Below are positions 1-64,000 of a stretch of DNA of 64,000 nucleotides, one piece after another. Each line of letters begins with the position of its first letter. Position 1 is the stretch's first letter. The stretch lies in sequence record NZ_CP010801.1; one strand, written 5' to 3'. Under the pieces are notes generated by a model that searched no databases, was not told the origin of the DNA, and saw nothing but the letters and a program-made list of their open reading frames with translations. Source of the stretch: a plasmid. The position numbers and the translations under genes are program-made.

Positions 1-40
1 TGCCATTGAGGTTCCCCCTATCGCCAATACAAGGTAAGCC

Positions 41-853
41 ATGCAACGTTTTTCGCGTCTTGCCATTGCCGCCACCTGCACGCTGCTCACGCTCGCGGGA
101 TGTGCGACCAATCCTGCGTCTGGCAATCCTGAAGTTCAGGATCGCCCGGCGGCAACCTCCGTCGATGTGGGGGTGGACTGGGCATGGAGCATCGCTGGCG
201 ATGCCGCCGTGCGCCCGCTGCAAGTCTTCAGTCTGCAGGGAAAGACCTATTTGCAGATGCGCCCGGGGCAGATGCTGCCGGCGATCTTAGCTGAAGGCCA
301 ACCGCTGCCATTCACCATCAACGCGCCTTATATCGTGGTGCAGCAGACTCCCGAACACATGGACATCGTAGCCAACGGCTATCGCGCCGTTGTCGTCCAC
401 GCAAAGCAGCGCCAGACCATCCGGCAGGGCCCGGTCATGCCCGATCCGAAGGCGTCGCGTGTGCAGCGCGTGAGTGTTGAGGATGCAGGGAAAGACGAGA
501 CGCCGATAGCACACTCCGTCACGCCTTTGTTCGAAGCGCCTGCGCAGAGCACCGCCGACAGCGATCTCGCGCCAATGGAACGAGACAAGAGTTGGCCGGT
601 CGAGGCATCCAAAGCAAAGCTGTCTCGTGTCATCGCTGCGTGGGGCAAGCGTTCCCACGTGGCCGTGCGCTGGAACTCGCGTGCGGACGTGCCGGTTCGG
701 GCATCGGGCGAATTCAGGGCAAGCAATGTGTATGTAGCGGTCGCCAAGGCGCTCCGGGCCGCAAGCGCCAAGGGATGGACCTTCGCAATGAGCGTCGAAT
801 CGGACGGCTCGATTGTGGTCAATGGATACCAACAGGGGAGTGATGCGGCATGA
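41..853 (+). CDS. Lipoprotein with TcpQ-like C-terminal domain (PilL-like, first gene of type IVB pilus cluster)
   Basis: N-terminal lipobox LTLAGC. C-terminal V-x-W-N...V-x-V pattern resembles the TcpQ/PilL C-terminal domain. Sits at the head of the pil operon. Confidence 0.4.
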   Translation: MQRFSRLAIAATCTLLTLAGCATNPASGNPEVQDRPAATSVDVGVDWAWSIAGDAAVRPLQVFSLQGKTYLQMRPGQMLPAILAEGQPLPFTINAPYIVVQQTPEHMDIVANGYRAVVVHAKQRQTIRQGPVMPDPKASRVQRVSVEDAGKDETPIAHSVTPLFEAPAQSTADSDLAPMERDKSWPVEASKAKLSRVIAAWGKRSHVAVRWNSRADVPVRASGEFRASNVYVAVAKALRAASAKGWTFAMSVESDGSIVVNGYQQGSDAA

Positions 854-1923
854 AGAAGCCGATGCAAATTCTTTCCGTTGTGGCGCTGGTCGCCACGACT
901 GCTGAGGCGTGGGGCATGAGCGCTGCGAACCCACAAGCCTGGGCCAACCCGGAGGGGACAACCTCAGCGGCGGCCCCCAGCGTTCTCGGCGGTTCCGCGC
1001 CGATCGACCAAGCTCTCTCGATCATCATTCCAGAGCCTTGGAAAATCACTCTGGCGGCCAACGTTCCCGGCTCTTTGATGATGACCTGGCCGTCCTCGAG
1101 CGACTGGCGTGCAGCACTGCGCTCGGCCTGCGATGACATGGGCCTGCGCGCATCGATCGACCCCGTGCGCCAGACCGTGATGGTTGCGCCAGTACGCGTC
1201 ACCAACCCCGCGCCGGCGAAGCCCCTTGCGGAGGACGCTATCACCGCCGCCTTGCCACCCGAGAACGCCCCCGCGGCAGCGGCCAGCGATTCGACCCAGA
1301 AGCCGGATGCCTTGGTGCAGGTGGGGCGCACGGGAGCCGAACTGAATGGCACATGGCGCGAGTCTGTCCCTGCCGGTGAGCGTGTCATGCTGGTTGAGGC
1401 GATTCCCCGCTTGCTCCCTGCTTCGGAAAGCAAGGATGAAGTGCAAATCATCGGTCTGGACGCCAAGACGCCCGTGACCTGGAAGGCAGGGCCGCGTCTG
1501 CAAGCACTGACCAGTGTTGCATCGCAAGTCGGCGCACGTATCTCCGTCACGCCAGGCAGCGAAGTCGTGGCGACGCGCGCCATGCCTCCTGGGCGGGAAG
1601 CGCCTGCAACGTCCGTGCCGGTTGCGCAGGCAGCCGTCGCCCCTGAAAAGACTGCTGCCATAGCATCGCCGGGCATCACCCTCAGCGCGGGCCAACCCCT
1701 AGGCCAGCAACTCATGTCCATCGGCAGAGCACACGGTTGGACGGTGGTTTGGAACGCCGACCAAGACTGGATGGTGCCAGCCCCAGCCGCTTTCGAAGGT
1801 AGCTTCGACTCGGCCGCGCGTCAGATCATCAGCAACCTCGCAGCCAACGGCGCGGACGTGCGCGCCGATGTGTATATCGGGAATCAGACCATTGTTGTCC
1901 ACGCCGCAGGAGAGTCGCATTGA
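850..1923 (+). CDS. TcpQ-domain protein (PilL/PilM-position protein of type IVB pilus cluster)
   Basis: Signal peptide. C-terminal GWTVVWNADQDW...IVV motif (TcpQ-like). Start overlaps the upstream gene stop (operon coupling). Confidence 0.4.
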   Translation: MKKPMQILSVVALVATTAEAWGMSAANPQAWANPEGTTSAAAPSVLGGSAPIDQALSIIIPEPWKITLAANVPGSLMMTWPSSSDWRAALRSACDDMGLRASIDPVRQTVMVAPVRVTNPAPAKPLAEDAITAALPPENAPAAAASDSTQKPDALVQVGRTGAELNGTWRESVPAGERVMLVEAIPRLLPASESKDEVQIIGLDAKTPVTWKAGPRLQALTSVASQVGARISVTPGSEVVATRAMPPGREAPATSVPVAQAAVAPEKTAAIASPGITLSAGQPLGQQLMSIGRAHGWTVVWNADQDWMVPAPAAFEGSFDSAARQIISNLAANGADVRADVYIGNQTIVVHAAGESH

Positions 1924-3635
1924 ATCGCAAACCGTTGTTCCATCGTGCCATCGCGCTGGCCGCATGCGCCTCCATGGTGGGCTGCGGCTCGATTGAGCAG
2001 ACCCGCACACAAGCAAGGGATGTAGCCGACCAAGCTTCGCAAGCCGCCGCCAATGCCGCTCCGCAGTCCCGGCCAGTGGTGGTCGAACATCAGGCAGCCT
2101 GGCTTGCCGGTGATGCGATCGCCGTGAGCCGGCCCCAGCCGGCCATCCTCGACAAGCAGGTAGTTTTCAACGTCGCAAGCTCCGGCTCTTGGTCGTTGCG
2201 CGACTACTCGGACTGGATCTCGCAAAATGTCGGTGCCGTCACGCATCTGAGTGATTCGGCTCTATCCAGCACGCCGATCAGGGAAGGGGCCGCCACGGGC
2301 GGCTATGCGGCACCCACCAACGCCGGCGCCGGCTCGACCGCGATTCCTCCATTCCCTGGGATGCAGATGCCGGCGGCGTCGCCTGCTGCTGCTTCCACAA
2401 TGGCGATGCCTGCGCTGCCGTCGGCTGTCGCCAGCATGGCCACGGATTCGCGCCCATTGCGCTTTACGGGCGACCTGAAGGGCTTTCTGGACCTGATCAC
2501 TGGGCGCTTTGGCGTGTACTGGGCGTATCGCAATGGCCAGATCGAGATCTTCAAGACAACCACGCATACGTGGAGCATTCCCACCCTGCCGGTGCAGGCC
2601 AAAAGCTCGGGCTCGATCTCTACCAGCGGTTCTCTGTCGGGCAACAACGGTAACACCGGAACGGCGGGCGGGACCACGTCCTCTGGAACGAGTGGCGCTG
2701 GCGGCGGCGGAAGCACAAATGCCGACATTGCTCTGAGCGTCAACTACTGGGCGGACCTGCAAACCACCGCAAAGGCGATTGCGGGCCCCGGCGCTGAGTC
2801 GATCGTCGACAAATCGTTCGGTACGCTCACCGTCACAGGCCAGCCGCCCCAAATTGAGCGCGTCAACGAGTGGGTCAAGACCCTGACGTCCCACTTGCAA
2901 AAGCAAGTAGCCATCGACGTGCGCGTGTTCAAGGTGCACGTCAACCGCGAGGACAACTACGGGTTGAACCTCTCGCTGGCCGTCAACACCCTCTATCAGG
3001 GCAACCAAAACGGCGCCAAGTTCACCGTGACGTCCGCCGCGGCCCCGTCTGTGACTTCCGGCGTGACCCCGGTGCAGTTCGGCGCATCAATCTTGAGCGG
3101 CACGCTCAGCGGCACAAACGCCGCAGTCCAAGCGCTTTCGACCATGGGTAACGTGTCGCAGGTGTTCAGTCGTTCTGGCGTAACGATGAACGGCCAAATG
3201 CTCAACCTGCAGGCCGCGCAAACACAGAGCTACCTGGCCTCAAGCCAGACAACGCTCACGTCGACCTCTGGCTCGAGCACTGCGCTGCAGCCGGGTTCGG
3301 TCACGTATGGCTTCACCGGCGTCTTTCTCCCCAAGTACGTGAACGACCGGATCATGCTGGAACTCAACATGACCCTGTCGAACCTGCTTGGTATCTCAAC
3401 CTTCACCAGCAATGGCAGTTCGATTCAGTTGCCGTCGCTCTCGTCGGCAACGCTGCAACAATCTGTGGCACTCAAGCCTGGTCAGACCCTCGTGCTCACT
3501 GGCTACGAGCAACAGACCGCCTCCAATACGAACAACGGCGTAGGGTCTCCCAACTTTGCCCTGTTCGGCGGCGGGGTCGAAGCTCAGCGCGCGCGTGACG
3601 TTCTGGCCATCGTTGTTACGGCGAGGTTGCTGTGA
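1920..3635 (+). CDS. pilN: PilN-family type IVB pilus outer-membrane secretin lipoprotein
   Basis: Lipobox MVGC. 571 aa with a long G/S/T-rich linker and a secretin-like C-terminal half. Its position in the operon matches R64/PAPI-1 pilN. Confidence 0.55.
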   Translation: MNRKPLFHRAIALAACASMVGCGSIEQTRTQARDVADQASQAAANAAPQSRPVVVEHQAAWLAGDAIAVSRPQPAILDKQVVFNVASSGSWSLRDYSDWISQNVGAVTHLSDSALSSTPIREGAATGGYAAPTNAGAGSTAIPPFPGMQMPAASPAAASTMAMPALPSAVASMATDSRPLRFTGDLKGFLDLITGRFGVYWAYRNGQIEIFKTTTHTWSIPTLPVQAKSSGSISTSGSLSGNNGNTGTAGGTTSSGTSGAGGGGSTNADIALSVNYWADLQTTAKAIAGPGAESIVDKSFGTLTVTGQPPQIERVNEWVKTLTSHLQKQVAIDVRVFKVHVNREDNYGLNLSLAVNTLYQGNQNGAKFTVTSAAAPSVTSGVTPVQFGASILSGTLSGTNAAVQALSTMGNVSQVFSRSGVTMNGQMLNLQAAQTQSYLASSQTTLTSTSGSSTALQPGSVTYGFTGVFLPKYVNDRIMLELNMTLSNLLGISTFTSNGSSIQLPSLSSATLQQSVALKPGQTLVLTGYEQQTASNTNNGVGSPNFALFGGGVEAQRARDVLAIVVTARLL

Positions 3636-4879
3636 CGATCATCCAACTCCCTGGTTTCGATCGGGACAGTTTCTTACTGGGGCTGTCCTGGCGACATCTG
3701 GACAGCCAGCCCAAACCGGCTCTCCTGCGCTCGATGGCGGAAGAGCGCGGCGAGATCTACGCGGTCTATCACACGATCGATGCGGCTTGGCAAGCTGGCT
3801 TTTCCCAGCCGCCAAGCGATATGCCGAGCGACACGAAGATGGCGCGGATGTACGCGCTTGCGCCGCTTATCGCTGCCTTACGTCCGGCGCCATGGCGCGC
3901 CGTCTTCGACATCGGCAATGGTCTGTACTGGTATCTGGCTGTTCGAGATCAGCAGGAGATCATCCCGGAGGGCGATTTCGTCGGGTCCATAGACGCAGTG
4001 TCGCAGCTGCGTTCTCAGCACGATGCCTACGGTGTTTGGAATGACTACGACGAAGACGCCTCGCTGCAGGGGCTCGCCGACGCCGTTCGCAATCTGGCTA
4101 TCAAGCGCAAGCCGGTGCGGCGTCTGACCGCTGGAGGGACAAGCAAGAGGATCATCCTCGCTTCCTGCTCTTCGGTCATATTGCTGGCCGTGCTTGCCGG
4201 GGGTTGGTGGGCGTACCACAACCAGCAAGTTGCAAAGCAACGCGCGCTCGAACTGGCCCGGTTGCGTGCCGCGGCGGAGCAAAACAAGCCCAAGCCGGTC
4301 ATCCCCCCGTGGTTCCGTGTGCCGCAGCCGGATTACGTGTTGGACAGCTGTGCAGAACTGTGGCGCCAGCAGTCGTTGAGTACCGATGGCTGGGACCTGT
4401 CGTCATGGAAATGCAGCCTCGCTGGCGCACAGGTTTCCGCCGAGGCGAATTATTCACGCAACGGCGGCTTAGCCGAAAACGCACCCGGCGCTCTCGACCC
4501 GAGCGGGAATAAATCTGTGGCGTATTCATCCGCGGCGCTCGGTGTCTTGGCAGAAGATCACTCGGTGATGGTCCAGGAAGGCGCGCAGCGCCGCATCTGG
4601 TCGTTTGCGCAGCAATATGACCTCGCGCTGAACTTGGGCATTGTTCCACGGCCGCAAGTGCTCCCAGGCAAAGAACCCCCGCCGCTTGATCCCTGGGTGG
4701 CACAAAGCGTGGGCTTAACCCTGTCCTCGTCGCCATGGGATTTAGGCCTGCAGTTTGACGCTGTGCCGGGACTTCGCGTATCCAGCGTGACGTTCGATGG
4801 CGCGGTCTGGAGCGTTCAGGCACAACTGTATTCGGCCCGCCAAAACGGTGCCATTCCACTTCCGACTGGAGCTACTTGA
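3632..4879 (+). CDS. pilO: PilO-like type IVB pilus biogenesis protein (bitopic membrane)
   Basis: 415 aa with a single TM (ILLAVLAGGWWAY). Operon position between the secretin and pilP. Overlapping start and stop codons with its neighbours. Confidence 0.4.
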   Translation: MTIIQLPGFDRDSFLLGLSWRHLDSQPKPALLRSMAEERGEIYAVYHTIDAAWQAGFSQPPSDMPSDTKMARMYALAPLIAALRPAPWRAVFDIGNGLYWYLAVRDQQEIIPEGDFVGSIDAVSQLRSQHDAYGVWNDYDEDASLQGLADAVRNLAIKRKPVRRLTAGGTSKRIILASCSSVILLAVLAGGWWAYHNQQVAKQRALELARLRAAAEQNKPKPVIPPWFRVPQPDYVLDSCAELWRQQSLSTDGWDLSSWKCSLAGAQVSAEANYSRNGGLAENAPGALDPSGNKSVAYSSAALGVLAEDHSVMVQEGAQRRIWSFAQQYDLALNLGIVPRPQVLPGKEPPPLDPWVAQSVGLTLSSSPWDLGLQFDAVPGLRVSSVTFDGAVWSVQAQLYSARQNGAIPLPTGAT

Positions 4880-5487
4880 TGCTCAAATCCCGTACTCTTC
4901 TCGCCACGGCATCGCTTTGCCTGACCTGCGGCGCAACGCAAGCCCAGCAACCGGTGGCATTGGGCGCTAGTGCCCCCATGGCAGTACCGGCGTCCGCAAC
5001 ATCGGCAGCGCCGCCGGCCATGCAGGTGGTCAACAAAGTCAACACGCCGATGTCGCAGCCGGGTTCGCGTGCCGATCAGCTGTCGCAGCTGAATGCGGAA
5101 ATCCCACTGCTTGAGGCACAGGCAAAGATCGCGAAGCTGAAGGAGCAAATCGCGCACCCTTCCGGCGGCTCCCAGGGCCCCCAATCGGCTGCACCTGGCT
5201 TTGGCATTGGCAGTGCTCCATCTCCCCTTGGCGTGGCTGCGCAAGGTATCGGTGTCCCTGCTCAGTCTATCCAAGCCAGCGCAGGCAAGGCGGGCGCACG
5301 CACGTCCCAGCCGCAGGTGCTGGCGATCACGGGCTACAACGGCAAGCTCCAGGCAATCGTCCGTATGGGCGCCGAGCAACACATCGTTAACCGCGGCGCT
5401 ACCGTGGACGGCTGGCTCGTCGCTGATGTGATGCCATCGGCAGTTGTGTTTTCGCGGTCCGGAAAATCGGTAACGATCCGCCCGTGA
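4876..5487 (+). CDS. pilP: PilP-like type IV pilus biogenesis protein
   Basis: Signal peptide. C-terminal beta-rich domain (ITGYNGKLQAIVRMGAEQHIVNRGATVDGWLVADV) typical of PilP/GspC-like proteins. Confidence 0.5.
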   Translation: MMLKSRTLLATASLCLTCGATQAQQPVALGASAPMAVPASATSAAPPAMQVVNKVNTPMSQPGSRADQLSQLNAEIPLLEAQAKIAKLKEQIAHPSGGSQGPQSAAPGFGIGSAPSPLGVAAQGIGVPAQSIQASAGKAGARTSQPQVLAITGYNGKLQAIVRMGAEQHIVNRGATVDGWLVADVMPSAVVFSRSGKSVTIRP

Positions 5488-7310
5488 GGGGAAGCATGAT
5501 GCGTCTGCTGACGGCGAAAGCCGGCTTTCAGCCCGAAGACCCCACGAACGGCGCCCGTGCGTCCGTTGCTGGGGTAATCGAGCCTCCAATGCGCGCTGAA
5601 TTGCCTGCTTTGCCAGAGGTGCTTCGCGATGTAGTCGTAATCGATCCATCGCCGCAGGAAGATACGCGGGCGGGCTTGGAAGCGATCGCTCTGGCCATGC
5701 GGTGGATCGACCAGCGAGACGTTCAAAGTGCGCCACCACACAACGCCGACACGGAAGACTTCGAGCGCCTGACGTTCATTTCCAAGTTGCTCGATGCCGA
5801 TCAGATCCGCATCGCCAAGACGTTGCGTCATGTCGTCCTCTACGTGGACGAGCGGTACACCGCGCACCCAGCGCTCCTCATGTGGCGCAAAGACGCCTCA
5901 GACCTTGGTTTCTTCTGCATCACCCAACCCAGGGAGTTGAAGGAACTGAGAGAGGACAAGGTTCGCCTGAGCGCCGCAAGTAACGTACAGCGCGACTCGG
6001 CAAACCTTTCGACGCTAAATGCTGCGCGCGACCTCATCTTGCACGGCGCTGCCCTCGGGGCGAGCGATCTGCATATCCTGCTGCGCGAGGACATCGCCGA
6101 GGTGCAATACCGAGTCAAAGGCGCGCTTCGCTCGGCGCTGCAAATGAGCCGCGACGAGGGCGAGGCCTACATCCGTTCGATGTACACGGGACTTTCCTCG
6201 GTCAAGGAAGCGATCTACAACCCGTTTGAATTTCAAGACGCCCAGATCAACGGTTCGGACCTGCCCGGAAGCGGCTTGGCGTCAGTGCGGATCATCCGGG
6301 GACCAGCCTACCCTGTGGAGACGGGCGGCGGCTTCCTCGTCGCACGCTTGCAACCACTGAAGAAGAGCACAGGTCAAGCGGACGTGACACGGATTCCGTT
6401 CACGCTCAGGACACCGCGCTCTCCGCTCGGCTCCCTGCCGCTCAAGCAGATGGGGTACTCCGATTTGCAGGTCCGACTCCTGGAGCGTATGACGCGTATG
6501 CCATCGGGCGTCATCGTCGTTACGGGGCCGACGGGTAGCGGAAAGACGACAACCCTGTACGAGCTCCTCAAGCATCAAGCCAGGCAGTTCCCTGACAGCC
6601 GCCAGATCACCATCGAGAACCCTGTCGAGTACCCGATGGATTGGTCGGTGCAGCTGCCCGTAACAAAGTCCTCGAACCTGTCTTTCGGCGATATGGTGCG
6701 TATGACGCTGCGGATGGACCCGGACGTCGTGCTCGTAGGCGAACTGCGCAGCGCTGATGAAGCCGTGGCCGCCCTGCAAGAGGCAATGACCGGCCACCTT
6801 GTCTGGACGACGCTTCACGTGAACGACCCATTCATGACAATCGACCGCATGGAAATGCTCGATCGCGGGCAGTTGTCGCGCGAGATCATCTGCGATCACA
6901 AACTGCTGCGCGGATTCGTGGCGCAGCGCCTGGTGCCGGTGCTGTGCGATCACTGCAAGCGTCCCTTGACCGAGATCGCTGAGGATCTTCCCGCGGATAT
7001 GCTCGACGCGCTGGAGACCTGGGGGCCGATCGATTCCATGCGGGTGCGCGGCGCAGGTTGCGACCATTGCCATGACGAGAAGATCCAGGGCGTAACCGCT
7101 GTGGCCGAGGTAGTGGAAACCAGCGCAGCACTGATGCGCGACTTCATCAAGCTTGGCACCGACGAAGCCCGTCGGCAACAACGCCAGCGAGAAGGGGCCG
7201 ACCTGTCCATGCTCAGTAACGCAATGGTCGGGGTTCTCAGCGGCCGATTCGATCCGCGCGACGTCGAGCGCGCCGTAGACATCATCACCACGAAAGGAGC
7301 ACAAGATTGA
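5484..7310 (+). CDS. pilQ: PilQ-type secretion/pilus assembly ATPase (GspE/VirB11 superfamily)
   Basis: Walker A GPTGSGKTT, Walker B DVVLVGELR, His-box LVWTTLH. Tetracysteine motif CDHCKRP...CDHCHDEK. Confidence 0.8.
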   Translation: MRGSMMRLLTAKAGFQPEDPTNGARASVAGVIEPPMRAELPALPEVLRDVVVIDPSPQEDTRAGLEAIALAMRWIDQRDVQSAPPHNADTEDFERLTFISKLLDADQIRIAKTLRHVVLYVDERYTAHPALLMWRKDASDLGFFCITQPRELKELREDKVRLSAASNVQRDSANLSTLNAARDLILHGAALGASDLHILLREDIAEVQYRVKGALRSALQMSRDEGEAYIRSMYTGLSSVKEAIYNPFEFQDAQINGSDLPGSGLASVRIIRGPAYPVETGGGFLVARLQPLKKSTGQADVTRIPFTLRTPRSPLGSLPLKQMGYSDLQVRLLERMTRMPSGVIVVTGPTGSGKTTTLYELLKHQARQFPDSRQITIENPVEYPMDWSVQLPVTKSSNLSFGDMVRMTLRMDPDVVLVGELRSADEAVAALQEAMTGHLVWTTLHVNDPFMTIDRMEMLDRGQLSREIICDHKLLRGFVAQRLVPVLCDHCKRPLTEIAEDLPADMLDALETWGPIDSMRVRGAGCDHCHDEKIQGVTAVAEVVETSAALMRDFIKLGTDEARRQQRQREGADLSMLSNAMVGVLSGRFDPRDVERAVDIITTKGAQD

Positions 7311-8356
7311 AATTCTTTAAGCCCGGGCTGTCTTGGTCGACGCGCAAGATGCTATATCAGCAGTTGGCGTCGCAGCTCGACAACGGCCGTCCGCTCGTCG
7401 AGGCAATGGAGGACTTCCGCGATCGATTGGCGAGACGCGGGCGTAAAGGGCTGGCACAGGCGATGCGTGAAGCCACCAGTTGCCTGAAAGACGGAAAGAC
7501 CTTTGTGCAGTCGATGGGGCCAACGCTCTCGCCAATGGAGCGCAGTGTGCTGGCATCTGGCGAGAAGGCAGGCCAGTTGACCAATTCGATGCGCCTGGTG
7601 CTCGACGTTCGCGATCGTGTAACGCGCATACAGCGCAAGGTGATGAGCTACTTCACCGCACCGATTGTGTACCTGATCACTCTGCTGGCCTCGTTGTACG
7701 TCATCGGCTCAAGCGTTGTACCGCCACTGGCGCAGGTAGTGCCTGTAAGCAAGTGGACGGGATGGGCCTATGGGATGTATCTGATGGGAGCCGTCGCAAC
7801 GGGATGGGGGATGGTAATTACGGTTTCCCTCCTGGTCGTGCTAGGCGCCACGGTCATCTGGTCACTTCCACGCTGGACGGGCAGGGGACGAGCCTTTTGC
7901 GACCAATATGTCTTTCCCTACAACGTCTATCGCGAAGTGCAGGGCTTTGCATGGCTGCTGTCGTTCACCGCGCTTTTGCGCGCGGGCGTGCCAGACACCA
8001 CCGCACTGCAAGATCAGCTGACATCAGCCTCACCGTGGCTCGCGTCGCGCTTGCGACCTGTGATGATCGGTTTGCGCGACGGCCTTAACTTGTCGGCCGC
8101 ACTGCGCCGAACCGGGCTGGGCTTCCCCTCGATCGACCTGATCGATGAAGTTGCCGCCTACATGAACTTCCCGGATTTTCCGGAAAAGATTGACAACGTT
8201 GCGCGGGACTACTCCGAATTCCTGGAACGCAAGATGATGATCATCGGCGGAGCAATCGGCGGCGTGTTCTCGATGGCCATGTTTATGGCCTTTGGTGTCA
8301 TCACCATCGGTGCCAATACGATTTCGGATCTCATCACAAAAAGCGTTGGAGCGTAG
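7307..8356 (+). CDS. pilR: PilR-type (GspF-family) polytopic inner-membrane platform protein
   Basis: 349 aa with multiple hydrophobic segments. Immediately downstream of the GspE-type ATPase. Coupled start. Confidence 0.6.
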   Translation: MKFFKPGLSWSTRKMLYQQLASQLDNGRPLVEAMEDFRDRLARRGRKGLAQAMREATSCLKDGKTFVQSMGPTLSPMERSVLASGEKAGQLTNSMRLVLDVRDRVTRIQRKVMSYFTAPIVYLITLLASLYVIGSSVVPPLAQVVPVSKWTGWAYGMYLMGAVATGWGMVITVSLLVVLGATVIWSLPRWTGRGRAFCDQYVFPYNVYREVQGFAWLLSFTALLRAGVPDTTALQDQLTSASPWLASRLRPVMIGLRDGLNLSAALRRTGLGFPSIDLIDEVAAYMNFPDFPEKIDNVARDYSEFLERKMMIIGGAIGGVFSMAMFMAFGVITIGANTISDLITKSVGA

Positions 8357-8548
8357 TGCCGGGGCGTTCGTAACAATTGAGTGTTGACATGGTGTCCTAT
8401 TGGGCTTTTTTTTGCTTTACAATCTTCTAAGGATGCGCAACAGCCCAACTTACAATCTGTCGTTTGATTGTCAGCGTTATCGCGTCGTACGGCTACTGTG
8501 CTTGGTAGTTCCTGTCCCCCAATATTCTTTCTTCTGTGAGGTCATTCG

Positions 8549-9073
8549 ATGGATTCAATTCTTGGTCGTATCGCTGCGACCGTTCTCGGCCTGTTGGTTC
8601 TTGCCGCAGTTGGTCTGGGCATCTACAAGGCGTTCTCAGGCAACAAGGTCGGTCAGACCACCACTGATCTGAGCTTGCTGCAAACCAACGCGCGCGCGCA
8701 GTACAGCCAGGGTGCTAACGGCTACGCGAACTTCAACGTCGCAGCTGGCACGCCGACCGCTGGCATTGTGGATTCGACCGGTAATTCGGCGGTCATTCCG
8801 ACCGACATGCTGCGTGCAGGCCGGGTCGTGGACGCATGGGGTAATGACGTGACGATCGCTCCTACGTCGAACAACCAGCAATTCGCTGTGACGGTTGGCG
8901 GCACGGGTCTGACCGCAAGCCAGTGCTCGCAGATCCTCACCAGCCTGACGGGCTGGACCCGGGTTGCCACAAGCACCGGTCAGAGTTTCACGACCGGGAA
9001 TCCCCCCGATGCCACAACCGCCGGCGCTGCGTGCATGAACGACGGCGAAACCATTACGGTCACTATGCAATAA
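8549..9073 (+). CDS. pilS: PilS-like type IVB (thin-pilus) prepilin
   Basis: 174 aa. N-terminal hydrophobic pilin-like segment (RIAATVLGLLVLAAVGLGIY) followed by a T/G/N-rich beta domain. RBS GAGG 7 nt upstream. Preceded by a 190-bp non-coding region with TTGACA and TACAAT boxes. Confidence 0.5.
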   Translation: MDSILGRIAATVLGLLVLAAVGLGIYKAFSGNKVGQTTTDLSLLQTNARAQYSQGANGYANFNVAAGTPTAGIVDSTGNSAVIPTDMLRAGRVVDAWGNDVTIAPTSNNQQFAVTVGGTGLTASQCSQILTSLTGWTRVATSTGQSFTTGNPPDATTAGAACMNDGETITVTMQ

Positions 9074-9113
9074 ACCGTTTCGCTATCGTCAATACGGCCG
9101 GCGCAGCCGGCCG

Positions 9114-10211
9114 TTGCCTTTCTACCGTATTCCCGCTTTACCCCGACAACCACAGCGCGCAGAAGACCGTCGTGACATGCATCTGACCCCGCCTACGCCG
9201 ACCGACGACGCGGTCATCAGTGCCATCGATCCTGCCGAGGCGGATGGGGCGGCGTCGCGCCTCGCGTTCCTTGAATTCTCCGACCTGTACCTGGAGCCTA
9301 ACGGTGCCGCTTGGTACAAGACCGCACCGGACGACAACGTTCGCAACACCCTGGAAGGCCCATATCTTGAGGATGTGCAGTATCTGCGCGAGCAGTTGCT
9401 CAAGCACGTCGGAAGCGTGGATTTTCTGATGGACATCCAGGGGGTACGACTGCGCGTGCAGTGCATCTCCACAGTCGACGGCGACGTGTATGTGTGCCGC
9501 CGAGCCGCGAAGACACCGATGCCGGTAGAACGGCTGGGCTACCCGGCAGAATTGATCAAGTCGCTCCTGTCTGACGCATTCACTGGCGGTGGCCTCATTC
9601 TGTTCACAGGTGCCACCGGCAGCGGAAAAAGCACATCGCTCGCCTCCATATTGGCCGCGCGCCTGAAGTTGTTTGGCGGGGTGGCGTGGACTGCTGAAAA
9701 TCCGGTCGAGACGCTGCTCCATGGCACGCATGGTTCTGGCGTCTGCTACCAAACTGAAGTACCTCGCGATGAGGATTTTGGGATGGCCATCCAGCGCATG
9801 TTGAGGGGCGCGCCGAACATCATCGTCATTGGCGAGATCCGCAGCGCTAAAGCTGCGGCTCAGGCCGTACTGGCGGGCACGAGCGGACATCTCGTGTTGT
9901 CCACGCTGCACGCCAACGACATCCAGTCTGCGCTGCATCGTCTCAAAAGCATGCTCGTCCACGAAGGACTGGATGGTGCGTTTCTTGGCGACGCTATGGG
10001 GGCAGTGCTGCATCAATCGATGTCTTATGCGCGCGCACCAGATCGCAACCGTCGCGTCGTGACCGTGTCTCCTCTCATCGTAGCCGGCAGCCGTAACGCT
10101 ACGGCCATCCGCGCGCATATGCGCGGCGGCGAATTTCATCAGCTGTCCTCGGAAATCGAACGCCAGAAACGGGTGCTACTGATTCCCGGGCAAGCAGGAG
10201 GAATGCTATGA
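9114..10211 (+). CDS. Second GspE/PilT-family ATPase (PilT/PilU-like)
   Basis: Walker A GATGSGKST, Walker B IIVIGEIR, His-box LVLSTLHAN. An alternative start at the internal Met (9177) is possible. Confidence 0.7.
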   Translation: MPFYRIPALPRQPQRAEDRRDMHLTPPTPTDDAVISAIDPAEADGAASRLAFLEFSDLYLEPNGAAWYKTAPDDNVRNTLEGPYLEDVQYLREQLLKHVGSVDFLMDIQGVRLRVQCISTVDGDVYVCRRAAKTPMPVERLGYPAELIKSLLSDAFTGGGLILFTGATGSGKSTSLASILAARLKLFGGVAWTAENPVETLLHGTHGSGVCYQTEVPRDEDFGMAIQRMLRGAPNIIVIGEIRSAKAAAQAVLAGTSGHLVLSTLHANDIQSALHRLKSMLVHEGLDGAFLGDAMGAVLHQSMSYARAPDRNRRVVTVSPLIVAGSRNATAIRAHMRGGEFHQLSSEIERQKRVLLIPGQAGGML

Positions 10212-10687
10212 GCTTCGCGTGGGTGCCGATGGCCCTCATGATCTTCTTCGCCGGCCTGATTGCACAAGCATTCGACACCGCCCAGGCGGTGCCCGGGGCG
10301 GGCGCCGCCGGCCAAATGCAGGCTGTCGCTCGCGTGCGCGCGCAGCAAATCGCCGTATTCAGCTCTGCCTGCTCGCAAGCCGCAACGGCGAGTCCAGGTC
10401 TGGTATCTCCCAATATCGCAGTCGCACTGCCCAACGGGGTTGCCATTGCGCCAGGCGCTACATGCATGACCACGTCTGCGCCCGGCGGAGGGCGCTACGT
10501 CTATGCATGGATGCCGGCCAATGGAGGCACTTCCGCACAGGTCTATGCCATCACCCAAAGCGACCGGGCTTGGTGGCGCGTAACTGCCACGGGCATCGGC
10601 ACAAATATGACGGATGCACAGACGCTGGCCTTCCCGGCGAGTATCACGGCGCCTGCCATCGTGCGCTTTACCCAAGTCAACCCGTAA
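10208..10687 (+). CDS. Small membrane/periplasmic pilus protein (PilM-like)
   Basis: 159 aa. N-terminal TM (MALMIFFAGLIAQAF). Sits between the ATPase and the adhesin. Confidence 0.3.
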   Translation: MSFAWVPMALMIFFAGLIAQAFDTAQAVPGAGAAGQMQAVARVRAQQIAVFSSACSQAATASPGLVSPNIAVALPNGVAIAPGATCMTTSAPGGGRYVYAWMPANGGTSAQVYAITQSDRAWWRVTATGIGTNMTDAQTLAFPASITAPAIVRFTQVNP

Positions 10688-10697
10688 GGAATTCATT

Positions 10698-12236
10698 GTG
10701 GACGCAATCATAGGATTCATCGCCGCACTCACGCTCTCTTTGCTGAGCATGGCGGGGTTCGCAAAGTACGCCGACATGGGTGTGCGCAACATTCAGACTT
10801 CAGCGATCGCCAGCCAGGGCCGCGTCATTGACCAGGCTGCTGCGCAATATGTGCAGGACAACGCAGCTGCTCTGGCCGCGAGCGTGCCCGTAGGTGGCGC
10901 AGCCACAACGATCTCCGTGAACACACTCCAGACTGCGGGTTACTTGCCGGGCGGATTTTCGGCAAACACTGCGTTTGGCCAGACGTGGCAGGTGCAAGTC
11001 TCGCAGCCCACTGCTGGGAGGTTGCAAACCATCGTCATGACGACAGGCGGCAATCCGATCACCAACACCGCACAGCTTGCAGGCATTGCTGCGCAGATTG
11101 GGGCAGAGGGTGGTTTCGTGCCATACGCCAATCAAGGTGGTAACTCAGCAATGAGCCCATCCAACGCCAACGGCGCGTTTGGCGCGTGGCAGGTGAACCT
11201 GGGTGCGTCCGGTTTCACCAACGCCGGCTCTGGCCACGTCGCCAACCTGCTGGCCTTCACCAGTCAGCAGTCCAACGCCAACTACCTGTATCGCGTCTCG
11301 GTGCCAGGCCATCCTGAGTTGAACGCAATGCAGACCGACCTCTCGATGCAGGACGTCGGCGGAACAGCACACAACATCGCCGGCGCAAACAACGTCACGG
11401 CCGGCGGCACGGTGACCGGTGGCAAGCTTGTTTCAAACGGTGACGTGAACGCAGCTGGCAATGCCACGATCAATGGCACCCTCAGCGCTGCGGCCGGCCG
11501 CGTTACCGCCTGGAATAATGCGGCAGAGGGTGGGGTCATCACGATGCAAGGCGCCAATGGCGTCAACATGTACGTCGAGAACCTCAACGGGACTTTGCGC
11601 CTGGTCAACAGTCCCTGGAACGCGCAGCTGCTGACTGTTGACCAGTCGGGCAACACCGTGGCCAACGGCGGAGTTTCGTCGACAAACGCGCCGGGCTACG
11701 GGCAGACCACCTTGAATCAGTGGGGCCTTGCAAGCACGGGTGACATCTATGTCGAACCCGCCAACGGCCACAACCTGAATTTGAGCACTACGGCGTGGAA
11801 TGGAACCGGGCAGCTGAACAGCCAATTCGCTCAAAACTGGTTTCAGCATCGCGTCGTCGCGAATGAATATCTTCAGGTCAATGGGGGAGCCAGTCCGAAC
11901 ACGTCGTGTTCTCCGAATGGTATTGCCGCGGTGAATGCTGACGGATCCGGCCAATGGCTGAATTGCGTCTTTGGCACGTGGAAGCCGATTGGCGGCAATC
12001 TGCTGCGCTATGGCAAATACACAGCGACCCACGGGACGTACATTCCAGCGCCCTCGTGTCCTGCAGGCGGTACGGCCATGATTGTGGTCACGCCGGCCAA
12101 TTTCTCAGTCGATACAACCACGACTGTCAATTATGGCGCTTGGGGATCCGGACCTTGGACGGTGTACATCGTCGATGGCGCGTCGTCTCCACTTTGGGGT
12201 GCAACGGCCGCAGTCGGAACGTATTGCGGTTATTAA
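10698..12236 (+). CDS. pilV: PilV-like minor pilin/tip adhesin
   Basis: GTG start after RBS AAGGA. Pilin-like hydrophobic N-terminus (IIGFIAALTLSLLSMAGF) followed by about 480 aa of G/N/T-rich beta domain. Last pilin gene of the cluster. No shufflon or rci seen. Confidence 0.45.
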   Translation: MDAIIGFIAALTLSLLSMAGFAKYADMGVRNIQTSAIASQGRVIDQAAAQYVQDNAAALAASVPVGGAATTISVNTLQTAGYLPGGFSANTAFGQTWQVQVSQPTAGRLQTIVMTTGGNPITNTAQLAGIAAQIGAEGGFVPYANQGGNSAMSPSNANGAFGAWQVNLGASGFTNAGSGHVANLLAFTSQQSNANYLYRVSVPGHPELNAMQTDLSMQDVGGTAHNIAGANNVTAGGTVTGGKLVSNGDVNAAGNATINGTLSAAAGRVTAWNNAAEGGVITMQGANGVNMYVENLNGTLRLVNSPWNAQLLTVDQSGNTVANGGVSSTNAPGYGQTTLNQWGLASTGDIYVEPANGHNLNLSTTAWNGTGQLNSQFAQNWFQHRVVANEYLQVNGGASPNTSCSPNGIAAVNADGSGQWLNCVFGTWKPIGGNLLRYGKYTATHGTYIPAPSCPAGGTAMIVVTPANFSVDTTTTVNYGAWGSGPWTVYIVDGASSPLWGATAAVGTYCGY

Positions 12237-12248
12237 CGGGAGGGAAAA

Positions 12249-12872
12249 ATGAAGCGGATTTTGCGGATTCTTCTGTTGGGTCTGTTGTTGTTCGGTGCGC
12301 GCGCCGCGCTGGCCAACCCCACGCTCTGTTCGCCTGGCTATCAGGACTCGACGTGCGTCACGCCGATCAGTCACGGGGCGATTCCAGCCCCCCAGTGCTC
12401 GACCGATGCAGGATGGACTACGATTTCCAACGCAGTCTGGTTGGGGGCGCAATGGAGCCAGCCGCAGTGCAATTATCAGGCTCCGCCTGCTTGCCCGGCC
12501 GGTTACACCCAAACGAGCCCACCTTCGTGGAACGGATCGAGTTGGAGTGCGCCAGGATGTTCACCGCCGGTCGCCGCCAACCCTCAGCCGACGCTGACCT
12601 GTCTCTACGACTATAACCACAATGTTCGGTTAGCACCATATGGGAATTGCACAGCTGATGGGGGCTGTGACGGTATGGCATTGCAGGTCATGTGGGGTGG
12701 GAACGGCTTTCAGACCGTCGTATTTCAATTTTGGCCGAACGACTACACTGTGACTGACACAGACATCAACCAAGCGCTTGCCGGAACCGGTTACAGCCGC
12801 GGAGCTTTTATGGCGGGCGGCGGCGGCAACGGGAACGCGTCAGCATCCGAGTCGTGGCAGGTTTGCCACTAG
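12249..12872 (+). CDS. Cys-rich secreted protein of unknown function (pilus-cluster-associated)
   Basis: Signal peptide LLFGARAALA. Fourteen Cys in 180 aa. Followed by a strong terminator. Confidence 0.4.
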   Translation: MKRILRILLLGLLLFGARAALANPTLCSPGYQDSTCVTPISHGAIPAPQCSTDAGWTTISNAVWLGAQWSQPQCNYQAPPACPAGYTQTSPPSWNGSSWSAPGCSPPVAANPQPTLTCLYDYNHNVRLAPYGNCTADGGCDGMALQVMWGGNGFQTVVFQFWPNDYTVTDTDINQALAGTGYSRGAFMAGGGGNGNASASESWQVCH

Positions 12873-12888
12873 CGAGTGCCAGCAAGAC

Positions 12889-12921
12889 GCAAAAAAGGCC
12901 CCAATCTTGGGGCCTTTTTCC
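12889..12921. terminator. Bidirectional rho-independent terminator
   Basis: GGCCCCAATCTTGGGGCC hairpin flanked by an A-run and a T-run. Terminates the pil operon (plus strand) and the CAP lipoprotein gene (minus strand). Confidence 0.55.
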
Positions 12922-12936
12922 TTGGATGGCAGCGTG

Positions 12937-13992
12937 TCAGCCGACGATGTTACCCGTTGTGAACGTGAAGCTGCGAGTGAAAGGCGTGCCGTTGATCGTG
13001 CCGCTCAGATTCACTGAATACTGCGTATTCGGCTGCAGCGGCGACGCAGGGTATGCGACGGCCTGTTCCGGTTGAACGAGCTTGTTCGGATCGTTCGTCG
13101 AATTCAGGATCTGCAAGCTGATGACCGTTCCGGTGGTGTCGGCCATCGTCGCCGACGTCAGCAATACCTTATCGGCACCCGGATTCCCCATGACAACCAC
13201 CGGCGTACCCCAACCCGAAGCCGAGACGTTCGGTGGCGTCGGGATTTCGCCCGAAATCGACTTGTACGCTACGCCGGTCACGCCCTGGCACGGGAAGGTC
13301 AACGGGCCGTTGCTAATCGCTTGGGCCTGCGTGTTGAACAGGCTCATGCTGTCCCAGGATTGCGTGTAGGTGTAGCTGCCAGACGTCGTTTGCGTCTCGT
13401 ATTCGCCGATGCCGACAGTGTTGACCGGATATGCCGCAACAACCGAGTGGTAGACGCCCGCGAGCAGCGAATACACGAAATTCTGGCCAGCTACCTGGGC
13501 CGTGAACGAAGCGCTCGTTGTCGCATAGCCACCGCTCACGCCCACACCCAGGACGTTACTCGGGAATCCAGCCGCAACGGCGCGATCGACATACGTTGCC
13601 CCCGTATAACCCTGGTTGCTCGACACTTCGCTATCCGAGACAGCGTTGTTGAGGCCCATGTACTTGGCGTGCGCCTGCGCCGCCTGATCCAGTACCGTGT
13701 TCTCCTGCAAGGCAGGAAAACCACATTGCGTGCGGTACTGGTTCAGCTGGGTCAGTGCCGCCAGCTGCGCGCTGGAGGCCGTGTATTGGGGCGTCGTCAG
13801 CGTGCCCGTTACGGTCGTGGATGTGCCGCCGGTGCTGCCGCCCGTGCCGCCCGTGGTGGTGCCACCGGTCGTGCCGCCGGTGGAAGTGCTGCCGCTCGTG
13901 GTGCCGCCATCGCCGCCGCCACAGGCTGCCAGCGCGGTGCACAGCAGGAGTGCGCACGCGAGAGATGTGCGCTTAAAGGTAATCGTGCTCAT
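12937..13992 (-). CDS. CAP/SCP (PR-1-like) domain lipoprotein
   Basis: Lipobox LAAC plus a G/T-rich linker. The LNQYRTQCGFPALQENTVLDQAAQAHAKYM segment matches the CAP-domain N-terminal motif. Confidence 0.5.
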   Translation of the reverse strand: MSTITFKRTSLACALLLCTALAACGGGDGGTTSGSTSTGGTTGGTTTGGTGGSTGGTSTTVTGTLTTPQYTASSAQLAALTQLNQYRTQCGFPALQENTVLDQAAQAHAKYMGLNNAVSDSEVSSNQGYTGATYVDRAVAAGFPSNVLGVGVSGGYATTSASFTAQVAGQNFVYSLLAGVYHSVVAAYPVNTVGIGEYETQTTSGSYTYTQSWDSMSLFNTQAQAISNGPLTFPCQGVTGVAYKSISGEIPTPPNVSASGWGTPVVVMGNPGADKVLLTSATMADTTGTVISLQILNSTNDPNKLVQPEQAVAYPASPLQPNTQYSVNLSGTINGTPFTRSFTFTTGNIVG

Positions 13993-14036
13993 GATGCTCC
14001 TTTCTTCTTGGTGGATTGCCAGTCATGCCAGCGGCA

Positions 14037-14303
14037 TTATGCCGAAGGCTCTTGTACTTTCTTTGCGGCCTGCGCCGCCATCCCAGCCACAACTTGGGCC
14101 AGTCCCCTCTCCATCGCGTCAATGCGCTCCTCGACCGCGCTCAGCCGCTTGTCGTGCGCGGCCGGCGTATCGATCTGCTCATCCATGACTTTGCGACGCA
14201 GATATTCAGCGAGTGAAAGCCGTGCGGCTTTCGCTTGTTCGACAACCCGTTCGCGCTGCGAAGGCGTCAACAACAACAGGATTCTTTCTGTATATCGTTC
14301 CAT
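14037..14303 (-). CDS. Ribbon-helix-helix (CopG/MobC-like) DNA-binding protein
   Basis: MERYTERILLLLTPSQRERVVEQAKAARLSLAEYLRR is an RHH signature. ATG at 14303 preferred over the upstream TTG. Confidence 0.5.
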   Translation of the reverse strand: MERYTERILLLLTPSQRERVVEQAKAARLSLAEYLRRKVMDEQIDTPAAHDKRLSAVEERIDAMERGLAQVVAGMAAQAAKKVQEPSA

Positions 14304-14307
14304 GTCT

Positions 14308-14372
14308 GAATAATACCAACTCGCGCAACACAACGCAACATGCGTTGCTACAACACCACTGTACTACAGCAT
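14308..14372. promoter_or_regulatory. Palindromic operator region in a divergent promoter (CGCGCAACAC...GCAACATGCGTTGC...GTGTTGCGCG)
   Basis: Nested inverted repeats lie directly upstream of the RHH gene start. The 20-mer AATACCAACTCGCGCAACAC recurs at 61876-61895. Confidence 0.35.
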
Positions 14373-14409
14373 TTGTTGCGCGTGTTGGTCTTTTTGCTAC
14401 AATCGAACA

Positions 14410-15333
14410 ATGCAAATCCACCCCCTTACCCTCTCCGCGAACAAGTTACATATGCCGCCCCGCATGGCGGTGTCCGCGCCTCCGCCGCCACTCTCTCTCG
14501 ACGACATCGAGCGCGACGCTATGCTGCTTGAAAAGCACGAGCGAATCCGTCGCTGGCAGTGTGGAGCAGGGGGTCTTGTCGTGGGTCTTATGTTGGGAGC
14601 CGGCGGAGCAACACTCGCTTGGTGGTATTCCGCAAAGTTGACCGCCCCCACGATCAATAGCTCGTCGGCCAAGCAATCGTCGATCAAGCAGATGGCGATT
14701 CCAGCAAGCGCGGTCAGTGCGATTGCTCCGGTAGCCAGCGCAGTCATTGCTGCAACGTCTGATGCCAGCGCACCGCAAGTCGTGGCGCCAGTGTTCGCAT
14801 CGGCGGTTGTCGCCTCCGCGCAAGCTCAGCAGGGCTCAATCCAAAAAGCCTCACCTACCACGCGGCCTGCGGCTTCCGCGCCCCTCGCAGCCGCCCCCGG
14901 CGCACAACAGATGCAGGAGCTTCGTCGCATCATGCCGTTGCCTCCGTTGCCTGCTGCGGCGACCGCACCGGCGCTTCCCCTGCAGGAAAAGGCCAAGCCG
15001 GAAAGGGTGGCGGGCAGCCCCGCACACGCCGATGCTTCAAACGTCGTGCTCTACGTCGCAAAGCCCGCGGGGGAAATCACACCGGCAGCGCCCGCGCCCT
15101 CCGCTCCTGTACCACCAGCAACTTCGCAACCGGTCGGGCATGCGCCCGCCACACCAGGTTTTCGCATCGTCTCCATCCCGATGCCTGGGCTCGCGATGGT
15201 CGCGCAGGGAGAGAACGTCACGCCGGTACATGCCGGCGGCAAGCTCCCTGATGGCTCCGTCCTTGAATCCGCCGATCCGACGTCGGGTGTGGCGCGCACC
15301 AACCGCACGACCTTTACTCTCAAAGGAAAATAA
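14410..15333 (+). CDS. Ala/Pro-rich bitopic membrane protein, unknown function
   Basis: One TM (LVVGLMLGAGGATLAWWY). Long A/P-rich low-complexity region. Small beta-rich C-terminal domain. Confidence 0.35.
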   Translation: MQIHPLTLSANKLHMPPRMAVSAPPPPLSLDDIERDAMLLEKHERIRRWQCGAGGLVVGLMLGAGGATLAWWYSAKLTAPTINSSSAKQSSIKQMAIPASAVSAIAPVASAVIAATSDASAPQVVAPVFASAVVASAQAQQGSIQKASPTTRPAASAPLAAAPGAQQMQELRRIMPLPPLPAAATAPALPLQEKAKPERVAGSPAHADASNVVLYVAKPAGEITPAAPAPSAPVPPATSQPVGHAPATPGFRIVSIPMPGLAMVAQGENVTPVHAGGKLPDGSVLESADPTSGVARTNRTTFTLKGK

Positions 15334-15932
15334 TGGGCAACCTGCTCCGACATTCGTACAGCGACAATAGCCAGATCAACCCGCAATCCCACTTGCAAGA
15401 TGAGCAAGACGACGCAAACACAGATCCGCGCGCCCAGTTGATCACCGATCAGAACATCGAACGCTACCGGCAGGACGCAAGCCAATTCGCCCCTACGCAA
15501 CCACCCAAACCGATCAAGCAGGCCAAGCCGATGGCGATCGGCGTGGTCGAAGTCAATGACGCAGCTGAAGGCATCCGCACGTATATCGCCGAAGGCGACG
15601 TCATTGAGGGTGATCTTCGTCTGAAGACCTCAGGGCTTCGCTTGGCTGGACACGTCAAGGGCCGTATCTACTGCGAGAAGGGCTCAGTCATCGTTGAATC
15701 TACCGGCGTCGTTGACGGCGGCATCGAGGCCGAAGGCCGCGTTATCGTTGACGGACAGGTGGGGCACCAAAACAACATTGAAAACACCGGCGCCACGCGC
15801 CTGATCATCCGCACGCCGGGCCTACTGGCGGTGTTGGGTAACGGCAAGGTTTACGGCAATTACCACTACGGGCGTATCGCCTGCTACGACGACGCGACCA
15901 TCGAGGGGATGGGGCGCAAGGTAAGGGGCTAG
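15333..15932 (+). CDS. Bactofilin-like (beta-helical polymer-forming) protein
   Basis: Repeats of (V/I)xGx(V/I)xG spaced 8-10 aa apart (IEGDLRLKTSGLRLAGHVKGRIYCEKGSVIVESTGVVDGGIEAEGRVIVDGQV). Confidence 0.4.
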   Translation: MGNLLRHSYSDNSQINPQSHLQDEQDDANTDPRAQLITDQNIERYRQDASQFAPTQPPKPIKQAKPMAIGVVEVNDAAEGIRTYIAEGDVIEGDLRLKTSGLRLAGHVKGRIYCEKGSVIVESTGVVDGGIEAEGRVIVDGQVGHQNNIENTGATRLIIRTPGLLAVLGNGKVYGNYHYGRIACYDDATIEGMGRKVRG

Positions 15933-15935
15933 GAG

Positions 15936-16577
15936 ATGCAGCGCTGCTCGGTGCATTTCGCGGGCCGGCTGATCGATCTGGACGATCCGGGCGCGCTGGA
16001 TGTTGGCGCCATCGCTGCAACGCTCTCTCGCATCTGCCGTTTTGCCGGCAATCTGCGTGACGATCACCAGATCTCGTGGCACAGCGTCGCTGACCATTGC
16101 GTACTCACGGCGGAACTGTTGCGCCGTCGTGGGATGCCGGCCCAGACATGCTTGGCCGGCCTTTTGCACGACGCACATGAGGCACTGATCGGCGATGTCA
16201 TCACCCCCACGAAAACATGGCTTACCGGAGGCGGCTACGGCACGACCCATGCAAAGCGCAAGGAACATGATCTGGAACGCAAGGTTCTGCGCTCTCTCGG
16301 CTGCGAACCGGGCACGCAAGCAGGGGTTTTCGTCAAGCAGGCGGACGTAGAGGCGCTTCACATCGAAGTCTGCGCGCTTGGCCTGCCGCATACGTCGTTC
16401 GGGCTGCGCAGCGTGGTCCCGTTCGATCAAGCGATGCTCCGCGAGCTTGGCGTCTTGCAGCCGACCGCGCATCTGCCCATGGCCGCCGTATTCCTGGCCA
16501 GCCAACAGCGGTTTCTGAAGACCTATGCAGCCTTGCGCATGACGGGCGAGTGCGTGCCAGAGGCTGCCCATGCCTGA
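15936..16577 (+). CDS. HD-domain phosphohydrolase (YfbR-like 5'-deoxynucleotidase family)
   Basis: H...HD motif (AGLLHDAHEALIGDV) and upstream His (RICRFAGN...HSVADH). Confidence 0.55.
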   Translation: MQRCSVHFAGRLIDLDDPGALDVGAIAATLSRICRFAGNLRDDHQISWHSVADHCVLTAELLRRRGMPAQTCLAGLLHDAHEALIGDVITPTKTWLTGGGYGTTHAKRKEHDLERKVLRSLGCEPGTQAGVFVKQADVEALHIEVCALGLPHTSFGLRSVVPFDQAMLRELGVLQPTAHLPMAAVFLASQQRFLKTYAALRMTGECVPEAAHA

Positions 16578-17472
16578 CGCAAATCCTCGCGTGCTGGTCG
16601 TCGGTGCAGGACCGGCTGGGCTGACTTGCGCAAGCCATCTTGCCAAGATGGACGTGGCGGTTGACCTGGCCGAGCAAGGCCAGGCCGTCGGTGGCGCGGT
16701 TCGCCAATATGAGCACGCCGAAATCTGGGTGCCGATTCCTGGCCTGACCGCTAATTCGCTCGTTGCCGGCTTCCGCCAGGAGGCCCGCCAAGCCCGCCTG
16801 ACGCTTCTGCTGGGCCGACGCGTGACATCAATCCAGGTGCGCGAGGATTGCATCCTTGCCGATGATCAGCCGTATGCTGCCGTCGTGCTCGCCACGGGCG
16901 CTCCACCGCGCGGTTTGGAGCACGCCGGCGAGGGAGTGATCGTCGCGCCGGGCAGGGCGTTGGAATCGGTCGATGTCCGTGGTCTGCGTGTGGCGGTGTG
17001 CGGCGGCGGTGACAACGCGTTCGAAAACGCCGCCCGCATGCGGCGCGAGGGCGCAGCCTGTGTAGATGTGTTCTCTCGTGGGGATCTCCGCGCAAGACCG
17101 CAACTCATCCGTGAGGCGCTTGATCTTGGCGCACGGATTGCGGTGGGCCCGTATCGCATCGAGGGGCGACGAATCGTGCGCGCGCAGGATCCACGGAACG
17201 ACGACCAATTTGACATCGTGGCAGTGCTCTGGGGATTCGCACCGCGCCTCCCGAAGATCGAGGCGCCAGGCCTGACTGCAGGAGCCCCCCTCAAGGGCCG
17301 CCACCCACTGCCGCGCCTGTGGGTAATCGGTGACGCCCTTCCTGACGAGGAGCGATCGATCCTCGCTGCAATGGGTGATGGATCACGTGTGGCGAAGGCT
17401 GTAGAAGCCTTCCTGCACAGCGATCAATGCTGGACCGAAAAGGCATTGTCACTGGGTGCCGTCGATGCTTGA
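16570..17472 (+). CDS. FAD/NAD(P)-binding oxidoreductase (thioredoxin-reductase-like)
   Basis: GxGxxG dinucleotide fold VLVVGAGPAGL. Second Rossmann VAVCGGGDNAFENA. Confidence 0.6.
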   Translation: MPDANPRVLVVGAGPAGLTCASHLAKMDVAVDLAEQGQAVGGAVRQYEHAEIWVPIPGLTANSLVAGFRQEARQARLTLLLGRRVTSIQVREDCILADDQPYAAVVLATGAPPRGLEHAGEGVIVAPGRALESVDVRGLRVAVCGGGDNAFENAARMRREGAACVDVFSRGDLRARPQLIREALDLGARIAVGPYRIEGRRIVRAQDPRNDDQFDIVAVLWGFAPRLPKIEAPGLTAGAPLKGRHPLPRLWVIGDALPDEERSILAAMGDGSRVAKAVEAFLHSDQCWTEKALSLGAVDA

Positions 17473-18199
17473 GTTTATGATGCAGCGCGATGATGGCGTG
17501 TGCAAAGTGGAGCGCGCTGCCGTACGCCAAGCGCACTGGATGTGCGACGACATTGTGGCCGAGGCCGGAGCAGCCATAGCGGTTTTGCGCGGCGAGCCAG
17601 ATGGCTACAGGCGCGATGAGCGGCACCTTTGTCCCGTCGGGACCGTCGAGTTCTGCCGCGAGTGGATGCGCTTGACTGGCGTGGCCGAGCCGGTGCCGAT
17701 CGATTATCCCGCGTCGTTACGCGATGTGCTGGGCCGCGTCGTACAGTGCGTGCCATTTGCCGACGCGACGATCGGGGCGTGGATCAAGCCAGCGCGTACG
17801 AAGGCCTGGCTCCCGCAAGTCAAGCAATCGGATCGTGACCACCATCCTGACGAGCTTGTTTGGGAATCAGCCGTCATCCCGGAATCTGACTGGCTAGCTG
17901 AGTGGCGCGTCTACGTGCGCGATGGAGCGATCATTGGCTGCGGCAGGTACGACGATCGACCGGTGGAGAACATCGAGCTCGACGCCAAGCTCGTGGAGTC
18001 GTGGATCCAGCGCTGGGAGGCCACCGGCCGGGCACCACGCGGCTACGCACTCGATGTGGCGCGTTGGCCAAGGCAAACGGTGCTTGTAGAAGCGACCGAC
18101 GCCTGGGCAATCGGCCTGTACAAGGGAACCTGCCGGGCGGAGGGCTACACCAGGATGCTGGCCGCACGCTGGGGAGAAATAGCCAAGCAAGTCCTCTGA
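17456..18199 (+). CDS. ATP-grasp-like protein
   Basis: K/W-rich central region (WIKPARTKAW...WRVYVRDGAIIGCGRYD) resembling an ATP-grasp fold. Overlaps the upstream stop (operon). Confidence 0.35.
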   Translation: MPSMLEFMMQRDDGVCKVERAAVRQAHWMCDDIVAEAGAAIAVLRGEPDGYRRDERHLCPVGTVEFCREWMRLTGVAEPVPIDYPASLRDVLGRVVQCVPFADATIGAWIKPARTKAWLPQVKQSDRDHHPDELVWESAVIPESDWLAEWRVYVRDGAIIGCGRYDDRPVENIELDAKLVESWIQRWEATGRAPRGYALDVARWPRQTVLVEATDAWAIGLYKGTCRAEGYTRMLAARWGEIAKQVL

Positions 18200-18212
18200 A
18201 TGTTGCATTGTG

Positions 18213-18241
18213 TTGCGTCTATTGGTAATTGTGGTAAAATG
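18213..18241 (+). promoter_or_regulatory. Sigma70-like promoter for nuclease gene
   Basis: TTGCGT-N16-(TGG)TAAAAT about 25 nt upstream of RBS GGGGAG. Confidence 0.35.
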
Positions 18242-18266
18242 CCACCAACCATAGGGGAGCACAATC

Positions 18267-19130
18267 TTGAATTTCAACAACATCCGCCGTTCTCTTCGCT
18301 TCGCTCTCGCCCTGCTGGCGGCCGTTGCGCTCGGTGGCACGCTTACGCCAGGGCTGGCGCGCCAACACCATCACCAACTCTCGCTGACAGACATCTTTGG
18401 CGCACCGGCACTGTCACAAGACTGCGAGAGTAACTTCTTGCAAGGCCAGGCCCCACAGGTCACGAATCCAAAGCTGGCCGCCCAAACGCGCGAGCTTTGC
18501 AACCCCGGGTATGCCGTGCTTCATTCAGGCATCACCCGCACGCCGCTTTGGAGCGCCGAACACCTGACGCAGCCTCGTATCCGCGCTTCGATCAATCTGA
18601 GCCGCGAAGACAGCTTCCGCTCCGATGATCGTCTGCCGATGGCTGAGCGTGCCGAGCTTGACGATTACGCACGATCTGGATGGGATCGTGGGCACATGAG
18701 TCCCAACAAGGACGCACCGGACAGAACCAGCCAGTCCGCGACGTTCCTGCTGTCGAACATGATCCCGCAGGCACCCAAACACAACCAGCACCTGTGGGAA
18801 TCCATTGAACGAGCAACGCGCCAGCTGGCGCTCAATGGACATGACGTCTACGTGGTGACCGGCCCGGCATTCCTCGGGAGCCAGTTGCGTCGCACCGGAC
18901 ACGTGGCCATTCCCTCGCACGTCTGGAAGGCTGTCTACGTGGCCGACACGGGTGAAGCTGCGGTGTGGTGGACGGAGAATACCAACGAGTCCGGGTATGA
19001 TTTGATTTCGCTCGATGAGCTTGCCCGGCGCACCAGTATCGCCCCCTTTCCGGCCGCTTCTGCTGCATCTCGTGTGATGGTGGCGCGCCTGCCGAAGCCG
19101 CGGCAGCGCCATTCCAGCAACAACTTCTGA
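18267..19130 (+). CDS. Secreted non-specific DNA/RNA endonuclease (Serratia NucA / beta-beta-alpha-Me family)
   Basis: Signal peptide. Catalytic DRGHMSPN motif and the downstream N...IPQ motif. TTG start. Confidence 0.75.
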   Translation: MNFNNIRRSLRFALALLAAVALGGTLTPGLARQHHHQLSLTDIFGAPALSQDCESNFLQGQAPQVTNPKLAAQTRELCNPGYAVLHSGITRTPLWSAEHLTQPRIRASINLSREDSFRSDDRLPMAERAELDDYARSGWDRGHMSPNKDAPDRTSQSATFLLSNMIPQAPKHNQHLWESIERATRQLALNGHDVYVVTGPAFLGSQLRRTGHVAIPSHVWKAVYVADTGEAAVWWTENTNESGYDLISLDELARRTSIAPFPAASAASRVMVARLPKPRQRHSSNNF

Positions 19131-19140
19131 GGGGATCCAG

Positions 19141-19389
19141 ATGGACTACTTTGCCAACGAAAGCCAAGTGCTGCGGGTGGGTGACTTTGAATTTGCCAAC
19201 CGCACTGATCGCATTACGATCGGCGGGGGGGACATCACGCGCGACGAAGACGGCCTGAAAACGCTGCGCGCTCTGGCTGAGCAGCTGCGCCAGATCGAAG
19301 CGGCGCTGACCGTCGATCGCGACAAAGGCCAACTGCCCAAGAAGATCGCGATCAAGGCTGATACGAGCGAGGCCAATCCCTTCAACTGA
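19141..19389 (+). CDS. Small acidic protein, possible nuclease inhibitor/immunity
   Basis: 82 aa. Starts 11 nt after the nuclease stop. Not a secreted protein. Confidence 0.25.
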   Translation: MDYFANESQVLRVGDFEFANRTDRITIGGGDITRDEDGLKTLRALAEQLRQIEAALTVDRDKGQLPKKIAIKADTSEANPFN

Positions 19390-19393
19390 AATA

Positions 19394-20161
19394 GTGGCAG
19401 CCAAGCCTAACCCGACCCCACCTGGAGCGGCACCCGGTACGCGCTATGGCCGCTATACCGTGCTTGCCGTGTCGTCCATTGGGCGAAAGGCGAGGGTTCT
19501 GTGCCGCTGCGACTGCGGTACGGAAAAGGACGTACGCCTGGATGGCCTGAAGGCGGGAACTGTCATGTCGTGCGGCTGTTTGAATGCGGAGCGTCGCAAG
19601 GACGAAAAGCCCTCTCGCCAAAGCGTGTTCGCAGATGTGATGCACAAGCGGTTTGGACGGTTGGTGGCCACCGACATTCAGAGGGGCTCCGCCAAGAACA
19701 CGCAGATCGTCTGCCGCTGCGACTGTGGCGGGCAAATTGTGACGACGCCATCCCGCCTGCGTCATGGCGACACGACCAGCTGTGGCTGTTATCACGAAGA
19801 GCGCCTTGTTCAGCAGGGTGCGCAAACGCGGGACCACGGCCATGCTGTTGATGGCGAACTGGCATCGGGGCACACCTCGATCTATCGCGCCTGGCTCAAG
19901 GTCCGCGCCTTGTGCCGGGATGTTCAGCGGCGCGGCGCGGGCAAGGTCAATGGCGAATACGATCCGCGATGGGATGCGTTTGACGAGTTTCTGGCGGACT
20001 TCGGCGAGATCGGTTTCAGCGAAACGGTCTGCCGCAAGGATCAAAGCCTGCCGTGGTCGAGGTCGAATTGCTATATCGCGCTGGGGCCGGCTGATCGCCG
20101 CCGAAAGACCCGCGAGGAAAACGCACAGGCCGCGCAGAACAAGCTGGGGCATCAATCATGA
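19394..20161 (+). CDS. Tandem zinc-ribbon repeat protein (GRxxVLxxxxCRCDCG...SCGC, two copies), phage-associated fold
   Basis: Two copies of the motif RCDCG-x20-30-SCGC, each preceded by FGR(Y/L). Confidence 0.4.
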   Translation: MAAKPNPTPPGAAPGTRYGRYTVLAVSSIGRKARVLCRCDCGTEKDVRLDGLKAGTVMSCGCLNAERRKDEKPSRQSVFADVMHKRFGRLVATDIQRGSAKNTQIVCRCDCGGQIVTTPSRLRHGDTTSCGCYHEERLVQQGAQTRDHGHAVDGELASGHTSIYRAWLKVRALCRDVQRRGAGKVNGEYDPRWDAFDEFLADFGEIGFSETVCRKDQSLPWSRSNCYIALGPADRRRKTREENAQAAQNKLGHQS

Positions 20162-20736
20162 GCGCAGAACTGTTGGCCGTTGTCGAAGTCGATAAAGACG
20201 ATCGAGTGGTGTGCCAAGCGCCAGGCTGCGGCCGGGGTGTCTACAAGCGGATCCACGTTGTGCGCCACAACGGCACGCTTGGCGTCTACGGCGAGGATTG
20301 TTTCGATCGTCTCTTCGTCGGCCTTTCTCGTGAGGCCGAGCCGCGCTATGGGGGTGGACCCGGGCGCTTGCTGAGCGCAGAAGAGCGCCAGCTGCTGATC
20401 GAAAACACCGAGCGTCTGATCACCCAGTTCGAGCTTGAGCGTCAGCAGGCGATTGAGCGAGCGCGCCAGCAAGAGCAAGAACAAGAGCGCCTGCGGGAGC
20501 AGGAGCGCTTGCGAAGAGAGCAGGCCGAGAGAGAGCGGCTTGCTCGGTCCAGGGCAGCCTTCCAACATCGATCAGCACCTGCCAGAGTCGCAGCACCGGG
20601 GCCAACTCCAGAAGAGCTCAAATCCGTCGAGGCCGAGGCCAAGCGCCTGGTGCGTGAGCGTTACGGTGTGGACCCAGACCAGGCCGGCTGGAGAGGTCTT
20701 GTGATGGCGGCCCAGCGTGAACTGCTTGGGCGTTGA
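20158..20736 (+). CDS. Zn-finger plus charged coiled-coil (ER/EQ-repeat) protein
   Basis: N-terminal C-x4-C...C. Long RE/QE-repeat helix. Confidence 0.3.
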   Translation: MSAELLAVVEVDKDDRVVCQAPGCGRGVYKRIHVVRHNGTLGVYGEDCFDRLFVGLSREAEPRYGGGPGRLLSAEERQLLIENTERLITQFELERQQAIERARQQEQEQERLREQERLRREQAERERLARSRAAFQHRSAPARVAAPGPTPEELKSVEAEAKRLVRERYGVDPDQAGWRGLVMAAQRELLGR

Positions 20737-20855
20737 AGCGCTTGCCGTTGCTGGCACCAGCCGATTTCCGCGACCTTGCCGGCCCTTGACCTATCTGGAA
20801 TGCGCGGGCGGTTGCCGCGGCTGCAAGGGCGGGCATTTTATTCGTCCGCGCTGAA

Positions 20856-20889
20856 CAACTACTCCTGAACCCCGGCGCTGTGCCGGATC
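20856..20889 (+). promoter_or_regulatory. CAACnA-CTGAA-CCGGC-N6-GCCGG upstream module (copy 1 of 14)
   Basis: CAACTACTCCTGAACCCCGGCGCTGTGCCGGATC then AGGAG then ATG 20904. Confidence 0.5.
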
Positions 20890-20903
20890 TTCAGGAGTTG
20901 AGC

Positions 20904-21569
20904 ATGGCAAGCGTTCCATTGCCCCCCTATCGGGCATGCCGGGTTACAGGCGATTGGTTGGACGGCAGCCCCAGCATTCCGGCATTCACAAATGGCCGGC
21001 TCTGGAATGGATTTCAGCAGCCGCTGTTTTCCAGGCCATCTGTCTTGCAGCTGGCCCTGCTGATGCCAGGCCAGGTGGAATTCGACGCGTCGGGCACGGC
21101 CGTCATCGTCATCGCCGACGATGGCGAGCCATTCCTCGTCAATGGCCAGCAAATCGAAGTCAATGGCAGGCGCATCGAAGTGTTTGCCGTTGGCTCTGGA
21201 TGGTGGTGCTGGGAAGAAGCAGACACCGGAATCGGTCCGGCCACCGATGCCCCGCTGGACAAGCGCTTCGATGACGTGCTTTTCGGCACAACACAGGAAG
21301 AGTTCGACGCGCTGGAAGTGCATGGCGTGCGTAACGTACGCACCCCAGCCGGCGAGAACGTGGGGATCCGCGAAGTCGACGATGTGAATCCCGAACTTTT
21401 CTCGGTCTACGTGCACTTCCGCGCGGGCGGGGTTGAATGTGTAGGTGATCACGGCACACTACATCTGGCACTGAAGTACGCCCGAGAGCTCGCCAATCGA
21501 TTCGGATGCCCAATCCACAACTTCGCGCCGATGCCCGTACCACCACGCGCACCGAGTACAGCTGTCTGA
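20904..21569 (+). CDS. Hypothetical protein
   Basis: ORF with AGGAG RBS behind the repeated module. Terminator follows at about 21585-21612. Confidence 0.4.
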   Translation: MASVPLPPYRACRVTGDWLDGSPSIPAFTNGRLWNGFQQPLFSRPSVLQLALLMPGQVEFDASGTAVIVIADDGEPFLVNGQQIEVNGRRIEVFAVGSGWWCWEEADTGIGPATDAPLDKRFDDVLFGTTQEEFDALEVHGVRNVRTPAGENVGIREVDDVNPELFSVYVHFRAGGVECVGDHGTLHLALKYARELANRFGCPIHNFAPMPVPPRAPSTAV

Positions 21570-21689
21570 GTCAAAGCCCGCCTGTCCAATGGACCAGGCG
21601 GGCTTTTTTTCACACTTAGAGGCTGAAGAAACAGAGTGTGGTACAACAAACACCAAAGCAACTCAGGGGGGTGAAATGAAGAAAAATGG

Positions 21690-22079
21690 GTGGCTGCACT
21701 CGCTACGGCGTCACTTCTGATCCCTGGTATATCGTCAGCGAGTGATTGGTATGCTTATTCGAGTGACAGTGATGCAAGGCACTTGATCGACATTTCCAGT
21801 CTTGTCGTTAAGCCCGACGGCACTCGCTTGGCGTGGGTGGCGCATATCTTCAATAAGCCTCAAGAAGCACCTAATCACAAGCGCTACGCCAAGCTTTCCA
21901 CGAGAGTGCTCGTCGATTGCGGACAAAGGAAATTGGCTTTGCTTTCTACCTATTTCTACGACGGCAAAGGTACTCTTGTTCAAGGCACATCATTCGATTT
22001 CATAAAACTGGTAGACGTACCTCCCGACTCAAATGGAGAAACATTAATGCGCGCAGTCTGCGCGGCGTCTCCACGGTAA
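21690..22079 (+). CDS. Small secreted protein in AT-rich islet
   Basis: GTG start. Signal-like N-terminus AALATASLLIPGISSA. Lower GC. Terminator at about 22098-22138. Confidence 0.3.
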   Translation: MAALATASLLIPGISSASDWYAYSSDSDARHLIDISSLVVKPDGTRLAWVAHIFNKPQEAPNHKRYAKLSTRVLVDCGQRKLALLSTYFYDGKGTLVQGTSFDFIKLVDVPPDSNGETLMRAVCAASPR

Positions 22080-22294
22080 GCGCGTAGCCTTAGCCTGAGT
22101 AAAACCCGCCTGTCGTAGGACACGGCGGGTTTTTTTGCCTCTGACGTGATTAAGAGCGAGCCGTTTTGATCTGCGGACGTTGCGAGAATATTTTAATGCA
22201 TGTATTGTCATGTCACGCAACATGCTGATTTATTGGGATCGGTTTCGCCTGACCCCAAACTACTTACAGATCCACTCACGCTTTAAGGCAACCC

Positions 22295-22591
22295 ATGTCC
22301 ACGTACGCAGAGTTAATGCAGCAGATCAACGATCTCAAGGTGCAAGCCGAGCAACTTCGAATTCGCGAGCGCGACCAGTTCATTGCTGAAGTGCGCGAGA
22401 GAATCCACGCGTACGAGATCACCCCCGCAGACTTGTTCGGAAAACCCAAGGGCGTCAAGGTAGTCGGGACGGTCGCGGTCAAATACCGGGACACCAACGG
22501 GAACGTCTGGTCCGGCCGCGGAAGGCAACCGTTCTGGCTGGTCAAGGCGCTGGCGGGGGGGAAGAAGCGCGAGGACTTTCTAGTTTCCTGA
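22295..22591 (+). CDS. H-NS-family nucleoid-associated protein (xenogeneic silencer)
   Basis: N-terminal coiled-coil. C-terminal H-NS DNA-binding motif WSGRGRQPFW. Confidence 0.8.
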   Translation: MSTYAELMQQINDLKVQAEQLRIRERDQFIAEVRERIHAYEITPADLFGKPKGVKVVGTVAVKYRDTNGNVWSGRGRQPFWLVKALAGGKKREDFLVS

Positions 22592-22599
22592 GCCCTTAC

Positions 22600-23630
22600 A
22601 TCTTCACGCTATCCAATGGCATCGCGTAAAAACGCTACGCCATACTTTACAAAGTCACGCAACGCTCTATAATAAGCCACATCGAGTTTGACTGGGCCGA
22701 GCGCGTGAGCGTCGAGGAAATGGCCCAAAGCTGATGCGGGTAAACGTCGCGCAAGACCGCATCTAACCCCCGGACATGGACGCCTGGCGGGACAGCGAAA
22801 CAGTCCAGGTCGGGTCTCGGATCCGACGCTGCCGAGCCTGGGGAAAGGCCCTCCGCGGACGCGGATCAAGGGCGGCACAACCAGGTGCACATCTGGCGCC
22901 GGAGCGAGTAACCGGCCATCCCTTACGCGAGGAGTCGATCCGCCGGGCCTGTCGGACAGCCTGGCGGGGATCCCAGGGACCGACTTAACCGGGGCGCTTC
23001 GCTGGGCTGAAGAACCGGGGATTGGGCATAGCAAAACCCAGCATCCTCATGCATGGCGATTGCCGACTTGGGCTTGATGCCGTAGGGACTGGCCTGCAGA
23101 GCGGGAAAACAGTCGCCAGCCGTGAGGGAACGCGCGGGCTGACGCGCAAGGGTCGGGCGGCACGAAACCTTTCCGCGCGAGAGCCGCGACTAGCGGAAGC
23201 CAGACAGAGCTCAGCACTGGCCCCTCAACCTTCACGCATGGCGATTCGCTGAAAGTCGGCTACCCCAGTCCCGCCGACTACATGCCGGCCCGCGCAAGCC
23301 GGATGAGCTTGGGATCGAGTCGCCAGCCGTGAGGGAACGCGCAGTGGTGATGCGCTGTACCGGTAGACGGGCGACGCGCGTCTGAAAGCCGCAAGCGGGC
23401 CTCGCGTGAGCCGCGCAAGCCGGGATACACACCTCCGGCCCCTCACCCCAAACCGGCCGCACGATAGGGCGGACGCTGGAACCCGTCACCAGCGCAGCAA
23501 GACGGCAGTGAAAGCCTGCGCCGGAGACGTAACCGGCACCAATACCGATGGTGGCGCTCAGCATGTATAGACGCGCCATTTTTTTGGCCCCAAACAGCAT
23601 TAATACACGCATCCGGCACTTTTTATTGTT
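22600..23630. other. About 1 kb GC-rich non-coding region with tandemly duplicated motifs (candidate structured RNA / long leader)
   Basis: No credible ORF. CATGGCGATTGC occurs twice (about 23044 and 23229). CTTGGG...GTCGCCAGCCGTGAGGGAACGCGC occurs twice (about 23075-23135 and 23300-23340). Many local hairpins. Confidence 0.2.
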
Positions 23631-23636
23631 TCGACG

Positions 23637-24341
23637 ATGACCACCACCCCCAAATCCCTGCGCGCCCGTGTCGAAGAGGTCGTGCGCGAAGCTGGCGGAC
23701 AGTATTCGCCGGGCCTGCGCGTGGCGCTGCCTGCAAGCCAGGTGCTTGAAATCGCTGGAGCGCTCGAGCGCGGCGTGCCGTCGCCCGAGGACGCGGCGCG
23801 CACAAAAGCGGCGCGCAGGGAAATCAAGAGCGAGTTGCATTCCGAGTTGGCCGCGGGCCTGAATCTGATGCGGGCGGCGATCGCCAAGCGCATTGGCGAG
23901 GCTGACGGCGACATGCGCGCGGCCATCCTGGCTAACGCGATGCTCGACGCGACGGAATCCGCCGTGGAAGAAGCAGGGTACTTCGCGACCAACACGACGC
24001 TGCAGCGCGCCGCCGTGGACCGGTACATCGAGCGTGTCGCGATCGCGTTCGGAGCGCTGGAGCGGCTGCATGCCTTCGCCAAGGCCCAGCTGCCGGAACC
24101 CATCGATCCGGCCATCGCTCCCGCAGCCATGGCCGTGAAAGACCTGGATCTGTCCACACGCACGCATAACTGCTTGCGGCTGGAAGGCATCAAGACGCTG
24201 GCTGACCTGATGGGCTGCCGCGCCGATGAATTGCTGCGCATTCCGAACCTCGGGCGTAAGGGGCTGGCGGAAATCGAGCACGAACTGGCGGCACGCGGCT
24301 TCCAGCTGGCCACGAGCCGCAATCAAGCCGGAGCTCGTTGA
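23637..24341 (+). CDS. Protein with RNA-polymerase alpha-subunit C-terminal-domain (alphaCTD)-like HhH domain
   Basis: C-terminal LDLSTRTHNCLRLEGIKTLADLMGCRADELLRIPNLGRKGLAEIEHELAARGFQL matches the RpoA CTD fold signature. N-terminal part is novel. Confidence 0.5.
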   Translation: MTTTPKSLRARVEEVVREAGGQYSPGLRVALPASQVLEIAGALERGVPSPEDAARTKAARREIKSELHSELAAGLNLMRAAIAKRIGEADGDMRAAILANAMLDATESAVEEAGYFATNTTLQRAAVDRYIERVAIAFGALERLHAFAKAQLPEPIDPAIAPAAMAVKDLDLSTRTHNCLRLEGIKTLADLMGCRADELLRIPNLGRKGLAEIEHELAARGFQLATSRNQAGAR

Positions 24342-25255
24342 TGATCGCAATCGACCTGTTCGCCGGCGCTGGCGGATTCTCGGAGGGGGCCAAGCTGGCC
24401 GGGGTGCACGTCGCTTGGGCAGCCAACCATTGGCCACTCGCCGTGCAATTTCACGCAGCCAACCATCCCGGCACGTCGCACAAATGCCAGGACCTGCAGC
24501 AGGCCGACTGGCGGGATGTTCCGCGCCACGACATACAGCTGGCGTCTCCGGCGTGCCAAGGTCACAGTCCGGCACGCGGCAAGGAACGGCCGCACCACGA
24601 TGCGCTACGCAGCACGGCATGGGCCGTGGTCAGCTGCGCTGAATACCATCGCAGCCCGATCGTCCTGGTAGAGAACGTCCCGGGCTTCAGGGACTGGACT
24701 CTATACCCGGCTTGGGAACACGCGATGCGCAGTCTGGGCTACAGCGTGTCCCCGCATCTGGTGGATGCCGCCGATCATGGCGTGCCGCAGCACCGCGAGC
24801 GGCTGTTCCTGGTCTGCACCCAGAGCAAGGCTCCGCTGCAGCTGCGCCTGCCGCGCCGCGAGCACGTCTCCATTGGCAGCGTGATCGATTGGGACGCTCA
24901 CACATGGACGCCCATCGACAAGCCCGGCCGCAGTCCGAAAACCTTGCAGCGCACCGAGGCCGGCCGCGCTGAATTCGGCTCGCGCTTCGTCGCACCCTAC
25001 TACAGCAGCGGCAGTGGTTTGAAAGGCCGCAGCATCCACCGACCCATCGGGACCATCACCACACGCGACCGCTGGGCGGTGATCGACGGTGATCGCATGC
25101 GGATGTTGCAGGTCCCCGAGATCAAGGCGGCAATGGGCTTTTCGCCCGACTACACGCTGCCGGCAACCAAGAAGGAAGCCATGCACATGCTGGGCAATGC
25201 CGTGTGCCCGCAAGTTGCCGCCGATCTGCTGAACGCGCTGCGCAACGCCGCGTAG
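24338..25255 (+). CDS. DNA (cytosine-5)-methyltransferase
   Basis: Motif I DLFAGAGGF, motif IV PCQGHS, motif VI LVENV, motif X LGNAV. Confidence 0.85.
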   Translation: MMIAIDLFAGAGGFSEGAKLAGVHVAWAANHWPLAVQFHAANHPGTSHKCQDLQQADWRDVPRHDIQLASPACQGHSPARGKERPHHDALRSTAWAVVSCAEYHRSPIVLVENVPGFRDWTLYPAWEHAMRSLGYSVSPHLVDAADHGVPQHRERLFLVCTQSKAPLQLRLPRREHVSIGSVIDWDAHTWTPIDKPGRSPKTLQRTEAGRAEFGSRFVAPYYSSGSGLKGRSIHRPIGTITTRDRWAVIDGDRMRMLQVPEIKAAMGFSPDYTLPATKKEAMHMLGNAVCPQVAADLLNALRNAA

Positions 25256-25268
25256 ACAAGGGCGTCCC

Positions 25269-25817
25269 ATGACGAACACTACCGAGAGCACACACACCAT
25301 GCCGCGCATCTACCTCGCTGGTCCTGATCTGTTCTTCCCGGATGCCGAAGCGCGCTACGACGCGCTGAAGGATCTGTGCGCACGCTATGGACTCGAAGGC
25401 GTCGCGCCGACGGATGGCCAGACCTTCCCCATCGAGCCAACTGCGGCCTGTGCGCGCCGCATTCGCGAGCACGACCTTTCGCAGCTGCGCAGCGCGGACG
25501 CCGTGCTCGCCAACATTACGCCGTTTAACGGTCTGGAGCCGGACTCGGGCACGGCCTACGAAATTGGCTTTGCTGCCGCGCTCGGGATGCCTGTCGTCGC
25601 GTACTGCCTCGATGGCCTGGACACTCGAACCCGAACGCTGCGCGCGGGGCGGCTGCTCAATGTGCATGGTCGTGATGATGAGGGCCTGCTCGTCGAGAAC
25701 TTCGGGCTACACGCCAATCTGATGCTGTGCGCAGAACATCCAACGTTTTCTTCGGCGGATGAGGCAGTTCGCGCTCTCGCCGAGATCCTATTTGGCGCTG
25801 CGCAAGCCGCTGCCTGA
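25269..25817 (+). CDS. Nucleoside 2-deoxyribosyltransferase-like protein
   Basis: IYLAGPDLF N-terminal motif and DSGTAYEIGFAAALGMPVVAY nucleophile region. Possible start at 25299. Confidence 0.55.
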   Translation: MTNTTESTHTMPRIYLAGPDLFFPDAEARYDALKDLCARYGLEGVAPTDGQTFPIEPTAACARRIREHDLSQLRSADAVLANITPFNGLEPDSGTAYEIGFAAALGMPVVAYCLDGLDTRTRTLRAGRLLNVHGRDDEGLLVENFGLHANLMLCAEHPTFSSADEAVRALAEILFGAAQAAA

Positions 25818-25923
25818 AGCCATTACCGCTCAATGGGCGCCTGGCGCAGCAGCCGTTTTGCAGGCGGCAAGCTGTGAAGCAGGGGGAGCCAGGCGCCCAC
25901 CCTTCAATGCTCGTAGATAGCCG

Positions 25924-26106
25924 ATGGATACAACTCTCGAAGAAGCACAAGCCGCTGCCGCCAGATTTGCGGACGAAAGCTGCTTACCCCAAACCGTCTA
26001 CCTCTTGAAGGACTCCGGCGGCTGGTGGCACACCAATCCGCTGGCCAGCTTGCTGGTGTCGGCCGAAGTCTTCGTGACCGTGCTGCCACTGCGCTACTTC
26101 GCGTGA
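25924..26106 (+). CDS. Small hypothetical protein
   Basis: 60-aa ORF only. Confidence 0.2.
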   Translation: MDTTLEEAQAAAARFADESCLPQTVYLLKDSGGWWHTNPLASLLVSAEVFVTVLPLRYFA

Positions 26107-26154
26107 GATCTGAAATGGGAGTCCAACTTCGCTTGAGATGACAGGGGACGCTTC

Positions 26155-27201
26155 ATGGCGGAAAACACAAACATTGCATGGTGCGATCACACCTTCAATC
26201 CGTGGGAAGGTTGTCAGAAGGTTGGCCCCGGCTGCGACCACTGCTACGCGGAGACGCGAAATGCTCGATTCAGTGGCGGTACGTCCGTCAATTGGGGGCC
26301 TGGCGCGCCGCGTCGGCGCACTTCGGCTGCCAACTGGAGAAAGCCGATAGCCTGGAACAGGAATGCTGGCGAGTTTTACGCCCAACACGGGCGAAGGCAG
26401 CGCGTCTTCTGCGCGAGCCTCGCCGACGTGTTCGACAACGCAGTCGATCCGACGTGGCGCGAGGATCTATTCGCTCTGATCCGCGCAACCCCAAATCTTG
26501 ACTGGCTGCTGCTCACAAAACGCATCGGCAATGTACCCAGCATGGTTTCGCTTATTCCGGGCTGGCTGCCAGAAAACGTCTGGCTCGGCGCCACGATCGT
26601 CAACCAGGCCGAGGCCGATCGCGACATCCAGAAGTTACTCGAGACGCCCGCGCGCGTGCACTTCCTGTCGATCGAGCCGATGCTTGGGCCGATCAACCTG
26701 GAGAGCGTGGCGTGGCCGTCGATAGCCGAGCATCGCGTCGATGCGCTACGAGGAGGCTACTGGAACAAGGCGGGCGTGCTGGCCTGTGGGCCGGCCGCGG
26801 GTCTTGGCGAACCTCGCGGCGGATTCACGAACCACAGCGATATGCCGGGGCGCATCGACTGGGTGATCGTCGGCGGAGAGAGCGGTCCTGGCGCGCGGCC
26901 AATGCACCCGGACTGGGCTCGAGATCTGCGTGACCAGTGCGTGTCGGCCGGCGTGCCCTTTCTCTTCAAGCAATGGGGGGAGTTTGTGCCGGGCTCTGGC
27001 GACTTCGGTGCTGGGCAATACGTCACAGCGGCTGTTGCACGCGACGGTCGCATTGTCCCAGGTGGATTTGACGCGGCCGCCTATCCGCGCGGCGCAACTT
27101 CCGCAGACGGCTGGGCAATGGTCCATCGGGTTGGGAAGAAGGCGGCCGACCGCCTGCTCGACGGCGCCCAGCACGACCAATTTCCGCATGTGCGCTCGTG
27201 A
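26155..27201 (+). CDS. Phage Gp37/Gp68-family protein
   Basis: N-terminus IAWCDHTFNPWEGCQKVGPGCDHCYAE matches the family-defining motif. Confidence 0.6.
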   Translation: MAENTNIAWCDHTFNPWEGCQKVGPGCDHCYAETRNARFSGGTSVNWGPGAPRRRTSAANWRKPIAWNRNAGEFYAQHGRRQRVFCASLADVFDNAVDPTWREDLFALIRATPNLDWLLLTKRIGNVPSMVSLIPGWLPENVWLGATIVNQAEADRDIQKLLETPARVHFLSIEPMLGPINLESVAWPSIAEHRVDALRGGYWNKAGVLACGPAAGLGEPRGGFTNHSDMPGRIDWVIVGGESGPGARPMHPDWARDLRDQCVSAGVPFLFKQWGEFVPGSGDFGAGQYVTAAVARDGRIVPGGFDAAAYPRGATSADGWAMVHRVGKKAADRLLDGAQHDQFPHVRS

Positions 27202-27210
27202 GGAATAGCC

Positions 27211-27510
27211 ATGCCTTGCTACATCGAACGAACGAAGGACGGCGGCGTGATGTTCCTGTGCGGCGACCTTGGGCCGCATTGCGCAGCCGATAAATGCTGC
27301 GCGCTGGGCGTCAATTTGTGCGATTTCCCCGTAGGCGAGGGCAAGACCTGCGACTTGCCACTGTGCAACAGCCACGGCTACGAGGTTGCGCCGAACGTGC
27401 ACTACTGCCCCGGCCATCTCATTCTGTGGAACGCATACCGAGAATCTGGCGCGGTTGAGCGCGAGCTTTCCAACGTGGTTCCGCTTGGGCGGACGCCGAA
27501 GCCGGAATGA
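27211..27510 (+). CDS. Small Cys-rich protein
   Basis: Ten Cys in 99 aa. RBS GAGGAATAGCC then ATG. Tightly linked. Confidence 0.3.
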   Translation: MPCYIERTKDGGVMFLCGDLGPHCAADKCCALGVNLCDFPVGEGKTCDLPLCNSHGYEVAPNVHYCPGHLILWNAYRESGAVERELSNVVPLGRTPKPE

Positions 27511-27550
27511 GCAAGTAATCCGTCTGCCAACACCATCATCCAACGCACGC

Positions 27551-28726
27551 ATGCAAACGCTCTTACCGCTCAACTTCGTTCCGCGCACGCCACCCGCTTC
27601 TTTCTGGCAGCCGGTCAGCGCAAAGACGGACTTGCCGCCCGTGACCACCACGCCGGAGGTTGCCGCCGCGCTCTCTCGCGACTGCGTGGTCGCCGTGGGC
27701 GTGAGCGGCGGCAAGGATTCAGTCGCGTGCGCGCTCGCCACCGCGCGCTATTTGGATGAGATCGGGCACACTGGTCCGCGCGTGCTGATCCACTCGGATC
27801 TGGGGCGCGTCGAGTGGCGCGACAGCCTGCCATCATGCGAGCGCCTGGCGCACGCGCTGGGCTGGGAACTGCTGGTCGTCACGCGCCAAGCCGGCGACAT
27901 GCTGGCGCGATGGGAGGGCCGATGGCAAAACAACGTCAAGCGCTATGCTGACCTGGCTTGCGTCAAGCTGATACTGCCGTGGAGCACGCCGTCTATGCGC
28001 TTCTGTACGAGCGAGCTCAAGGTCGCCATCATCTCGTCGGCGCTGCGCAAGCGATGGCCGACGCAGGAGATCGTCAACGTGTCGGGCATCCGCCGCCAGG
28101 AAAGCGCCGCACGAAGCAAGATGCCTGTGTCAGTGCGCATGCCAAAGCTTTGCCGGAAAGGAGCCGAAGGGCTTTCATGGCACCCGATCATCGAGTGGAA
28201 GGTGCAGGAGGTGTTCGGAGCCATCGCGGACGCGGGCCTGCAGCTGCACGAGGCCTATACGCGCTATGGCATGAGCCGCGTCAGCTGCGCGTTCTGCATC
28301 ATGTCGTCGGCTGCCGACCTGGAGGCCTCTGTGTCGTGTATCGACAACCAGCCGGTCTACCTGCAGATGGTCGAGCTCGAGGCTGCCAGCACGTTCGGAT
28401 TCCAGTCTGGGCGTTGGCTGGCCGATGTCGCACCCCATCTGCTATCCACGGACCTGCAAGCCAAGGTGGAGCGTGCCAAGCTGGCCGCTGCCGAGCGTGA
28501 AGCCTTGGAGGCCAGGCTGCCGGCACACCTGCTGTACACCGGCGGCCTGCCAACGGCTGTGCCGACGTTCGATGAGGCTACCTTGGTCGGGCAGATCCGC
28601 CGGCGGGTTGCCGAGCTTGTCGGCATCGAGGTCAGGTATCTCCATGCCGCCGAAATCCGCGACCGATACGCGGAGCTTCTTGATCGGCGCGAGGAGCATG
28701 CGCCGAACTCTCTCGTCATCGTTTGA
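27551..28726 (+). CDS. PAPS-reductase-like PP-loop ATP pyrophosphatase (DndC/BrxP-like family)
   Basis: PP-loop VAVGVSGGKDS. Start chosen at internal Met 27551. Confidence 0.6.
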   Translation: MQTLLPLNFVPRTPPASFWQPVSAKTDLPPVTTTPEVAAALSRDCVVAVGVSGGKDSVACALATARYLDEIGHTGPRVLIHSDLGRVEWRDSLPSCERLAHALGWELLVVTRQAGDMLARWEGRWQNNVKRYADLACVKLILPWSTPSMRFCTSELKVAIISSALRKRWPTQEIVNVSGIRRQESAARSKMPVSVRMPKLCRKGAEGLSWHPIIEWKVQEVFGAIADAGLQLHEAYTRYGMSRVSCAFCIMSSAADLEASVSCIDNQPVYLQMVELEAASTFGFQSGRWLADVAPHLLSTDLQAKVERAKLAAAEREALEARLPAHLLYTGGLPTAVPTFDEATLVGQIRRRVAELVGIEVRYLHAAEIRDRYAELLDRREEHAPNSLVIV

Positions 28727-28740
28727 TCCTGAACATCGCT

Positions 28741-29010
28741 ATGAGTCCATCTAATCTCGATGCCCCTGGGTACGGCAATGCCCTGGACGTCCTGCGTCGC
28801 ATCGTGGAGGAAGCTGACCGTGATCCATTCATACCGGTCGGCCACGTCATTGAGCACGTCGTGCCGCAGGCGCGCGCCGCTCTCGCGGCAGCGCTTGCCG
28901 ACGAGGTGTGCCAGTTCTGCGGCGTGCGGACCTTTTCGCCGTGCGATGCCCCGCCTGCTGATGTGTGCGAGCAGGCTTTGATGCGTAATATGACGATGGC
29001 CGAGCGCTAA
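28741..29010 (+). CDS. Small hypothetical protein
   Basis: ORF with ATG 28741. Abuts the IS insertion. Confidence 0.3.
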   Translation: MSPSNLDAPGYGNALDVLRRIVEEADRDPFIPVGHVIEHVVPQARAALAAALADEVCQFCGVRTFSPCDAPPADVCEQALMRNMTMAER

Positions 29011-29087
29011 TTAAGGGCGAGGAGTAGAACGTTAGGCGCTTTGGATCGGCCTGCGCACCTGTCTTGCCTGAATGAAGCCGAGATATA

Positions 29088-30201
29088 CTGTACATATATG
29101 TGGGGTATCCACTTAGCTCCACCAGCACAGGATAACTGGATGGATATACAGTATTCGTATGCTACACCGTCTCGACCCGGTTCACTACATCCGCATACGT
29201 CACAGGGCCGGTAACGACCGCTTGCTGAAGCAGCCGATAGAACAAGAGACCGCGCGAGCCCGAGGTGCGGCGATTGAAGCGGAACACGAACTCATCCAGG
29301 TAGGCGTCCAGATGTTCGGGCTGAACCGAGCCGTGATGCGTGCCGAGAATCCAGCGTTTGACCAGTGAAGCAACCCGATGAACGCCAGCCATCGAAACGT
29401 GAGCTGGCACCTCGGCACCCAGCATCACATTGCGCTGGTGTTCGTAACCCAGCTTGCTCAATGTCCGGTAGGCTGCTGACCCGTCAGTTCTGACTTGGGC
29501 GCCAGGCTCAATCGACGCCTGTATGAACGGGATGACGCATTCGGCGCCATCGTTCTGGATGCGCTGCAAGCGTATCCGGCCGAAGCCCTTGGGCTGAAGC
29601 ATTTCGACCGCAAGGATGACCAGCACTTTGCTCGTGCGGTTCTTGCGGTTGATGGCCGAGATAGGGGCCTCTCGGTCCGTGATGGCCAGGTAGGTCTCGT
29701 CAACCTCTACACACCCCTTCAGGCGTTCGCGGTCCGGTCGCACCATAGCGCGGCGAAACCGGTGCAGCATCGTCCAAGCGGTCTGGTAGCTTCCCAGGCC
29801 TAGCACCCGTTGCAAACCAAGGGCGCTGACGCCTTGCTTTTGATTGGTCAGATACCACGCACCAGCCAGCCACACACGTAGCGGGGTACGGGTCTTGTCG
29901 AATATCGTGCCAGCGGTCACCGTCGTTTGGTGAGCGCAACTGCGACACATCAGGCGCGTGCGGCTCGACCGATAAGGCTCGGCCGCTACGCCGCAATCAG
30001 GGCAAACGAACCCCTGCGGCCACCGCAATCCCTCCAGGTAGGACAGGCAAGCCTCTTCCGTCCCGAACCGGTCCAGAAACTCGTTCCAGTTACGGGGGTA
30101 GTCCTTCCCCGGTTCTGGGGGTAATATCTGCTTTACCTGTATATCCATCCAGTGATTCTGGCATGGCTGGAGCTAAGTGGATAGCCCTTACATATATACA
30201 G
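29088..30201 (-). mobile_element. IS1595-family (ISXO2-like) insertion sequence
   Basis: About 65-bp imperfect terminal inverted repeats (CTGTACATATATGT...GGATGGATATACAG / CTGTATATCCATCC...ACATATATACAG) flank a single DDE transposase. Confidence 0.7.
29162..30148 (-). CDS. IS1595-family DDE transposase
   Basis: N-terminal Zn-ribbon (FGTEEACLSYLEGLRWPQGFVCPDCG). 328 aa. DDE-type core. Confidence 0.8.
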   Translation of the reverse strand: MDIQVKQILPPEPGKDYPRNWNEFLDRFGTEEACLSYLEGLRWPQGFVCPDCGVAAEPYRSSRTRLMCRSCAHQTTVTAGTIFDKTRTPLRVWLAGAWYLTNQKQGVSALGLQRVLGLGSYQTAWTMLHRFRRAMVRPDRERLKGCVEVDETYLAITDREAPISAINRKNRTSKVLVILAVEMLQPKGFGRIRLQRIQNDGAECVIPFIQASIEPGAQVRTDGSAAYRTLSKLGYEHQRNVMLGAEVPAHVSMAGVHRVASLVKRWILGTHHGSVQPEHLDAYLDEFVFRFNRRTSGSRGLLFYRLLQQAVVTGPVTYADVVNRVETV

Positions 30202-30217
30202 TTGTTTCGAGGGTGTC

Positions 30218-30621
30218 ATGGAAGTGCATGTAACGCCACTTAAAAGCAAGGGACAGACCAAACAAAAGTGGTTACGGGCAATGGGCAACGCAGTTGGAAC
30301 GCTGAGAATCCGAGACAAGCGCGATACCGTTAATCTTCGCAGCACGCGCGTTGCAGAGCTCTTCAACCACCGCCCCGTCCGCGCCGAGGGCGAGAAGTGG
30401 ATCCTGTTCGATGTCCAACTTGTCTGGGCCAAGGGGGGCAGTTCCTGCTGTCCGGCTACGAGCGCCACGTCCAGTGGAACGGCGACACTACGGATTACGC
30501 CCAGAGTTGGCTCGTCAGCGTGCCGGCGCCGGGAACGTCGGTCGCGATCGTCCCAGACACCGTCGAGGCACCAAAACAGACGCCGATCGAAGACCCGGCT
30601 GCCGGCAGCCTACGCATTTGA
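30218..30621 (+). pseudogene. Possibly frameshifted small gene adjacent to IS
   Basis: Two overlapping frames join at a G6 run (about 30433-30438). Confidence 0.25.
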
Positions 30622-30627
30622 CCAACA

Positions 30628-31272
30628 ATGAATACATCTGATAGCGGGTTCGTAGAAGTCAAAAGCAAAGTAGCAAAGCCCGAATTGCAGGCATTCATGG
30701 AACACCTGAGCGCCTTCCATGAGGGCGACACGGATGCCCAGCGGGCGGCAGAGATCCGCGCTCAGGACGAGAACGACGGCCTGGATTCACTGAAGCGCCT
30801 ATTCGATCTGGCGAACGGGAGCAGTGGACAGTGCCGTCACGTCGCGCGCTTCCTGCTTGGTCTGTACAACGGCACTCGATTCCCGTTCGATCTGACTGAC
30901 TTCCGATGCGTTGATGCCTCGATCTTTGAGGACATGATGCGAGTGCTGCGGATGGACAGCCGGCCACGGGCAGAAGTCCACACGTATTTCCCGCGCGGCG
31001 GCGAGCGTTTCGAGCAACTGGCGCAGGACTGGAATCTGTACAAGACCGAGTGGGAGCCGGCGGGCAGCGGGTTCACGCGCAGACGCAGCGCGTACCGCCT
31101 CGACATCGAGGCAGGCGTGCGCGGCGAGACGCTGGTGTGGAAGTGGTCTGTATCGCGGTGGGGCGGCGACAGTAAAAAGGTTGCCAGCGGCGCGGCATGG
31201 TCGGCCGAGAGTGCGAAGTACGAGATTGATGCCTGGTTCGAGCGCGGCGGCGAGACGCCTTACGAAGACTGA
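30628..31272 (+). CDS. Hypothetical protein
   Basis: 214-aa ORF with no recognised motif. Confidence 0.4.
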   Translation: MNTSDSGFVEVKSKVAKPELQAFMEHLSAFHEGDTDAQRAAEIRAQDENDGLDSLKRLFDLANGSSGQCRHVARFLLGLYNGTRFPFDLTDFRCVDASIFEDMMRVLRMDSRPRAEVHTYFPRGGERFEQLAQDWNLYKTEWEPAGSGFTRRRSAYRLDIEAGVRGETLVWKWSVSRWGGDSKKVASGAAWSAESAKYEIDAWFERGGETPYED

Positions 31273-31274
31273 CA

Positions 31275-32036
31275 ATGAAAACGGATCTGATCGAAAAGTA
31301 CGCACCGGTGCTCTGTGCGTCGACACCTCCAGTGGTGCGTGACCCACGCCTATTGATGGATGCAAGCGGCGACGTGAAGATCTACTATGCGCCCTTCGAA
31401 TACATCAACCCGAGTGCACGGCTCGTGCTGGTCGGGATCACACCGGGCCCCACCCAGATGGTCAATGCCAACAACGAGGCGCGGCGCGCTCTTCAGGCGG
31501 GCAAGTCCAGCATCGAGGCGATGCAGGCCGGAAAGAGCGTCGGCGCTTTCAGTGGCGAGCCGCTGCGGAGTAACCTGATCAATCAACTCAACCATTGGGG
31601 CTTCCAAAAGTGGCTCGGCCTGAGCGATTCGGCCGACCTATTCTCCAGGTCACAGCACTTGGTGCAGACTACCTCTCTCCTACGCTATCCGGTGTTCGTC
31701 AAGGACGGTGATTACCGTGGCACTCCAGATATGACCAAGCATCCGCTGCTGCGGAAATACCTGCTCGAATACTTTGCGGCGGAGGTCGAGGAGCTCAAGG
31801 AAGCCGTATTTGTCGGTCTCGGGCCACAGGTCCAGAAGGTGCTCGATCGCCTGATCCACGAGCGCGTCCTGAGTCCAGAACGGGTCATCGGCGGGATGCT
31901 GCACCCGTCCGGTAACTGCACATACCGAATCAACTATCTTATCGGTGACAGAAACGCGCCAGTCCCGCACGCCACCAACCCCGTGCCTTACGACCAGGGC
32001 CGACGAGCGTTTCGGGAGCGCTTCATTGGCGCGTGA
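31275..32036 (+). CDS. Uracil-DNA-glycosylase-superfamily-like protein
   Basis: VLVGITPGP (GEAPG-like motif A) and GMLHPSGNC (HPS motif B-like). Confidence 0.3.
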   Translation: MKTDLIEKYAPVLCASTPPVVRDPRLLMDASGDVKIYYAPFEYINPSARLVLVGITPGPTQMVNANNEARRALQAGKSSIEAMQAGKSVGAFSGEPLRSNLINQLNHWGFQKWLGLSDSADLFSRSQHLVQTTSLLRYPVFVKDGDYRGTPDMTKHPLLRKYLLEYFAAEVEELKEAVFVGLGPQVQKVLDRLIHERVLSPERVIGGMLHPSGNCTYRINYLIGDRNAPVPHATNPVPYDQGRRAFRERFIGA

Positions 32037-32153
32037 TCGGGAGTCATATGAGCCGATGCGAACTGGCCGCCGTCTTGTTGCTGCTCGCTCATCGCACCGC
32101 GCTGTGCTGGCCATCAATGGCCGGTGAAAACCAGCTACCAGACAGAGACCGCA

Positions 32154-32480
32154 ATGAAACGAACAATAGCTTTTGCCTTGCTCATCGCAGCGATACCGCT
32201 GTCATCGCACGCGTCTTGCACTGATTGGGGATTGTATGCAGTGCAGGTAGCCCAAATGCGAAACGGCGGGCTAGCCAAAGAGGCTGCAGAGGGGATGATG
32301 TGGCAACACTCTCTCAGCGGAGCGCTTGACGGAGAGAAGAACGAGACCAGCTTCAACGGGTTCGACCCCGTCCGGGCGAAGGAAGTCATCAAGTCTGTGT
32401 ACGAATCGCACCACGCTCCCTCGTACTATGGGGTTGTTACGACGGATCTCTGTCACACCCAGGCGTGGATTAAGCAGTAG
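32154..32480 (+). CDS. Small secreted protein
   Basis: Signal peptide MKRTIAFALLIAAIPLSSHAS. Confidence 0.3.
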   Translation: MKRTIAFALLIAAIPLSSHASCTDWGLYAVQVAQMRNGGLAKEAAEGMMWQHSLSGALDGEKNETSFNGFDPVRAKEVIKSVYESHHAPSYYGVVTTDLCHTQAWIKQ

Positions 32481-32591
32481 AAGACAATGCACTGAGGAAA
32501 TACGCGGGCGGTGCCGGCAGAAGATGAGCCGCTTACCGGCCGGCGTGCCGGTCGTAAAGACAAAAATGCCTCACCAATCGAAAGGGGGAGA

Positions 32592-32871
32592 GATGAAATA
32601 TCTGCTGATCATTTCCGCGTCCATGGTTGCTCTCGCTGGTTGTGCGGCCCAGCGGGCAGCTAGTGACTGCGAAGCAATGGGGTACACCCGTGGCACACCA
32701 GAGTTTTCTCAATGCGCGGAGCGGCAGGTCGCTGCACGCAGAGAGCGGTTGATGGAAATGCGTGGGCAGGATGCGGCGATCTCGATCCAGTGCGAAAAAT
32801 CATCGCAAGGTATCTTTGGGCGCAACACCGGCCGCACCGATTGCCCGCACCCAGCCGGGATGGTGAAGTGA
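32592..32871 (+). CDS. Small lipoprotein
   Basis: MKYLLIISASMVALAGC lipobox. RBS GGGGGAGAG. Confidence 0.35.
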
Positions 32872-33120
32872 CCACGCGCAATTCAGACAAACAGGCGTAA
32901 CTGGCCGCGCTGCTCCAGGTGTTCTCGCACAGCCTGATCGGTGCCTGGCTTCGTGAGCGGATGGACAGCACGACAGGTGGAGCAGATCCAGTTCTCGGTC
33001 GGTTGGTCGGCGCCAAACGGCGTCATCGCCGGGGCGTCCGGCGTGTGATGGCGCAGCACCCCGCAGGTGTCGCAAGCAAGCCATTTGGTAAGTGGTTTCA
33101 TGCGCGATCCCATCACCTTG

Positions 33121-33507
33121 TCAAACCTTGCGGATCGAGCCGCTGTACTGCGCTACGATCGGGTCGGCCGTAACTAGAAGGATGCCTTCCACCAGCGACT
33201 GCGCCACCAGGATGCGGTCGAATGGATCCTTGTGCAAAGGCGGCAGGCTATCGACCATGACCGTGTGCTCACTGGTGATGGGTAATTCCAGATAGCCATT
33301 GTCTAAGAGCCCTCGGCGTAGCAGCCTGGGATCAACGCGAAAGTCCTGCCGGCCCAGTCCTCGCTTGATAGCCACCTCCCACAGGCTGGCAGCGCTGAAC
33401 ACCAGCTCGTGCGTCGGGTCCTGGATGAGAGCGAGCGTGTCGCGCGACAGCTTGTCAGGCTGGCCAGCGGCCCACAGCAGCAGATGAGTATCGAGCAACA
33501 ACTTCAC
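33121..33507 (-). CDS. vapC: PIN-domain toxin (VapC family)
   Basis: MKLLLDTHLLLW...ASLWE...VTAD acidic PIN residues. Overlaps the antitoxin stop. Confidence 0.8.
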   Translation of the reverse strand: MKLLLDTHLLLWAAGQPDKLSRDTLALIQDPTHELVFSAASLWEVAIKRGLGRQDFRVDPRLLRRGLLDNGYLELPITSEHTVMVDSLPPLHKDPFDRILVAQSLVEGILLVTADPIVAQYSGSIRKV

Positions 33508-33743
33508 GCGTCGCCCCCGAACATCTGTTCAATGGCATCGGCACCCATGCGATCGAAGTCCGCCGGCACTGCGATCTCGCCGACCAGGAAGCCAACACGG
33601 CGCGGCTGAGCGGGCGCATCGAGAGCGGTCACCTTGGCCAGCGGCTTGCCAGCCTTGGCGATCACGAAGGATTGGCCTCGGGCTGCCTTGTCGACCAGAC
33701 GCGACAGGTGCGTCTTCGCGTCGTGGATGTTGACGATTTCCAT
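33504..33743 (-). CDS. Phd/YefM-type antitoxin
   Basis: MEIVNIHDAKTHLSRLVDKAARGQSFVIAKAGKP is a Phd/YefM signature. Confidence 0.75.
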   Translation of the reverse strand: MEIVNIHDAKTHLSRLVDKAARGQSFVIAKAGKPLAKVTALDAPAQPRRVGFLVGEIAVPADFDRMGADAIEQMFGGDA

Positions 33744-33754
33744 GACCGACTCCG

Positions 33755-33778
33755 ATTAAACTAAGTTCAGTTAGTTTA
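33755..33778. promoter_or_regulatory. TA operator palindrome TAAACTAA-GTTCAG-TTAGTTTA
   Basis: Perfect 8-bp inverted repeat directly upstream of the antitoxin start. Confidence 0.35.
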
Positions 33779-33820
33779 GTCCGTTCTAGGAAATCATGGT
33801 ATGGCAATCAGCAGAACAAA

Positions 33821-33838
33821 GTGTCCCAATTGGGACAC
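33821..33838. promoter_or_regulatory. parS-like palindrome GTGTCCCAATTGGGACAC (isolated copy)
   Basis: Same 18-bp palindrome family as the six copies flanking parAB. Confidence 0.5.
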
Positions 33839-33889
33839 TCTCTGTGCGCGCATGGGGCTTCAATGACGGGCAGAACTGATGGGCAAGAG

Positions 33890-34705
33890 CTACCGCTTCG
33901 GTGGTGTCGGCACGCCACCGGCGCCGCGCCGATAGGCATCCACGGCGGTCCTGGCTGTTGCCAAGTCGCGCTCAAGCGACTCGATACGGATCCTGAGCAT
34001 GTTGCGTTCTTCAATAAAGGCCTGACGGATACTGTCGGTCTCGACCATGCGCCTACGCTCTGCGCCCTCGAGTCTGTCTGCAAGCGCACTTAACGCGCTC
34101 GGCAGGCCACCGACGCTGCCAGTAAGCTCGCTTTCACGAGCACTCGCCTCTGCTTTGGCCTCGGCCAACTGATTCCGCAACGAGTTCGCTTCAGCTTCAG
34201 CTGCCGATGCTCGCTCAAGCGCCTGCTGCAGCTGGCCGCGCAACGCATGGTTTTCGTCTTCCAGCCGCTCGCAGTGCTGAGACAACCAGGCGCTGTTCGC
34301 GTCACCACTCGACGGCGCTTTCGTCTCGGGGACAGCTGCTGCCTGGGCGGGCGGCACGATCTCACGCACGGCGACCTGGATCTCCTTGTGCACGTAGCCG
34401 CGCAGCCAGTCGTCGCGAACTTCGGGCGTGATCGCCTGCGTCCCGTCTTTCGCGGCCCGGCGCTCGGCTTGCACCGCCAGGAATGTCTGCGCGCTCGGAC
34501 GGCGATTCGTGATGCCGGCCGTGGCCATCAGCCTTCGAAATACCTTCTCGCCGTAGCTCCGGCCAGCAATGCGTTCGATCTGATCGAGCGCATGCCGCAA
34601 GAAATTGCGGTTATCCGGATAGGGATACCGCACGTCCAGTTGTTGTAAGGACAGCAGGATGGCCTGCAACTGGGCGTCGGGAAACGAAGTCGGTGTGCGG
34701 GGCAT
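33890..34705 (-). CDS. KfrA-like coiled-coil DNA-binding protein
   Basis: N-terminal putative DNA-binding region. Long Ala/Glu/Arg coiled-coil. Confidence 0.3.
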   Translation of the reverse strand: MPRTPTSFPDAQLQAILLSLQQLDVRYPYPDNRNFLRHALDQIERIAGRSYGEKVFRRLMATAGITNRRPSAQTFLAVQAERRAAKDGTQAITPEVRDDWLRGYVHKEIQVAVREIVPPAQAAAVPETKAPSSGDANSAWLSQHCERLEDENHALRGQLQQALERASAAEAEANSLRNQLAEAKAEASARESELTGSVGGLPSALSALADRLEGAERRRMVETDSIRQAFIEERNMLRIRIESLERDLATARTAVDAYRRGAGGVPTPPKR

Positions 34706-34803
34706 CGTGGCTCAGCTGACAGCTGTTGCTGGAAATTTCACCTATCGTAGCACTCATCGGCTACTTATTAGAATACTTTTTACACTACGCATTAGGACTA
34801 CGC

Positions 34804-34829
34804 TTTACCATTATTCCACTAATGGTAAA
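34804..34829. promoter_or_regulatory. Perfect palindrome TTTACCATTA-N6-TAATGGTAAA upstream of integrase
   Basis: 10-bp perfect inverted repeat in the AT-rich region 30 bp before the integrase ORF. Confidence 0.3.
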
Positions 34830-34860
34830 ATAAGCTTAGTATCCCGTTCCATAGATCGTC

Positions 34861-36081
34861 ATGGGGCAAAAAATGCCTTATGGAGCACACATGAACAATC
34901 TGACGCCAGTTCCACGCACGCCAAGCAATGCGCTGATCAGCCCGGTGCTGCAGGACGTCAGCACTGACGAGCAGTTGCTTGGCGAATGGCTCAAGGATCT
35001 GTTCAACGCTGGGATGGGAATCAGCCAGAACACGCTGAGCCAATACAGCCTGGAAGGTCGGCGTCTGCTTTGGTTCGCGAACGCGGTCGAGCGTCGATTT
35101 CAGGCGTGGGATAAGCCAACTGCCAACGCCTATCTCACATTTCTCGCGTCACCGCCGGAGCACGCCATCGGCGACTCGCGCACGAAGAATTCCGGTGCCT
35201 GGCGGCCGTTCCGTAAGCCGCCCTCAGCCGCGTCAGTCAAGCAAAGCGCGATCATCGCCAGGAGCTTCTTCAACTGGCTGGTCGATCAGCAAGCGATCCG
35301 GGTCAACCCTCTCCCCCGCCCTCCCCGTTCACGCGAAAACCGCGGCCCGGGCACGCAGCAGCGTTACTTGAACATCACGCAGCTGAAGGCCGTTTTCGAC
35401 GCCATTGCGGCCAGGCCTGCCGAGATGTTCTGGGATCGACTCAAGCAGGACCGTGATCGCATGGTGATCGCCCTCGCCTTCCAAACTGGCTTGCGCGCGT
35501 CGGAGATGGCCGAACTCAGGTGGTCCGACTTCCAGCGCCGGGATGGCAAACATGGCCCCTACTGGGTCATCGTTGTTCGGCACGCCAAGAGCGGCGACAA
35601 CCAGGTAGTGCCGTGCGACGCGGCCATGGAGGAAATCTCGGCGTTTCGCCGCACGATCGGCCTGGGCCCGGAGCCGAAGGCCAACGACACGATAGCGGTC
35701 ATCCCCTGCATCGCCGGCGGCAAGCGCAAGCGTGTGAAGCCGCATGGCAGCCTCGATCTGCAACTTCTGCTGCAGCGAGGGGTGACAACGCGCCACGGCA
35801 TCTACGCGATCGTCAAGGACGCTTTCAAGCAGGCGGCCGACCTCCTCAGGGACCTAGGCGACGAGCTCAGCGCCGACGGATTGGAGCACGCTTCAACCCA
35901 CTGGCTGCGCCACAGTGCAGCCACACACCTGCTGCGCTCTGGAAAATCAGTAACGAATGTCCAGCGCGTGCTGCGGCATCAGGACATCAATACGACGCGC
36001 AGATACACGCACGAGGAGATGGATGATCTGGCGCACGATGTCAGCGATGGGCTGATGCTCGACAACATCTTACGAAAGTAG
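34861..36081 (+). CDS. Tyrosine site-specific recombinase/integrase
   Basis: C-terminal HWLRHSAATHLLRSG...LRHQDINTTRRYTH (R-H-R-Y catalytic signature). Confidence 0.8.
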   Translation: MGQKMPYGAHMNNLTPVPRTPSNALISPVLQDVSTDEQLLGEWLKDLFNAGMGISQNTLSQYSLEGRRLLWFANAVERRFQAWDKPTANAYLTFLASPPEHAIGDSRTKNSGAWRPFRKPPSAASVKQSAIIARSFFNWLVDQQAIRVNPLPRPPRSRENRGPGTQQRYLNITQLKAVFDAIAARPAEMFWDRLKQDRDRMVIALAFQTGLRASEMAELRWSDFQRRDGKHGPYWVIVVRHAKSGDNQVVPCDAAMEEISAFRRTIGLGPEPKANDTIAVIPCIAGGKRKRVKPHGSLDLQLLLQRGVTTRHGIYAIVKDAFKQAADLLRDLGDELSADGLEHASTHWLRHSAATHLLRSGKSVTNVQRVLRHQDINTTRRYTHEEMDDLAHDVSDGLMLDNILRK

Positions 36082-36132
36082 CCCCCTACCCTGCTGGCTC
36101 GGTCTGACGTGGCTGTTGCCGGGCATTAGCAC

Positions 36133-36150
36133 CGTGTCCCAACTGGGACA
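36133..36150. promoter_or_regulatory. parS-like palindrome copy
   Basis: GTGTCCCAACTGGGACAG. Confidence 0.5.
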
Positions 36151-36232
36151 GTTTTTAATCCGCCCTTTTCCCGACGAGAATTGTTATCGGATCGGGCTCG
36201 AATGCTCGCGAATGTCGTCCTTCGCTTGCAAA

Positions 36233-36250
36233 GTGTCCCAGTTGGGACAG
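36233..36250. promoter_or_regulatory. parS-like palindrome copy
   Basis: GTGTCCCAGTTGGGACAG. Confidence 0.5.
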
Positions 36251-36337
36251 TCAACCGAAGACAGGGCTGGGACAACCTACCTCTGTTTCGCGCGCCTACT
36301 GTAGGGTGATGCCACTCCCCTACCCCGCACCTCAAAA

Positions 36338-36355
36338 CTGTCCCAACTGGGACAC
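36338..36355. promoter_or_regulatory. parS-like palindrome copy
   Basis: CTGTCCCAACTGGGACAC. Confidence 0.5.
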
Positions 36356-36495
36356 TTCAGCGGCGACTCCGGAATGTCCGCGCACAAGATACTGCAATAA
36401 CGAACACCGCAAATAGTTCGCCTTGGCTGCAAAGCGCCGAACAGCCCTCCTAACTTGCCGCACCTTCCCTTTACAGCAGCCCATACCATCGAAAA

Positions 36496-36513
36496 GTGTC
36501 CCAAATGGGACAC
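36496..36513. promoter_or_regulatory. parS-like palindrome copy (in parA promoter region)
   Basis: GTGTCCCAAATGGGACAC. Confidence 0.5.
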
Positions 36514-36588
36514 TTTCACAGTCAATCCTTGCCTTGCCTGATAGTTACGTCTATCGTGCACGGAAATCATCAACAACGTACACGATCC

Positions 36589-37419
36589 ATGAGTGAATTC
36601 AAGAATGCCAAAGTGATTGCGATCGTCAACCACAAAGGCGGTTGCGGGAAGACGACCACGACAGTCAACCTGGCCGCGGAGTTCGCCAGGCAAGGCAATC
36701 GCGTCCTGGTTGTCGATCTGGACCCTCAGGCAAACGCCACACTCCATATCGGCAAGGTCCACCCCTCCAACGTCGAAGTCTCCGCAGCTGATTTGCTGAC
36801 CGGCGACCACAGCCTGCTTGCGCCCTCGGTCCAAGACGACACCACCATCGATGGTGTCTGCCTGATTTCGGGCAGTCTGGCACTCGGCAAGGCCGAAGAC
36901 GAACTTAAAGACTTGTCGCCGCGGCCAAACGAAGAATTGCGCAGCAAGCTGTTGCCAGCGGACTCGGTCTTCGATGTCATCCTCATCGACTGCCCGCCGA
37001 GCCTGAAGCTGCTGGCGAGCAACGCGCTCGCCGCGGCTACGCACGTTATCGTGCCCATCGAGGCCGGCGATCAGTATGGCCTGTACGGCGCAGAGGATCT
37101 GCTCAAAAAGGTTGCACAGATCCGCAGGATCAACCCGAATCTCGAAATGCTAGGCGCTTTGCTCATTAAATACGACGACCGCCAGACCATCTGCAAGCTG
37201 CTCGCAGGCCAAGCCGAACAAACCTTTGGTGCGCTGTTGCCAGAAAAGATTTCTCAGGGCACGGCGGTTCGACAGGCTGTCGTGATGAAGACCAGCGCGC
37301 ACGGCATCGATCGGGGGTCCAAACCAGCGCGCCAGTTCCGCGCGCTCGCGCAAGCGCTGGCCCAATCTCTCAAGCTCAAGGTCGGAGATGAGACACCGAT
37401 CGAAGGGGCTGAAGCGTGA
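36589..37419 (+). CDS. parA: ParA/Soj-family partition ATPase
   Basis: Deviant Walker A KGGCGKTTT. Start at internal Met 36589. Confidence 0.85.
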   Translation: MSEFKNAKVIAIVNHKGGCGKTTTTVNLAAEFARQGNRVLVVDLDPQANATLHIGKVHPSNVEVSAADLLTGDHSLLAPSVQDDTTIDGVCLISGSLALGKAEDELKDLSPRPNEELRSKLLPADSVFDVILIDCPPSLKLLASNALAAATHVIVPIEAGDQYGLYGAEDLLKKVAQIRRINPNLEMLGALLIKYDDRQTICKLLAGQAEQTFGALLPEKISQGTAVRQAVVMKTSAHGIDRGSKPARQFRALAQALAQSLKLKVGDETPIEGAEA

Positions 37420-38303
37420 GCAAGAGCATCAAGGAAATGCTGGCGCGGCAGGCTGCCGCAAACATCAAGCAGCATCGCGATGCGGACTACGCCGTGGATT
37501 TTGACGCAGGCCGCCAGCACACCAAAATCCCGCTTCAACGCATCCAGCCAGGCCGCTACCAGCCGCGCATGAAGTTCACGGAAGCCAGCATTCGTGAATT
37601 GGCGGAATCGATCGCGGCCATAGGTCTGACGCAACCGATTATCGTGCGCCCGTTGGGTGAAGCGTATGAGCTCATCGCTGGCGAGCGGCGTCTGCGCGCG
37701 CATCGTCTGCTCAACAAGCCGACCATTGAGGCGATCATCGTCGATGTAGACGATGCTACAGCCGCGGCCATGTCGTTGTCAGAAAACATTGATCGCGAGG
37801 CGCTGACTGATTTCGAGGTAGCAGAAGGTCTGCGTCGCTTGGAGGTGGAATTCCCGAAACGGGCCCATCTCGCCAAGGCCATCAATATCTCGCGCTCGGA
37901 GCTCTACCGATACCTTGCGTTCCGCGACTTGCCTGAACCCGTGATCGACCGGCTACGAGTCAATCCCGGGTTGATCGGCAGAAGCGCAGCCTCCGAGATT
38001 TCGCAGGCCATCAAGGCAGTGCCCAAACTTGCCCCGAGACTTTTAGAAGCATTGGATCTCGTTGAGGCCGGCAAACTCGAGCAGGGCAAGGTGGTCGCAT
38101 TCCTCCAGCAGAGTATCGCGGAGCGGCGGAGCAGAACGGAAGCCGAGCCGACAACCTACTTGATACACGAAGGAGCGCGCGTCGGTTCGATCGTCGCGAC
38201 GCCCAAAGAATTCGTCATCAAGGTCTCGCAGGTAGCGCTGCCCGAGAGCAAGGCAAAGCGTCTGCACGCCTTTCTGACTGAATTGCTGGCCGCCGACGAA
38301 TAA
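37416..38303 (+). CDS. parB: ParB-family partition protein
   Basis: ParB N-domain LIAGERRLRA box. Coupled to parA. Confidence 0.75.
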   Translation: MSKSIKEMLARQAAANIKQHRDADYAVDFDAGRQHTKIPLQRIQPGRYQPRMKFTEASIRELAESIAAIGLTQPIIVRPLGEAYELIAGERRLRAHRLLNKPTIEAIIVDVDDATAAAMSLSENIDREALTDFEVAEGLRRLEVEFPKRAHLAKAINISRSELYRYLAFRDLPEPVIDRLRVNPGLIGRSAASEISQAIKAVPKLAPRLLEALDLVEAGKLEQGKVVAFLQQSIAERRSRTEAEPTTYLIHEGARVGSIVATPKEFVIKVSQVALPESKAKRLHAFLTELLAADE

Positions 38304-38321
38304 GTGTCCCAGCTGGGACAC
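38304..38321. promoter_or_regulatory. parS-like palindrome copy
   Basis: GTGTCCCAGCTGGGACAC immediately after the parB stop. Confidence 0.5.
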
Positions 38322-38408
38322 TGTCACGCTGATCTCGGGGCGCGTACATGCGCGCCTCCTTGAGTCAGTGCTGATTTGAGGGCACCACTCGAATATTTCC
38401 GCTGCAAG

Positions 38409-38426
38409 GTGTCCCAAATGGGACAC
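38409..38426. promoter_or_regulatory. parS-like palindrome copy
   Basis: GTGTCCCAAATGGGACAC. Confidence 0.5.
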
Positions 38427-38439
38427 TTTCAACGCTGAT

Positions 38440-39010
38440 TTAGGGGCGCTTTTTAAAGCAGGCTCCTGAGCCGCGCTGATTTAGGGGCGTTTTCACGCTG
38501 ATCTGGGGGCGCGATCTTCGCCACACAACCATTTTCACGCTGATCTGGGGGCGTTGCTGTCGACCGGTCACGCTGATTTAGGGGCGCAGTTACTAAATGG
38601 CGTATTTGGATCAACGCTGAACTAGGGGCGCTCGGCCCCGGCCGATGCGATCAACGCGGTTATTCAATGCGGCTCGAGCGGTATTGCCGCCGCGTCGGCG
38701 AGAGCGACGATGCCACGCTGATCTGGGGGCGCTTTGCTTTGGATGTCACGCTGATCTGGGGGCGCTTGCGCGATCTCCCGACGCTGATCTGGGGGCAAAA
38801 CGCACCGACGATCTCGTGATGCGGGCCGGCCGCGAGGGCTACGCTGATGTGGGGGCGCTGTTTCTTACCGGGATTGTGGATAAGGCCTGTGGAAAACCAC
38901 AGTTATTCACGCTGATCCAGGGGCGTCGCCACGCTGAAGTGGGGGCACTGCAGCGCTGATCCAGGGGCGAACGTACGCTGATCTAGGGGCGCTTTAACGC
39001 TGATCTAAGG
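38440..39010 (+). repeat. Iteron array (about 15 direct copies of ACGCTGATCTGGGGGCG) followed by AT-rich tract, an oriV-like origin
   Basis: Repeats of consensus CACGCTGAT(C/T)T(G/A)GGGGCG at irregular 18-60 bp spacing. 39011-39110 is AT-rich. Confidence 0.7.
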
Positions 39011-39255
39011 GCTAAAATTTTCACAAACCATTGAATTTAAAGAGAAAATTCCGTATCTAGTTTACTGATATTAGGTATTAACTTCATAGATTTACTGGTA
39101 AGACGACGCGCTTCTGTGGACAACCTCCGGTTGCCCACCATACGCACGCCGTCCACCACGATGGAAGAGATACAGCCAAAGTCAAAACAATCGCCCCCAG
39201 ATCAGCGTGACTGCGGTTTGCGTGCGTGCTATACCGTCGCAAACGTGGAGATAGG

Positions 39256-40210
39256 CATGGCAAAGCCACAGAGCAAACAACCAGACCTGACTGCCCCCGG
39301 TGGCCAAGTGATTCGTCCTACGATCGCTGCAAGGCTATACGAGGAGGCACAAGCAATGGAACTAGCCGACGCGAAAGCGGCTGGAACCATTGGCTTCATG
39401 GGCCGCGCGCTGGTTCAGGCAACGTTACCGTACAGGGAACCTTCAGCAGATCTGCGCGCTTGGGGCCGCCGCGCGGGCAACGTCAGTCTGGTGATCCAAC
39501 CAGGCATGTATTTTGACGAGAACAACGAAGCCCAAAGCATTGGCTTTCCATATGGTTCTTATCCGCGCTTGCTGCTCGCCTGGATTGCCACCGAAGCTTT
39601 TCGAACCAAATCCCGTCAACTCGTTTTAGGGAACCGCCTTACCGACTTTCTGGAGTCCCTCGGCTACACCTCGCAGAACGGTGGGCCACGCGGGAACATC
39701 ACGCGTATCCGCGAGCAGATGAAGCGGCTGTTTGCAGCCCACATCGCAATAGTCTATGGGGGAGGGCAGGGGAGCGATTTCGCACATAAGCCGTTTTTGA
39801 TCGCCGATGACACCGAGCTCTGGTGGGACCCCCAGCGCCCAGACCAAGCGGGCCTGTGGCAGTCGACAGTGACACTCTCGGAGCGCTTCTACGACGAGGT
39901 TGTCAGCACGCCGGTGCCTATCGATCTGCGTGCTCTGCGAGCGTTGCGACAATCGCCGATGGCGCTCGATTTGTACTGCTGGCTGACCTACCGCATGTTC
40001 TCACTGAAGGCTCCAGTGACCGTGCCGTGGGAAGCGCTGAAGCTGCAATTCGGATCGGAAGCCGGGCGCGATCGCAAGTTCAAGGAAGGGATCAGCAAGC
40101 AGCTGCAGCAGGTGCTCTCCGTTTATCCCGCCGGCGTGCGGCCCACCAAGGCCGGGCTCGAACTGAGCCCATCGAAAACAAGCGTGCCACGACTGGTCAC
40201 CGACTGGTAA
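39256..40210 (+). CDS. repA: Replication initiator RepA-like protein
   Basis: Immediately downstream of iterons plus AT tract. Wing-helix-like LDLYCWLTYRM region. An inverted iteron lies in the 5' region (39195-39213). An alternative upstream start at 39116 is possible. Confidence 0.55.
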
Positions 40211-40238
40211 GCGCCCCCAAATCAGCGCAAAGAAAAAT

Positions 40239-40264
40239 GCCCCTCCGAGAAGACTCGGAGGGGC
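40239..40264. terminator. Bidirectional terminator hairpin
   Basis: GCCCCTCCGAG-AAGA-CTCGGAGGGGC. Confidence 0.5.
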
Positions 40265-40345
40265 ATTCATAATCAGGCAATTCTAGGCGGCGCGGCGCTC
40301 GGCCTTGCGGCTTTTGCGGTGCGCGCGGGCGCCATTTCCGTTACT

Positions 40346-40978
40346 TCAGAACTCCCAAGGGGACGGGGCGGCTTCAGTGGCTACCGGTTCCCTCAGGTGC
40401 TTGCCAAGGTCCTGCAACATCTCGGCCACGCTGACTGGCGGCTCCACCAGCACGGCATCGACTGGCGCGCCATTCGCATCCATCTTGGCATCCCACATTG
40501 CGCGCAGGTGAGGGTGGCTGTCCAAGCACTGCTCTGCAACGTGCTTGGCAACGCGTGCCAACGAGCTCATCGCAACCCCGCCGCTCGAACGCTCGCAACT
40601 GATGAGCACGTCAGCCACCCCCGCGATCGCTTCATTGCTGGCAGAACTGTAGGAACCACTCAACAACATCAGCGTCGAGGCCGGAATGCCGTCAACCACT
40701 ACGTCATAGCCCGTTTTCTGCTTGTCCAGCCAGGTCGCCGATGTCTCGCCCTCAGTCTTGCCGAGGTGCATGTATTCGATCGGCCCCCACATGGCGGAGC
40801 CTCGTCCGAATTTACCTTCCTTGGCCCACCACTTTGGGGAGCCTCCGTTGTTGTGCACCATCAAAATCATTGCCTTCTCCTTTGAGTCCAGGTCGGCACA
40901 GTGCCGAGTGTTCGAAAATGGTTGCTCGATCGAGGCATGAAAAAAGCCAGGCGCAAGGCCTGGCTGGATCTGGATCAT
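40346..40978 (-). CDS. Hypothetical protein (Rossmann-like fold)
   Basis: Long ORF. Internal Met at MILMVHNNGGSPKWW may be the true start. Confidence 0.3.
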   Translation of the reverse strand: MIQIQPGLAPGFFHASIEQPFSNTRHCADLDSKEKAMILMVHNNGGSPKWWAKEGKFGRGSAMWGPIEYMHLGKTEGETSATWLDKQKTGYDVVVDGIPASTLMLLSGSYSSASNEAIAGVADVLISCERSSGGVAMSSLARVAKHVAEQCLDSHPHLRAMWDAKMDANGAPVDAVLVEPPVSVAEMLQDLGKHLREPVATEAAPSPWEF

Positions 40979-40993
40979 TCGGTCGCCGTCGAA

Positions 40994-41203
40994 TCACGGC
41001 GTAAGCTTCTGCGTCCACGTGCTGTCATCGAGCGCCATCTGCGCTTGTTCGCGCGTGCGGAAATACTCCACAGACTCGCGAGAGCATGGACCTTCCTCGC
41101 TATCGAACGTGCCAATGTAAAAGCCCGCGTTCGACTTGAGCACCTGCAACGATAACCGCTTCTTGCAATACTCCCAGGCCAATAAGCCATACGTTCCGCT
41201 CAT
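40994..41203 (-). CDS. Small hypothetical protein
   Basis: 69-aa ORF. Confidence 0.25.
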   Translation of the reverse strand: MSGTYGLLAWEYCKKRLSLQVLKSNAGFYIGTFDSEEGPCSRESVEYFRTREQAQMALDDSTWTQKLTP

Positions 41204-41328
41204 CGCATTTCTCCAGTTTTGGATCCGGCAAAGCGCCGGTGTTCGTAAATAGTTGTACTGCCAGACGATGAAAAAGCCCTGCCGATTTCTCGGTCAGGGC
41301 TTTGGTGAAGTGTGCTGCTACGGGCGAA

Positions 41329-41826
41329 TCAGAACGGCAGGCCCTCGTCCTGCTCAGCCGGCACAGCCTCGTGTTCCTTGCGGGCCGGGGCGTTGCTGGC
41401 GCTGCCGTTTTCTTCGCGTTTCGCCTTGTCCATCGAGGAAAGGGCGATGAACTGACCGCGCTCGCCGTCGATCTTGCGACCGAAGACCGGGTACTCGAAG
41501 CCGTTGCCGTCCTCGATCATCCCCTGGTAGTCGTAGTTCACGCCATCCTTCTTGGCGCGGAACAGGACGCCACGCAGCGCGCCGCCGCCGATCGACAGCA
41601 CCAGACGACTGTTGTCGCCTTCGCCGGCCAACGCAGCCTCCATCGTCAGGCGGCCGTACTCGGTCGGGCTGTACTTGCCGTCCTCGCCTTTGACTTCACC
41701 AGCGCCGACATAGCCCGTCATGATGACCGGGGACTTGGTGTTGCGGGCGACGAAGAGTTCACGACCGTTTTTCTCGTTGAACAGGGCGCCGCTGACTTGT
41801 TTCGTGTTGATGGTGATGAGAGACAT
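41329..41826 (-). CDS. Conserved hypothetical protein (DUF736-like, plasmid/ICE-associated)
   Basis: ATG 41826 with AGGAG RBS. G-rich beta N-terminus. Confidence 0.3.
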   Translation of the reverse strand: MSLITINTKQVSGALFNEKNGRELFVARNTKSPVIMTGYVGAGEVKGEDGKYSPTEYGRLTMEAALAGEGDNSRLVLSIGGGALRGVLFRAKKDGVNYDYQGMIEDGNGFEYPVFGRKIDGERGQFIALSSMDKAKREENGSASNAPARKEHEAVPAEQDEGLPF

Positions 41827-41951
41827 GATTGCTCCTTGGATGAAAACGCCGCTTCCCAGAACGGGGAGCTTCAAACGCTTCCCTATTGGTTGTTGGCACG
41901 AAAATAAAAAAAACCCCCCCTTTCTCTTCGCCCCCACTTCAGCGTGATCTC

Positions 41952-44198
41952 TCACGCCACGAGGCGAAAAATTCCTGTCTCGTCCTCCTGCGATTTGTTC
42001 GCCAGCAACTGGCAAAGGCGCGTCACGCGATTGGCCGCATCGCGCTGGCGCACGGCCGCGGCGATCGCGCGCGACTGGCCCACCAGCACCACCAGCTTTC
42101 GCGCCCGCGTGACACCTGTGTAGAGCAGGTTGCGCTGGAGCATCGCCCAGTGCTGCGTGACCATCGGAATGATCACCGCCGGCGCCTGCGAGCCCTGCGA
42201 CTTGTGGATCGTCATCGCGTACGCCAGGCGCATGTCGTCCAGATCGTCGAACGGCACTGCCACGTGTTTGCCGTCGAACGACACGTGCAGGACCGAGTTG
42301 TCGTCATCGACGGCCTCAACCAGGCCCATGTCGCCGTTGAAGATCTCCAGGTCGTAGTTGTTGCGGGTCTGCAAGACCTTGTCGCCAACACCGAAGCACG
42401 CGCCATAGCGGCGAACGACGGCCGACGGATGAGGGTTGATGGCCTGCTGCAACGCTTCGTTGAGCGCTCCAACTCCGCATGCGCCCTTGTTCATCGGCGA
42501 GAGCACCTGGATGTCGCGCACCGGGTCGAAGCCGAACTTGGCCGGCAAGCGGTTCGTGATCAGATCCCGGATGACATCCGCGCAGGCCTGCGCGACGGCG
42601 GCCGGCACGGCATCCTCGTCCTTGATCGACAAGGCGTCGCTCAAGCTTGTCGTGTTCTTCTCCGTCATGAGGAAGAAATCGTCACCGTGCACGCCTTGCT
42701 CGGGGTTCTTCCCATGGTTGATGGCGTGCGCGTTTCGGATGATCAGGCTGCCCTGGGCCTGCCGGAAAACCTCGTCCAGGATCACGACCGGGACCCGGCC
42801 GCTGCGGATAATGTCGCCCAGCACGTTGCCGGGCCCAACCGAGGGAAGCTGGTCAACGTCGCCTACCAAGATCAGGGCGGTGCCGCGCTTCAGGCCGCGC
42901 ATCACGTTGCGCATCAGCGGCACGTCCACCATCGACATCTCGTCGATCAGCAGCGCGTCCGCCTGCACCTGCTGCAACTCCTTGGAGTCGCCCCCCTTGA
43001 GGCCGAGCAGACGGTGAATCGTGCTGGCTGGTTGCCCAGTGGCCTCGGACGCGCGCTGTGCAGCCTTGCCCGTAGGGGCCGCCACAGCCACGTTCAGCCC
43101 CATCTCGCGCATGGCCGCCAGAATGACGTTGGTGGTCGCCGTCTTGCCGACACCGGGTCCGCCTGAGATGACGCACACGCGGCTGTTGAGCGCCATGACC
43201 ACTGCCTGGCGCTGCTTGTTGGCCAGCTTCATGTTCACGCGCGTCTCTATCCGCGCAATCAGCGCAGCGGTGCCGCCAGCCGGCTCCTTCCATGGCGCCA
43301 TCAGATCGGCCTTCTCGATCAGGCGCTCGCAGACGAATTCCTCGGCGGCGGCCAGCCAGCGGAAGCAGACGCAGTCCTCGTGCTGCACGAACTGCGGATT
43401 GTCGACCTGGTCATTCAGGTCCGCATCGAGGATGGGCGCAATACACTCGGCACCGACACCGAGCGCCTCGACGTTGAGCTCAAGGAATTTCGGGCGGGGG
43501 ACGCCGACGTGCCCCTGGCCAACGGCCTCCTGCATGACGTAGATCATGCCGGCGCGTATGCGCTGCGGGCTGTCCGTGGGGATGGCCAGGCGTTTGGCGA
43601 TCGTGTCCGCCGTCTTGAAGCCGATTCCGCGGATCTCCAGGCACAGCCGGAAAGGATCGGACTGGATTAGCTGGACGGCCTTGTCGCCCCAGGCGCGGTA
43701 GATGCGCCGACAGAGGGCGGCGGAGACGTTCTGGCTGTGCAGGAACAGCATGATGCTGCGCACCTGCCGCTGCTCATCCCATGCCGCCTTGATGCGCTCG
43801 ACCGTGGCGGGGCCGAAGCCCTTGATTCCAATGAGCTTGTCGGGCTCTTCATCCAGCACGCGCAGGACATCCACACCAAAGGCGGCGACCAGTGCGGCGG
43901 CCTTCTTCTGACCAATGCCGGCAATCGTGCCCGAGCCCAGGTAGGCGGTAATGCCTTCGGGGGTGGTCGGGTTCGTCGCGGTGATGCGGTCCGCCTTGAA
44001 CTGCGGCGAGCCATTGCGCTGAGTCCACTTGCCGGTGGCAGTCACAAACTGCCCCGGACCGGCGTTGGTCACGCCGACACAGTGGATCTCCGGCGGGCCG
44101 TTGCGGTCGGGGTTGCGCAGTACGAGAACGCTCCAGTCGTTCTCCTCGCTGCGAAACGTGACGCGTAGCACCTCGCCGTTCAGGGTCGCTTCAGCCAT
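41952..44198 (-). CDS. RecD2-like SF1B helicase
   Basis: Tandem HhH. Walker A GGPGVGKT. Motif II LLIDEMSMVD. SF1 C-terminal motifs. Start at MAEATLNGEV. Confidence 0.8.
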   Translation of the reverse strand: MAEATLNGEVLRVTFRSEENDWSVLVLRNPDRNGPPEIHCVGVTNAGPGQFVTATGKWTQRNGSPQFKADRITATNPTTPEGITAYLGSGTIAGIGQKKAAALVAAFGVDVLRVLDEEPDKLIGIKGFGPATVERIKAAWDEQRQVRSIMLFLHSQNVSAALCRRIYRAWGDKAVQLIQSDPFRLCLEIRGIGFKTADTIAKRLAIPTDSPQRIRAGMIYVMQEAVGQGHVGVPRPKFLELNVEALGVGAECIAPILDADLNDQVDNPQFVQHEDCVCFRWLAAAEEFVCERLIEKADLMAPWKEPAGGTAALIARIETRVNMKLANKQRQAVVMALNSRVCVISGGPGVGKTATTNVILAAMREMGLNVAVAAPTGKAAQRASEATGQPASTIHRLLGLKGGDSKELQQVQADALLIDEMSMVDVPLMRNVMRGLKRGTALILVGDVDQLPSVGPGNVLGDIIRSGRVPVVILDEVFRQAQGSLIIRNAHAINHGKNPEQGVHGDDFFLMTEKNTTSLSDALSIKDEDAVPAAVAQACADVIRDLITNRLPAKFGFDPVRDIQVLSPMNKGACGVGALNEALQQAINPHPSAVVRRYGACFGVGDKVLQTRNNYDLEIFNGDMGLVEAVDDDNSVLHVSFDGKHVAVPFDDLDDMRLAYAMTIHKSQGSQAPAVIIPMVTQHWAMLQRNLLYTGVTRARKLVVLVGQSRAIAAAVRQRDAANRVTRLCQLLANKSQEDETGIFRLVA

Positions 44199-44338
44199 GA
44201 CGTTGCGAAATCTTGCTCTTCCTCCGATGTTGGAAACAAAGTATGCTTTACGTTGCGCATCTTGGCAATCTTTATGAAACAAACATATTGCTGATGTTGT
44301 GTGCCAGGCTTTTTCTCTTTCCGTCCTGACAACCAGTC

Positions 44339-44362
44339 CTGAATCCCGGCAATTCCGCCGGT
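44339..44362 (+). promoter_or_regulatory. Upstream module copy 2
   Basis: CAACCAGTCCTGAATCCCGGCAATTCCGCCGGTC. Confidence 0.5.
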
Positions 44363-44380
44363 CCATGACAGGAGAAAGAG

Positions 44381-45394
44381 ATGGAATTCATCGAAGGCAT
44401 CAAGGTGCAATACAAGGAGCTCGTCGCTGACGCCAACGGCCAGTCCTACATTCCGTGGGCCGCTGCGCTCGCCATCGCTGAGCGCCCGCAGCAAAACGTG
44501 GTGATGTGGAAGGGCAATCCTGCGCGTACGTTGCTGGGCGGGGCGGTCGTGGCCATCGACATGAACGGACATCGGACCTGGCTGCCGATCCTCGATGCGC
44601 GCAACGAAGCGGTCCCGACCTCGCGTCTGACGTCTCGCGACGTGAACGACGCGATCAATCGCTGCCGCGCCAAGGCGATTGCCTCGGTGCTTGGTGTTGG
44701 ACTTGGCCTGTACGGCAAGTACGACGAGGCAGCGGCGTTTTTGCGCGCCCTCAACGTAGGTCCAGCAACTGACCTCGCAAAGATGGCGCCCCTGACCGTG
44801 AAAAAGGGGGGTGACAAGGGGCCGTCGTACGTTTCATGGCCCGCCGCGCTGGCGGCATGCCGGATCACCGACCCGGAGTTCAGCTGGGAGGTGATCGAGT
44901 ATGAGTCGGTTGACCCGGTCAGCGGGGAGATTGGCGAGCAGCCGTACGTCGTCATTGGCCAGAGCTATATGGTCTCGGTCAAGGTGACCTACAAGGGCCA
45001 GAGCCACATCGAGATGCTGCCCATCATGGGTGTCGTCGAGGTGAACGGCAAACGGCGCGAGCACATGGCGCTCACGACCCCGACGCCGCACGATTGGAAC
45101 CGCGCCGTCATGCGTTGTCTTGCAAAGGGCATCGCGGTGCAGTCCGGTTATGGCCTGAACGTCTACGCGAAGGAAGACCTGGAGGCGTTGCAGACCACGT
45201 TCGTTGGCAGTGGGTCGCAGCCCGCAGGAGCCTCCGTCGAGGCGATCAACGCGTTGCGCGAAACGCTTTCGCGAGTCGACCGGTCCGAAGACTCGTTGAT
45301 GACCTGGCTCGGCAAGCCCGGCTTGGCGCTTGACACCCTGACCGCAGCGGAGATCCAACGCGCTATGCGTGCGCTGGAACCCAAGGCTGCCTGA
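44381..45394 (+). CDS. Hypothetical protein (possible phage Sak/Rad52-like annealing protein)
   Basis: N-terminal SYIPWAAALAIAER...MWKGNPARTLLGG. Confidence 0.25.
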   Translation: MEFIEGIKVQYKELVADANGQSYIPWAAALAIAERPQQNVVMWKGNPARTLLGGAVVAIDMNGHRTWLPILDARNEAVPTSRLTSRDVNDAINRCRAKAIASVLGVGLGLYGKYDEAAAFLRALNVGPATDLAKMAPLTVKKGGDKGPSYVSWPAALAACRITDPEFSWEVIEYESVDPVSGEIGEQPYVVIGQSYMVSVKVTYKGQSHIEMLPIMGVVEVNGKRREHMALTTPTPHDWNRAVMRCLAKGIAVQSGYGLNVYAKEDLEALQTTFVGSGSQPAGASVEAINALRETLSRVDRSEDSLMTWLGKPGLALDTLTAAEIQRAMRALEPKAA

Positions 45395-45451
45395 CCAACC
45401 AACCGCCCCGACATCAGTATGTCAGGGCGGTTTTTCTTTGCCGGCTTACCG

Positions 45452-45482
45452 CAACCATTTGCGAAACCGGCCTGTTGCCGGA
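45452..45482 (+). promoter_or_regulatory. Upstream module copy 3 (degenerate)
   Basis: CAACCATTTGCGAAACCGGCCTGTTGCCGG. Confidence 0.4.
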
Positions 45483-45498
45483 AAGAAAGGAGAGAGTC

Positions 45499-46038
45499 AT
45501 GAAGAGCAACATCATTGGCCTAGCCGGTATCAAGCGCAGCGGCAAGGACACAGCAGCCAATGCGCTGCGCGCGGCCGGTTACGTGACCGTGGCCTTCGCC
45601 GACGCGCTGCGCGAAGAGATTTTTGCGCAATACCCTCAGGCTCGCAGAATCGCCGATGAGGACAAGGAGAAGCCTCAGGATTTCCTGAGCGGGAAGTCTT
45701 TGCGCGATCTGCTGATCGAAGTTGGAATGGGCCGGCGGGCGCAAGACCCGGACTACTGGGTGAAGATCCTGCGCGATCGCATCCGGGGCCTAGTCGCAAG
45801 CGGAAAGCGCGTGTGCGTCACGGATACGCGCTTGCCCAATGAGTTCGCGATGCTGCGTGAGCTCGACGCCTTCATCGTCTGGATCAATCGGCCTGGCATC
45901 GAGCCAGGGGCGCACGTTACCGAGCAGGACCACTCTTCGCTGTGCGATGCCGTGGTGCACAACGACTCGACGCTGCAGACACTGCACCAGAAGCTCATCG
46001 CCCTGCTGACGCAGATCGACATGGAGGTAGCCGCGTGA
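45499..46038 (+). CDS. Deoxynucleoside-monophosphate kinase-like P-loop protein
   Basis: IIGLAGIKRSGKDT P-loop. Confidence 0.55.
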   Translation: MKSNIIGLAGIKRSGKDTAANALRAAGYVTVAFADALREEIFAQYPQARRIADEDKEKPQDFLSGKSLRDLLIEVGMGRRAQDPDYWVKILRDRIRGLVASGKRVCVTDTRLPNEFAMLRELDAFIVWINRPGIEPGAHVTEQDHSSLCDAVVHNDSTLQTLHQKLIALLTQIDMEVAA

Positions 46039-46322
46039 TGGTGCCAATGTTCGAAACCGCTTGGGTTGGCCAGCGGATTACGTGCGCGCGGGACACGCTG
46101 ATTGTCACCTTCTCGGGCCTGAGCGTTCACGTTCCAGAGGGCGGCAATTGCGTGGTGGAGCAGGGCGCAATGCTCTCGATCTTCAACGCGTCGGGCGTAC
46201 CGATCTGCCTAATGCCGCTCATTGATGTGGCCGAAAGTTTTCCGTGCCGGTCATGCGCAGACGAGGAGGAGTCACTGGACGTCTGGGACTTCGACGTTCC
46301 AAGCGCAAGGACATTGAACTGA
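46038..46322 (+). CDS. Small hypothetical protein
   Basis: ATG overlaps the upstream stop. Confidence 0.3.
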   Translation: MVPMFETAWVGQRITCARDTLIVTFSGLSVHVPEGGNCVVEQGAMLSIFNASGVPICLMPLIDVAESFPCRSCADEEESLDVWDFDVPSARTLN

Positions 46323-46372
46323 GGAACCGCCGTGCCCGCAAGGCTCGGCGGTTTTTTCTTTGCCCGTGGCCG

Positions 46373-46407
46373 CAACCAATACCGAACCCCCGGGCATTCC
46401 GGGACAT
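46373..46407 (+). promoter_or_regulatory. Upstream module copy 4
   Basis: CAACCAATACCGAACCCCCGGGCATTCCGGGAC. Confidence 0.5.
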
Positions 46408-46423
46408 TTAGGAGCAGATCCAA

Positions 46424-46765
46424 ATGATTGCACCCATTTTCACTCAGGGCTGCCGCCCGATGCTTGCTGCAATGCTGTCGATGCTGGTCTCAATGGCATC
46501 GCAAGCACAAGTGCCGCAGCCTGCGGCAAACGCTCACGATGTAACCGTGGTCACTCTGTACAGCGAATTCCGTCCGGCTCCAGGCACGCTTCGAACCGAA
46601 GACAAGCCTGAGCGTCCGCCGATCCAGATTGTTGGCGGAGGCGTCAAAAGCGCCGGCCCTTCGTGTTGGGACATGGATGAGTCCGGCCAGATCGTTCCTG
46701 TCGCTGGCGAATGCTACGTCCTCCGGTCGGCAGCACCTGGCGAGAAGCCGCCAGTTCGGCAATAA
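46424..46765 (+). CDS. Small secreted protein
   Basis: Signal peptide MLAAMLSMLVSMASQAQV. Confidence 0.3.
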   Translation: MIAPIFTQGCRPMLAAMLSMLVSMASQAQVPQPAANAHDVTVVTLYSEFRPAPGTLRTEDKPERPPIQIVGGGVKSAGPSCWDMDESGQIVPVAGECYVLRSAAPGEKPPVRQ

Positions 46766-46782
46766 GCGGGGAGGGGCACACC

Positions 46783-47064
46783 ATGACTGGACAGCACATC
46801 GTCACCATCGGTGCTCACCTGCGCACGAACTATGGCACCGGCCCCTACGTCGTTCGAGAGATCGACGGCCCATGTACTTGCGTCGAATACCACGACCAAA
46901 TCAATGGTCGGGAGCGCCCGTCGCAGGAGCACTACCACCTGGTCGTGCGCCGGCCGTGCGGCAAGGGCGGCGACTACTACCTCAACGGATTCACCCTCGA
47001 TGGCCGGTCAGTATGGGGCAAGGACCGCTTGTTCGAGGTCAACCAAATGGAGCTTTTCGCATGA
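46783..47064 (+). CDS. Small hypothetical protein
   Basis: ATG 46783 with GGGAGGGG RBS. Confidence 0.3.
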   Translation: MTGQHIVTIGAHLRTNYGTGPYVVREIDGPCTCVEYHDQINGRERPSQEHYHLVVRRPCGKGGDYYLNGFTLDGRSVWGKDRLFEVNQMELFA

Positions 47065-47264
47065 CATCCCAGGTGCAAAGGAAGCCGAGCGATGAGGAGA
47101 TTATCCGCATCGCCCGCGGTGCCATCGGTGACTTCCCCTGGCGTCTGACTCGCGAGACGTTCGTGCAAGCGGTACGCGCCGTTCTGCATCACGTTGCGTG
47201 CGAGCCTACTGTGCACGGTCCGGGACCGAAGCCTGAGGAGATGCCAGGCTTGATCCAAACCTGA
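47061..47264 (+). CDS. Small hypothetical protein
   Basis: ATGA overlap with the upstream gene. Terminator follows. Confidence 0.25.
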   Translation: MTSQVQRKPSDEEIIRIARGAIGDFPWRLTRETFVQAVRAVLHHVACEPTVHGPGPKPEEMPGLIQT

Positions 47265-47323
47265 CATACGTACTAAGCCCGCTTCCTCGATGAGGAGGCG
47301 GGCTTTTTTATGGTCGGGCATGA

Positions 47324-47357
47324 CAACCAACGTGGAACCCCGGCGATTAGCCGGACA
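47324..47357 (+). promoter_or_regulatory. Upstream module copy 5
   Basis: CAACCAACGTGGAACCCCGGCGATTAGCCGGAC. Confidence 0.5.
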
Positions 47358-47368
47358 TCAATCGGGAG

Positions 47369-47896
47369 ATGAAATTGGAAAAAGTCTATTCGCAGGCAGA
47401 ATTTGAGGCGGCCTTGCAGGCTGCTCTGGTCGGCGCCGAGCCGGTGGCTTGGTCTTACGAACTGGCCGGCACCCTGTTAGCTGACGGCCAGTACGGGAAC
47501 TGGCGGCCATATCTGACATGGAGTAAGCCCAACGTGCCGGAGGGCGCAATCCGAAATCTGAAGGCGCTGTGCGAGCGGTCCTCCAGCCATGATGGCGCTG
47601 GGGATCTGAAGCTAGGAGGGTACAGCCGAGAAGACATCGAGGCGATTGCCGACGGGCTCGAATGCTACGACAAGACGGTGAACGTCGGTCCCGTACAGGG
47701 CGAGTTTGACGAGCTCCTCCCTTCGGCGACCGCGGCCGCTGCGAAGGTCTTGCGCGCCATTCTTTCCTCTTCGGCTACTGACCTTTCTGGCCAGCGGGCG
47801 GGCGTGTCGGAGGATGCAGCGCGATGGAACCAGTGTGCCGCCGCGCCCGCACAGCAGCAGGAGCCAACCACTCCAGGCGTGCATTCCGCGCCTTGA
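47369..47896 (+). CDS. Hypothetical protein
   Basis: 175-aa ORF behind module. Confidence 0.35.
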   Translation: MKLEKVYSQAEFEAALQAALVGAEPVAWSYELAGTLLADGQYGNWRPYLTWSKPNVPEGAIRNLKALCERSSSHDGAGDLKLGGYSREDIEAIADGLECYDKTVNVGPVQGEFDELLPSATAAAAKVLRAILSSSATDLSGQRAGVSEDAARWNQCAAAPAQQQEPTTPGVHSAP

Positions 47897-47952
47897 TTTC
47901 GACCAGAGCCCGCTTCCTACATGGAGCGGGCTTTTTCTTCGGCAGCGCGAGA

Positions 47953-47987
47953 CAACCATCCTGGAAAACCGGCGCTCCCGCCGGACC
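47953..47987 (+). promoter_or_regulatory. Upstream module copy 6
   Basis: CAACCATCCTGGAAAACCGGCGCTCCCGCCGGAC. Confidence 0.5.
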
Positions 47988-48003
47988 TTTACAGGAGATC
48001 AAC

Positions 48004-48222
48004 ATGCAAAACGATGTGCCCGCTTTCATCGGCTTGTCTGCGGTGCGCCTGGCCGCGCAAGTCGGCAAGACGCTGGCGCGCATTCCCGTCGAGCGCCAAG
48101 AATTTCTCTTCGGGGCTGGTTCGACACCGGAACCCCAACGCGAGGGCTACGCGTTGACTGCAAAGTGGCCCCGCAAAGCCCGCGCCCCTGGCGCCGCGCA
48201 GCAGGAGCAGGACCATGCGTGA
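48004..48222 (+). CDS. Small hypothetical protein
   Basis: 72-aa ORF. Stop overlaps the next ATG. Confidence 0.25.
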   Translation: MQNDVPAFIGLSAVRLAAQVGKTLARIPVERQEFLFGAGSTPEPQREGYALTAKWPRKARAPGAAQQEQDHA

Positions 48223-48667
48223 GAAGACACCTTGGAATCCATCGCGCCGTGCCATTGCGCGCGTGCAGAACCCGCTGCCGGCGCCGAAGGTGCACGAGGC
48301 CTGCGGTGGCTCCGTCGAGATCGTCGGCAACGAGAAGATCTACGGGCGGCCATATGGCGACTGGCCGTGGGCGTATCGCTGCTGCGGCTGCGGAGCCTAC
48401 GTGGGAATGCACCCCTTCACCGCGATCCCCCTGGGGACGTTGGCGGACGGACCCACCCGCGAGGCGCGCAAGCGAGCCAAGGCGGCATTCAATCCGCTGT
48501 GGCAGTCCAGGCAGATGACTCGCTCGGAGGCCTACGCTTGGCTTGCAGGCCAACTTGGGATCGCGTGCGTCGATGAATGCCACATTGGCTGGTTCGACGT
48601 CCCCACGTGTGAACGGGTTGTTATGGCCTGTGCCCGGCGATCGGCTGGCGCTATTGCCCCGGCGTGA
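48215..48667 (+). CDS. Zinc-ribbon protein (prophage DUF3268-like)
   Basis: CGGS...CCGCGAY Zn-ribbon and conserved aromatic positions. Confidence 0.35.
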   Translation: MREKTPWNPSRRAIARVQNPLPAPKVHEACGGSVEIVGNEKIYGRPYGDWPWAYRCCGCGAYVGMHPFTAIPLGTLADGPTREARKRAKAAFNPLWQSRQMTRSEAYAWLAGQLGIACVDECHIGWFDVPTCERVVMACARRSAGAIAPA

Positions 48668-48727
48668 CTGCTGATGTGCAACCAATCCCGTCTGCTACAG
48701 GCGGGATTTTTTTTTGCCCCCCACTGA

Positions 48728-48762
48728 CAACCACCTGCGAACCTTGGCAATCCCGCCGAGAT
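48728..48762 (+). promoter_or_regulatory. Upstream module copy 7
   Basis: CAACCACCTGCGAACCTTGGCAATCCCGCCGAG. Confidence 0.45.
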
Positions 48763-48777
48763 CCACAGGAGACCTGT

Positions 48778-49584
48778 ATGCCAGGACCAGACTTCTTTCA
48801 AACCATGATGGGCCGCAACTTTTTCGAGGGCACTATGCCGTCGATCGCGCGCAACCTTGCGACGATTGCCGAGGCGCTGAAGCGTAGCAATGAGCTACTC
48901 GAGCAGAAGCCCTCGACAGCGGAAGGTCAGCCGCGCGATGCGATACCGCTGAACAAGCTGCAGCGCATCGCAGTCAGCGGCTATGAGGACGGAACGTATT
49001 CCGCACTGCGGTCGGTCCGTGAGTTCGAAGGAATCGGCGACACGCTGATTCTGGCCATCGTTCGTGAACTAGAGGACGCAGATAGCACGACATGCGCGCT
49101 GAATCGTCTGCAGGGCATGGCCGCTCAGATCTCGCAAGTCGTCGGCGCCATCGAATCGTCCGCTGGCCAGCCGCCGGCAACGGCAGAATGGGCGCCGGAG
49201 AAGGGCGTCATGACCGACGCGCAATTCATTGCCCGTCGTGGTTGTCATTGCCCCTCTTGCGGGAGCAATGACCTTTCCTGCCAGGGGCATATCGAAGGCG
49301 AGGAAGCTACCGCTTCGCAATCGGTGAAGTGCGAAAACTGCAGTGCAACCTGGGTCGACACATATTCGTTGAGCGGATATGCCGAACTGGATGGTGGCAT
49401 TGACCTGAAGTCAGTCCAATCCATTGTCGATGAGGTGCGGAGCCGCGCGCAGACGTACAGATTCGCGATCGGAAGCGAAGTCCAGGCGCGCGAAGCCGTC
49501 AATAAAACTTGCGATCAGGTCGATCCTTCATTGAGTGAGGCCGAAAGAACGATCGCTGTGAAGCTGCTCCGAGCCGCCGATTGA
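48778..49584 (+). CDS. Hypothetical protein with internal Zn-ribbon
   Basis: CHCPSCG...CENC. Confidence 0.35.
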   Translation: MPGPDFFQTMMGRNFFEGTMPSIARNLATIAEALKRSNELLEQKPSTAEGQPRDAIPLNKLQRIAVSGYEDGTYSALRSVREFEGIGDTLILAIVRELEDADSTTCALNRLQGMAAQISQVVGAIESSAGQPPATAEWAPEKGVMTDAQFIARRGCHCPSCGSNDLSCQGHIEGEEATASQSVKCENCSATWVDTYSLSGYAELDGGIDLKSVQSIVDEVRSRAQTYRFAIGSEVQAREAVNKTCDQVDPSLSEAERTIAVKLLRAAD

Positions 49585-49640
49585 TGTTCCACCAAACCGC
49601 CTCGCGAAAGCGCAGGCGGTTTTTTCTTCTTCGCGCTGAG

Positions 49641-49676
49641 CAACCACTCCTGAAAAACCGGCAATCCCGCCGGACT
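49641..49676 (+). promoter_or_regulatory. Upstream module copy 8
   Basis: CAACCACTCCTGAAAAACCGGCAATCCCGCCGGAC. Confidence 0.5.
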
Positions 49677-49691
49677 TTGCAGGAGGAAAAA

Positions 49692-50627
49692 ATGAAGCAG
49701 GTTGCATTTACCACGTCCTCGGGCTCGCCCGACAACGATGCTTGGCACGCTTGGCGTGCGCAGCATTTGGGCGCGTCCGATGCACCGGTGATCGCAGCAG
49801 GACGCGGCTTGTGCAGCAAGCCGTCGTGGGCGCGGTCTCTACACGCCCTCTGGCTGGAGAAAACCGGGCAACTGCCGCCGCAGAAATCGAACTTCGCGAT
49901 GAATCGGGGTCGGCAGTACGAGGAAACTGCCCGCCTGGCGTATGAGGCGAAGACGGGCGAAATGGTGTCGCCTTGCTTCGGCGAGTGCGAACCCTTTCCG
50001 CAGCTTTCGGCATCGTTCGATGGCATGAGCCTGGATGGCAATACGATCGTCGAGATCAAGGTGCCATCCGCGAAGGTTCACGAGATGGCCAAGAATGGCC
50101 AGGTGGTCGATTACTACGTGCCACAAATCGCGCACCAGGCGCTGGTCGCTTGGGGTATGCCTGAGTCCTGGGGCAACGACAAGCGAGCGTTCTTCGTGAG
50201 CTACGACCCGGATAAGGACGAACTGGTCATCGTGCCGGTCGACATGGGCGAACTGGCGATGATGGCGAAGCGGTTGCTGCCGTGTCTGCTGGACTTCTGG
50301 CAGGCGGTGTTCGAGAAACGTCCTCCGCTTGGCGATGGCATGGAGCCGCTTGCGCAAGCCTACCTGGAGCTGGTCGACAGAATTGGCGACCTCGAAGGCG
50401 AGAAAGACGCGCTGCGCGCGCAACTCATTGAGTTGGCAGAGAAGCAGGGTGGCCGCGCCGAAGGCTATGGCGTGTCGGTGATCAAATCCATGGTCAAGGG
50501 CACGATCGACTATGCCAAGGCTGCCAAAGATTTGAACATCGACTTCGAACCGTACCGCAAGCAAGGTAAGGAGACCTGGTACGTGAAGGCCAGCGGCCAG
50601 AGAGAGGGGCAGCAAGCGAGCGCGTGA
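49692..50627 (+). CDS. YqaJ-like viral recombinase-domain exonuclease (PD-(D/E)xK)
   Basis: LGASDAPVIAAG...ASFDGMSLDGNTIVEIKVP. Confidence 0.55.
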   Translation: MKQVAFTTSSGSPDNDAWHAWRAQHLGASDAPVIAAGRGLCSKPSWARSLHALWLEKTGQLPPQKSNFAMNRGRQYEETARLAYEAKTGEMVSPCFGECEPFPQLSASFDGMSLDGNTIVEIKVPSAKVHEMAKNGQVVDYYVPQIAHQALVAWGMPESWGNDKRAFFVSYDPDKDELVIVPVDMGELAMMAKRLLPCLLDFWQAVFEKRPPLGDGMEPLAQAYLELVDRIGDLEGEKDALRAQLIELAEKQGGRAEGYGVSVIKSMVKGTIDYAKAAKDLNIDFEPYRKQGKETWYVKASGQREGQQASA

Positions 50628-50702
50628 TCGTTCGTCAGCTGAATCACACCACCATCACACAACCCGCCAGCACACGCTGGCGGGTTTTTTCATGTGCCGC
50701 GC

Positions 50703-50740
50703 GCAACAACTACAGGGGAAACCGGCGAATCCCCGCCGAA
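50703..50740 (+). promoter_or_regulatory. Upstream module copy 9
   Basis: CAACAACTACAGGGGAAACCGGCGAATCCCCGCCGAAG. Confidence 0.45.
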
Positions 50741-50759
50741 GATGAGAGGAGAACCCCAG

Positions 50760-51137
50760 ATGAAGAACGTAATCGAGGTCGGCGCTGGCCCTTCCTGCGC
50801 GGACGTGGCCCAGGTCGGCGAGGTGAATTTTGCCGTGCGCAATCGTAGCGAGTGCAGAGCATTCATTCGCCAGATCGAGCGCGCCTATGGCCAGCCTCCA
50901 GTTGGCGTGAGTCTGGTGCTGACCACCAATCAGCACGAATTTGGCACCTACCGCGAAGTTGGCATTGAGATCGAGCCGCTTAGCATTGAGCAAGTCCGGA
51001 CGGCTTCGGACTGGGCCAATGCGGTCGAGTCTGATTCCCAGTGCAAGCTGGAGGACTGGGACGCCGAGGCTCTGTTGGAGTTGGGCTTGGAGGCGAATGC
51101 AACGCAGAGCGCTTCGCAGGCTGTCATCCATGGCTGA
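50760..51137 (+). CDS. Hypothetical protein
   Basis: 125-aa ORF. Confidence 0.3.
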   Translation: MKNVIEVGAGPSCADVAQVGEVNFAVRNRSECRAFIRQIERAYGQPPVGVSLVLTTNQHEFGTYREVGIEIEPLSIEQVRTASDWANAVESDSQCKLEDWDAEALLELGLEANATQSASQAVIHG

Positions 51138-51621
51138 TTTCATCAATGTAGCCATCGCCGCCATCCCCGTGGTGAACAGGAAGGCCCTGGACGACGAGGA
51201 CAGGCATGTGCCCGCCGTGTATTCGGTCATGGTGGCCACCGGCCTGTCCGAAGGCAGCATGGCAGCTGCGGCGCTCGATGTCTTCCATTCGGAGATCGGC
51301 GTGGATGTGCTCGATGATTTCGAGTTCTTCGTGATTGACCCGCGCACCGGCCGCGTGCTGGAGCAGGACGAAGACCACGAGGACTACTCGAAAACGCACC
51401 TCGGGCGCGACGTGGAACGTATCGGTGACAAGCTGCCCGGGATCTACTCGGTGACCGTTGAAGCCGTCGGCGACGACGTGGCAGTCACGGTGCTCGGCAT
51501 TATCAAGGTCGCGGCAGACAATAAGCCTGAAGCGAACCGGAAAGCCCTCGACATCCTATGGGATGACCGGCTCGATGCGGCAAGCTGTTCGGCCCGCTGC
51601 CACAGCGTGCGCTGTCGTTAA
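51130..51621 (+). CDS. Hypothetical acidic protein
   Basis: ATGGCTGA overlap. Confidence 0.3.
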   Translation: MADFINVAIAAIPVVNRKALDDEDRHVPAVYSVMVATGLSEGSMAAAALDVFHSEIGVDVLDDFEFFVIDPRTGRVLEQDEDHEDYSKTHLGRDVERIGDKLPGIYSVTVEAVGDDVAVTVLGIIKVAADNKPEANRKALDILWDDRLDAASCSARCHSVRCR

Positions 51622-51706
51622 GCGACTGTAAATCAAGCAACCAGGCCCTGTTCTCTTCGGAGACGGGGCTTTTCTCATTGGCCCGATTTTCTATGTCCCG
51701 GCAGGG

Positions 51707-51741
51707 CAACCACTCTGGAATACAGCCAATCCCGGCTGGAT
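51707..51741 (+). promoter_or_regulatory. Upstream module copy 10 (degenerate palindrome)
   Basis: CAACCACTCTGGAATACAGCCAATCCCGGCTGGA. Confidence 0.4.
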
Positions 51742-51757
51742 ACTCAAGGAGAATTCC

Positions 51758-52468
51758 ATGAGCAATTTGAACAAGTTGTTTGACTTGACCGATGCGCTGA
51801 ACGAGTCGGGCAGCAATGAAGGCTGCGAAGCCGATCTGATGGTGGTGAGTTCCGCGCGACTCTGGGATCTAACGCAATACGTGCGGCTACTCAAAGCAGT
51901 CGAGCAGTCCCAGAATGTGGAAGACCATGCCAACGCCAACAAAATCTGTGAACGCCTCCTCAATTCGGAAGAGCACTCTGTTGAGTCGGCAATTCCAGGG
52001 GTGGCGGAGGATGCGGTGGAGGTGATCAACCGCCTTTCTATCGCTATGAAAGCCACTCAGGTCGCGCTATCGCAAGCCATGCAGCATTCGGAGGAAAGGG
52101 CGCGGTTTGTCAAACAGATTGCTGATCTCAGCATCTGGGATTTCGAAAAGGATGACGGCACCCCGTACAAAGAATGCGAACGGCCTTCGGACGGTTTCCT
52201 CGATTCCCATTGCTGCTTGATGGCGAGCATCGAGGAGGCACGACGGATTGACCTGCGTGCCGCCCTTGAGGCGTTGAATTCGCCGCAGGGCGAGGACAGC
52301 GAGGACTGGACCGGCCGGGTGGAGATGAGCGTCACTGCTGATTCTCCCGAGGAAGCAGCAAAGTTCACGCTCGATGACATTCGCGACCGCGAACTGGAAG
52401 GTATCAACGTCGATGTCCAGAACGTTGGCAGCGGTCGTATCGTGACCGTGTTTGTCAAGAACGCGTAG
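51758..52468 (+). CDS. Hypothetical acidic protein (lower-GC patch)
   Basis: 236-aa ORF. Local GC drop from 51640 to 52640. Confidence 0.35.
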   Translation: MSNLNKLFDLTDALNESGSNEGCEADLMVVSSARLWDLTQYVRLLKAVEQSQNVEDHANANKICERLLNSEEHSVESAIPGVAEDAVEVINRLSIAMKATQVALSQAMQHSEERARFVKQIADLSIWDFEKDDGTPYKECERPSDGFLDSHCCLMASIEEARRIDLRAALEALNSPQGEDSEDWTGRVEMSVTADSPEEAAKFTLDDIRDRELEGINVDVQNVGSGRIVTVFVKNA

Positions 52469-52583
52469 GCCAGTTCACGGATGCGGTTGCCGCTCAAGCG
52501 CAAGCCTCAAAGGATGTCCAATTCGGTGCGCCGAATGAAGCACATAACCACAGAACAGCCGGGCCTCATGCCCGGCTTTTTTA

Positions 52584-53027
52584 TTGCCAATGAAAGAATC
52601 GCGATATATGATTTCTATAGCAAGAAACCGGACTCAACAAATGGGAACCAACGCAATCGTAGGGAAGCAGAATCAGGCGACCGCCGGCGCGGTGCTGACG
52701 AAGGCCGCCCTGCGCTCAGCGGACCTGCTGGGGTTGAATAACGCCATGCTTGCACGTGTGGTCGGTGTGAGCGAGTCGCAAGTCTCGCGCATGGCCGCCG
52801 GCCAGCGGCAACTGGAGATCGGGACCAAACCAGCAGAGCTCGCGACATTGCTCGTGCGTGTCTACCGTTCTCTGGATGCCATGGTCGGTAACAGCGACCA
52901 GCACCGCAAGCTCTGGATGTCTTCCTTTAACCGCGCCTTCAACGAAGTCCCGAAGGATGCGATCCAGAAGGTGGACGGCCTCGTGCGGGTGGTGAGCTAT
53001 CTGGACGGCGCGCGCGCCATCGCCTGA
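52584..53027 (+). CDS. Xre/MbcA/ParS-type antitoxin
   Basis: HTH (LLGLNNAMLARVVGVSESQVSRMAAGQRQ) plus C-terminal toxin-binding domain. Start uncertain (52584, 52608 or 52641). Confidence 0.55.
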   Translation: MPMKESRYMISIARNRTQQMGTNAIVGKQNQATAGAVLTKAALRSADLLGLNNAMLARVVGVSESQVSRMAAGQRQLEIGTKPAELATLLVRVYRSLDAMVGNSDQHRKLWMSSFNRAFNEVPKDAIQKVDGLVRVVSYLDGARAIA

Positions 53028-53728
53028 TGCAGTGGCACGCAGAATGGCTGGCATCGATTGGCACCCAACATCGCGATCTCTGGCGCGCGGTGGAGGCGCA
53101 GCATCGCGTTGCGACGATGCGTCTGGCGGACTCTCTGGATGAGCAGCATCTACTCGAGCAATTGCTTGAGGATAGCAAGCCAACGTTGCCTGTCGAAGCC
53201 GAAGGGGCGCCCTATCTGCTTTCGACCCCCTTTCGCTATGTCTCTCAGTGGTCCTCGCGCTTTCGCCGTCCAGGTGAGGGCGGTGCTTGGTACGGAGCCG
53301 ACGAGCCAGAGACCGTCGCGGCAGAAATCGCCCACTGGCGCTGGAAATTCTTTATGGACAGCGAGGGACTCAAGGACACGCAGCTTGTCGTGGAATTGAC
53401 GTTCTTCCAGGCACACTTTTGCGGGCTAGAGTTGGATCTGACCGAACCGCCCTGGAACGCGCACCGCGCCAACTGGCGTGATCCCGAGAATTACGCTCAC
53501 TGTCACGCGCTTGCAACGCATGCCAGAAGCCTTATTCCGCCTACGGGTGCAATCCGGTACGAATCTGCGCGTAGGGAGTACGGAGCCTGCCAGGTGGTGT
53601 TCGACGTCCAGACACTGAGTATGCCAAACGCCTGTTTGCAACAGACCTGGGTGTGCAAGACGACAGCCGAGCGTGTTCTCATTTCACGGGACGACACGGT
53701 GCTGCAGTTTGATATGCCCGAGGCGTAG
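53027..53728 (+). CDS. RES-domain toxin (MbcT/ParT family)
   Basis: RFRRPGEGGAWYGADEPETVAAE RES motif. TGATG overlap with the antitoxin. Confidence 0.7.
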   Translation: MQWHAEWLASIGTQHRDLWRAVEAQHRVATMRLADSLDEQHLLEQLLEDSKPTLPVEAEGAPYLLSTPFRYVSQWSSRFRRPGEGGAWYGADEPETVAAEIAHWRWKFFMDSEGLKDTQLVVELTFFQAHFCGLELDLTEPPWNAHRANWRDPENYAHCHALATHARSLIPPTGAIRYESARREYGACQVVFDVQTLSMPNACLQQTWVCKTTAERVLISRDDTVLQFDMPEA

Positions 53729-53784
53729 CAGGCTCCCAAAGATAGTCCCCCGAAGGCCGCAGGTTTTTTTCTGTCCTTACCAGG

Positions 53785-53817
53785 CAACTATCTCCGAATC
53801 CCGGCATTTCGCCGGAC
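53785..53817 (+). promoter_or_regulatory. Upstream module copy 11
   Basis: CAACTATCTCCGAATCCCGGCATTTCGCCGGAC. Confidence 0.5.
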
Positions 53818-53832
53818 CTTGAGGAGAGCCAC

Positions 53833-54702
53833 ATGAAAGTGACAGTCACCTGGGGCCAAGACACCCCCGCCTACGCAACCGAAGTCATTGAAGTGCCGGA
53901 TGACGCCAACGATGGCCAGATCATCGAAGCGGTCATGGCAAGGGCGGATGCTGTCGGCAATCTCGTTTTCGATCCGTCGTACGATTGGACCGGCCTGCGC
54001 GCTGTTGAAATCTCGGCGCCCGACGGGCGAGTCATTGATAACGACGTCGCCATCGAGCCGTCTGGCGAAGACCTGGGCCTGGTGGTGCGAAACGTCATGA
54101 GCGGTGCCGTGAGTCTGGAGGCCATGCTTCACGAGGCCGAACGCCAGAACATCGTACCCGCGCAAGAAGTCATCGGGGCGCTGAAGCTGGCCGGGGACGC
54201 CATGGCAGCACGCAAGGCGCTTCCGGAAATCCCGTCGTTCACGCCGTACCAGCTGGTGATCGATGCCTTCGCGTGCAACCAAGACGGGGATAGCCCGTCT
54301 TACGCTGCAATCGAGGTCAAGCCGGAGTTTCTGGCCAAGATCGCTCGCGTGTCGGCAGCTGCTTCGGCGGCCGGCATTCGGGTGGCGCATGTTGACGCAG
54401 ACAATGGCATCTGGAGCGATCCGGATAACAGTCTGCGTATGCGCGACAGCGAGCTTGTGGTGTATCCGCAGCACGGGGCGGGGAACACCTCGTTCTGGTT
54501 CCGTGGGCATCCCAAAAACGCGGACTACGACTGCGAGACGCGAGCGATCGATCTCAACGATCTGATCACCAGTGTCAGCACCGATGGCGAACTGCCTTCC
54601 GGGTTCGAGCGCGACCGTGGCGTGTTGTTCTACGACGGCGGCGCGGGGACGGCGATCGATCTGAGGGATCTGTACTTCGAAGGGAGCGATGCCGAGCACT
54701 GA
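53833..54702 (+). CDS. Hypothetical protein
   Basis: 289-aa ORF. Confidence 0.35.
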   Translation: MKVTVTWGQDTPAYATEVIEVPDDANDGQIIEAVMARADAVGNLVFDPSYDWTGLRAVEISAPDGRVIDNDVAIEPSGEDLGLVVRNVMSGAVSLEAMLHEAERQNIVPAQEVIGALKLAGDAMAARKALPEIPSFTPYQLVIDAFACNQDGDSPSYAAIEVKPEFLAKIARVSAAASAAGIRVAHVDADNGIWSDPDNSLRMRDSELVVYPQHGAGNTSFWFRGHPKNADYDCETRAIDLNDLITSVSTDGELPSGFERDRGVLFYDGGAGTAIDLRDLYFEGSDAEH

Positions 54703-54854
54703 GCAGGCGCATTACGCCTACCCGGACGAGCAATTTCAGTCCGTTCACCTGACCGAAGAACTGGAGGCCTGATCACGGCCCCAAGGACTCGGGCATTGAC
54801 CCGAAAACCGGCCTGCGCGCAAGCGTGGGTCGGTTTTTTCTTTTTGGCATCGCA

Positions 54855-54887
54855 CAACCATTCCCGAATCCCGGCAATTCCGCCGGA
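54855..54887 (+). promoter_or_regulatory. Upstream module copy 12
   Basis: CAACCATTCCCGAATCCCGGCAATTCCGCCGGAC. Confidence 0.5.
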
Positions 54888-54903
54888 CTATAAGGAGCAA
54901 GAC

Positions 54904-55425
54904 ATGGCAAATTGGTATGGCAGTGCACGGACGAACTATGTCCGCCTCAACGATGGCGTGACAGTTGAGGCATTGCAGGAGCACCTTGAGCTCATCGGCG
55001 CCGATCTGGAAATGTGGGAAAAGGAAATCGAGGGAGGCTTGCACGTCGGCTTCGGCGCAGGCGACTCCGACAACGGCGGTTTCCCCTGCTGGTTGTCTCC
55101 GAACATCCCGGACCGTGAGGCTGACCCCGAAGGCTTCGCCCGCTTGGCGAAAGCCTTGCAGGTGCCCGAGGACGACCTGGAGGGCACCGATGAAGCTGAG
55201 TTTTCGTGGGAGCAGCACATCATGCCGTTCGTTGCGGAGGGCGAGGTGCTGGTTGCGCAGGAGATCGGTGCAGAGAAGCTGCGCTATCTGACTGGTCACG
55301 CCACTGCTTTCATACGCCGCGGTGAAACCATCCAGAAGGTCGGCGTTTCTATCCGCGACATCTATGAGGAGGCTGCAGAGACTTTCGGCGTGGATGCGAC
55401 GAAGATCATCGAGGCCACATACTGA
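54904..55425 (+). CDS. Hypothetical acidic protein
   Basis: 173-aa ORF. Strong terminator follows. Confidence 0.35.
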   Translation: MANWYGSARTNYVRLNDGVTVEALQEHLELIGADLEMWEKEIEGGLHVGFGAGDSDNGGFPCWLSPNIPDREADPEGFARLAKALQVPEDDLEGTDEAEFSWEQHIMPFVAEGEVLVAQEIGAEKLRYLTGHATAFIRRGETIQKVGVSIRDIYEEAAETFGVDATKIIEATY

Positions 55426-55435
55426 TTCACTCAAG

Positions 55436-55480
55436 ACCCCCATGCAGCCGTGATCGGCTGTGTGGGGGTTTTTGTTTTTC
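55436..55480. terminator. Rho-independent terminator
   Basis: CCCCCATGCAGCCG-TGAT-CGGCTGTGTGGGGG plus T-run. Confidence 0.55.
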
Positions 55481-55665
55481 AGCTTTCAGTGGGTCGGTGG
55501 CGCGAGCGTAGGATCATTCGGTTGTCGACGCACCCTAAGCATCGACTACTTGACCGCCGTTACCTTCAACTTTCGTCCATGTAGCAACCTGGCGTTGGTA
55601 CTTTCTGCAGCTAGTGTCACCAGCAGTGCCAAGAAGAAGATTCTGCGCATCTAGGCCTTCCTGCA

Positions 55666-56982
55666 TCAATTGACGGAGAATGGAGCATGTGAAACTGGCC
55701 GCGCCCAGTTCACCGCGCGAAGTAAAGGCACGCCCCAAATCCGGGCCTGCATGCCGATAGCGCGAGTTTGAGCGACCGCGTTGCCGTCGTGAGCGAACCA
55801 CTGGTTGGCAGCTGAAATGAGCAGCGCCGGGGTCGTGCCATGCGCGGTCATCTGCAGACGCTGGGCAATCAGCGGCCACAATAGCAGATCCTCATAGCAG
55901 ATCGAGATTAACGCCGGGCCGTAGCGAGTCTGCAGGCCGCCCCCGGGTGCCCGCATCGGGTAGTGCTCATCTGCCCACGGTCTCCACATTCCAATTGGCA
56001 TGGGCATTTGCGCTGTGTAGTGCTGGTCCGTTACCAGGTCGAGCAGAGTGTCACGCCCGTCATGCTGGGTGAGTGGATCGGTCTCATAGACTCCCAGCAG
56101 AACCGTCGCCTTCTTCTTCCTTGCCAACTCTGCGATGTCGCTCCAGTAGAAGGCCTGGCCGTCATTCCATTGCGCGTTCGCGCCCTCAGGTAGCACGATC
56201 AGGCGGGCGCCTTCGTCGATCGCGCGGCGCACCTGCGCCTTGAGGTCGTCCTGGCGGGCAAAGCGCTGCTGCAGAGCCTCCGGATAGTCGCCGAGATACG
56301 TCGTCATCGCCCAAGCAAGATCGGGAGCGGCAGGCAGACGATATGTGGCAGCCTGGAGTGCGCCCCATAGTAGCGCTGCGATGAGCGCAGCCGTCACTGC
56401 CTTATTCCCGCTGGTGCGCGCCGTCGAGCTCCAGGACGCGATGGCCAGCAGCGCGGCGATCAGCGCTACGCCAGCCAGCCCCCAACCCGGGAACAGCGCG
56501 CCGGCTGCCAGAAGGGGAGAGGCCATACCAAGTATGCCCAGTGGGGGTACTGCGCCCAGACTCAGTCCGCAAAGGATGCCGATCCAAGGCCGGCCTCGCG
56601 GTGCGAGGAGGAAGGGGGCGGCCATTATCAGCGCCCAGCCTAGCCAGGCCATCACGCCTGGGGCCACCGAGCCTGCGAAGAAGCCAGTCCACAGAGATGG
56701 AATCGCCGAGCCGGCACCGAGATACCAGCCAAAGAACAGCAGTGCCACATCGCGCCGGCGGTGTTTCGGCCGAAATGCCAGCGTCATGGACAGCAGGGCG
56801 AAGCCGAACAGCATGCGCTGGGCATCGTTGGGCGCCAGCCAGCTTGTGCTGATGATGGATTCGATGGAAAACCAGCCGGCGAGCGCGCCGAGGGCGGCCC
56901 AGCTGCCCGCTGTAGACAGGTTGGACCAGGGAAGTGCGGCGCGCAGGCGCGCGCCTACCGGGGACGATGCTGCCGTGCTCAT
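55666..56982 (-). CDS. Polytopic membrane protein with C-terminal carbon-nitrogen hydrolase domain (apolipoprotein N-acyltransferase Lnt-like)
   Basis: About 7 TM segments. LIVLPEGA (catalytic Glu context) and ISICYEDL (catalytic Cys context) of the nitrilase/Lnt superfamily. Confidence 0.5.
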   Translation of the reverse strand: MSTAASSPVGARLRAALPWSNLSTAGSWAALGALAGWFSIESIISTSWLAPNDAQRMLFGFALLSMTLAFRPKHRRRDVALLFFGWYLGAGSAIPSLWTGFFAGSVAPGVMAWLGWALIMAAPFLLAPRGRPWIGILCGLSLGAVPPLGILGMASPLLAAGALFPGWGLAGVALIAALLAIASWSSTARTSGNKAVTAALIAALLWGALQAATYRLPAAPDLAWAMTTYLGDYPEALQQRFARQDDLKAQVRRAIDEGARLIVLPEGANAQWNDGQAFYWSDIAELARKKKATVLLGVYETDPLTQHDGRDTLLDLVTDQHYTAQMPMPIGMWRPWADEHYPMRAPGGGLQTRYGPALISICYEDLLLWPLIAQRLQMTAHGTTPALLISAANQWFAHDGNAVAQTRAIGMQARIWGVPLLRAVNWARPVSHAPFSVN

Positions 56983-58979
56983 GCAGCCGCCATTGCCGCG
57001 CGCGCGGCCTGTACATGCTCGAGCAATACTACTGCCTTCTTCCCCGTGTTCTGTCCACCCATGGCATCCATCACAGCCATGTTCTTGGCGTCCTTGAGCG
57101 CCTCCAGGATCGAGGCCTGGGACAGCCCAGTCAGCACTCCGGCCGCCTGATCCACCCAAGACACCGGATCCCCTTCACCGAGGAAGCCGGCGTGCTCGGA
57201 CGCCCACCAGGCCACCACATCTCGAACGACGTCGCCGTCGGGCAGCCCAATCTCCACACGCGTCCCGAAGCGCCCACCGCGCACGGCTGCAGCGTCGATC
57301 ATGTCCGGATTGTTTGTCGCCGCGATCCACACCACGTCCTGCAGCATGCCGCCGGCGCCGTCGATGAGTTGCAGCAGAGCGTTGGTAGCCTCCTTGGTCG
57401 CGCTCATCGAGCGATCGGCGAGGATGTCATCCGCTTCGTCGATGAAGACAATGGCCGGGCGCATGTTGCTCGCCTTGTCGCGCAGCTTCTGCACGGCGTC
57501 CTCCGACATCAGTTGCTTGCCCGAATACACGAGCAACGGCCACTGGCACGCCTTGGCTAGGGCAGACGCCGCTGCAGTCTTGCCCGTGCCCGGCGGGCCG
57601 GAGAACAGAACGCCCTTGGGCAGAGTGCCGCCTAGTTCCTCGAAACGGTCGAGATCGCGCATCTGCGCAGCGAGGTTTTCCAACCGGCGCTTGACTTCAG
57701 GCGCATAGAACAGCTGGCCGATCTCCTTCGTGCCCTCCGCGGCGCCGCCCTTGTAGCCTTGCAGTGTCCGCATGGCCTTGAGCAGATCCGAGAAATTGAC
57801 CTCGCTTGCATTGCCCGCGCGAGCGATCTCGATGGCGCGTTGGGTGGCTTTCTGGATCGTCGGCACATTCAAGCCGCCCCAGCGCCGCACGAGCCGCTCG
57901 AGCACCCCATTGTCGATGCCGATGCGTTCCTTCTTAAGCTCGATGTCGATCAGGTGGGCGCGGGCTTGCGCGTCGGGCAGCGGCACCTCCACGGGGAAGT
58001 CAAAGCGCGCCGCGCGCACCGCCGCCTCGTCCAGTCGGTCCTTGAAGTTGGTCGCCGCCACCAGCAGCACGCCGGGATGGTGGGTGCGCGTGTCGTCCAC
58101 GAGCGAGAGGAACGTCGTCACCATCCGGTTGTATTCCTCGTAGCTGCCCGATCCGGAGCGCTGGCTGACCAGGCTGTCCGCTTCGTCGAAGAACAGCACC
58201 ACGGGCGCCTGCGCCCAGGCGTCCTCAAACACCTTGCGCAGATTCTCGGTGGTGGCGCCAACCCACTTGGACGCCAGATCGCCGTAGCTCACCTTAATGA
58301 GCCCCAGGGCGGCCTGCCCAGCCAGGGCGCTGGCCATGAGGCTCTTGCCGCCGCCAGGAGGGCCGAACAGCAGGACGCCATTGCCCGATTTCTCTTGCCA
58401 GGCCGACAGCGCACGGCGCATATCGCTCTTGAGGGTCTCCTGACCAACGATGCTGTCGAAGTTCACACTGGGGCGTGCCGCACGGAACTGGAAGTTCTGC
58501 GTCGGCAGCTGCGTCTGATCAGCGGCACCGGCAGGGGCGGTCGCGTATTGTTCCTCCCAGACCAGCAGCAGATCTTGATTGGGCATAACGACTGGCTTGG
58601 TTGTCAGCGCCATGGCTACCGCAAACAGCGTGTAGATCGCGCCAACAATGAGCATGCCCGCGCAGCCCGGGACGATCCAGCCGGCGAGGGAAGGGAAGGT
58701 ACGGGCAGCTGCATGCCACGCGATACCTGTTGCAACCATAAGCACTAGACCGGGGCTGATGGGAAGGTTGTTCAGCTTCATGTCGAGCAGCTGCCGCAAC
58801 AGGTTGAAGAGCGCCGCAACGCTCAGCAGCACCAGCAGTGCGATCAGGCCGAACACCACGCCATGCGTCGCAGCCGGGAACAGGCTGAGCGCGGCCATGA
58901 TGCTCACCGGCACGATGAGCAATGCCGTAAAGCTGCGGGTGCTGTAGACCTCGGCGCTGGCACTCTTGAGTTGGTTCAT
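56979..58979 (-). CDS. Membrane-anchored tandem AAA+ ATPase
   Basis: 4 N-terminal TM. D1 GPPGGGKS/LFFDEAD. D2 GPPGTGKT/VFIDEADD. Arg-finger-like regions. Stop overlaps the downstream gene start. Confidence 0.7.
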   Translation of the reverse strand: MNQLKSASAEVYSTRSFTALLIVPVSIMAALSLFPAATHGVVFGLIALLVLLSVAALFNLLRQLLDMKLNNLPISPGLVLMVATGIAWHAAARTFPSLAGWIVPGCAGMLIVGAIYTLFAVAMALTTKPVVMPNQDLLLVWEEQYATAPAGAADQTQLPTQNFQFRAARPSVNFDSIVGQETLKSDMRRALSAWQEKSGNGVLLFGPPGGGKSLMASALAGQAALGLIKVSYGDLASKWVGATTENLRKVFEDAWAQAPVVLFFDEADSLVSQRSGSGSYEEYNRMVTTFLSLVDDTRTHHPGVLLVAATNFKDRLDEAAVRAARFDFPVEVPLPDAQARAHLIDIELKKERIGIDNGVLERLVRRWGGLNVPTIQKATQRAIEIARAGNASEVNFSDLLKAMRTLQGYKGGAAEGTKEIGQLFYAPEVKRRLENLAAQMRDLDRFEELGGTLPKGVLFSGPPGTGKTAAASALAKACQWPLLVYSGKQLMSEDAVQKLRDKASNMRPAIVFIDEADDILADRSMSATKEATNALLQLIDGAGGMLQDVVWIAATNNPDMIDAAAVRGGRFGTRVEIGLPDGDVVRDVVAWWASEHAGFLGEGDPVSWVDQAAGVLTGLSQASILEALKDAKNMAVMDAMGGQNTGKKAVVLLEHVQAARAAMAAA

Positions 58980-59021
58980 GGTCAGTGGCTCGTGGACTTC
59001 GAATAACGATCAATTTGTGTT

Positions 59022-60881
59022 GTGTTGCGAGTATATGTAGCAACACTGCGAGAAGCAAGGTATGATAACTATCAAAATCAAGCAGCCAGGGATGCGCGGC
59101 TCGACATCATTAGAATGGCTGCAGATCCAACCCCAGAGCGGTATCCCGGCCGCGCATCGGACGGACCTATGCGAATCGATCTTCCGCACATTGCCTTCTT
59201 GCGCAGCGTCATCGATGGCATGGACGTCAACGCTGCGTTCGACCGTTACCTGTCGCTGATTTATGACGGCCGGCGCGTCGATAGTAGCTTCGTGCGCCAG
59301 ACTCTAATGGAGGTGCATGAGACTTGCGCAGGCGCGGCCTTAGAGGCGGGCAAGCCCGAGCTTGCCAAGCTGTTCGACTTCGACGTGCTCGCACTCACGG
59401 GCAATAGCGAAACTGCGCCTGAAAAGGAGCGGATCACCGTCGGCGGCGAAGCCATCGTTCAAGCGCTCGAGCAGATCGAGACGCAGTTTGCGCGCCGTCC
59501 TGTGCCAAGCGACCCGATCGATGACTGGTTTGCACCGCGTATCGCGTCGTGTCTGCAGGCCAGTGGGATCGTGTCTTTGCACGCGTTGTGCGTACGGATG
59601 ATGAGTCCATACTGGCACACGAGCATCAGCGGCATCGGCCGACTCAAGGCCGAGCGCCTTGAGGCCTTCATGCGCGAGTGGTCGTTGACGACTGATGAGC
59701 GCGCCGCCTGGCCGGCTGTGCCGATCGACACGGGATCGCAGGCCGCCGACAACGCCGAGTTGTTGGTGCCGGCCACGTTTCTCACTTTGGTGAACGTGCT
59801 GGACGATCCGGCCAGTGCAAGTAACGCGCTAGGAGCGCAGACTCATGCCGACGCGGTACGTGCATTTCTGTCGCGCTACAGCGGCCACACCTTGCGCGCC
59901 TACCGCCGCGAAGTCGAGAGGCTGCTGATCTGGGCTACGTTCGAGCGCCGCAAGCGCATTGTCGAGTTCGTGCGACAAGACGTCATTGCTTACCGGGACT
60001 TCCTGGAGGATCCCCAGCCGCGCGAGCACTGGTGCGCGCCGAGGAACATTCCGAAGAACAGCCCAGCGTGGCGTCCACTGGAGGGACCGCTCTCTGAGGC
60101 CAGCCTGCGCCAGTCCACCATCATCATCGGCAAGATGTTCACGTTCTTCGTGCAGACGGGCATCATGCGCCTCAATCCGGCACTTCACCTGCCGCGGCCG
60201 GGCCGGCAGAATTTGCGTCAACAGTTCGGGCGCCGCCTGCTTTCGCGAGCCGATCTGGACCTGCTGCGCGAGCACGCAGGCCCAGGCGCGCGCGGTGAGC
60301 GTACGGTTTTGCTGCTCGATTTGTTGTACGCCACGGGTCTACGCATCTCAGAGGCCGCTGGTGCGATGTTCAAACATGTCATGCCACTCGGCGAGGGTTA
60401 CCTGCTTGGTGTCGTCGGCAAAGGCAAGAAGTATCGGGAGGTGCCTGTTCCCGCCGAAATCATCGATAGGGCACGGCGCATGGCGCATGCGCGCGGAGCC
60501 CAAGGTGCACGTGCCAATGGCGCGTATCTGCTGGGGTGGGTGGGCCCGAAGGGCCTGACCATTTCTCTCGATCCATATGAGGGCGTGAATGCGTCGGTGC
60601 TCGCGCGAGACGTGAAGCAAGCGGCAGAACGCGCTGCCGAGAGCGTGAAGGCTCAAGATCCGGCGCGTGCGGAGCGCCTACTTGGCGCCTCGGCGCATTG
60701 GCTGCGGCATTCGCACGCCTCGCATGCGCTGGAGGCGGGTGTCGCTTTGGCGGCGGTCCAAGCCAACCTGGGCCACACGTCGCTCGTCACCACTAGCGTC
60801 TACGCTACGACCGAGCAAAGTCTGCGCATGCAGCAGATGCAGGAGTTCTGGCAGCAGTCGTCCGGCGATTCCGATCGATAG
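59022..60881 (+). CDS. Large tyrosine recombinase/integrase (IntB13/P4-like)
   Basis: C-terminal HWLRHSHASH...LGHTSLVTTSVYATT (R-H-R-Y). 619 aa. Confidence 0.75.
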   Translation: MLRVYVATLREARYDNYQNQAARDARLDIIRMAADPTPERYPGRASDGPMRIDLPHIAFLRSVIDGMDVNAAFDRYLSLIYDGRRVDSSFVRQTLMEVHETCAGAALEAGKPELAKLFDFDVLALTGNSETAPEKERITVGGEAIVQALEQIETQFARRPVPSDPIDDWFAPRIASCLQASGIVSLHALCVRMMSPYWHTSISGIGRLKAERLEAFMREWSLTTDERAAWPAVPIDTGSQAADNAELLVPATFLTLVNVLDDPASASNALGAQTHADAVRAFLSRYSGHTLRAYRREVERLLIWATFERRKRIVEFVRQDVIAYRDFLEDPQPREHWCAPRNIPKNSPAWRPLEGPLSEASLRQSTIIIGKMFTFFVQTGIMRLNPALHLPRPGRQNLRQQFGRRLLSRADLDLLREHAGPGARGERTVLLLDLLYATGLRISEAAGAMFKHVMPLGEGYLLGVVGKGKKYREVPVPAEIIDRARRMAHARGAQGARANGAYLLGWVGPKGLTISLDPYEGVNASVLARDVKQAAERAAESVKAQDPARAERLLGASAHWLRHSHASHALEAGVALAAVQANLGHTSLVTTSVYATTEQSLRMQQMQEFWQQSSGDSDR

Positions 60882-60905
60882 CTACCCAGGTGGCTGGGAT
60901 ACGGC

Positions 60906-61808
60906 CTAATCAGTGTCTGCTACGTTGGTCACGATCGATGGCTCGAGCACCCACTCTGCCGCCGGCGCAGCTGCCTTGTCGCTGGACAGGAAAAAGTAGA
61001 GCGTGCAGCCCAGGCCTTCGCAATGTTCCAAGGCCTGATGCATGACGTCATGCCGATGTTCGAGCATCAGTTCCGGATTCGCGCGGTCCTTCAGGGACAG
61101 TTCGTTCTTCAGCCGGATCGTGAACGTCTTCACCGTGCCAGTGCGCGCTGTCGCGACGATCCTGTATTCGCAGGCATCGCGCTCGACGAGCTCGGGCGGC
61201 GTGCGCAACGTATGCAGTGCGCCATCCTCGGCGACCCTGATCTCGAACCAATACGCGAAGGCGGACTGGATCTCCTCTTCACTGAGCTCGATGCCCTGGG
61301 CCTTGGCCGATCGAAGAGCGTATTCGGGATCCGGGATCAGCGAGTCGATCGTGCCGTGTTCGTAAGGGCGCACCGCGACGATCCGGGTGCCGCGGCCGAC
61401 GGACACCATGACGATGATTGCGCGGCCAGCGTGCCAGAGCGCGTAGGCGCGCAGCGGCTCGGCGATGATCGGCGCGAGCTCAATCCCTCCGTGTTTCCGG
61501 GCCATGTCGCTGAGATCGGCTATCGAGCAGTCGTACACGGACGTGGGATCTTCGCCCAGGCCAATTAGCCAGCTGGTGAGGTGCGCCACTACGGGGCACT
61601 GCACGATACCCGGGATTTCAAACGCATAGTCCTTGCAGGCGTTCAGGAATGCAGCCGGGCTCAGCCCAGTGATCTGCTCGATGTCGCGCCGGACAGCTTT
61701 GGGGACGACGAAAATGGGGGAGGCGGTCCGCTGGGGAGATTCACTCATCTCGACATGCTGCGGACGATCGATTTTATGGGCGAGCAGCCCAGCGATGGCT
61801 TGAAACAT
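60906..61808 (-). CDS. Hypothetical protein
   Basis: 300-aa ORF convergent with the integrase. Start may be at the internal MSESPQ. Confidence 0.35.
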   Translation of the reverse strand: MFQAIAGLLAHKIDRPQHVEMSESPQRTASPIFVVPKAVRRDIEQITGLSPAAFLNACKDYAFEIPGIVQCPVVAHLTSWLIGLGEDPTSVYDCSIADLSDMARKHGGIELAPIIAEPLRAYALWHAGRAIIVMVSVGRGTRIVAVRPYEHGTIDSLIPDPEYALRSAKAQGIELSEEEIQSAFAYWFEIRVAEDGALHTLRTPPELVERDACEYRIVATARTGTVKTFTIRLKNELSLKDRANPELMLEHRHDVMHQALEHCEGLGCTLYFFLSSDKAAAPAAEWVLEPSIVTNVADTD

Positions 61809-61920
61809 ATTGTTCTCCAGATGGCACCCAGGTGAACGCGGGGGTGCTGTGTCCGCGTGAAATTCATCTTACTTGGCAATACCAACTCGCGCAACACCCT
61901 TTTTTGTCTGTGCCAGCTAA

Positions 61921-61952
61921 CAACTACTTCTGAACCCCCGGGATGTCCGGGA
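61921..61952 (+). promoter_or_regulatory. Upstream module copy 13
   Basis: CAACTACTTCTGAACCCCCGGGATGTCCGGGA. Confidence 0.5.
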
Positions 61953-61968
61953 TTTTCAGGAGACGATC

Positions 61969-62184
61969 ATGGTTTGGCTGATTGCTTTGGTTGGTGCTTC
62001 CGCTCTGCTGTTCTGGTGGCGCCTGCTTGTCGTGATGGTGAAGTCCAATGCTGGCCAGGCGTTTCTACGTCGCGCGTGCTTTTTCGTCGGCGCTGCTTGG
62101 CGTCAGAAGAGTCTGCGACGCGCGGCCAGCCTGACGCGCCAAGCCGAGTGGAAACACACCTGGCTGGGAGGTCATCGTGGTTGA
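61969..62184 (+). CDS. Small membrane protein
   Basis: TM WLIALVGASALLFWW. Confidence 0.25.
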   Translation: MVWLIALVGASALLFWWRLLVVMVKSNAGQAFLRRACFFVGAAWRQKSLRRAASLTRQAEWKHTWLGGHRG

Positions 62185-63196
62185 TCTTCCCGAGCTTGTT
62201 CAGGAACAGGGTTTTGCCCTGCGCAAGCAAGGGAGGACATGGGGCGGCGCCAGCTGCCCCTCGTGTGGTGAGGGGCAGGAAACCTCGAACCGGCTGTGCG
62301 TCTATGTAGGAGACGGTGGGAAATGGCGCTTCAAGTGCCATGCCTGCGGGATCCGAGGGGACGCGGCCGACTTCCTTGCCGTTTCACGCGGCATTTCCTT
62401 GCGTGCCGCGCTTAAGGAGGTCCAGTCTCGTACTGGAGTCGTTCAATCTCAACCCTCCAAGGCTCCCCGCCGAGAGGCGGGTCCAGCGCCTATCGACGAT
62501 GGCGCCAAGGCGCAAGCCATCAACGTCATCGTGGACAAGCTGCTGGATTCGCAGGAAGGCAAGCGCGACGCGCAAGCCTACTTTCGACGCCGGGGCATCT
62601 CGAGCAAGGTGTTCCAGGAGGCGTGGGGGCGAGGCATCATCCGCAGTCTGCCATCGCAGTCGCCGATTGCCACTCGTTGGCTTCGCGAACAGATCGGTAG
62701 CATCCACCTGATGGCGTCAGGCCTACTGCGTCAAGGCGCAGCGTGCCCGGCGGCAGCTTTCCGCCCGATCGTCGGCATCCTGCCGAAGAAGTCTGGCGTG
62801 GAGTTCCGCCTGAACCACGAGGCTGATCGCACGGAGGTCAAGGCGTTGCGCTATGGGCGTTTGGTCTACCCATGGTGGTGGCGGCCGAATGGCGAGATGC
62901 ACCGCCTGATCGTCGTCGAGGGGTACATCGACATGCTCAGTCTGGTTGAGCAGGGGCAAGACAAGGACACCGCCATCATGGCGCTGCCGGGCGCTAATTC
63001 GTGGCGTCTGCCCTGGTTCGAGACCCTGAAGCAGCGCAATCCGAATCTGGAGGTGCTGGTGGCCCTTGATGCGGATGACGCTGGTGATCGCACCGCCGCG
63101 ACGATGATTGAAGCCGTCGCCGGCGTCGGTCTGAAAACCCAGCGCTTGCGCCCCGAGAAAGGCAAAGACTGGAACGAAGCCCTTTTGGCTGCATGA
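62177..63196 (+). CDS. DNA primase (CHC2 Zn-finger plus Toprim)
   Basis: CPSCGEG...CHAC zinc finger. Toprim EGYIDMLS...DADDAGD. GTG start after GGAGG. Confidence 0.6.
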   Translation: MVDLPELVQEQGFALRKQGRTWGGASCPSCGEGQETSNRLCVYVGDGGKWRFKCHACGIRGDAADFLAVSRGISLRAALKEVQSRTGVVQSQPSKAPRREAGPAPIDDGAKAQAINVIVDKLLDSQEGKRDAQAYFRRRGISSKVFQEAWGRGIIRSLPSQSPIATRWLREQIGSIHLMASGLLRQGAACPAAAFRPIVGILPKKSGVEFRLNHEADRTEVKALRYGRLVYPWWWRPNGEMHRLIVVEGYIDMLSLVEQGQDKDTAIMALPGANSWRLPWFETLKQRNPNLEVLVALDADDAGDRTAATMIEAVAGVGLKTQRLRPEKGKDWNEALLAA

Positions 63197-63251
63197 ACCG
63201 AACCCGTCGGCGCGTTTGCGCTGGCGGGTTTTTTTCTTTTTTCCGGCCGAA

Positions 63252-63282
63252 CAACTAATGGGGAACCCCGGCGCATTGCCGG
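63252..63282 (+). promoter_or_regulatory. Upstream module copy 14
   Basis: CAACTAATGGGGAACCCCGGCGCATTGCCGG. Confidence 0.5.
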
Positions 63283-63301
63283 TTATTACCAGGAGCCCAT
63301 C

Positions 63302-63904
63302 ATGAGCGAAAACAACGTGCCTACCCATGGGGTCGAGCGTGCACGTCAGCAGCAGTCCCCACAAGACCAACTGGTTCGAGCGCTTTGCGAACAGGGCGTT
63401 GCCGTCTACCAAGTTGGGAACCTGTTCGAAACGGATTCCAACGGCATTCCCATTCCAGAGTGCGACAGGGACAAGTGGTTTGTCTCTGTGCTCGCAGATT
63501 CTCCTCTCGTGGCGAAGGTAGAGGCCATTCCCCTCTCATCAACTGAGGCCGAAGCATGGGAGCTCGCGGCACGGCACCTGATTCTGACCGATGAGCGCGT
63601 CGAGTTGGGAGGCACGGTTCTACGTCAGAACAATGACGCGGGCAGCGGGGAAGCCTCGAGCGACGAGGCGACAAGCTACCTCCTGAAGAAGCCGCTCAAG
63701 CTTTCGTTCACGGTCGAAGTGCACGATTGCTGTAGCGGCTTTGACGTGGTGCTGCCGGACGGTCGACGTTGCGACGGCCTTGGCTGGGACGAGATGCTTG
63801 GGCAGGTCGCACACCTGACACACCCGAATCTTGGAGCGCCGCGATATGCCATGCGGACCCCCGAAGAGTGGGCTGCGTACAGAGCAGAGATTGCCAGACG
63901 ATAG
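63302..63904 (+). CDS. Hypothetical protein
   Basis: 200-aa ORF behind module. Confidence 0.3.
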   Translation: MSENNVPTHGVERARQQQSPQDQLVRALCEQGVAVYQVGNLFETDSNGIPIPECDRDKWFVSVLADSPLVAKVEAIPLSSTEAEAWELAARHLILTDERVELGGTVLRQNNDAGSGEASSDEATSYLLKKPLKLSFTVEVHDCCSGFDVVLPDGRRCDGLGWDEMLGQVAHLTHPNLGAPRYAMRTPEEWAAYRAEIARR

Positions 63905-64000
63905 TAACCAAACCGGGCCACGCGCCTGCTTATTTCGGGAAAGACGATACGGTCGACGACGTGGAAGAGAATTAACGCAATTCAGGACAACCAGAAAGGA

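Follow-up and report, generated by a model that had tools for sequence, protein, structure and literature searches.

The stretch of plasmid DNA analysed here (sequence record NZ_CP010801.1, 64,000 nucleotides; hereafter the window) contains two minus-strand genes in tandem (Table 1): the first encodes a membrane-anchored tandem AAA+ ATPase, and the second encodes an integral-membrane protein of the nitrilase superfamily, which we refer to as the hydrolase. The ATPase reading frame starts with ATG, and its TGA stop overlaps the ATG of the hydrolase gene. Both reading frames and their ATGA coupling, as given in a preliminary description of this DNA, are read directly from the sequence, and an independent gene caller delimits the two genes identically on a near-identical public contig. 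The same description had placed the pair alone on the minus strand ahead of a large integrase; ORFs, Pfam and gene calls agree with this, the pair being the sole minus-strand unit between plus-strand ORFs (54796-55425 and earlier) and the plus-strand integrase. A promoter scan returned no sigma-70 consensus sites in the 189 bp that separate the ATPase and integrase genes. A RES-Xre toxin-antitoxin pair neighbours the two genes, and the integrase/ATPase/hydrolase block is also present at a second locus, L100 (from the gene order of L100 and L101).

Table 1. Positions, strands and supporting evidence for features of the window
Feature	Position	Strand	Basis
Type IVb pilus operon: TcpQ, PilN secretin, PilO, two T2SSE ATPases, T2SSF, shufflon PilV	1..12236	+	Pfam
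GC-rich hairpin, 18-bp stem; likely terminator	55433..55472	.	Lies between convergent 3' ends of the pair and plus-strand ORF 54796-55425
Gene 2: divergent TraB(Ti)-family protein, 438 aa, Lnt-fold, integral-membrane, nitrilase superfamily	55666..56982	-	NCBIfam, hhalign, Foldseek
Hydrolase nitrilase-like domain, aa 223-426, predicted to face the periplasm	55705..56316	-	hhalign to E. coli Lnt, column counts, codons verified
Hydrolase membrane domain, seven helices, aa 19-213	56344..56928	-	Model, alignment
ATGA stop/start overlap; translational coupling of the two genes	56979..56982	-	Direct sequence reading
Gene 1: tandem (type II) classical-clade AAA+ ATPase, membrane-anchored, 666 aa	56979..58979	-	ORF, gene call, two PF00004 modules, model, Foldseek
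AAA+ module D2, aa ~425-665	56985..57707	-	Walker A K467; Walker B D514/E515; sensor-1 N556; Arg fingers R567/R570
AAA+ module D1, aa ~170-410	57750..58472	-	Walker A K212; Walker B D265/E266; pore-loop W239; sensor-1 N311; Arg fingers R322/R325
ATPase N-terminal membrane anchor, aa 9-126, four helices	58602..58955	-	Model helices, family hydrophobicity, loop K/R counts
Divergent ATPase/integrase intergenic region, 189 bp; presumed promoter region	58980..59168	.	Gene calls
Tyrosine integrase, DUF3701-type, divergently transcribed	59169..60881	+	Pfam PF00589 + PF12482

Pfam recognizes two AAA modules in the ATPase (PF00004, E 1.7e-63). Its AlphaFold model (pLDDT 88.4) begins with four long helices (residues 9-31, 39-65, 75-94 and 99-126), which are followed by a disordered linker (131-157) and then by D1 and D2. 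Hydrophobic N-terminal segments are found across 42 members of the family, and the successive loops of the anchor contain 1/0/1/0/3 Lys/Arg residues; the topology is predicted to be N-in, which would place the AAA rings in the cytoplasm. The Walker A, Walker B, sensor-1 and arginine-finger residues are conserved in both rings. An aromatic pore loop is present in D1 only: Trp239 (in S-K-W-V-G) is invariant in 42/42 family members, whereas the equivalent feature in D2 is absent from every member examined. The best Foldseek matches (NVL, Rix7, p97 and Cdc48) span both rings. Pfam finds neither PF02359 nor PF02933 (CDC48_N), and the score against the CDC48 model TIGR01243 is 198 bits, versus a cut-off of 803. 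Pfam and the model also agree that there is no Peptidase_M41 domain; the chain ends without a protease region. The ATPase is Cdc48/NVL-like and not FtsH-like, and its earlier designation as a type-II tandem AAA+ protein with four transmembrane helices holds: there are two complete modules, without the FtsH protease. FtsH itself was rejected as an identity (TIGR01241, 213 bits versus a cut-off of 600; two AAA modules; M41 missing), as was IetA (NF042959, NCBIfam IteA, 184 bits versus 510): the adjacent gene is TraB-like, and an IetS-type protease is lacking.

The model of the hydrolase (pLDDT 90.8, pTM 0.90) consists of seven transmembrane helices and a C-terminal alpha-beta-beta-alpha domain; there is no eighth transmembrane helix, the modelled chain ending about 12 residues past the last strand. 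The top 24 PDB matches in Foldseek are all Lnt, at full length (E ~1e-11, TMq 0.60-0.67). Profile matches to PDB sequences do not include Lnt (only pantetheinase, at E 0.98), and neither CN-hydrolase nor any other Pfam family is matched at E<=0.01. The loops contain 2/0/3/0/2/0/1 Lys/Arg residues; the predicted topology is N-in, with the nitrilase-like domain outside, in the periplasm. In the alignment a lid-like loop (residues 145-168, VPPLG...SPLL..G..FPG) is conserved, and its Pro147 and Gly152 are invariant. Glu266 (in LPEGA, codon 56185-56187) and the Cys362 and Glu364 of Cys362-Tyr363-Glu364 (in ICYED, codons 55891-55899) are invariant among 179 relatives. According to hhalign, the equivalent of Lnt Lys335 is Ala324 (56011-56013), which is followed by Gln325; none of the 179 relatives has a Lys in that column. 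At position 325, 130 of the 179 relatives, Ti TraB included, have an Arg; the window protein has Gln, and the close clade of the window hydrolase lacks this Arg, with the exception of P0018. The equivalent of Glu343 (Lnt numbering) is Met. Of the Lnt-like hydrolase originally proposed, the fold, the approximately seven transmembrane helices and the Glu and Cys residues stand; the CN-hydrolase family is undetected by Pfam, and the nitrilase Lys is missing. A housekeeping Lnt was rejected as the protein's identity: the sequence matches none of the Lnt, CN_hydrolase and LNT_N models, and Lys335, Glu343 and helix 8 are all missing.

An NCBIfam search of the hydrolase returns PRK13825 'conjugal transfer protein TraB' models alone, at full length (2e-43). 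The highest of their scores, 149 bits, falls short of the cut-off of 500, and a subfamily model gives 102.5 against 316 (the curated PRK13825 TraB cut-offs range from 316 to 863 bits). When the family profile is compared by hhalign with TraB of pTiN40_94, residues 16-411 align with 4-393 at a probability of 100% (E 5.8e-45), and tblastn matches annotated TraB genes in 499 plasmids, 360 of which are conjugative. Judged by its sequence, the hydrolase belongs to the Ti-plasmid TraB family as a divergent member; we do not call it a TraB equivalog, because its scores lie below the curated NCBIfam cut-offs.

Immediately upstream of the window is a VirB4-VirB6-VirB8-VirB9-VirB10 T4SS operon, of which the pilus operon is a direct continuation; we read the T4SS operon from L159 and L160, which are 100% identical to window positions 1-11923 and reach 9 kb further upstream. 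RepA_C and ParB are also encoded on this plasmid-like element, which is a conjugative replicon with a T4SS and a type IVb pilus. Its virB6-virB8 interval contains no ATPase, but instead a 163-aa gene on the opposite strand; the ATPase gene of the window is ~57 kb from that interval, beside the integrase. The exact TcpQ protein occurs in 135 index blocks, as against one contig for the exact ATPase; this hints that the two genes are variable cargo and not part of the core transfer machinery.

Few plasmids carry a member of the ATPase family, with 16 records at E<=1e-40. Six annotated betaproteobacterial plasmids, from Azonexus, Polaromonas, Ralstonia, Paraburkholderia, Hydrogenophaga and Rhodoferax, carry a relative between virB6 and virB8. 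These T4SS-embedded relatives, on MPF_T plasmids, have 2-4 transmembrane segments and two AAA modules, with 31-41% identity across both rings, and no hydrolase gene was found near them. In Polaromonas, after the embedded ATPase comes a gene for an EexN entry-exclusion lipoprotein; in pKM101-type systems, entry-exclusion genes occupy the virB6-virB8 interval. As for the hydrolase family, T4SS, Dtr or backbone genes lie within 10 kb in 33 of 52 loci, and in Ralstonia a relative immediately follows TrbG/TrbI. At one locus (L156), a T4SS cluster contains both the ATPase and the hydrolase genes, and a gene with an Ntox17 toxin domain overlaps the ATPase 3' end.

The ATPase gene occurs within 10 kb of 6 of the 13 close hydrolase relatives, is directly adjacent in three, and is missing from that distance at the other seven. 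The two genes are adjacent and co-directional in the window, in L100 (44% identity to the window for the ATPase, 49% for the hydrolase) and in L155 (42% and about 43%), with gaps of -4, 2 and 10 bp and with different flanking genes. They are within 10 kb of each other, yet not adjacent, at three further loci: five genes intervene in L094, the closest relative; the genes are on opposite strands in L156; and they are 7 kb apart in L038. The two proteins have diverged to roughly similar extents (59/56, 44/49 and 42/43% identity), suggesting that they were inherited together. No ATPase was found near the distant TraB-like loci (0/45), or at the one Ti-plasmid traB locus inspected (L098). We conclude that the linkage is real but optional: the pairing recurs in relatives, but the view of it as obligate has to be given up, as most relatives of either gene lack the other. 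The findings that would have undercut the preliminary description did not materialize, in that synteny recurs, the hydrolase is not a housekeeping Lnt and the ATPase is not FtsH.

Optional linkage invites the explanation that these are two functionally independent accessory genes that became neighbours by chance, the ATGA overlap reflecting compaction after a rearrangement and no shared pathway. The unpaired relatives, the looser arrangements in L094, L156 and L038, a single MAG that carries both a paired and an unpaired hydrolase paralogue, and the predicted location of the catalytic domains on opposite sides of the membrane would all fit. We nevertheless consider this explanation unlikely: co-directional adjacency is maintained in three lineages at 42-49% protein identity while the flanks differ, the ATPase, although of a rare family, lies within 10 kb of almost half of the close hydrolase relatives, and both products are T4SS-associated inner-membrane proteins.

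A second alternative, which broadens an idea of the preliminary description, is a novel defence or exclusion module, in which the AAA+ motor and the Lnt-like enzyme would jointly block incoming phage DNA, plasmid DNA or toxins delivered by a T4SS. They might do so by remodelling lipoproteins or receptors of the envelope, or by pulling out foreign proteins that have been injected or inserted into the membrane. The cargo-like slot near the integrase, adjoining RES-Xre, is consistent with this idea, as are several defence-type neighbours: BrxR (L100) and type I-F CRISPR-Cas (L155) beside related pairs, and BREX BrxL/PglZ (L095) beside a relative of the ATPase. The EexN and Ntox17 genes described above point the same way, and PADLOC models of IetA match the ATPase (1e-60). 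On the other hand, this likeness to IetA is that of a generic AAA protein, as FtsH, PAN and CDC48 models score equally, and the protease partner is missing; the hydrolase has no PADLOC match; and neither family was found in 2.9 million viral or proviral contigs. Conjugation machinery is the dominant and repeated context of both families. With a TraB homologue as the hydrolase, an ATPase family housed in VirB-type T4SS operons and a conjugative element as the carrier, we regard the defence framing as unsupported and improbable. Finally, it is most improbable that the pair is a housekeeping set (an Lnt paralogue for lipoprotein maturation plus an FtsH-like quality-control protease whose protease domain has degenerated): the Lnt fold and an NCBIfam FtsH_fam match (1e-62) speak for it, but both identities were rejected above, and the element that carries the genes is plasmid-like, having RepA_C, ParB and a T4SS.

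We hypothesize instead, with a probability of about one half, that the pair is an accessory envelope module of the conjugative T4SS and type IVb pilus element, and not a defence system; both genes are of families that belong to loci for DNA transfer (type IV secretion), and not to a known anti-phage system. The data show the architecture, folds, homology, motifs, genomic contexts and linkage statistics; from these we infer the membrane topology, the acyl-enzyme chemistry, the substrates, a role in transfer and any physical contact between the proteins. Because the Cys362 nucleophile and both catalytic glutamates are kept, the hydrolase would most likely form an acyl-enzyme, as a thioester, on the outer side of the inner membrane; it would then transfer or hydrolyse an acyl group on a lipid-anchored or membrane-embedded transfer component, candidates being a pilin or a lipoprotein of the T4SS or pilus. 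Since the Lnt Lys and the neighbouring TraB Arg are both missing, this chemistry may be altered or lost. The ATPase would act as a hexameric, Cdc48/NVL-like unfoldase at the cytoplasmic face, with four transmembrane helices per subunit: D1, with its invariant pore-loop Trp, would be the translocating ring and D2 a second active ATPase ring, and, working from the cytoplasm, the protein would most likely extract or remodel subunits of the T4SS or pilus in the inner membrane. In the lineage of the window, the ATPase gene, which may have moved out of the T4SS operon, is translationally coupled to the TraB-like gene, so that the two would be co-expressed. The catalytic centres of the two proteins are predicted to be on opposite sides of the inner membrane, and the proteins could meet via their membrane domains only. 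The earlier suggestion of chemistry applied to a threaded substrate is thus topologically awkward, and unlikely as stated, because the AAA rings are predicted to be cytoplasmic and the hydrolase domain periplasmic.

Literature searches found no named system with this pairing, in agreement with the preliminary description. Among defence proteins, IetA (of IetAS/Ietis) shares a classical-clade AAA module with the ATPase and is its best PADLOC match (1.3e-60), but that match covers one module only (residues 191-406); moreover, IetA is a single-module protein of ~370 aa in the models with an IetS protease as its partner, which the window ATPase lacks. FtsH, Msp1/ATAD1 and Bcs1 have in common with the ATPase an N-terminal transmembrane anchor, a classical AAA ring at the cytoplasmic membrane face and a pore-loop aromatic suited to pulling membrane proteins; they differ in having one AAA module and one or two transmembrane helices, compared with two modules and four helices here, and FtsH carries the M41 protease. 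Cdc48/p97/VAT and NVL/Rix7 have the same two stacked classical-clade modules (~530-570 aligned columns, 23-28% identity). In place of the CDC48_N substrate/adaptor domain of the Cdc48 type, the ATPase has its four-helix membrane anchor; and its aromatic pore loop is in D1, whereas the prominent one of p97 is in D2.

VirB4, VirB11 and VirD4 belong to ATPase clades unrelated to that of the window ATPase; all are inner-membrane-associated, and in related plasmids relatives of the ATPase share the T4SS operon with them. Reviews list three T4SS ATPases only (PMC4027160), and in our literature searches no classical tandem AAA+ protein was described as belonging to a T4SS operon. Lnt (E. coli; P. aeruginosa; structures 5n6h and 5n6m) has eight transmembrane helices, with the nitrilase domain between H7 and H8 (PMC5500888). 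The hydrolase is predicted to have the same topology, and has equivalents of Glu267, Cys387, Tyr388 and Glu389; of the Glu267-Lys335-Cys387 triad, Glu (E266) and Cys (C362) are kept while Lys335 is replaced by Ala324. It differs from Lnt in its low identity (14-18%), its seven transmembrane helices and its being plasmid-borne rather than housekeeping.

The closest comparison is with Ti TraB: the homology is end-to-end, the length class is the same, both have a polytopic N-terminal half and a nitrilase-like C-terminal half with invariant PE...CYE motifs, and both are carried by conjugative elements. The Ti protein is reportedly not essential, yet needed for maximal transfer frequency. Identity between the two is only 25-30%, and Ti TraB has an Arg beside the Lnt-Lys position, where the window hydrolase has Gln325. 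Ti traB is part of a traA-traF-traB-traH operon (L098), whereas the gene in the window is outside any Dtr operon with TraA/TraF; and, unlike the distant TraB-like loci examined (0/45), the window couples its hydrolase to an AAA+ ATPase.

Both open reading frames exist as the preliminary description gave them: an independent gene caller makes the same calls on a public scaffold, and the proposed translational coupling holds, in that the TGA of the ATPase gene (gene 1) and the ATG of the hydrolase gene (gene 2) share an ATGA. The pair is indeed the sole minus-strand unit between plus-strand ORFs and the integrase. We rejected a longer, TTG-initiated form of gene 2 (497 aa, reaching 57159), since homologue N-termini and the gene caller favour the ATG at 56982. 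The intergenic gap between ATPase and integrase is 189 bp, and a promoter scan of 55300-59300, this gap included, found no sigma-70-like promoter. At many related loci an ORF of 50-135 aa overlaps the ATPase start; in an all-against-all BLAST, only the Ralstonia and Paraburkholderia peptides were mutually similar, and the window holds nothing similar that might pass for a conserved small partner 5' of the ATPase. By eye only, two small ORFs 5' of the ATPase (L155:6427-6729 and L156:10964-11164 (-), at loci carrying relatives of both genes) have the look of AlpA/excisionase-type HTH regulators; BLAST detects no similarity between them. The two plus-strand ORFs nearest the operon (53833-54702 and 54796-55425) have no Pfam match.

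Coordinates of the operon, its surroundings and the ATPases embedded in T4SS operons of annotated betaproteobacterial plasmids (L-numbered loci)
Feature	Coordinates	Strand	Remarks
Xre-family antitoxin, complete	52584-53027	+	About 2 kb from operon
RES-domain toxin	53027-53728	+	Start overlaps antitoxin end
ORF, 289 aa	53833-54702	+	Between RES toxin and operon; called on public contig too
ORF, 209 aa	54796-55425	+	Between RES toxin and operon; called on public contig too
Hairpin, 18-bp stem	55433-55472		3' of gene 2
Gene 2, hydrolase	55666-56982	-	438 aa
Gene 1, ATPase	56979-58979	-	666 aa, ATG start
DUF3701-type tyrosine integrase	59169-60881	+	Diverges from the pair
T4SS-embedded ATPase	L157:6596-8530		
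T4SS-embedded ATPase	L158:6839-8773		
T4SS-embedded ATPase	L161:5704-7644		
T4SS-embedded ATPase	L162:5554-7500		
T4SS-embedded ATPase	L163:5494-7518		
T4SS-embedded ATPase	L165:5635-7701		

Judged by its gene content, the host element is a conjugative plasmid-type replicon whose VirB-type T4SS runs on into a type IVb pilus operon. Public contigs 100% identical to window 1-11923 reach 9 kb further upstream and carry, in this order, VirB4, two small genes, VirB6/TrbL, a 163-aa opposite-strand gene, VirB8, VirB9, VirB10, a 270-aa gene and TcpQ. The pilus operon in the window is R64/PAPI-1-like (TcpQ, PilN secretin, PilO, two T2SSE ATPases, T2SSF, shufflon PilV); the window also encodes RepA_C, ParB, a RecD2-like helicase, Sak and YqaJ recombination proteins, a primase, the RES-Xre pair, an IS1595-family transposase and two tyrosine recombinases (the second at 34861-36081), and contains no tRNA genes. 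A public metagenome scaffold (L001) that encodes exactly the same ATPase matches window 46979-63248 at 99.73% identity; past 63248 identity falls to ~91% and the alignment then stops, which points to a mosaic structure of the elements past the primase gene. An identical TcpQ occurs in 135 index blocks, and the exact ATPase in one contig. Other plus-strand genes include, 3' of the pilus operon at 16570-19130, a cluster for an FAD/NAD oxidoreductase, an R2K-clade ATP-grasp protein and a secreted-type non-specific endonuclease (Endonuclease_NS), and, at 26155-28726, genes for a DUF5131 protein and a PAPS-reductase-domain protein, after which comes the IS1595-family transposase (29162-30148, -).

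Gene 1 belongs to a family of tandem AAA+ ATPases that is associated with T4SSs and has as yet no name. A tblastn search (E<=1e-40) placed its relatives in 16 plasmid records, all from Betaproteobacteria. We inspected seven of these: in six, the ATPase gene lies within the T4SS operon, in the virB6-virB8 slot, and is followed by the virB9, virB10 and TcpQ genes; the seventh is a fragmented copy. The hosts are Azonexus, Ralstonia insidiosa (pRI-1), Paraburkholderia aromaticivorans (pBN2), Hydrogenophaga (pBPS33-1), Rhodoferax T118 and Polaromonas JS666, whose plasmid 2 is typed as MOBH/MPF_T and conjugative. The plasmid ATPases have the TM anchor and two AAA modules, are 31-41% identical to the window ATPase over both rings, and are annotated merely as 'ATP-binding protein' or 'AAA family ATPase'. 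The gene right after the embedded ATPase varies, encoding an EexN-family entry-exclusion lipoprotein in Polaromonas (L158:8808-9086) and a lytic transglycosylase in Hydrogenophaga (L163:7521-8135). Elsewhere, ATPase relatives adjoin ParM and RecD2-like genes (L096) or stand in a RepC/ArdC plasmid-like setting (L102); at L095, BrxL/PglZ (BREX) genes at 5238-9651 adjoin a lone ATPase.

Pfam recognizes two AAA (PF00004) modules in gene 1, and an AlphaFold model (42 homologues as input; pLDDT 88.4) opens with four long helices (9-31, 39-65, 75-94, 99-126), which a disordered linker connects to D1 and D2, both of them complete AAA modules. Its Foldseek neighbours are the type-II classical AAA+ unfoldases NVL, Rix7, p97/VCP and Cdc48, in alignments that span both rings (530-570 columns, 23-28% identity). 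Across the 42 family members, the Walker A and B motifs, the sensor-1 Asn (N311, N556) and the Arg fingers (R322/R325, R567/R570) show essentially no variation in either ring; the aromatic pore loop S-K-W239-V/I-G/N of D1 is invariant, and D2 has such a loop in none of the 42. One to four hydrophobic segments, mostly 2-4, precede the first Walker A in all members. With K/R counts of 1/0/1/0/3 in successive loops, the positive-inside rule predicts an N-in topology with cytoplasmic AAA rings. The protein is not an FtsH: it has no M41 protease and scores 213 bits against the TIGR01241 cut-off of 600. Indeed, it falls below the cut-off of every curated NCBIfam equivalog, among them CDC48, PAN and anti-phage IteA.

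Turning to gene 2, its likeness to Lnt, noted previously, is structurally correct, because the best 24 PDB fold matches are all Lnt, with both domains aligned (E ~1e-11, TMq 0.60-0.67, 14-18% identity). The model (36 homologues as input; pLDDT 90.8, pTM 0.90) has seven TM helices, with a lid-like short-helix loop between helices 5 and 6, and then an alpha-beta-beta-alpha domain; soluble nitrilases align with the C-terminal half alone. K/R counts alternate cleanly between loops (2/0/3/0/2/0/1), and we predict an N-in protein in which seven TM helices lead to a catalytic domain on the periplasmic side, where Lnt has it too. Gene 2 is nonetheless not an Lnt. Sequence does not identify it as one: Pfam and PADLOC give no match, Lnt is not among the matches of a profile search against PDB sequences, and only fold comparison and an hhalign of the C-terminal half with E. 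coli Lnt (94% probability) find it. In that alignment, Lnt E267 corresponds to E266 of gene 2, and Lnt C387/Y388/E389 to C362/Y363/E364, but the essential K335 is replaced by Ala324 and E343 by Met332. Lnt also has an eighth helix (PMC5500888), which the gene 2 model lacks because the protein stops ~12 residues past the last strand.

What gene 2 does belong to, as a divergent and catalytically atypical branch, is the TraB family. It matches four PRK13825 models of NCBIfam full-length ("conjugal transfer protein TraB", "carbon-nitrogen hydrolase family protein"), at scores far under the cut-offs (149 bits versus 316-863). Among 72,556 plasmids, tblastn matched 499 records, 360 of them predicted conjugative; the matches are mostly in Agrobacterium, Rhizobium or Sinorhizobium and coincide exactly with genes annotated "conjugal transfer protein TraB". 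One of these plasmids, pTiN40_94, has traB in a classical operon of traA (relaxase), traF (peptidase), traB and traH, and the gene 2 family profile aligns with its TraB end-to-end (hhalign probability 100%, E 5.8e-45). An HMM search that was exhaustive over 1.84 billion representatives gave 780 clusters (50% identity) at E<=1e-30, rising to just 2,174 at E<=1e-3, so that the TraB family stands apart as a discrete one and does not grade into Lnt. Across 179 diverse members, E266, C362 and E364 show little or no variation, and none has Lys at the position of Lnt K335. One residue further on, 130 of the 179, Ti TraB included, have an Arg, plausibly a functional substitute for the Lys; gene 2 of the window carries Gln at this position, and the Arg is likewise absent from almost every member of its close clade (P0002-P0028). 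It is because of this combination (conserved Glu/Cys/Glu, no Lys, Gln instead of Arg) that we regard the branch as atypical. Farrand and colleagues (1996) reportedly saw lowered transfer frequency in traB mutants.

Hydrolase relatives, too, recur on mobile elements. At 33 of 52 loci (>=12 kb), T4SS, Dtr or mobile-element backbone genes (the latter SNF2, topoisomerase III, YqaJ, Sak and DUF3701 integrase) lie within 10 kb, a lower bound given the conservative tblastn screen with its small query set; in Ralstonia, the hydrolase gene comes right after trbG and trbI. One distant TraB-like gene, at a metagenomic locus, has a 1,534-aa RHS-repeat protein directly 5' of it (L046:4516-9120), which is unexpected for a conjugation gene.

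The two families are linked recurrently, and not obligatorily. We examined 13 distinct loci of the close hydrolase clade: an ATPase gene is immediately upstream on the same strand in three (the window, with a 4-bp overlap; L100/L101, with a 2-bp gap; L155, with a 10-bp gap), near without adjoining in three, and missing from seven. The intermediate cases comprise L094, the closest relative, with five genes in between; L156, in which the ATPase is 3 kb away on the opposite strand and both genes are inside a T4SS cluster; and L038, at a distance of 7 kb. None of 45 distant TraB-like loci (<36% identity) has the ATPase within the fetched flanks. Linkage falls in several sub-clades of the hydrolase tree, and since the ATPase family is rare, the co-occurrence is far from chance. 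Identity to the window's ATPase and hydrolase declines roughly in parallel (59/56, 44/49 and 42/43%). A divergent DUF3701 integrase precedes the L100/L101 pair, as in the window; the downstream flank differs. That adjacency is kept at 42-49% identity despite changing flanks suggests selection for co-expression. The idea of a one-off, non-syntenic operon, to which the first ~50 loci had pointed by yielding no adjacency beyond the window sequence, was overturned by L100/L101, L155 and L156. Beside the pairs we noted a type I-F CRISPR-Cas system (L155:11912-20031) and a BrxR (WYL) regulator gene (L100:8677-9558). At L156:8133-8639 (-), a gene for a 168-aa Ntox17 toxin-domain protein overlaps the 3' end of the ATPase gene, in the same T4SS cluster that holds the TraB-like gene, which hints at a link to T4SS-delivered toxins or immunity.

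We consider the pair a conjugation-accessory module, at a probability of roughly one half. That the two genes are functionally independent neighbours is unlikely in view of the conserved adjacency; in its favour, neither gene is dependent on the other, because both have many unpaired relatives, and one MAG (GCA_031962425.1, containing L002 and L155) encodes two TraB-like paralogues, one with the ATPase directly upstream, the other without it and adjoining topoisomerase III and SNF2 helicase genes. The operon fusion of ATPase and TraB-like gene is a lineage-specific variant. A role in defence or exclusion is also unlikely, given that T4SS genes keep recurring as neighbours of both families, and the preliminary framing as defence lacks support; the strong PADLOC match to IetA that would speak for it is generic, covering one AAA module only, and membership of IetA/Ietis fails on scores below the curated cut-offs and a missing protease partner. 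Were either gene a defence gene, it would be of a new type. We also rejected a link to phages or proviruses: when the alignments of both families were run against 2.9 million viral contigs, no hydrolase relatives came up and, for the ATPase, generic AAA matches only (<=37% identity, mostly giant-virus contigs).

As a conjugation-accessory module, the pair might work as follows. Apart from the missing Lys, the catalytic motifs are intact in both inner-membrane proteins. By analogy with Lnt, Cys362, Glu266 and Glu364 of the TraB-like enzyme would form an acyl-thioester at the membrane surface that faces the periplasm; its substrate would be lipid-anchored or membrane-embedded, and a lipoprotein or pilin belonging to the transfer apparatus is the most plausible candidate. 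The ATPase may be a hexamer, held by 24 TM helices, whose D1 pore-loop tryptophans would pull cytoplasm-exposed segments of inner-membrane proteins and would therefore extract or remodel T4SS or pilus subunits. Hydrolase chemistry on a polypeptide threaded by the ATPase, as once proposed, is unlikely in that form because the catalytic centres are predicted to face opposite sides of the membrane; any cooperation would run via the membrane domains, or in sequence on a shared membrane substrate. A bolder version has long odds against it: the ATPase would be a hitherto unrecognised fourth motor of one lineage of T4SSs and, in the lineage of the window, would form a trans-membrane complex with the Lys-less TraB/Lnt-like enzyme. 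On the periplasmic side, the enzyme would (de)acylate a T4SS or pilus subunit, lipid-anchored or embedded in the membrane, and on the cytoplasmic side the ATPase would pull this subunit out of or through the inner membrane. If true, this would be energy-coupled remodelling of lipoproteins or pilins in conjugation or entry exclusion, for which there is no described precedent.

The label 'uncharacterised' was a fair one. A search of the literature for an AAA+/CN-hydrolase system gave nothing relevant. The window operon joins two uncharacterised families in a compact genetic handle, since there are just two genes, their catalytic residues are clear, and the conjugative element they come from has a measurable phenotype. 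Should the pair modulate transfer, exclusion or host range, it bears on the spread of large environmental plasmids. The appeal of the operon rests mainly on a possible fourth T4SS motor and on testable TraB biochemistry. Ti-type TraB has been a "conjugal transfer protein" by label for decades, a known family that is mechanistically blank: the papers searched describe it as nothing more than a conjugal transfer protein encoded in the traAFBH operon, report that traF, traB and traH are all missing from Class II Rhizobiales systems (PMC3907764, PMC4700958), and give no mechanism. Compared with Lnt, the family has the full architecture and conserved Cys/Glu/Glu, without the catalytic Lys, from which follows a concrete, testable hypothesis, namely that acyl groups are transferred or hydrolysed on the periplasmic face of the inner membrane. 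As for the ATPase, we found no description of a Cdc48-like tandem AAA+ protein as a T4SS component in the literature searched. T4SSs are described with three ATPases, namely VirB4, VirB11 and the coupling protein only (PMC4027160); to these, a conserved Cdc48-like protein that is anchored by four helices and has its gene in the virB6-virB8 slot on several environmental plasmids would add a motor.
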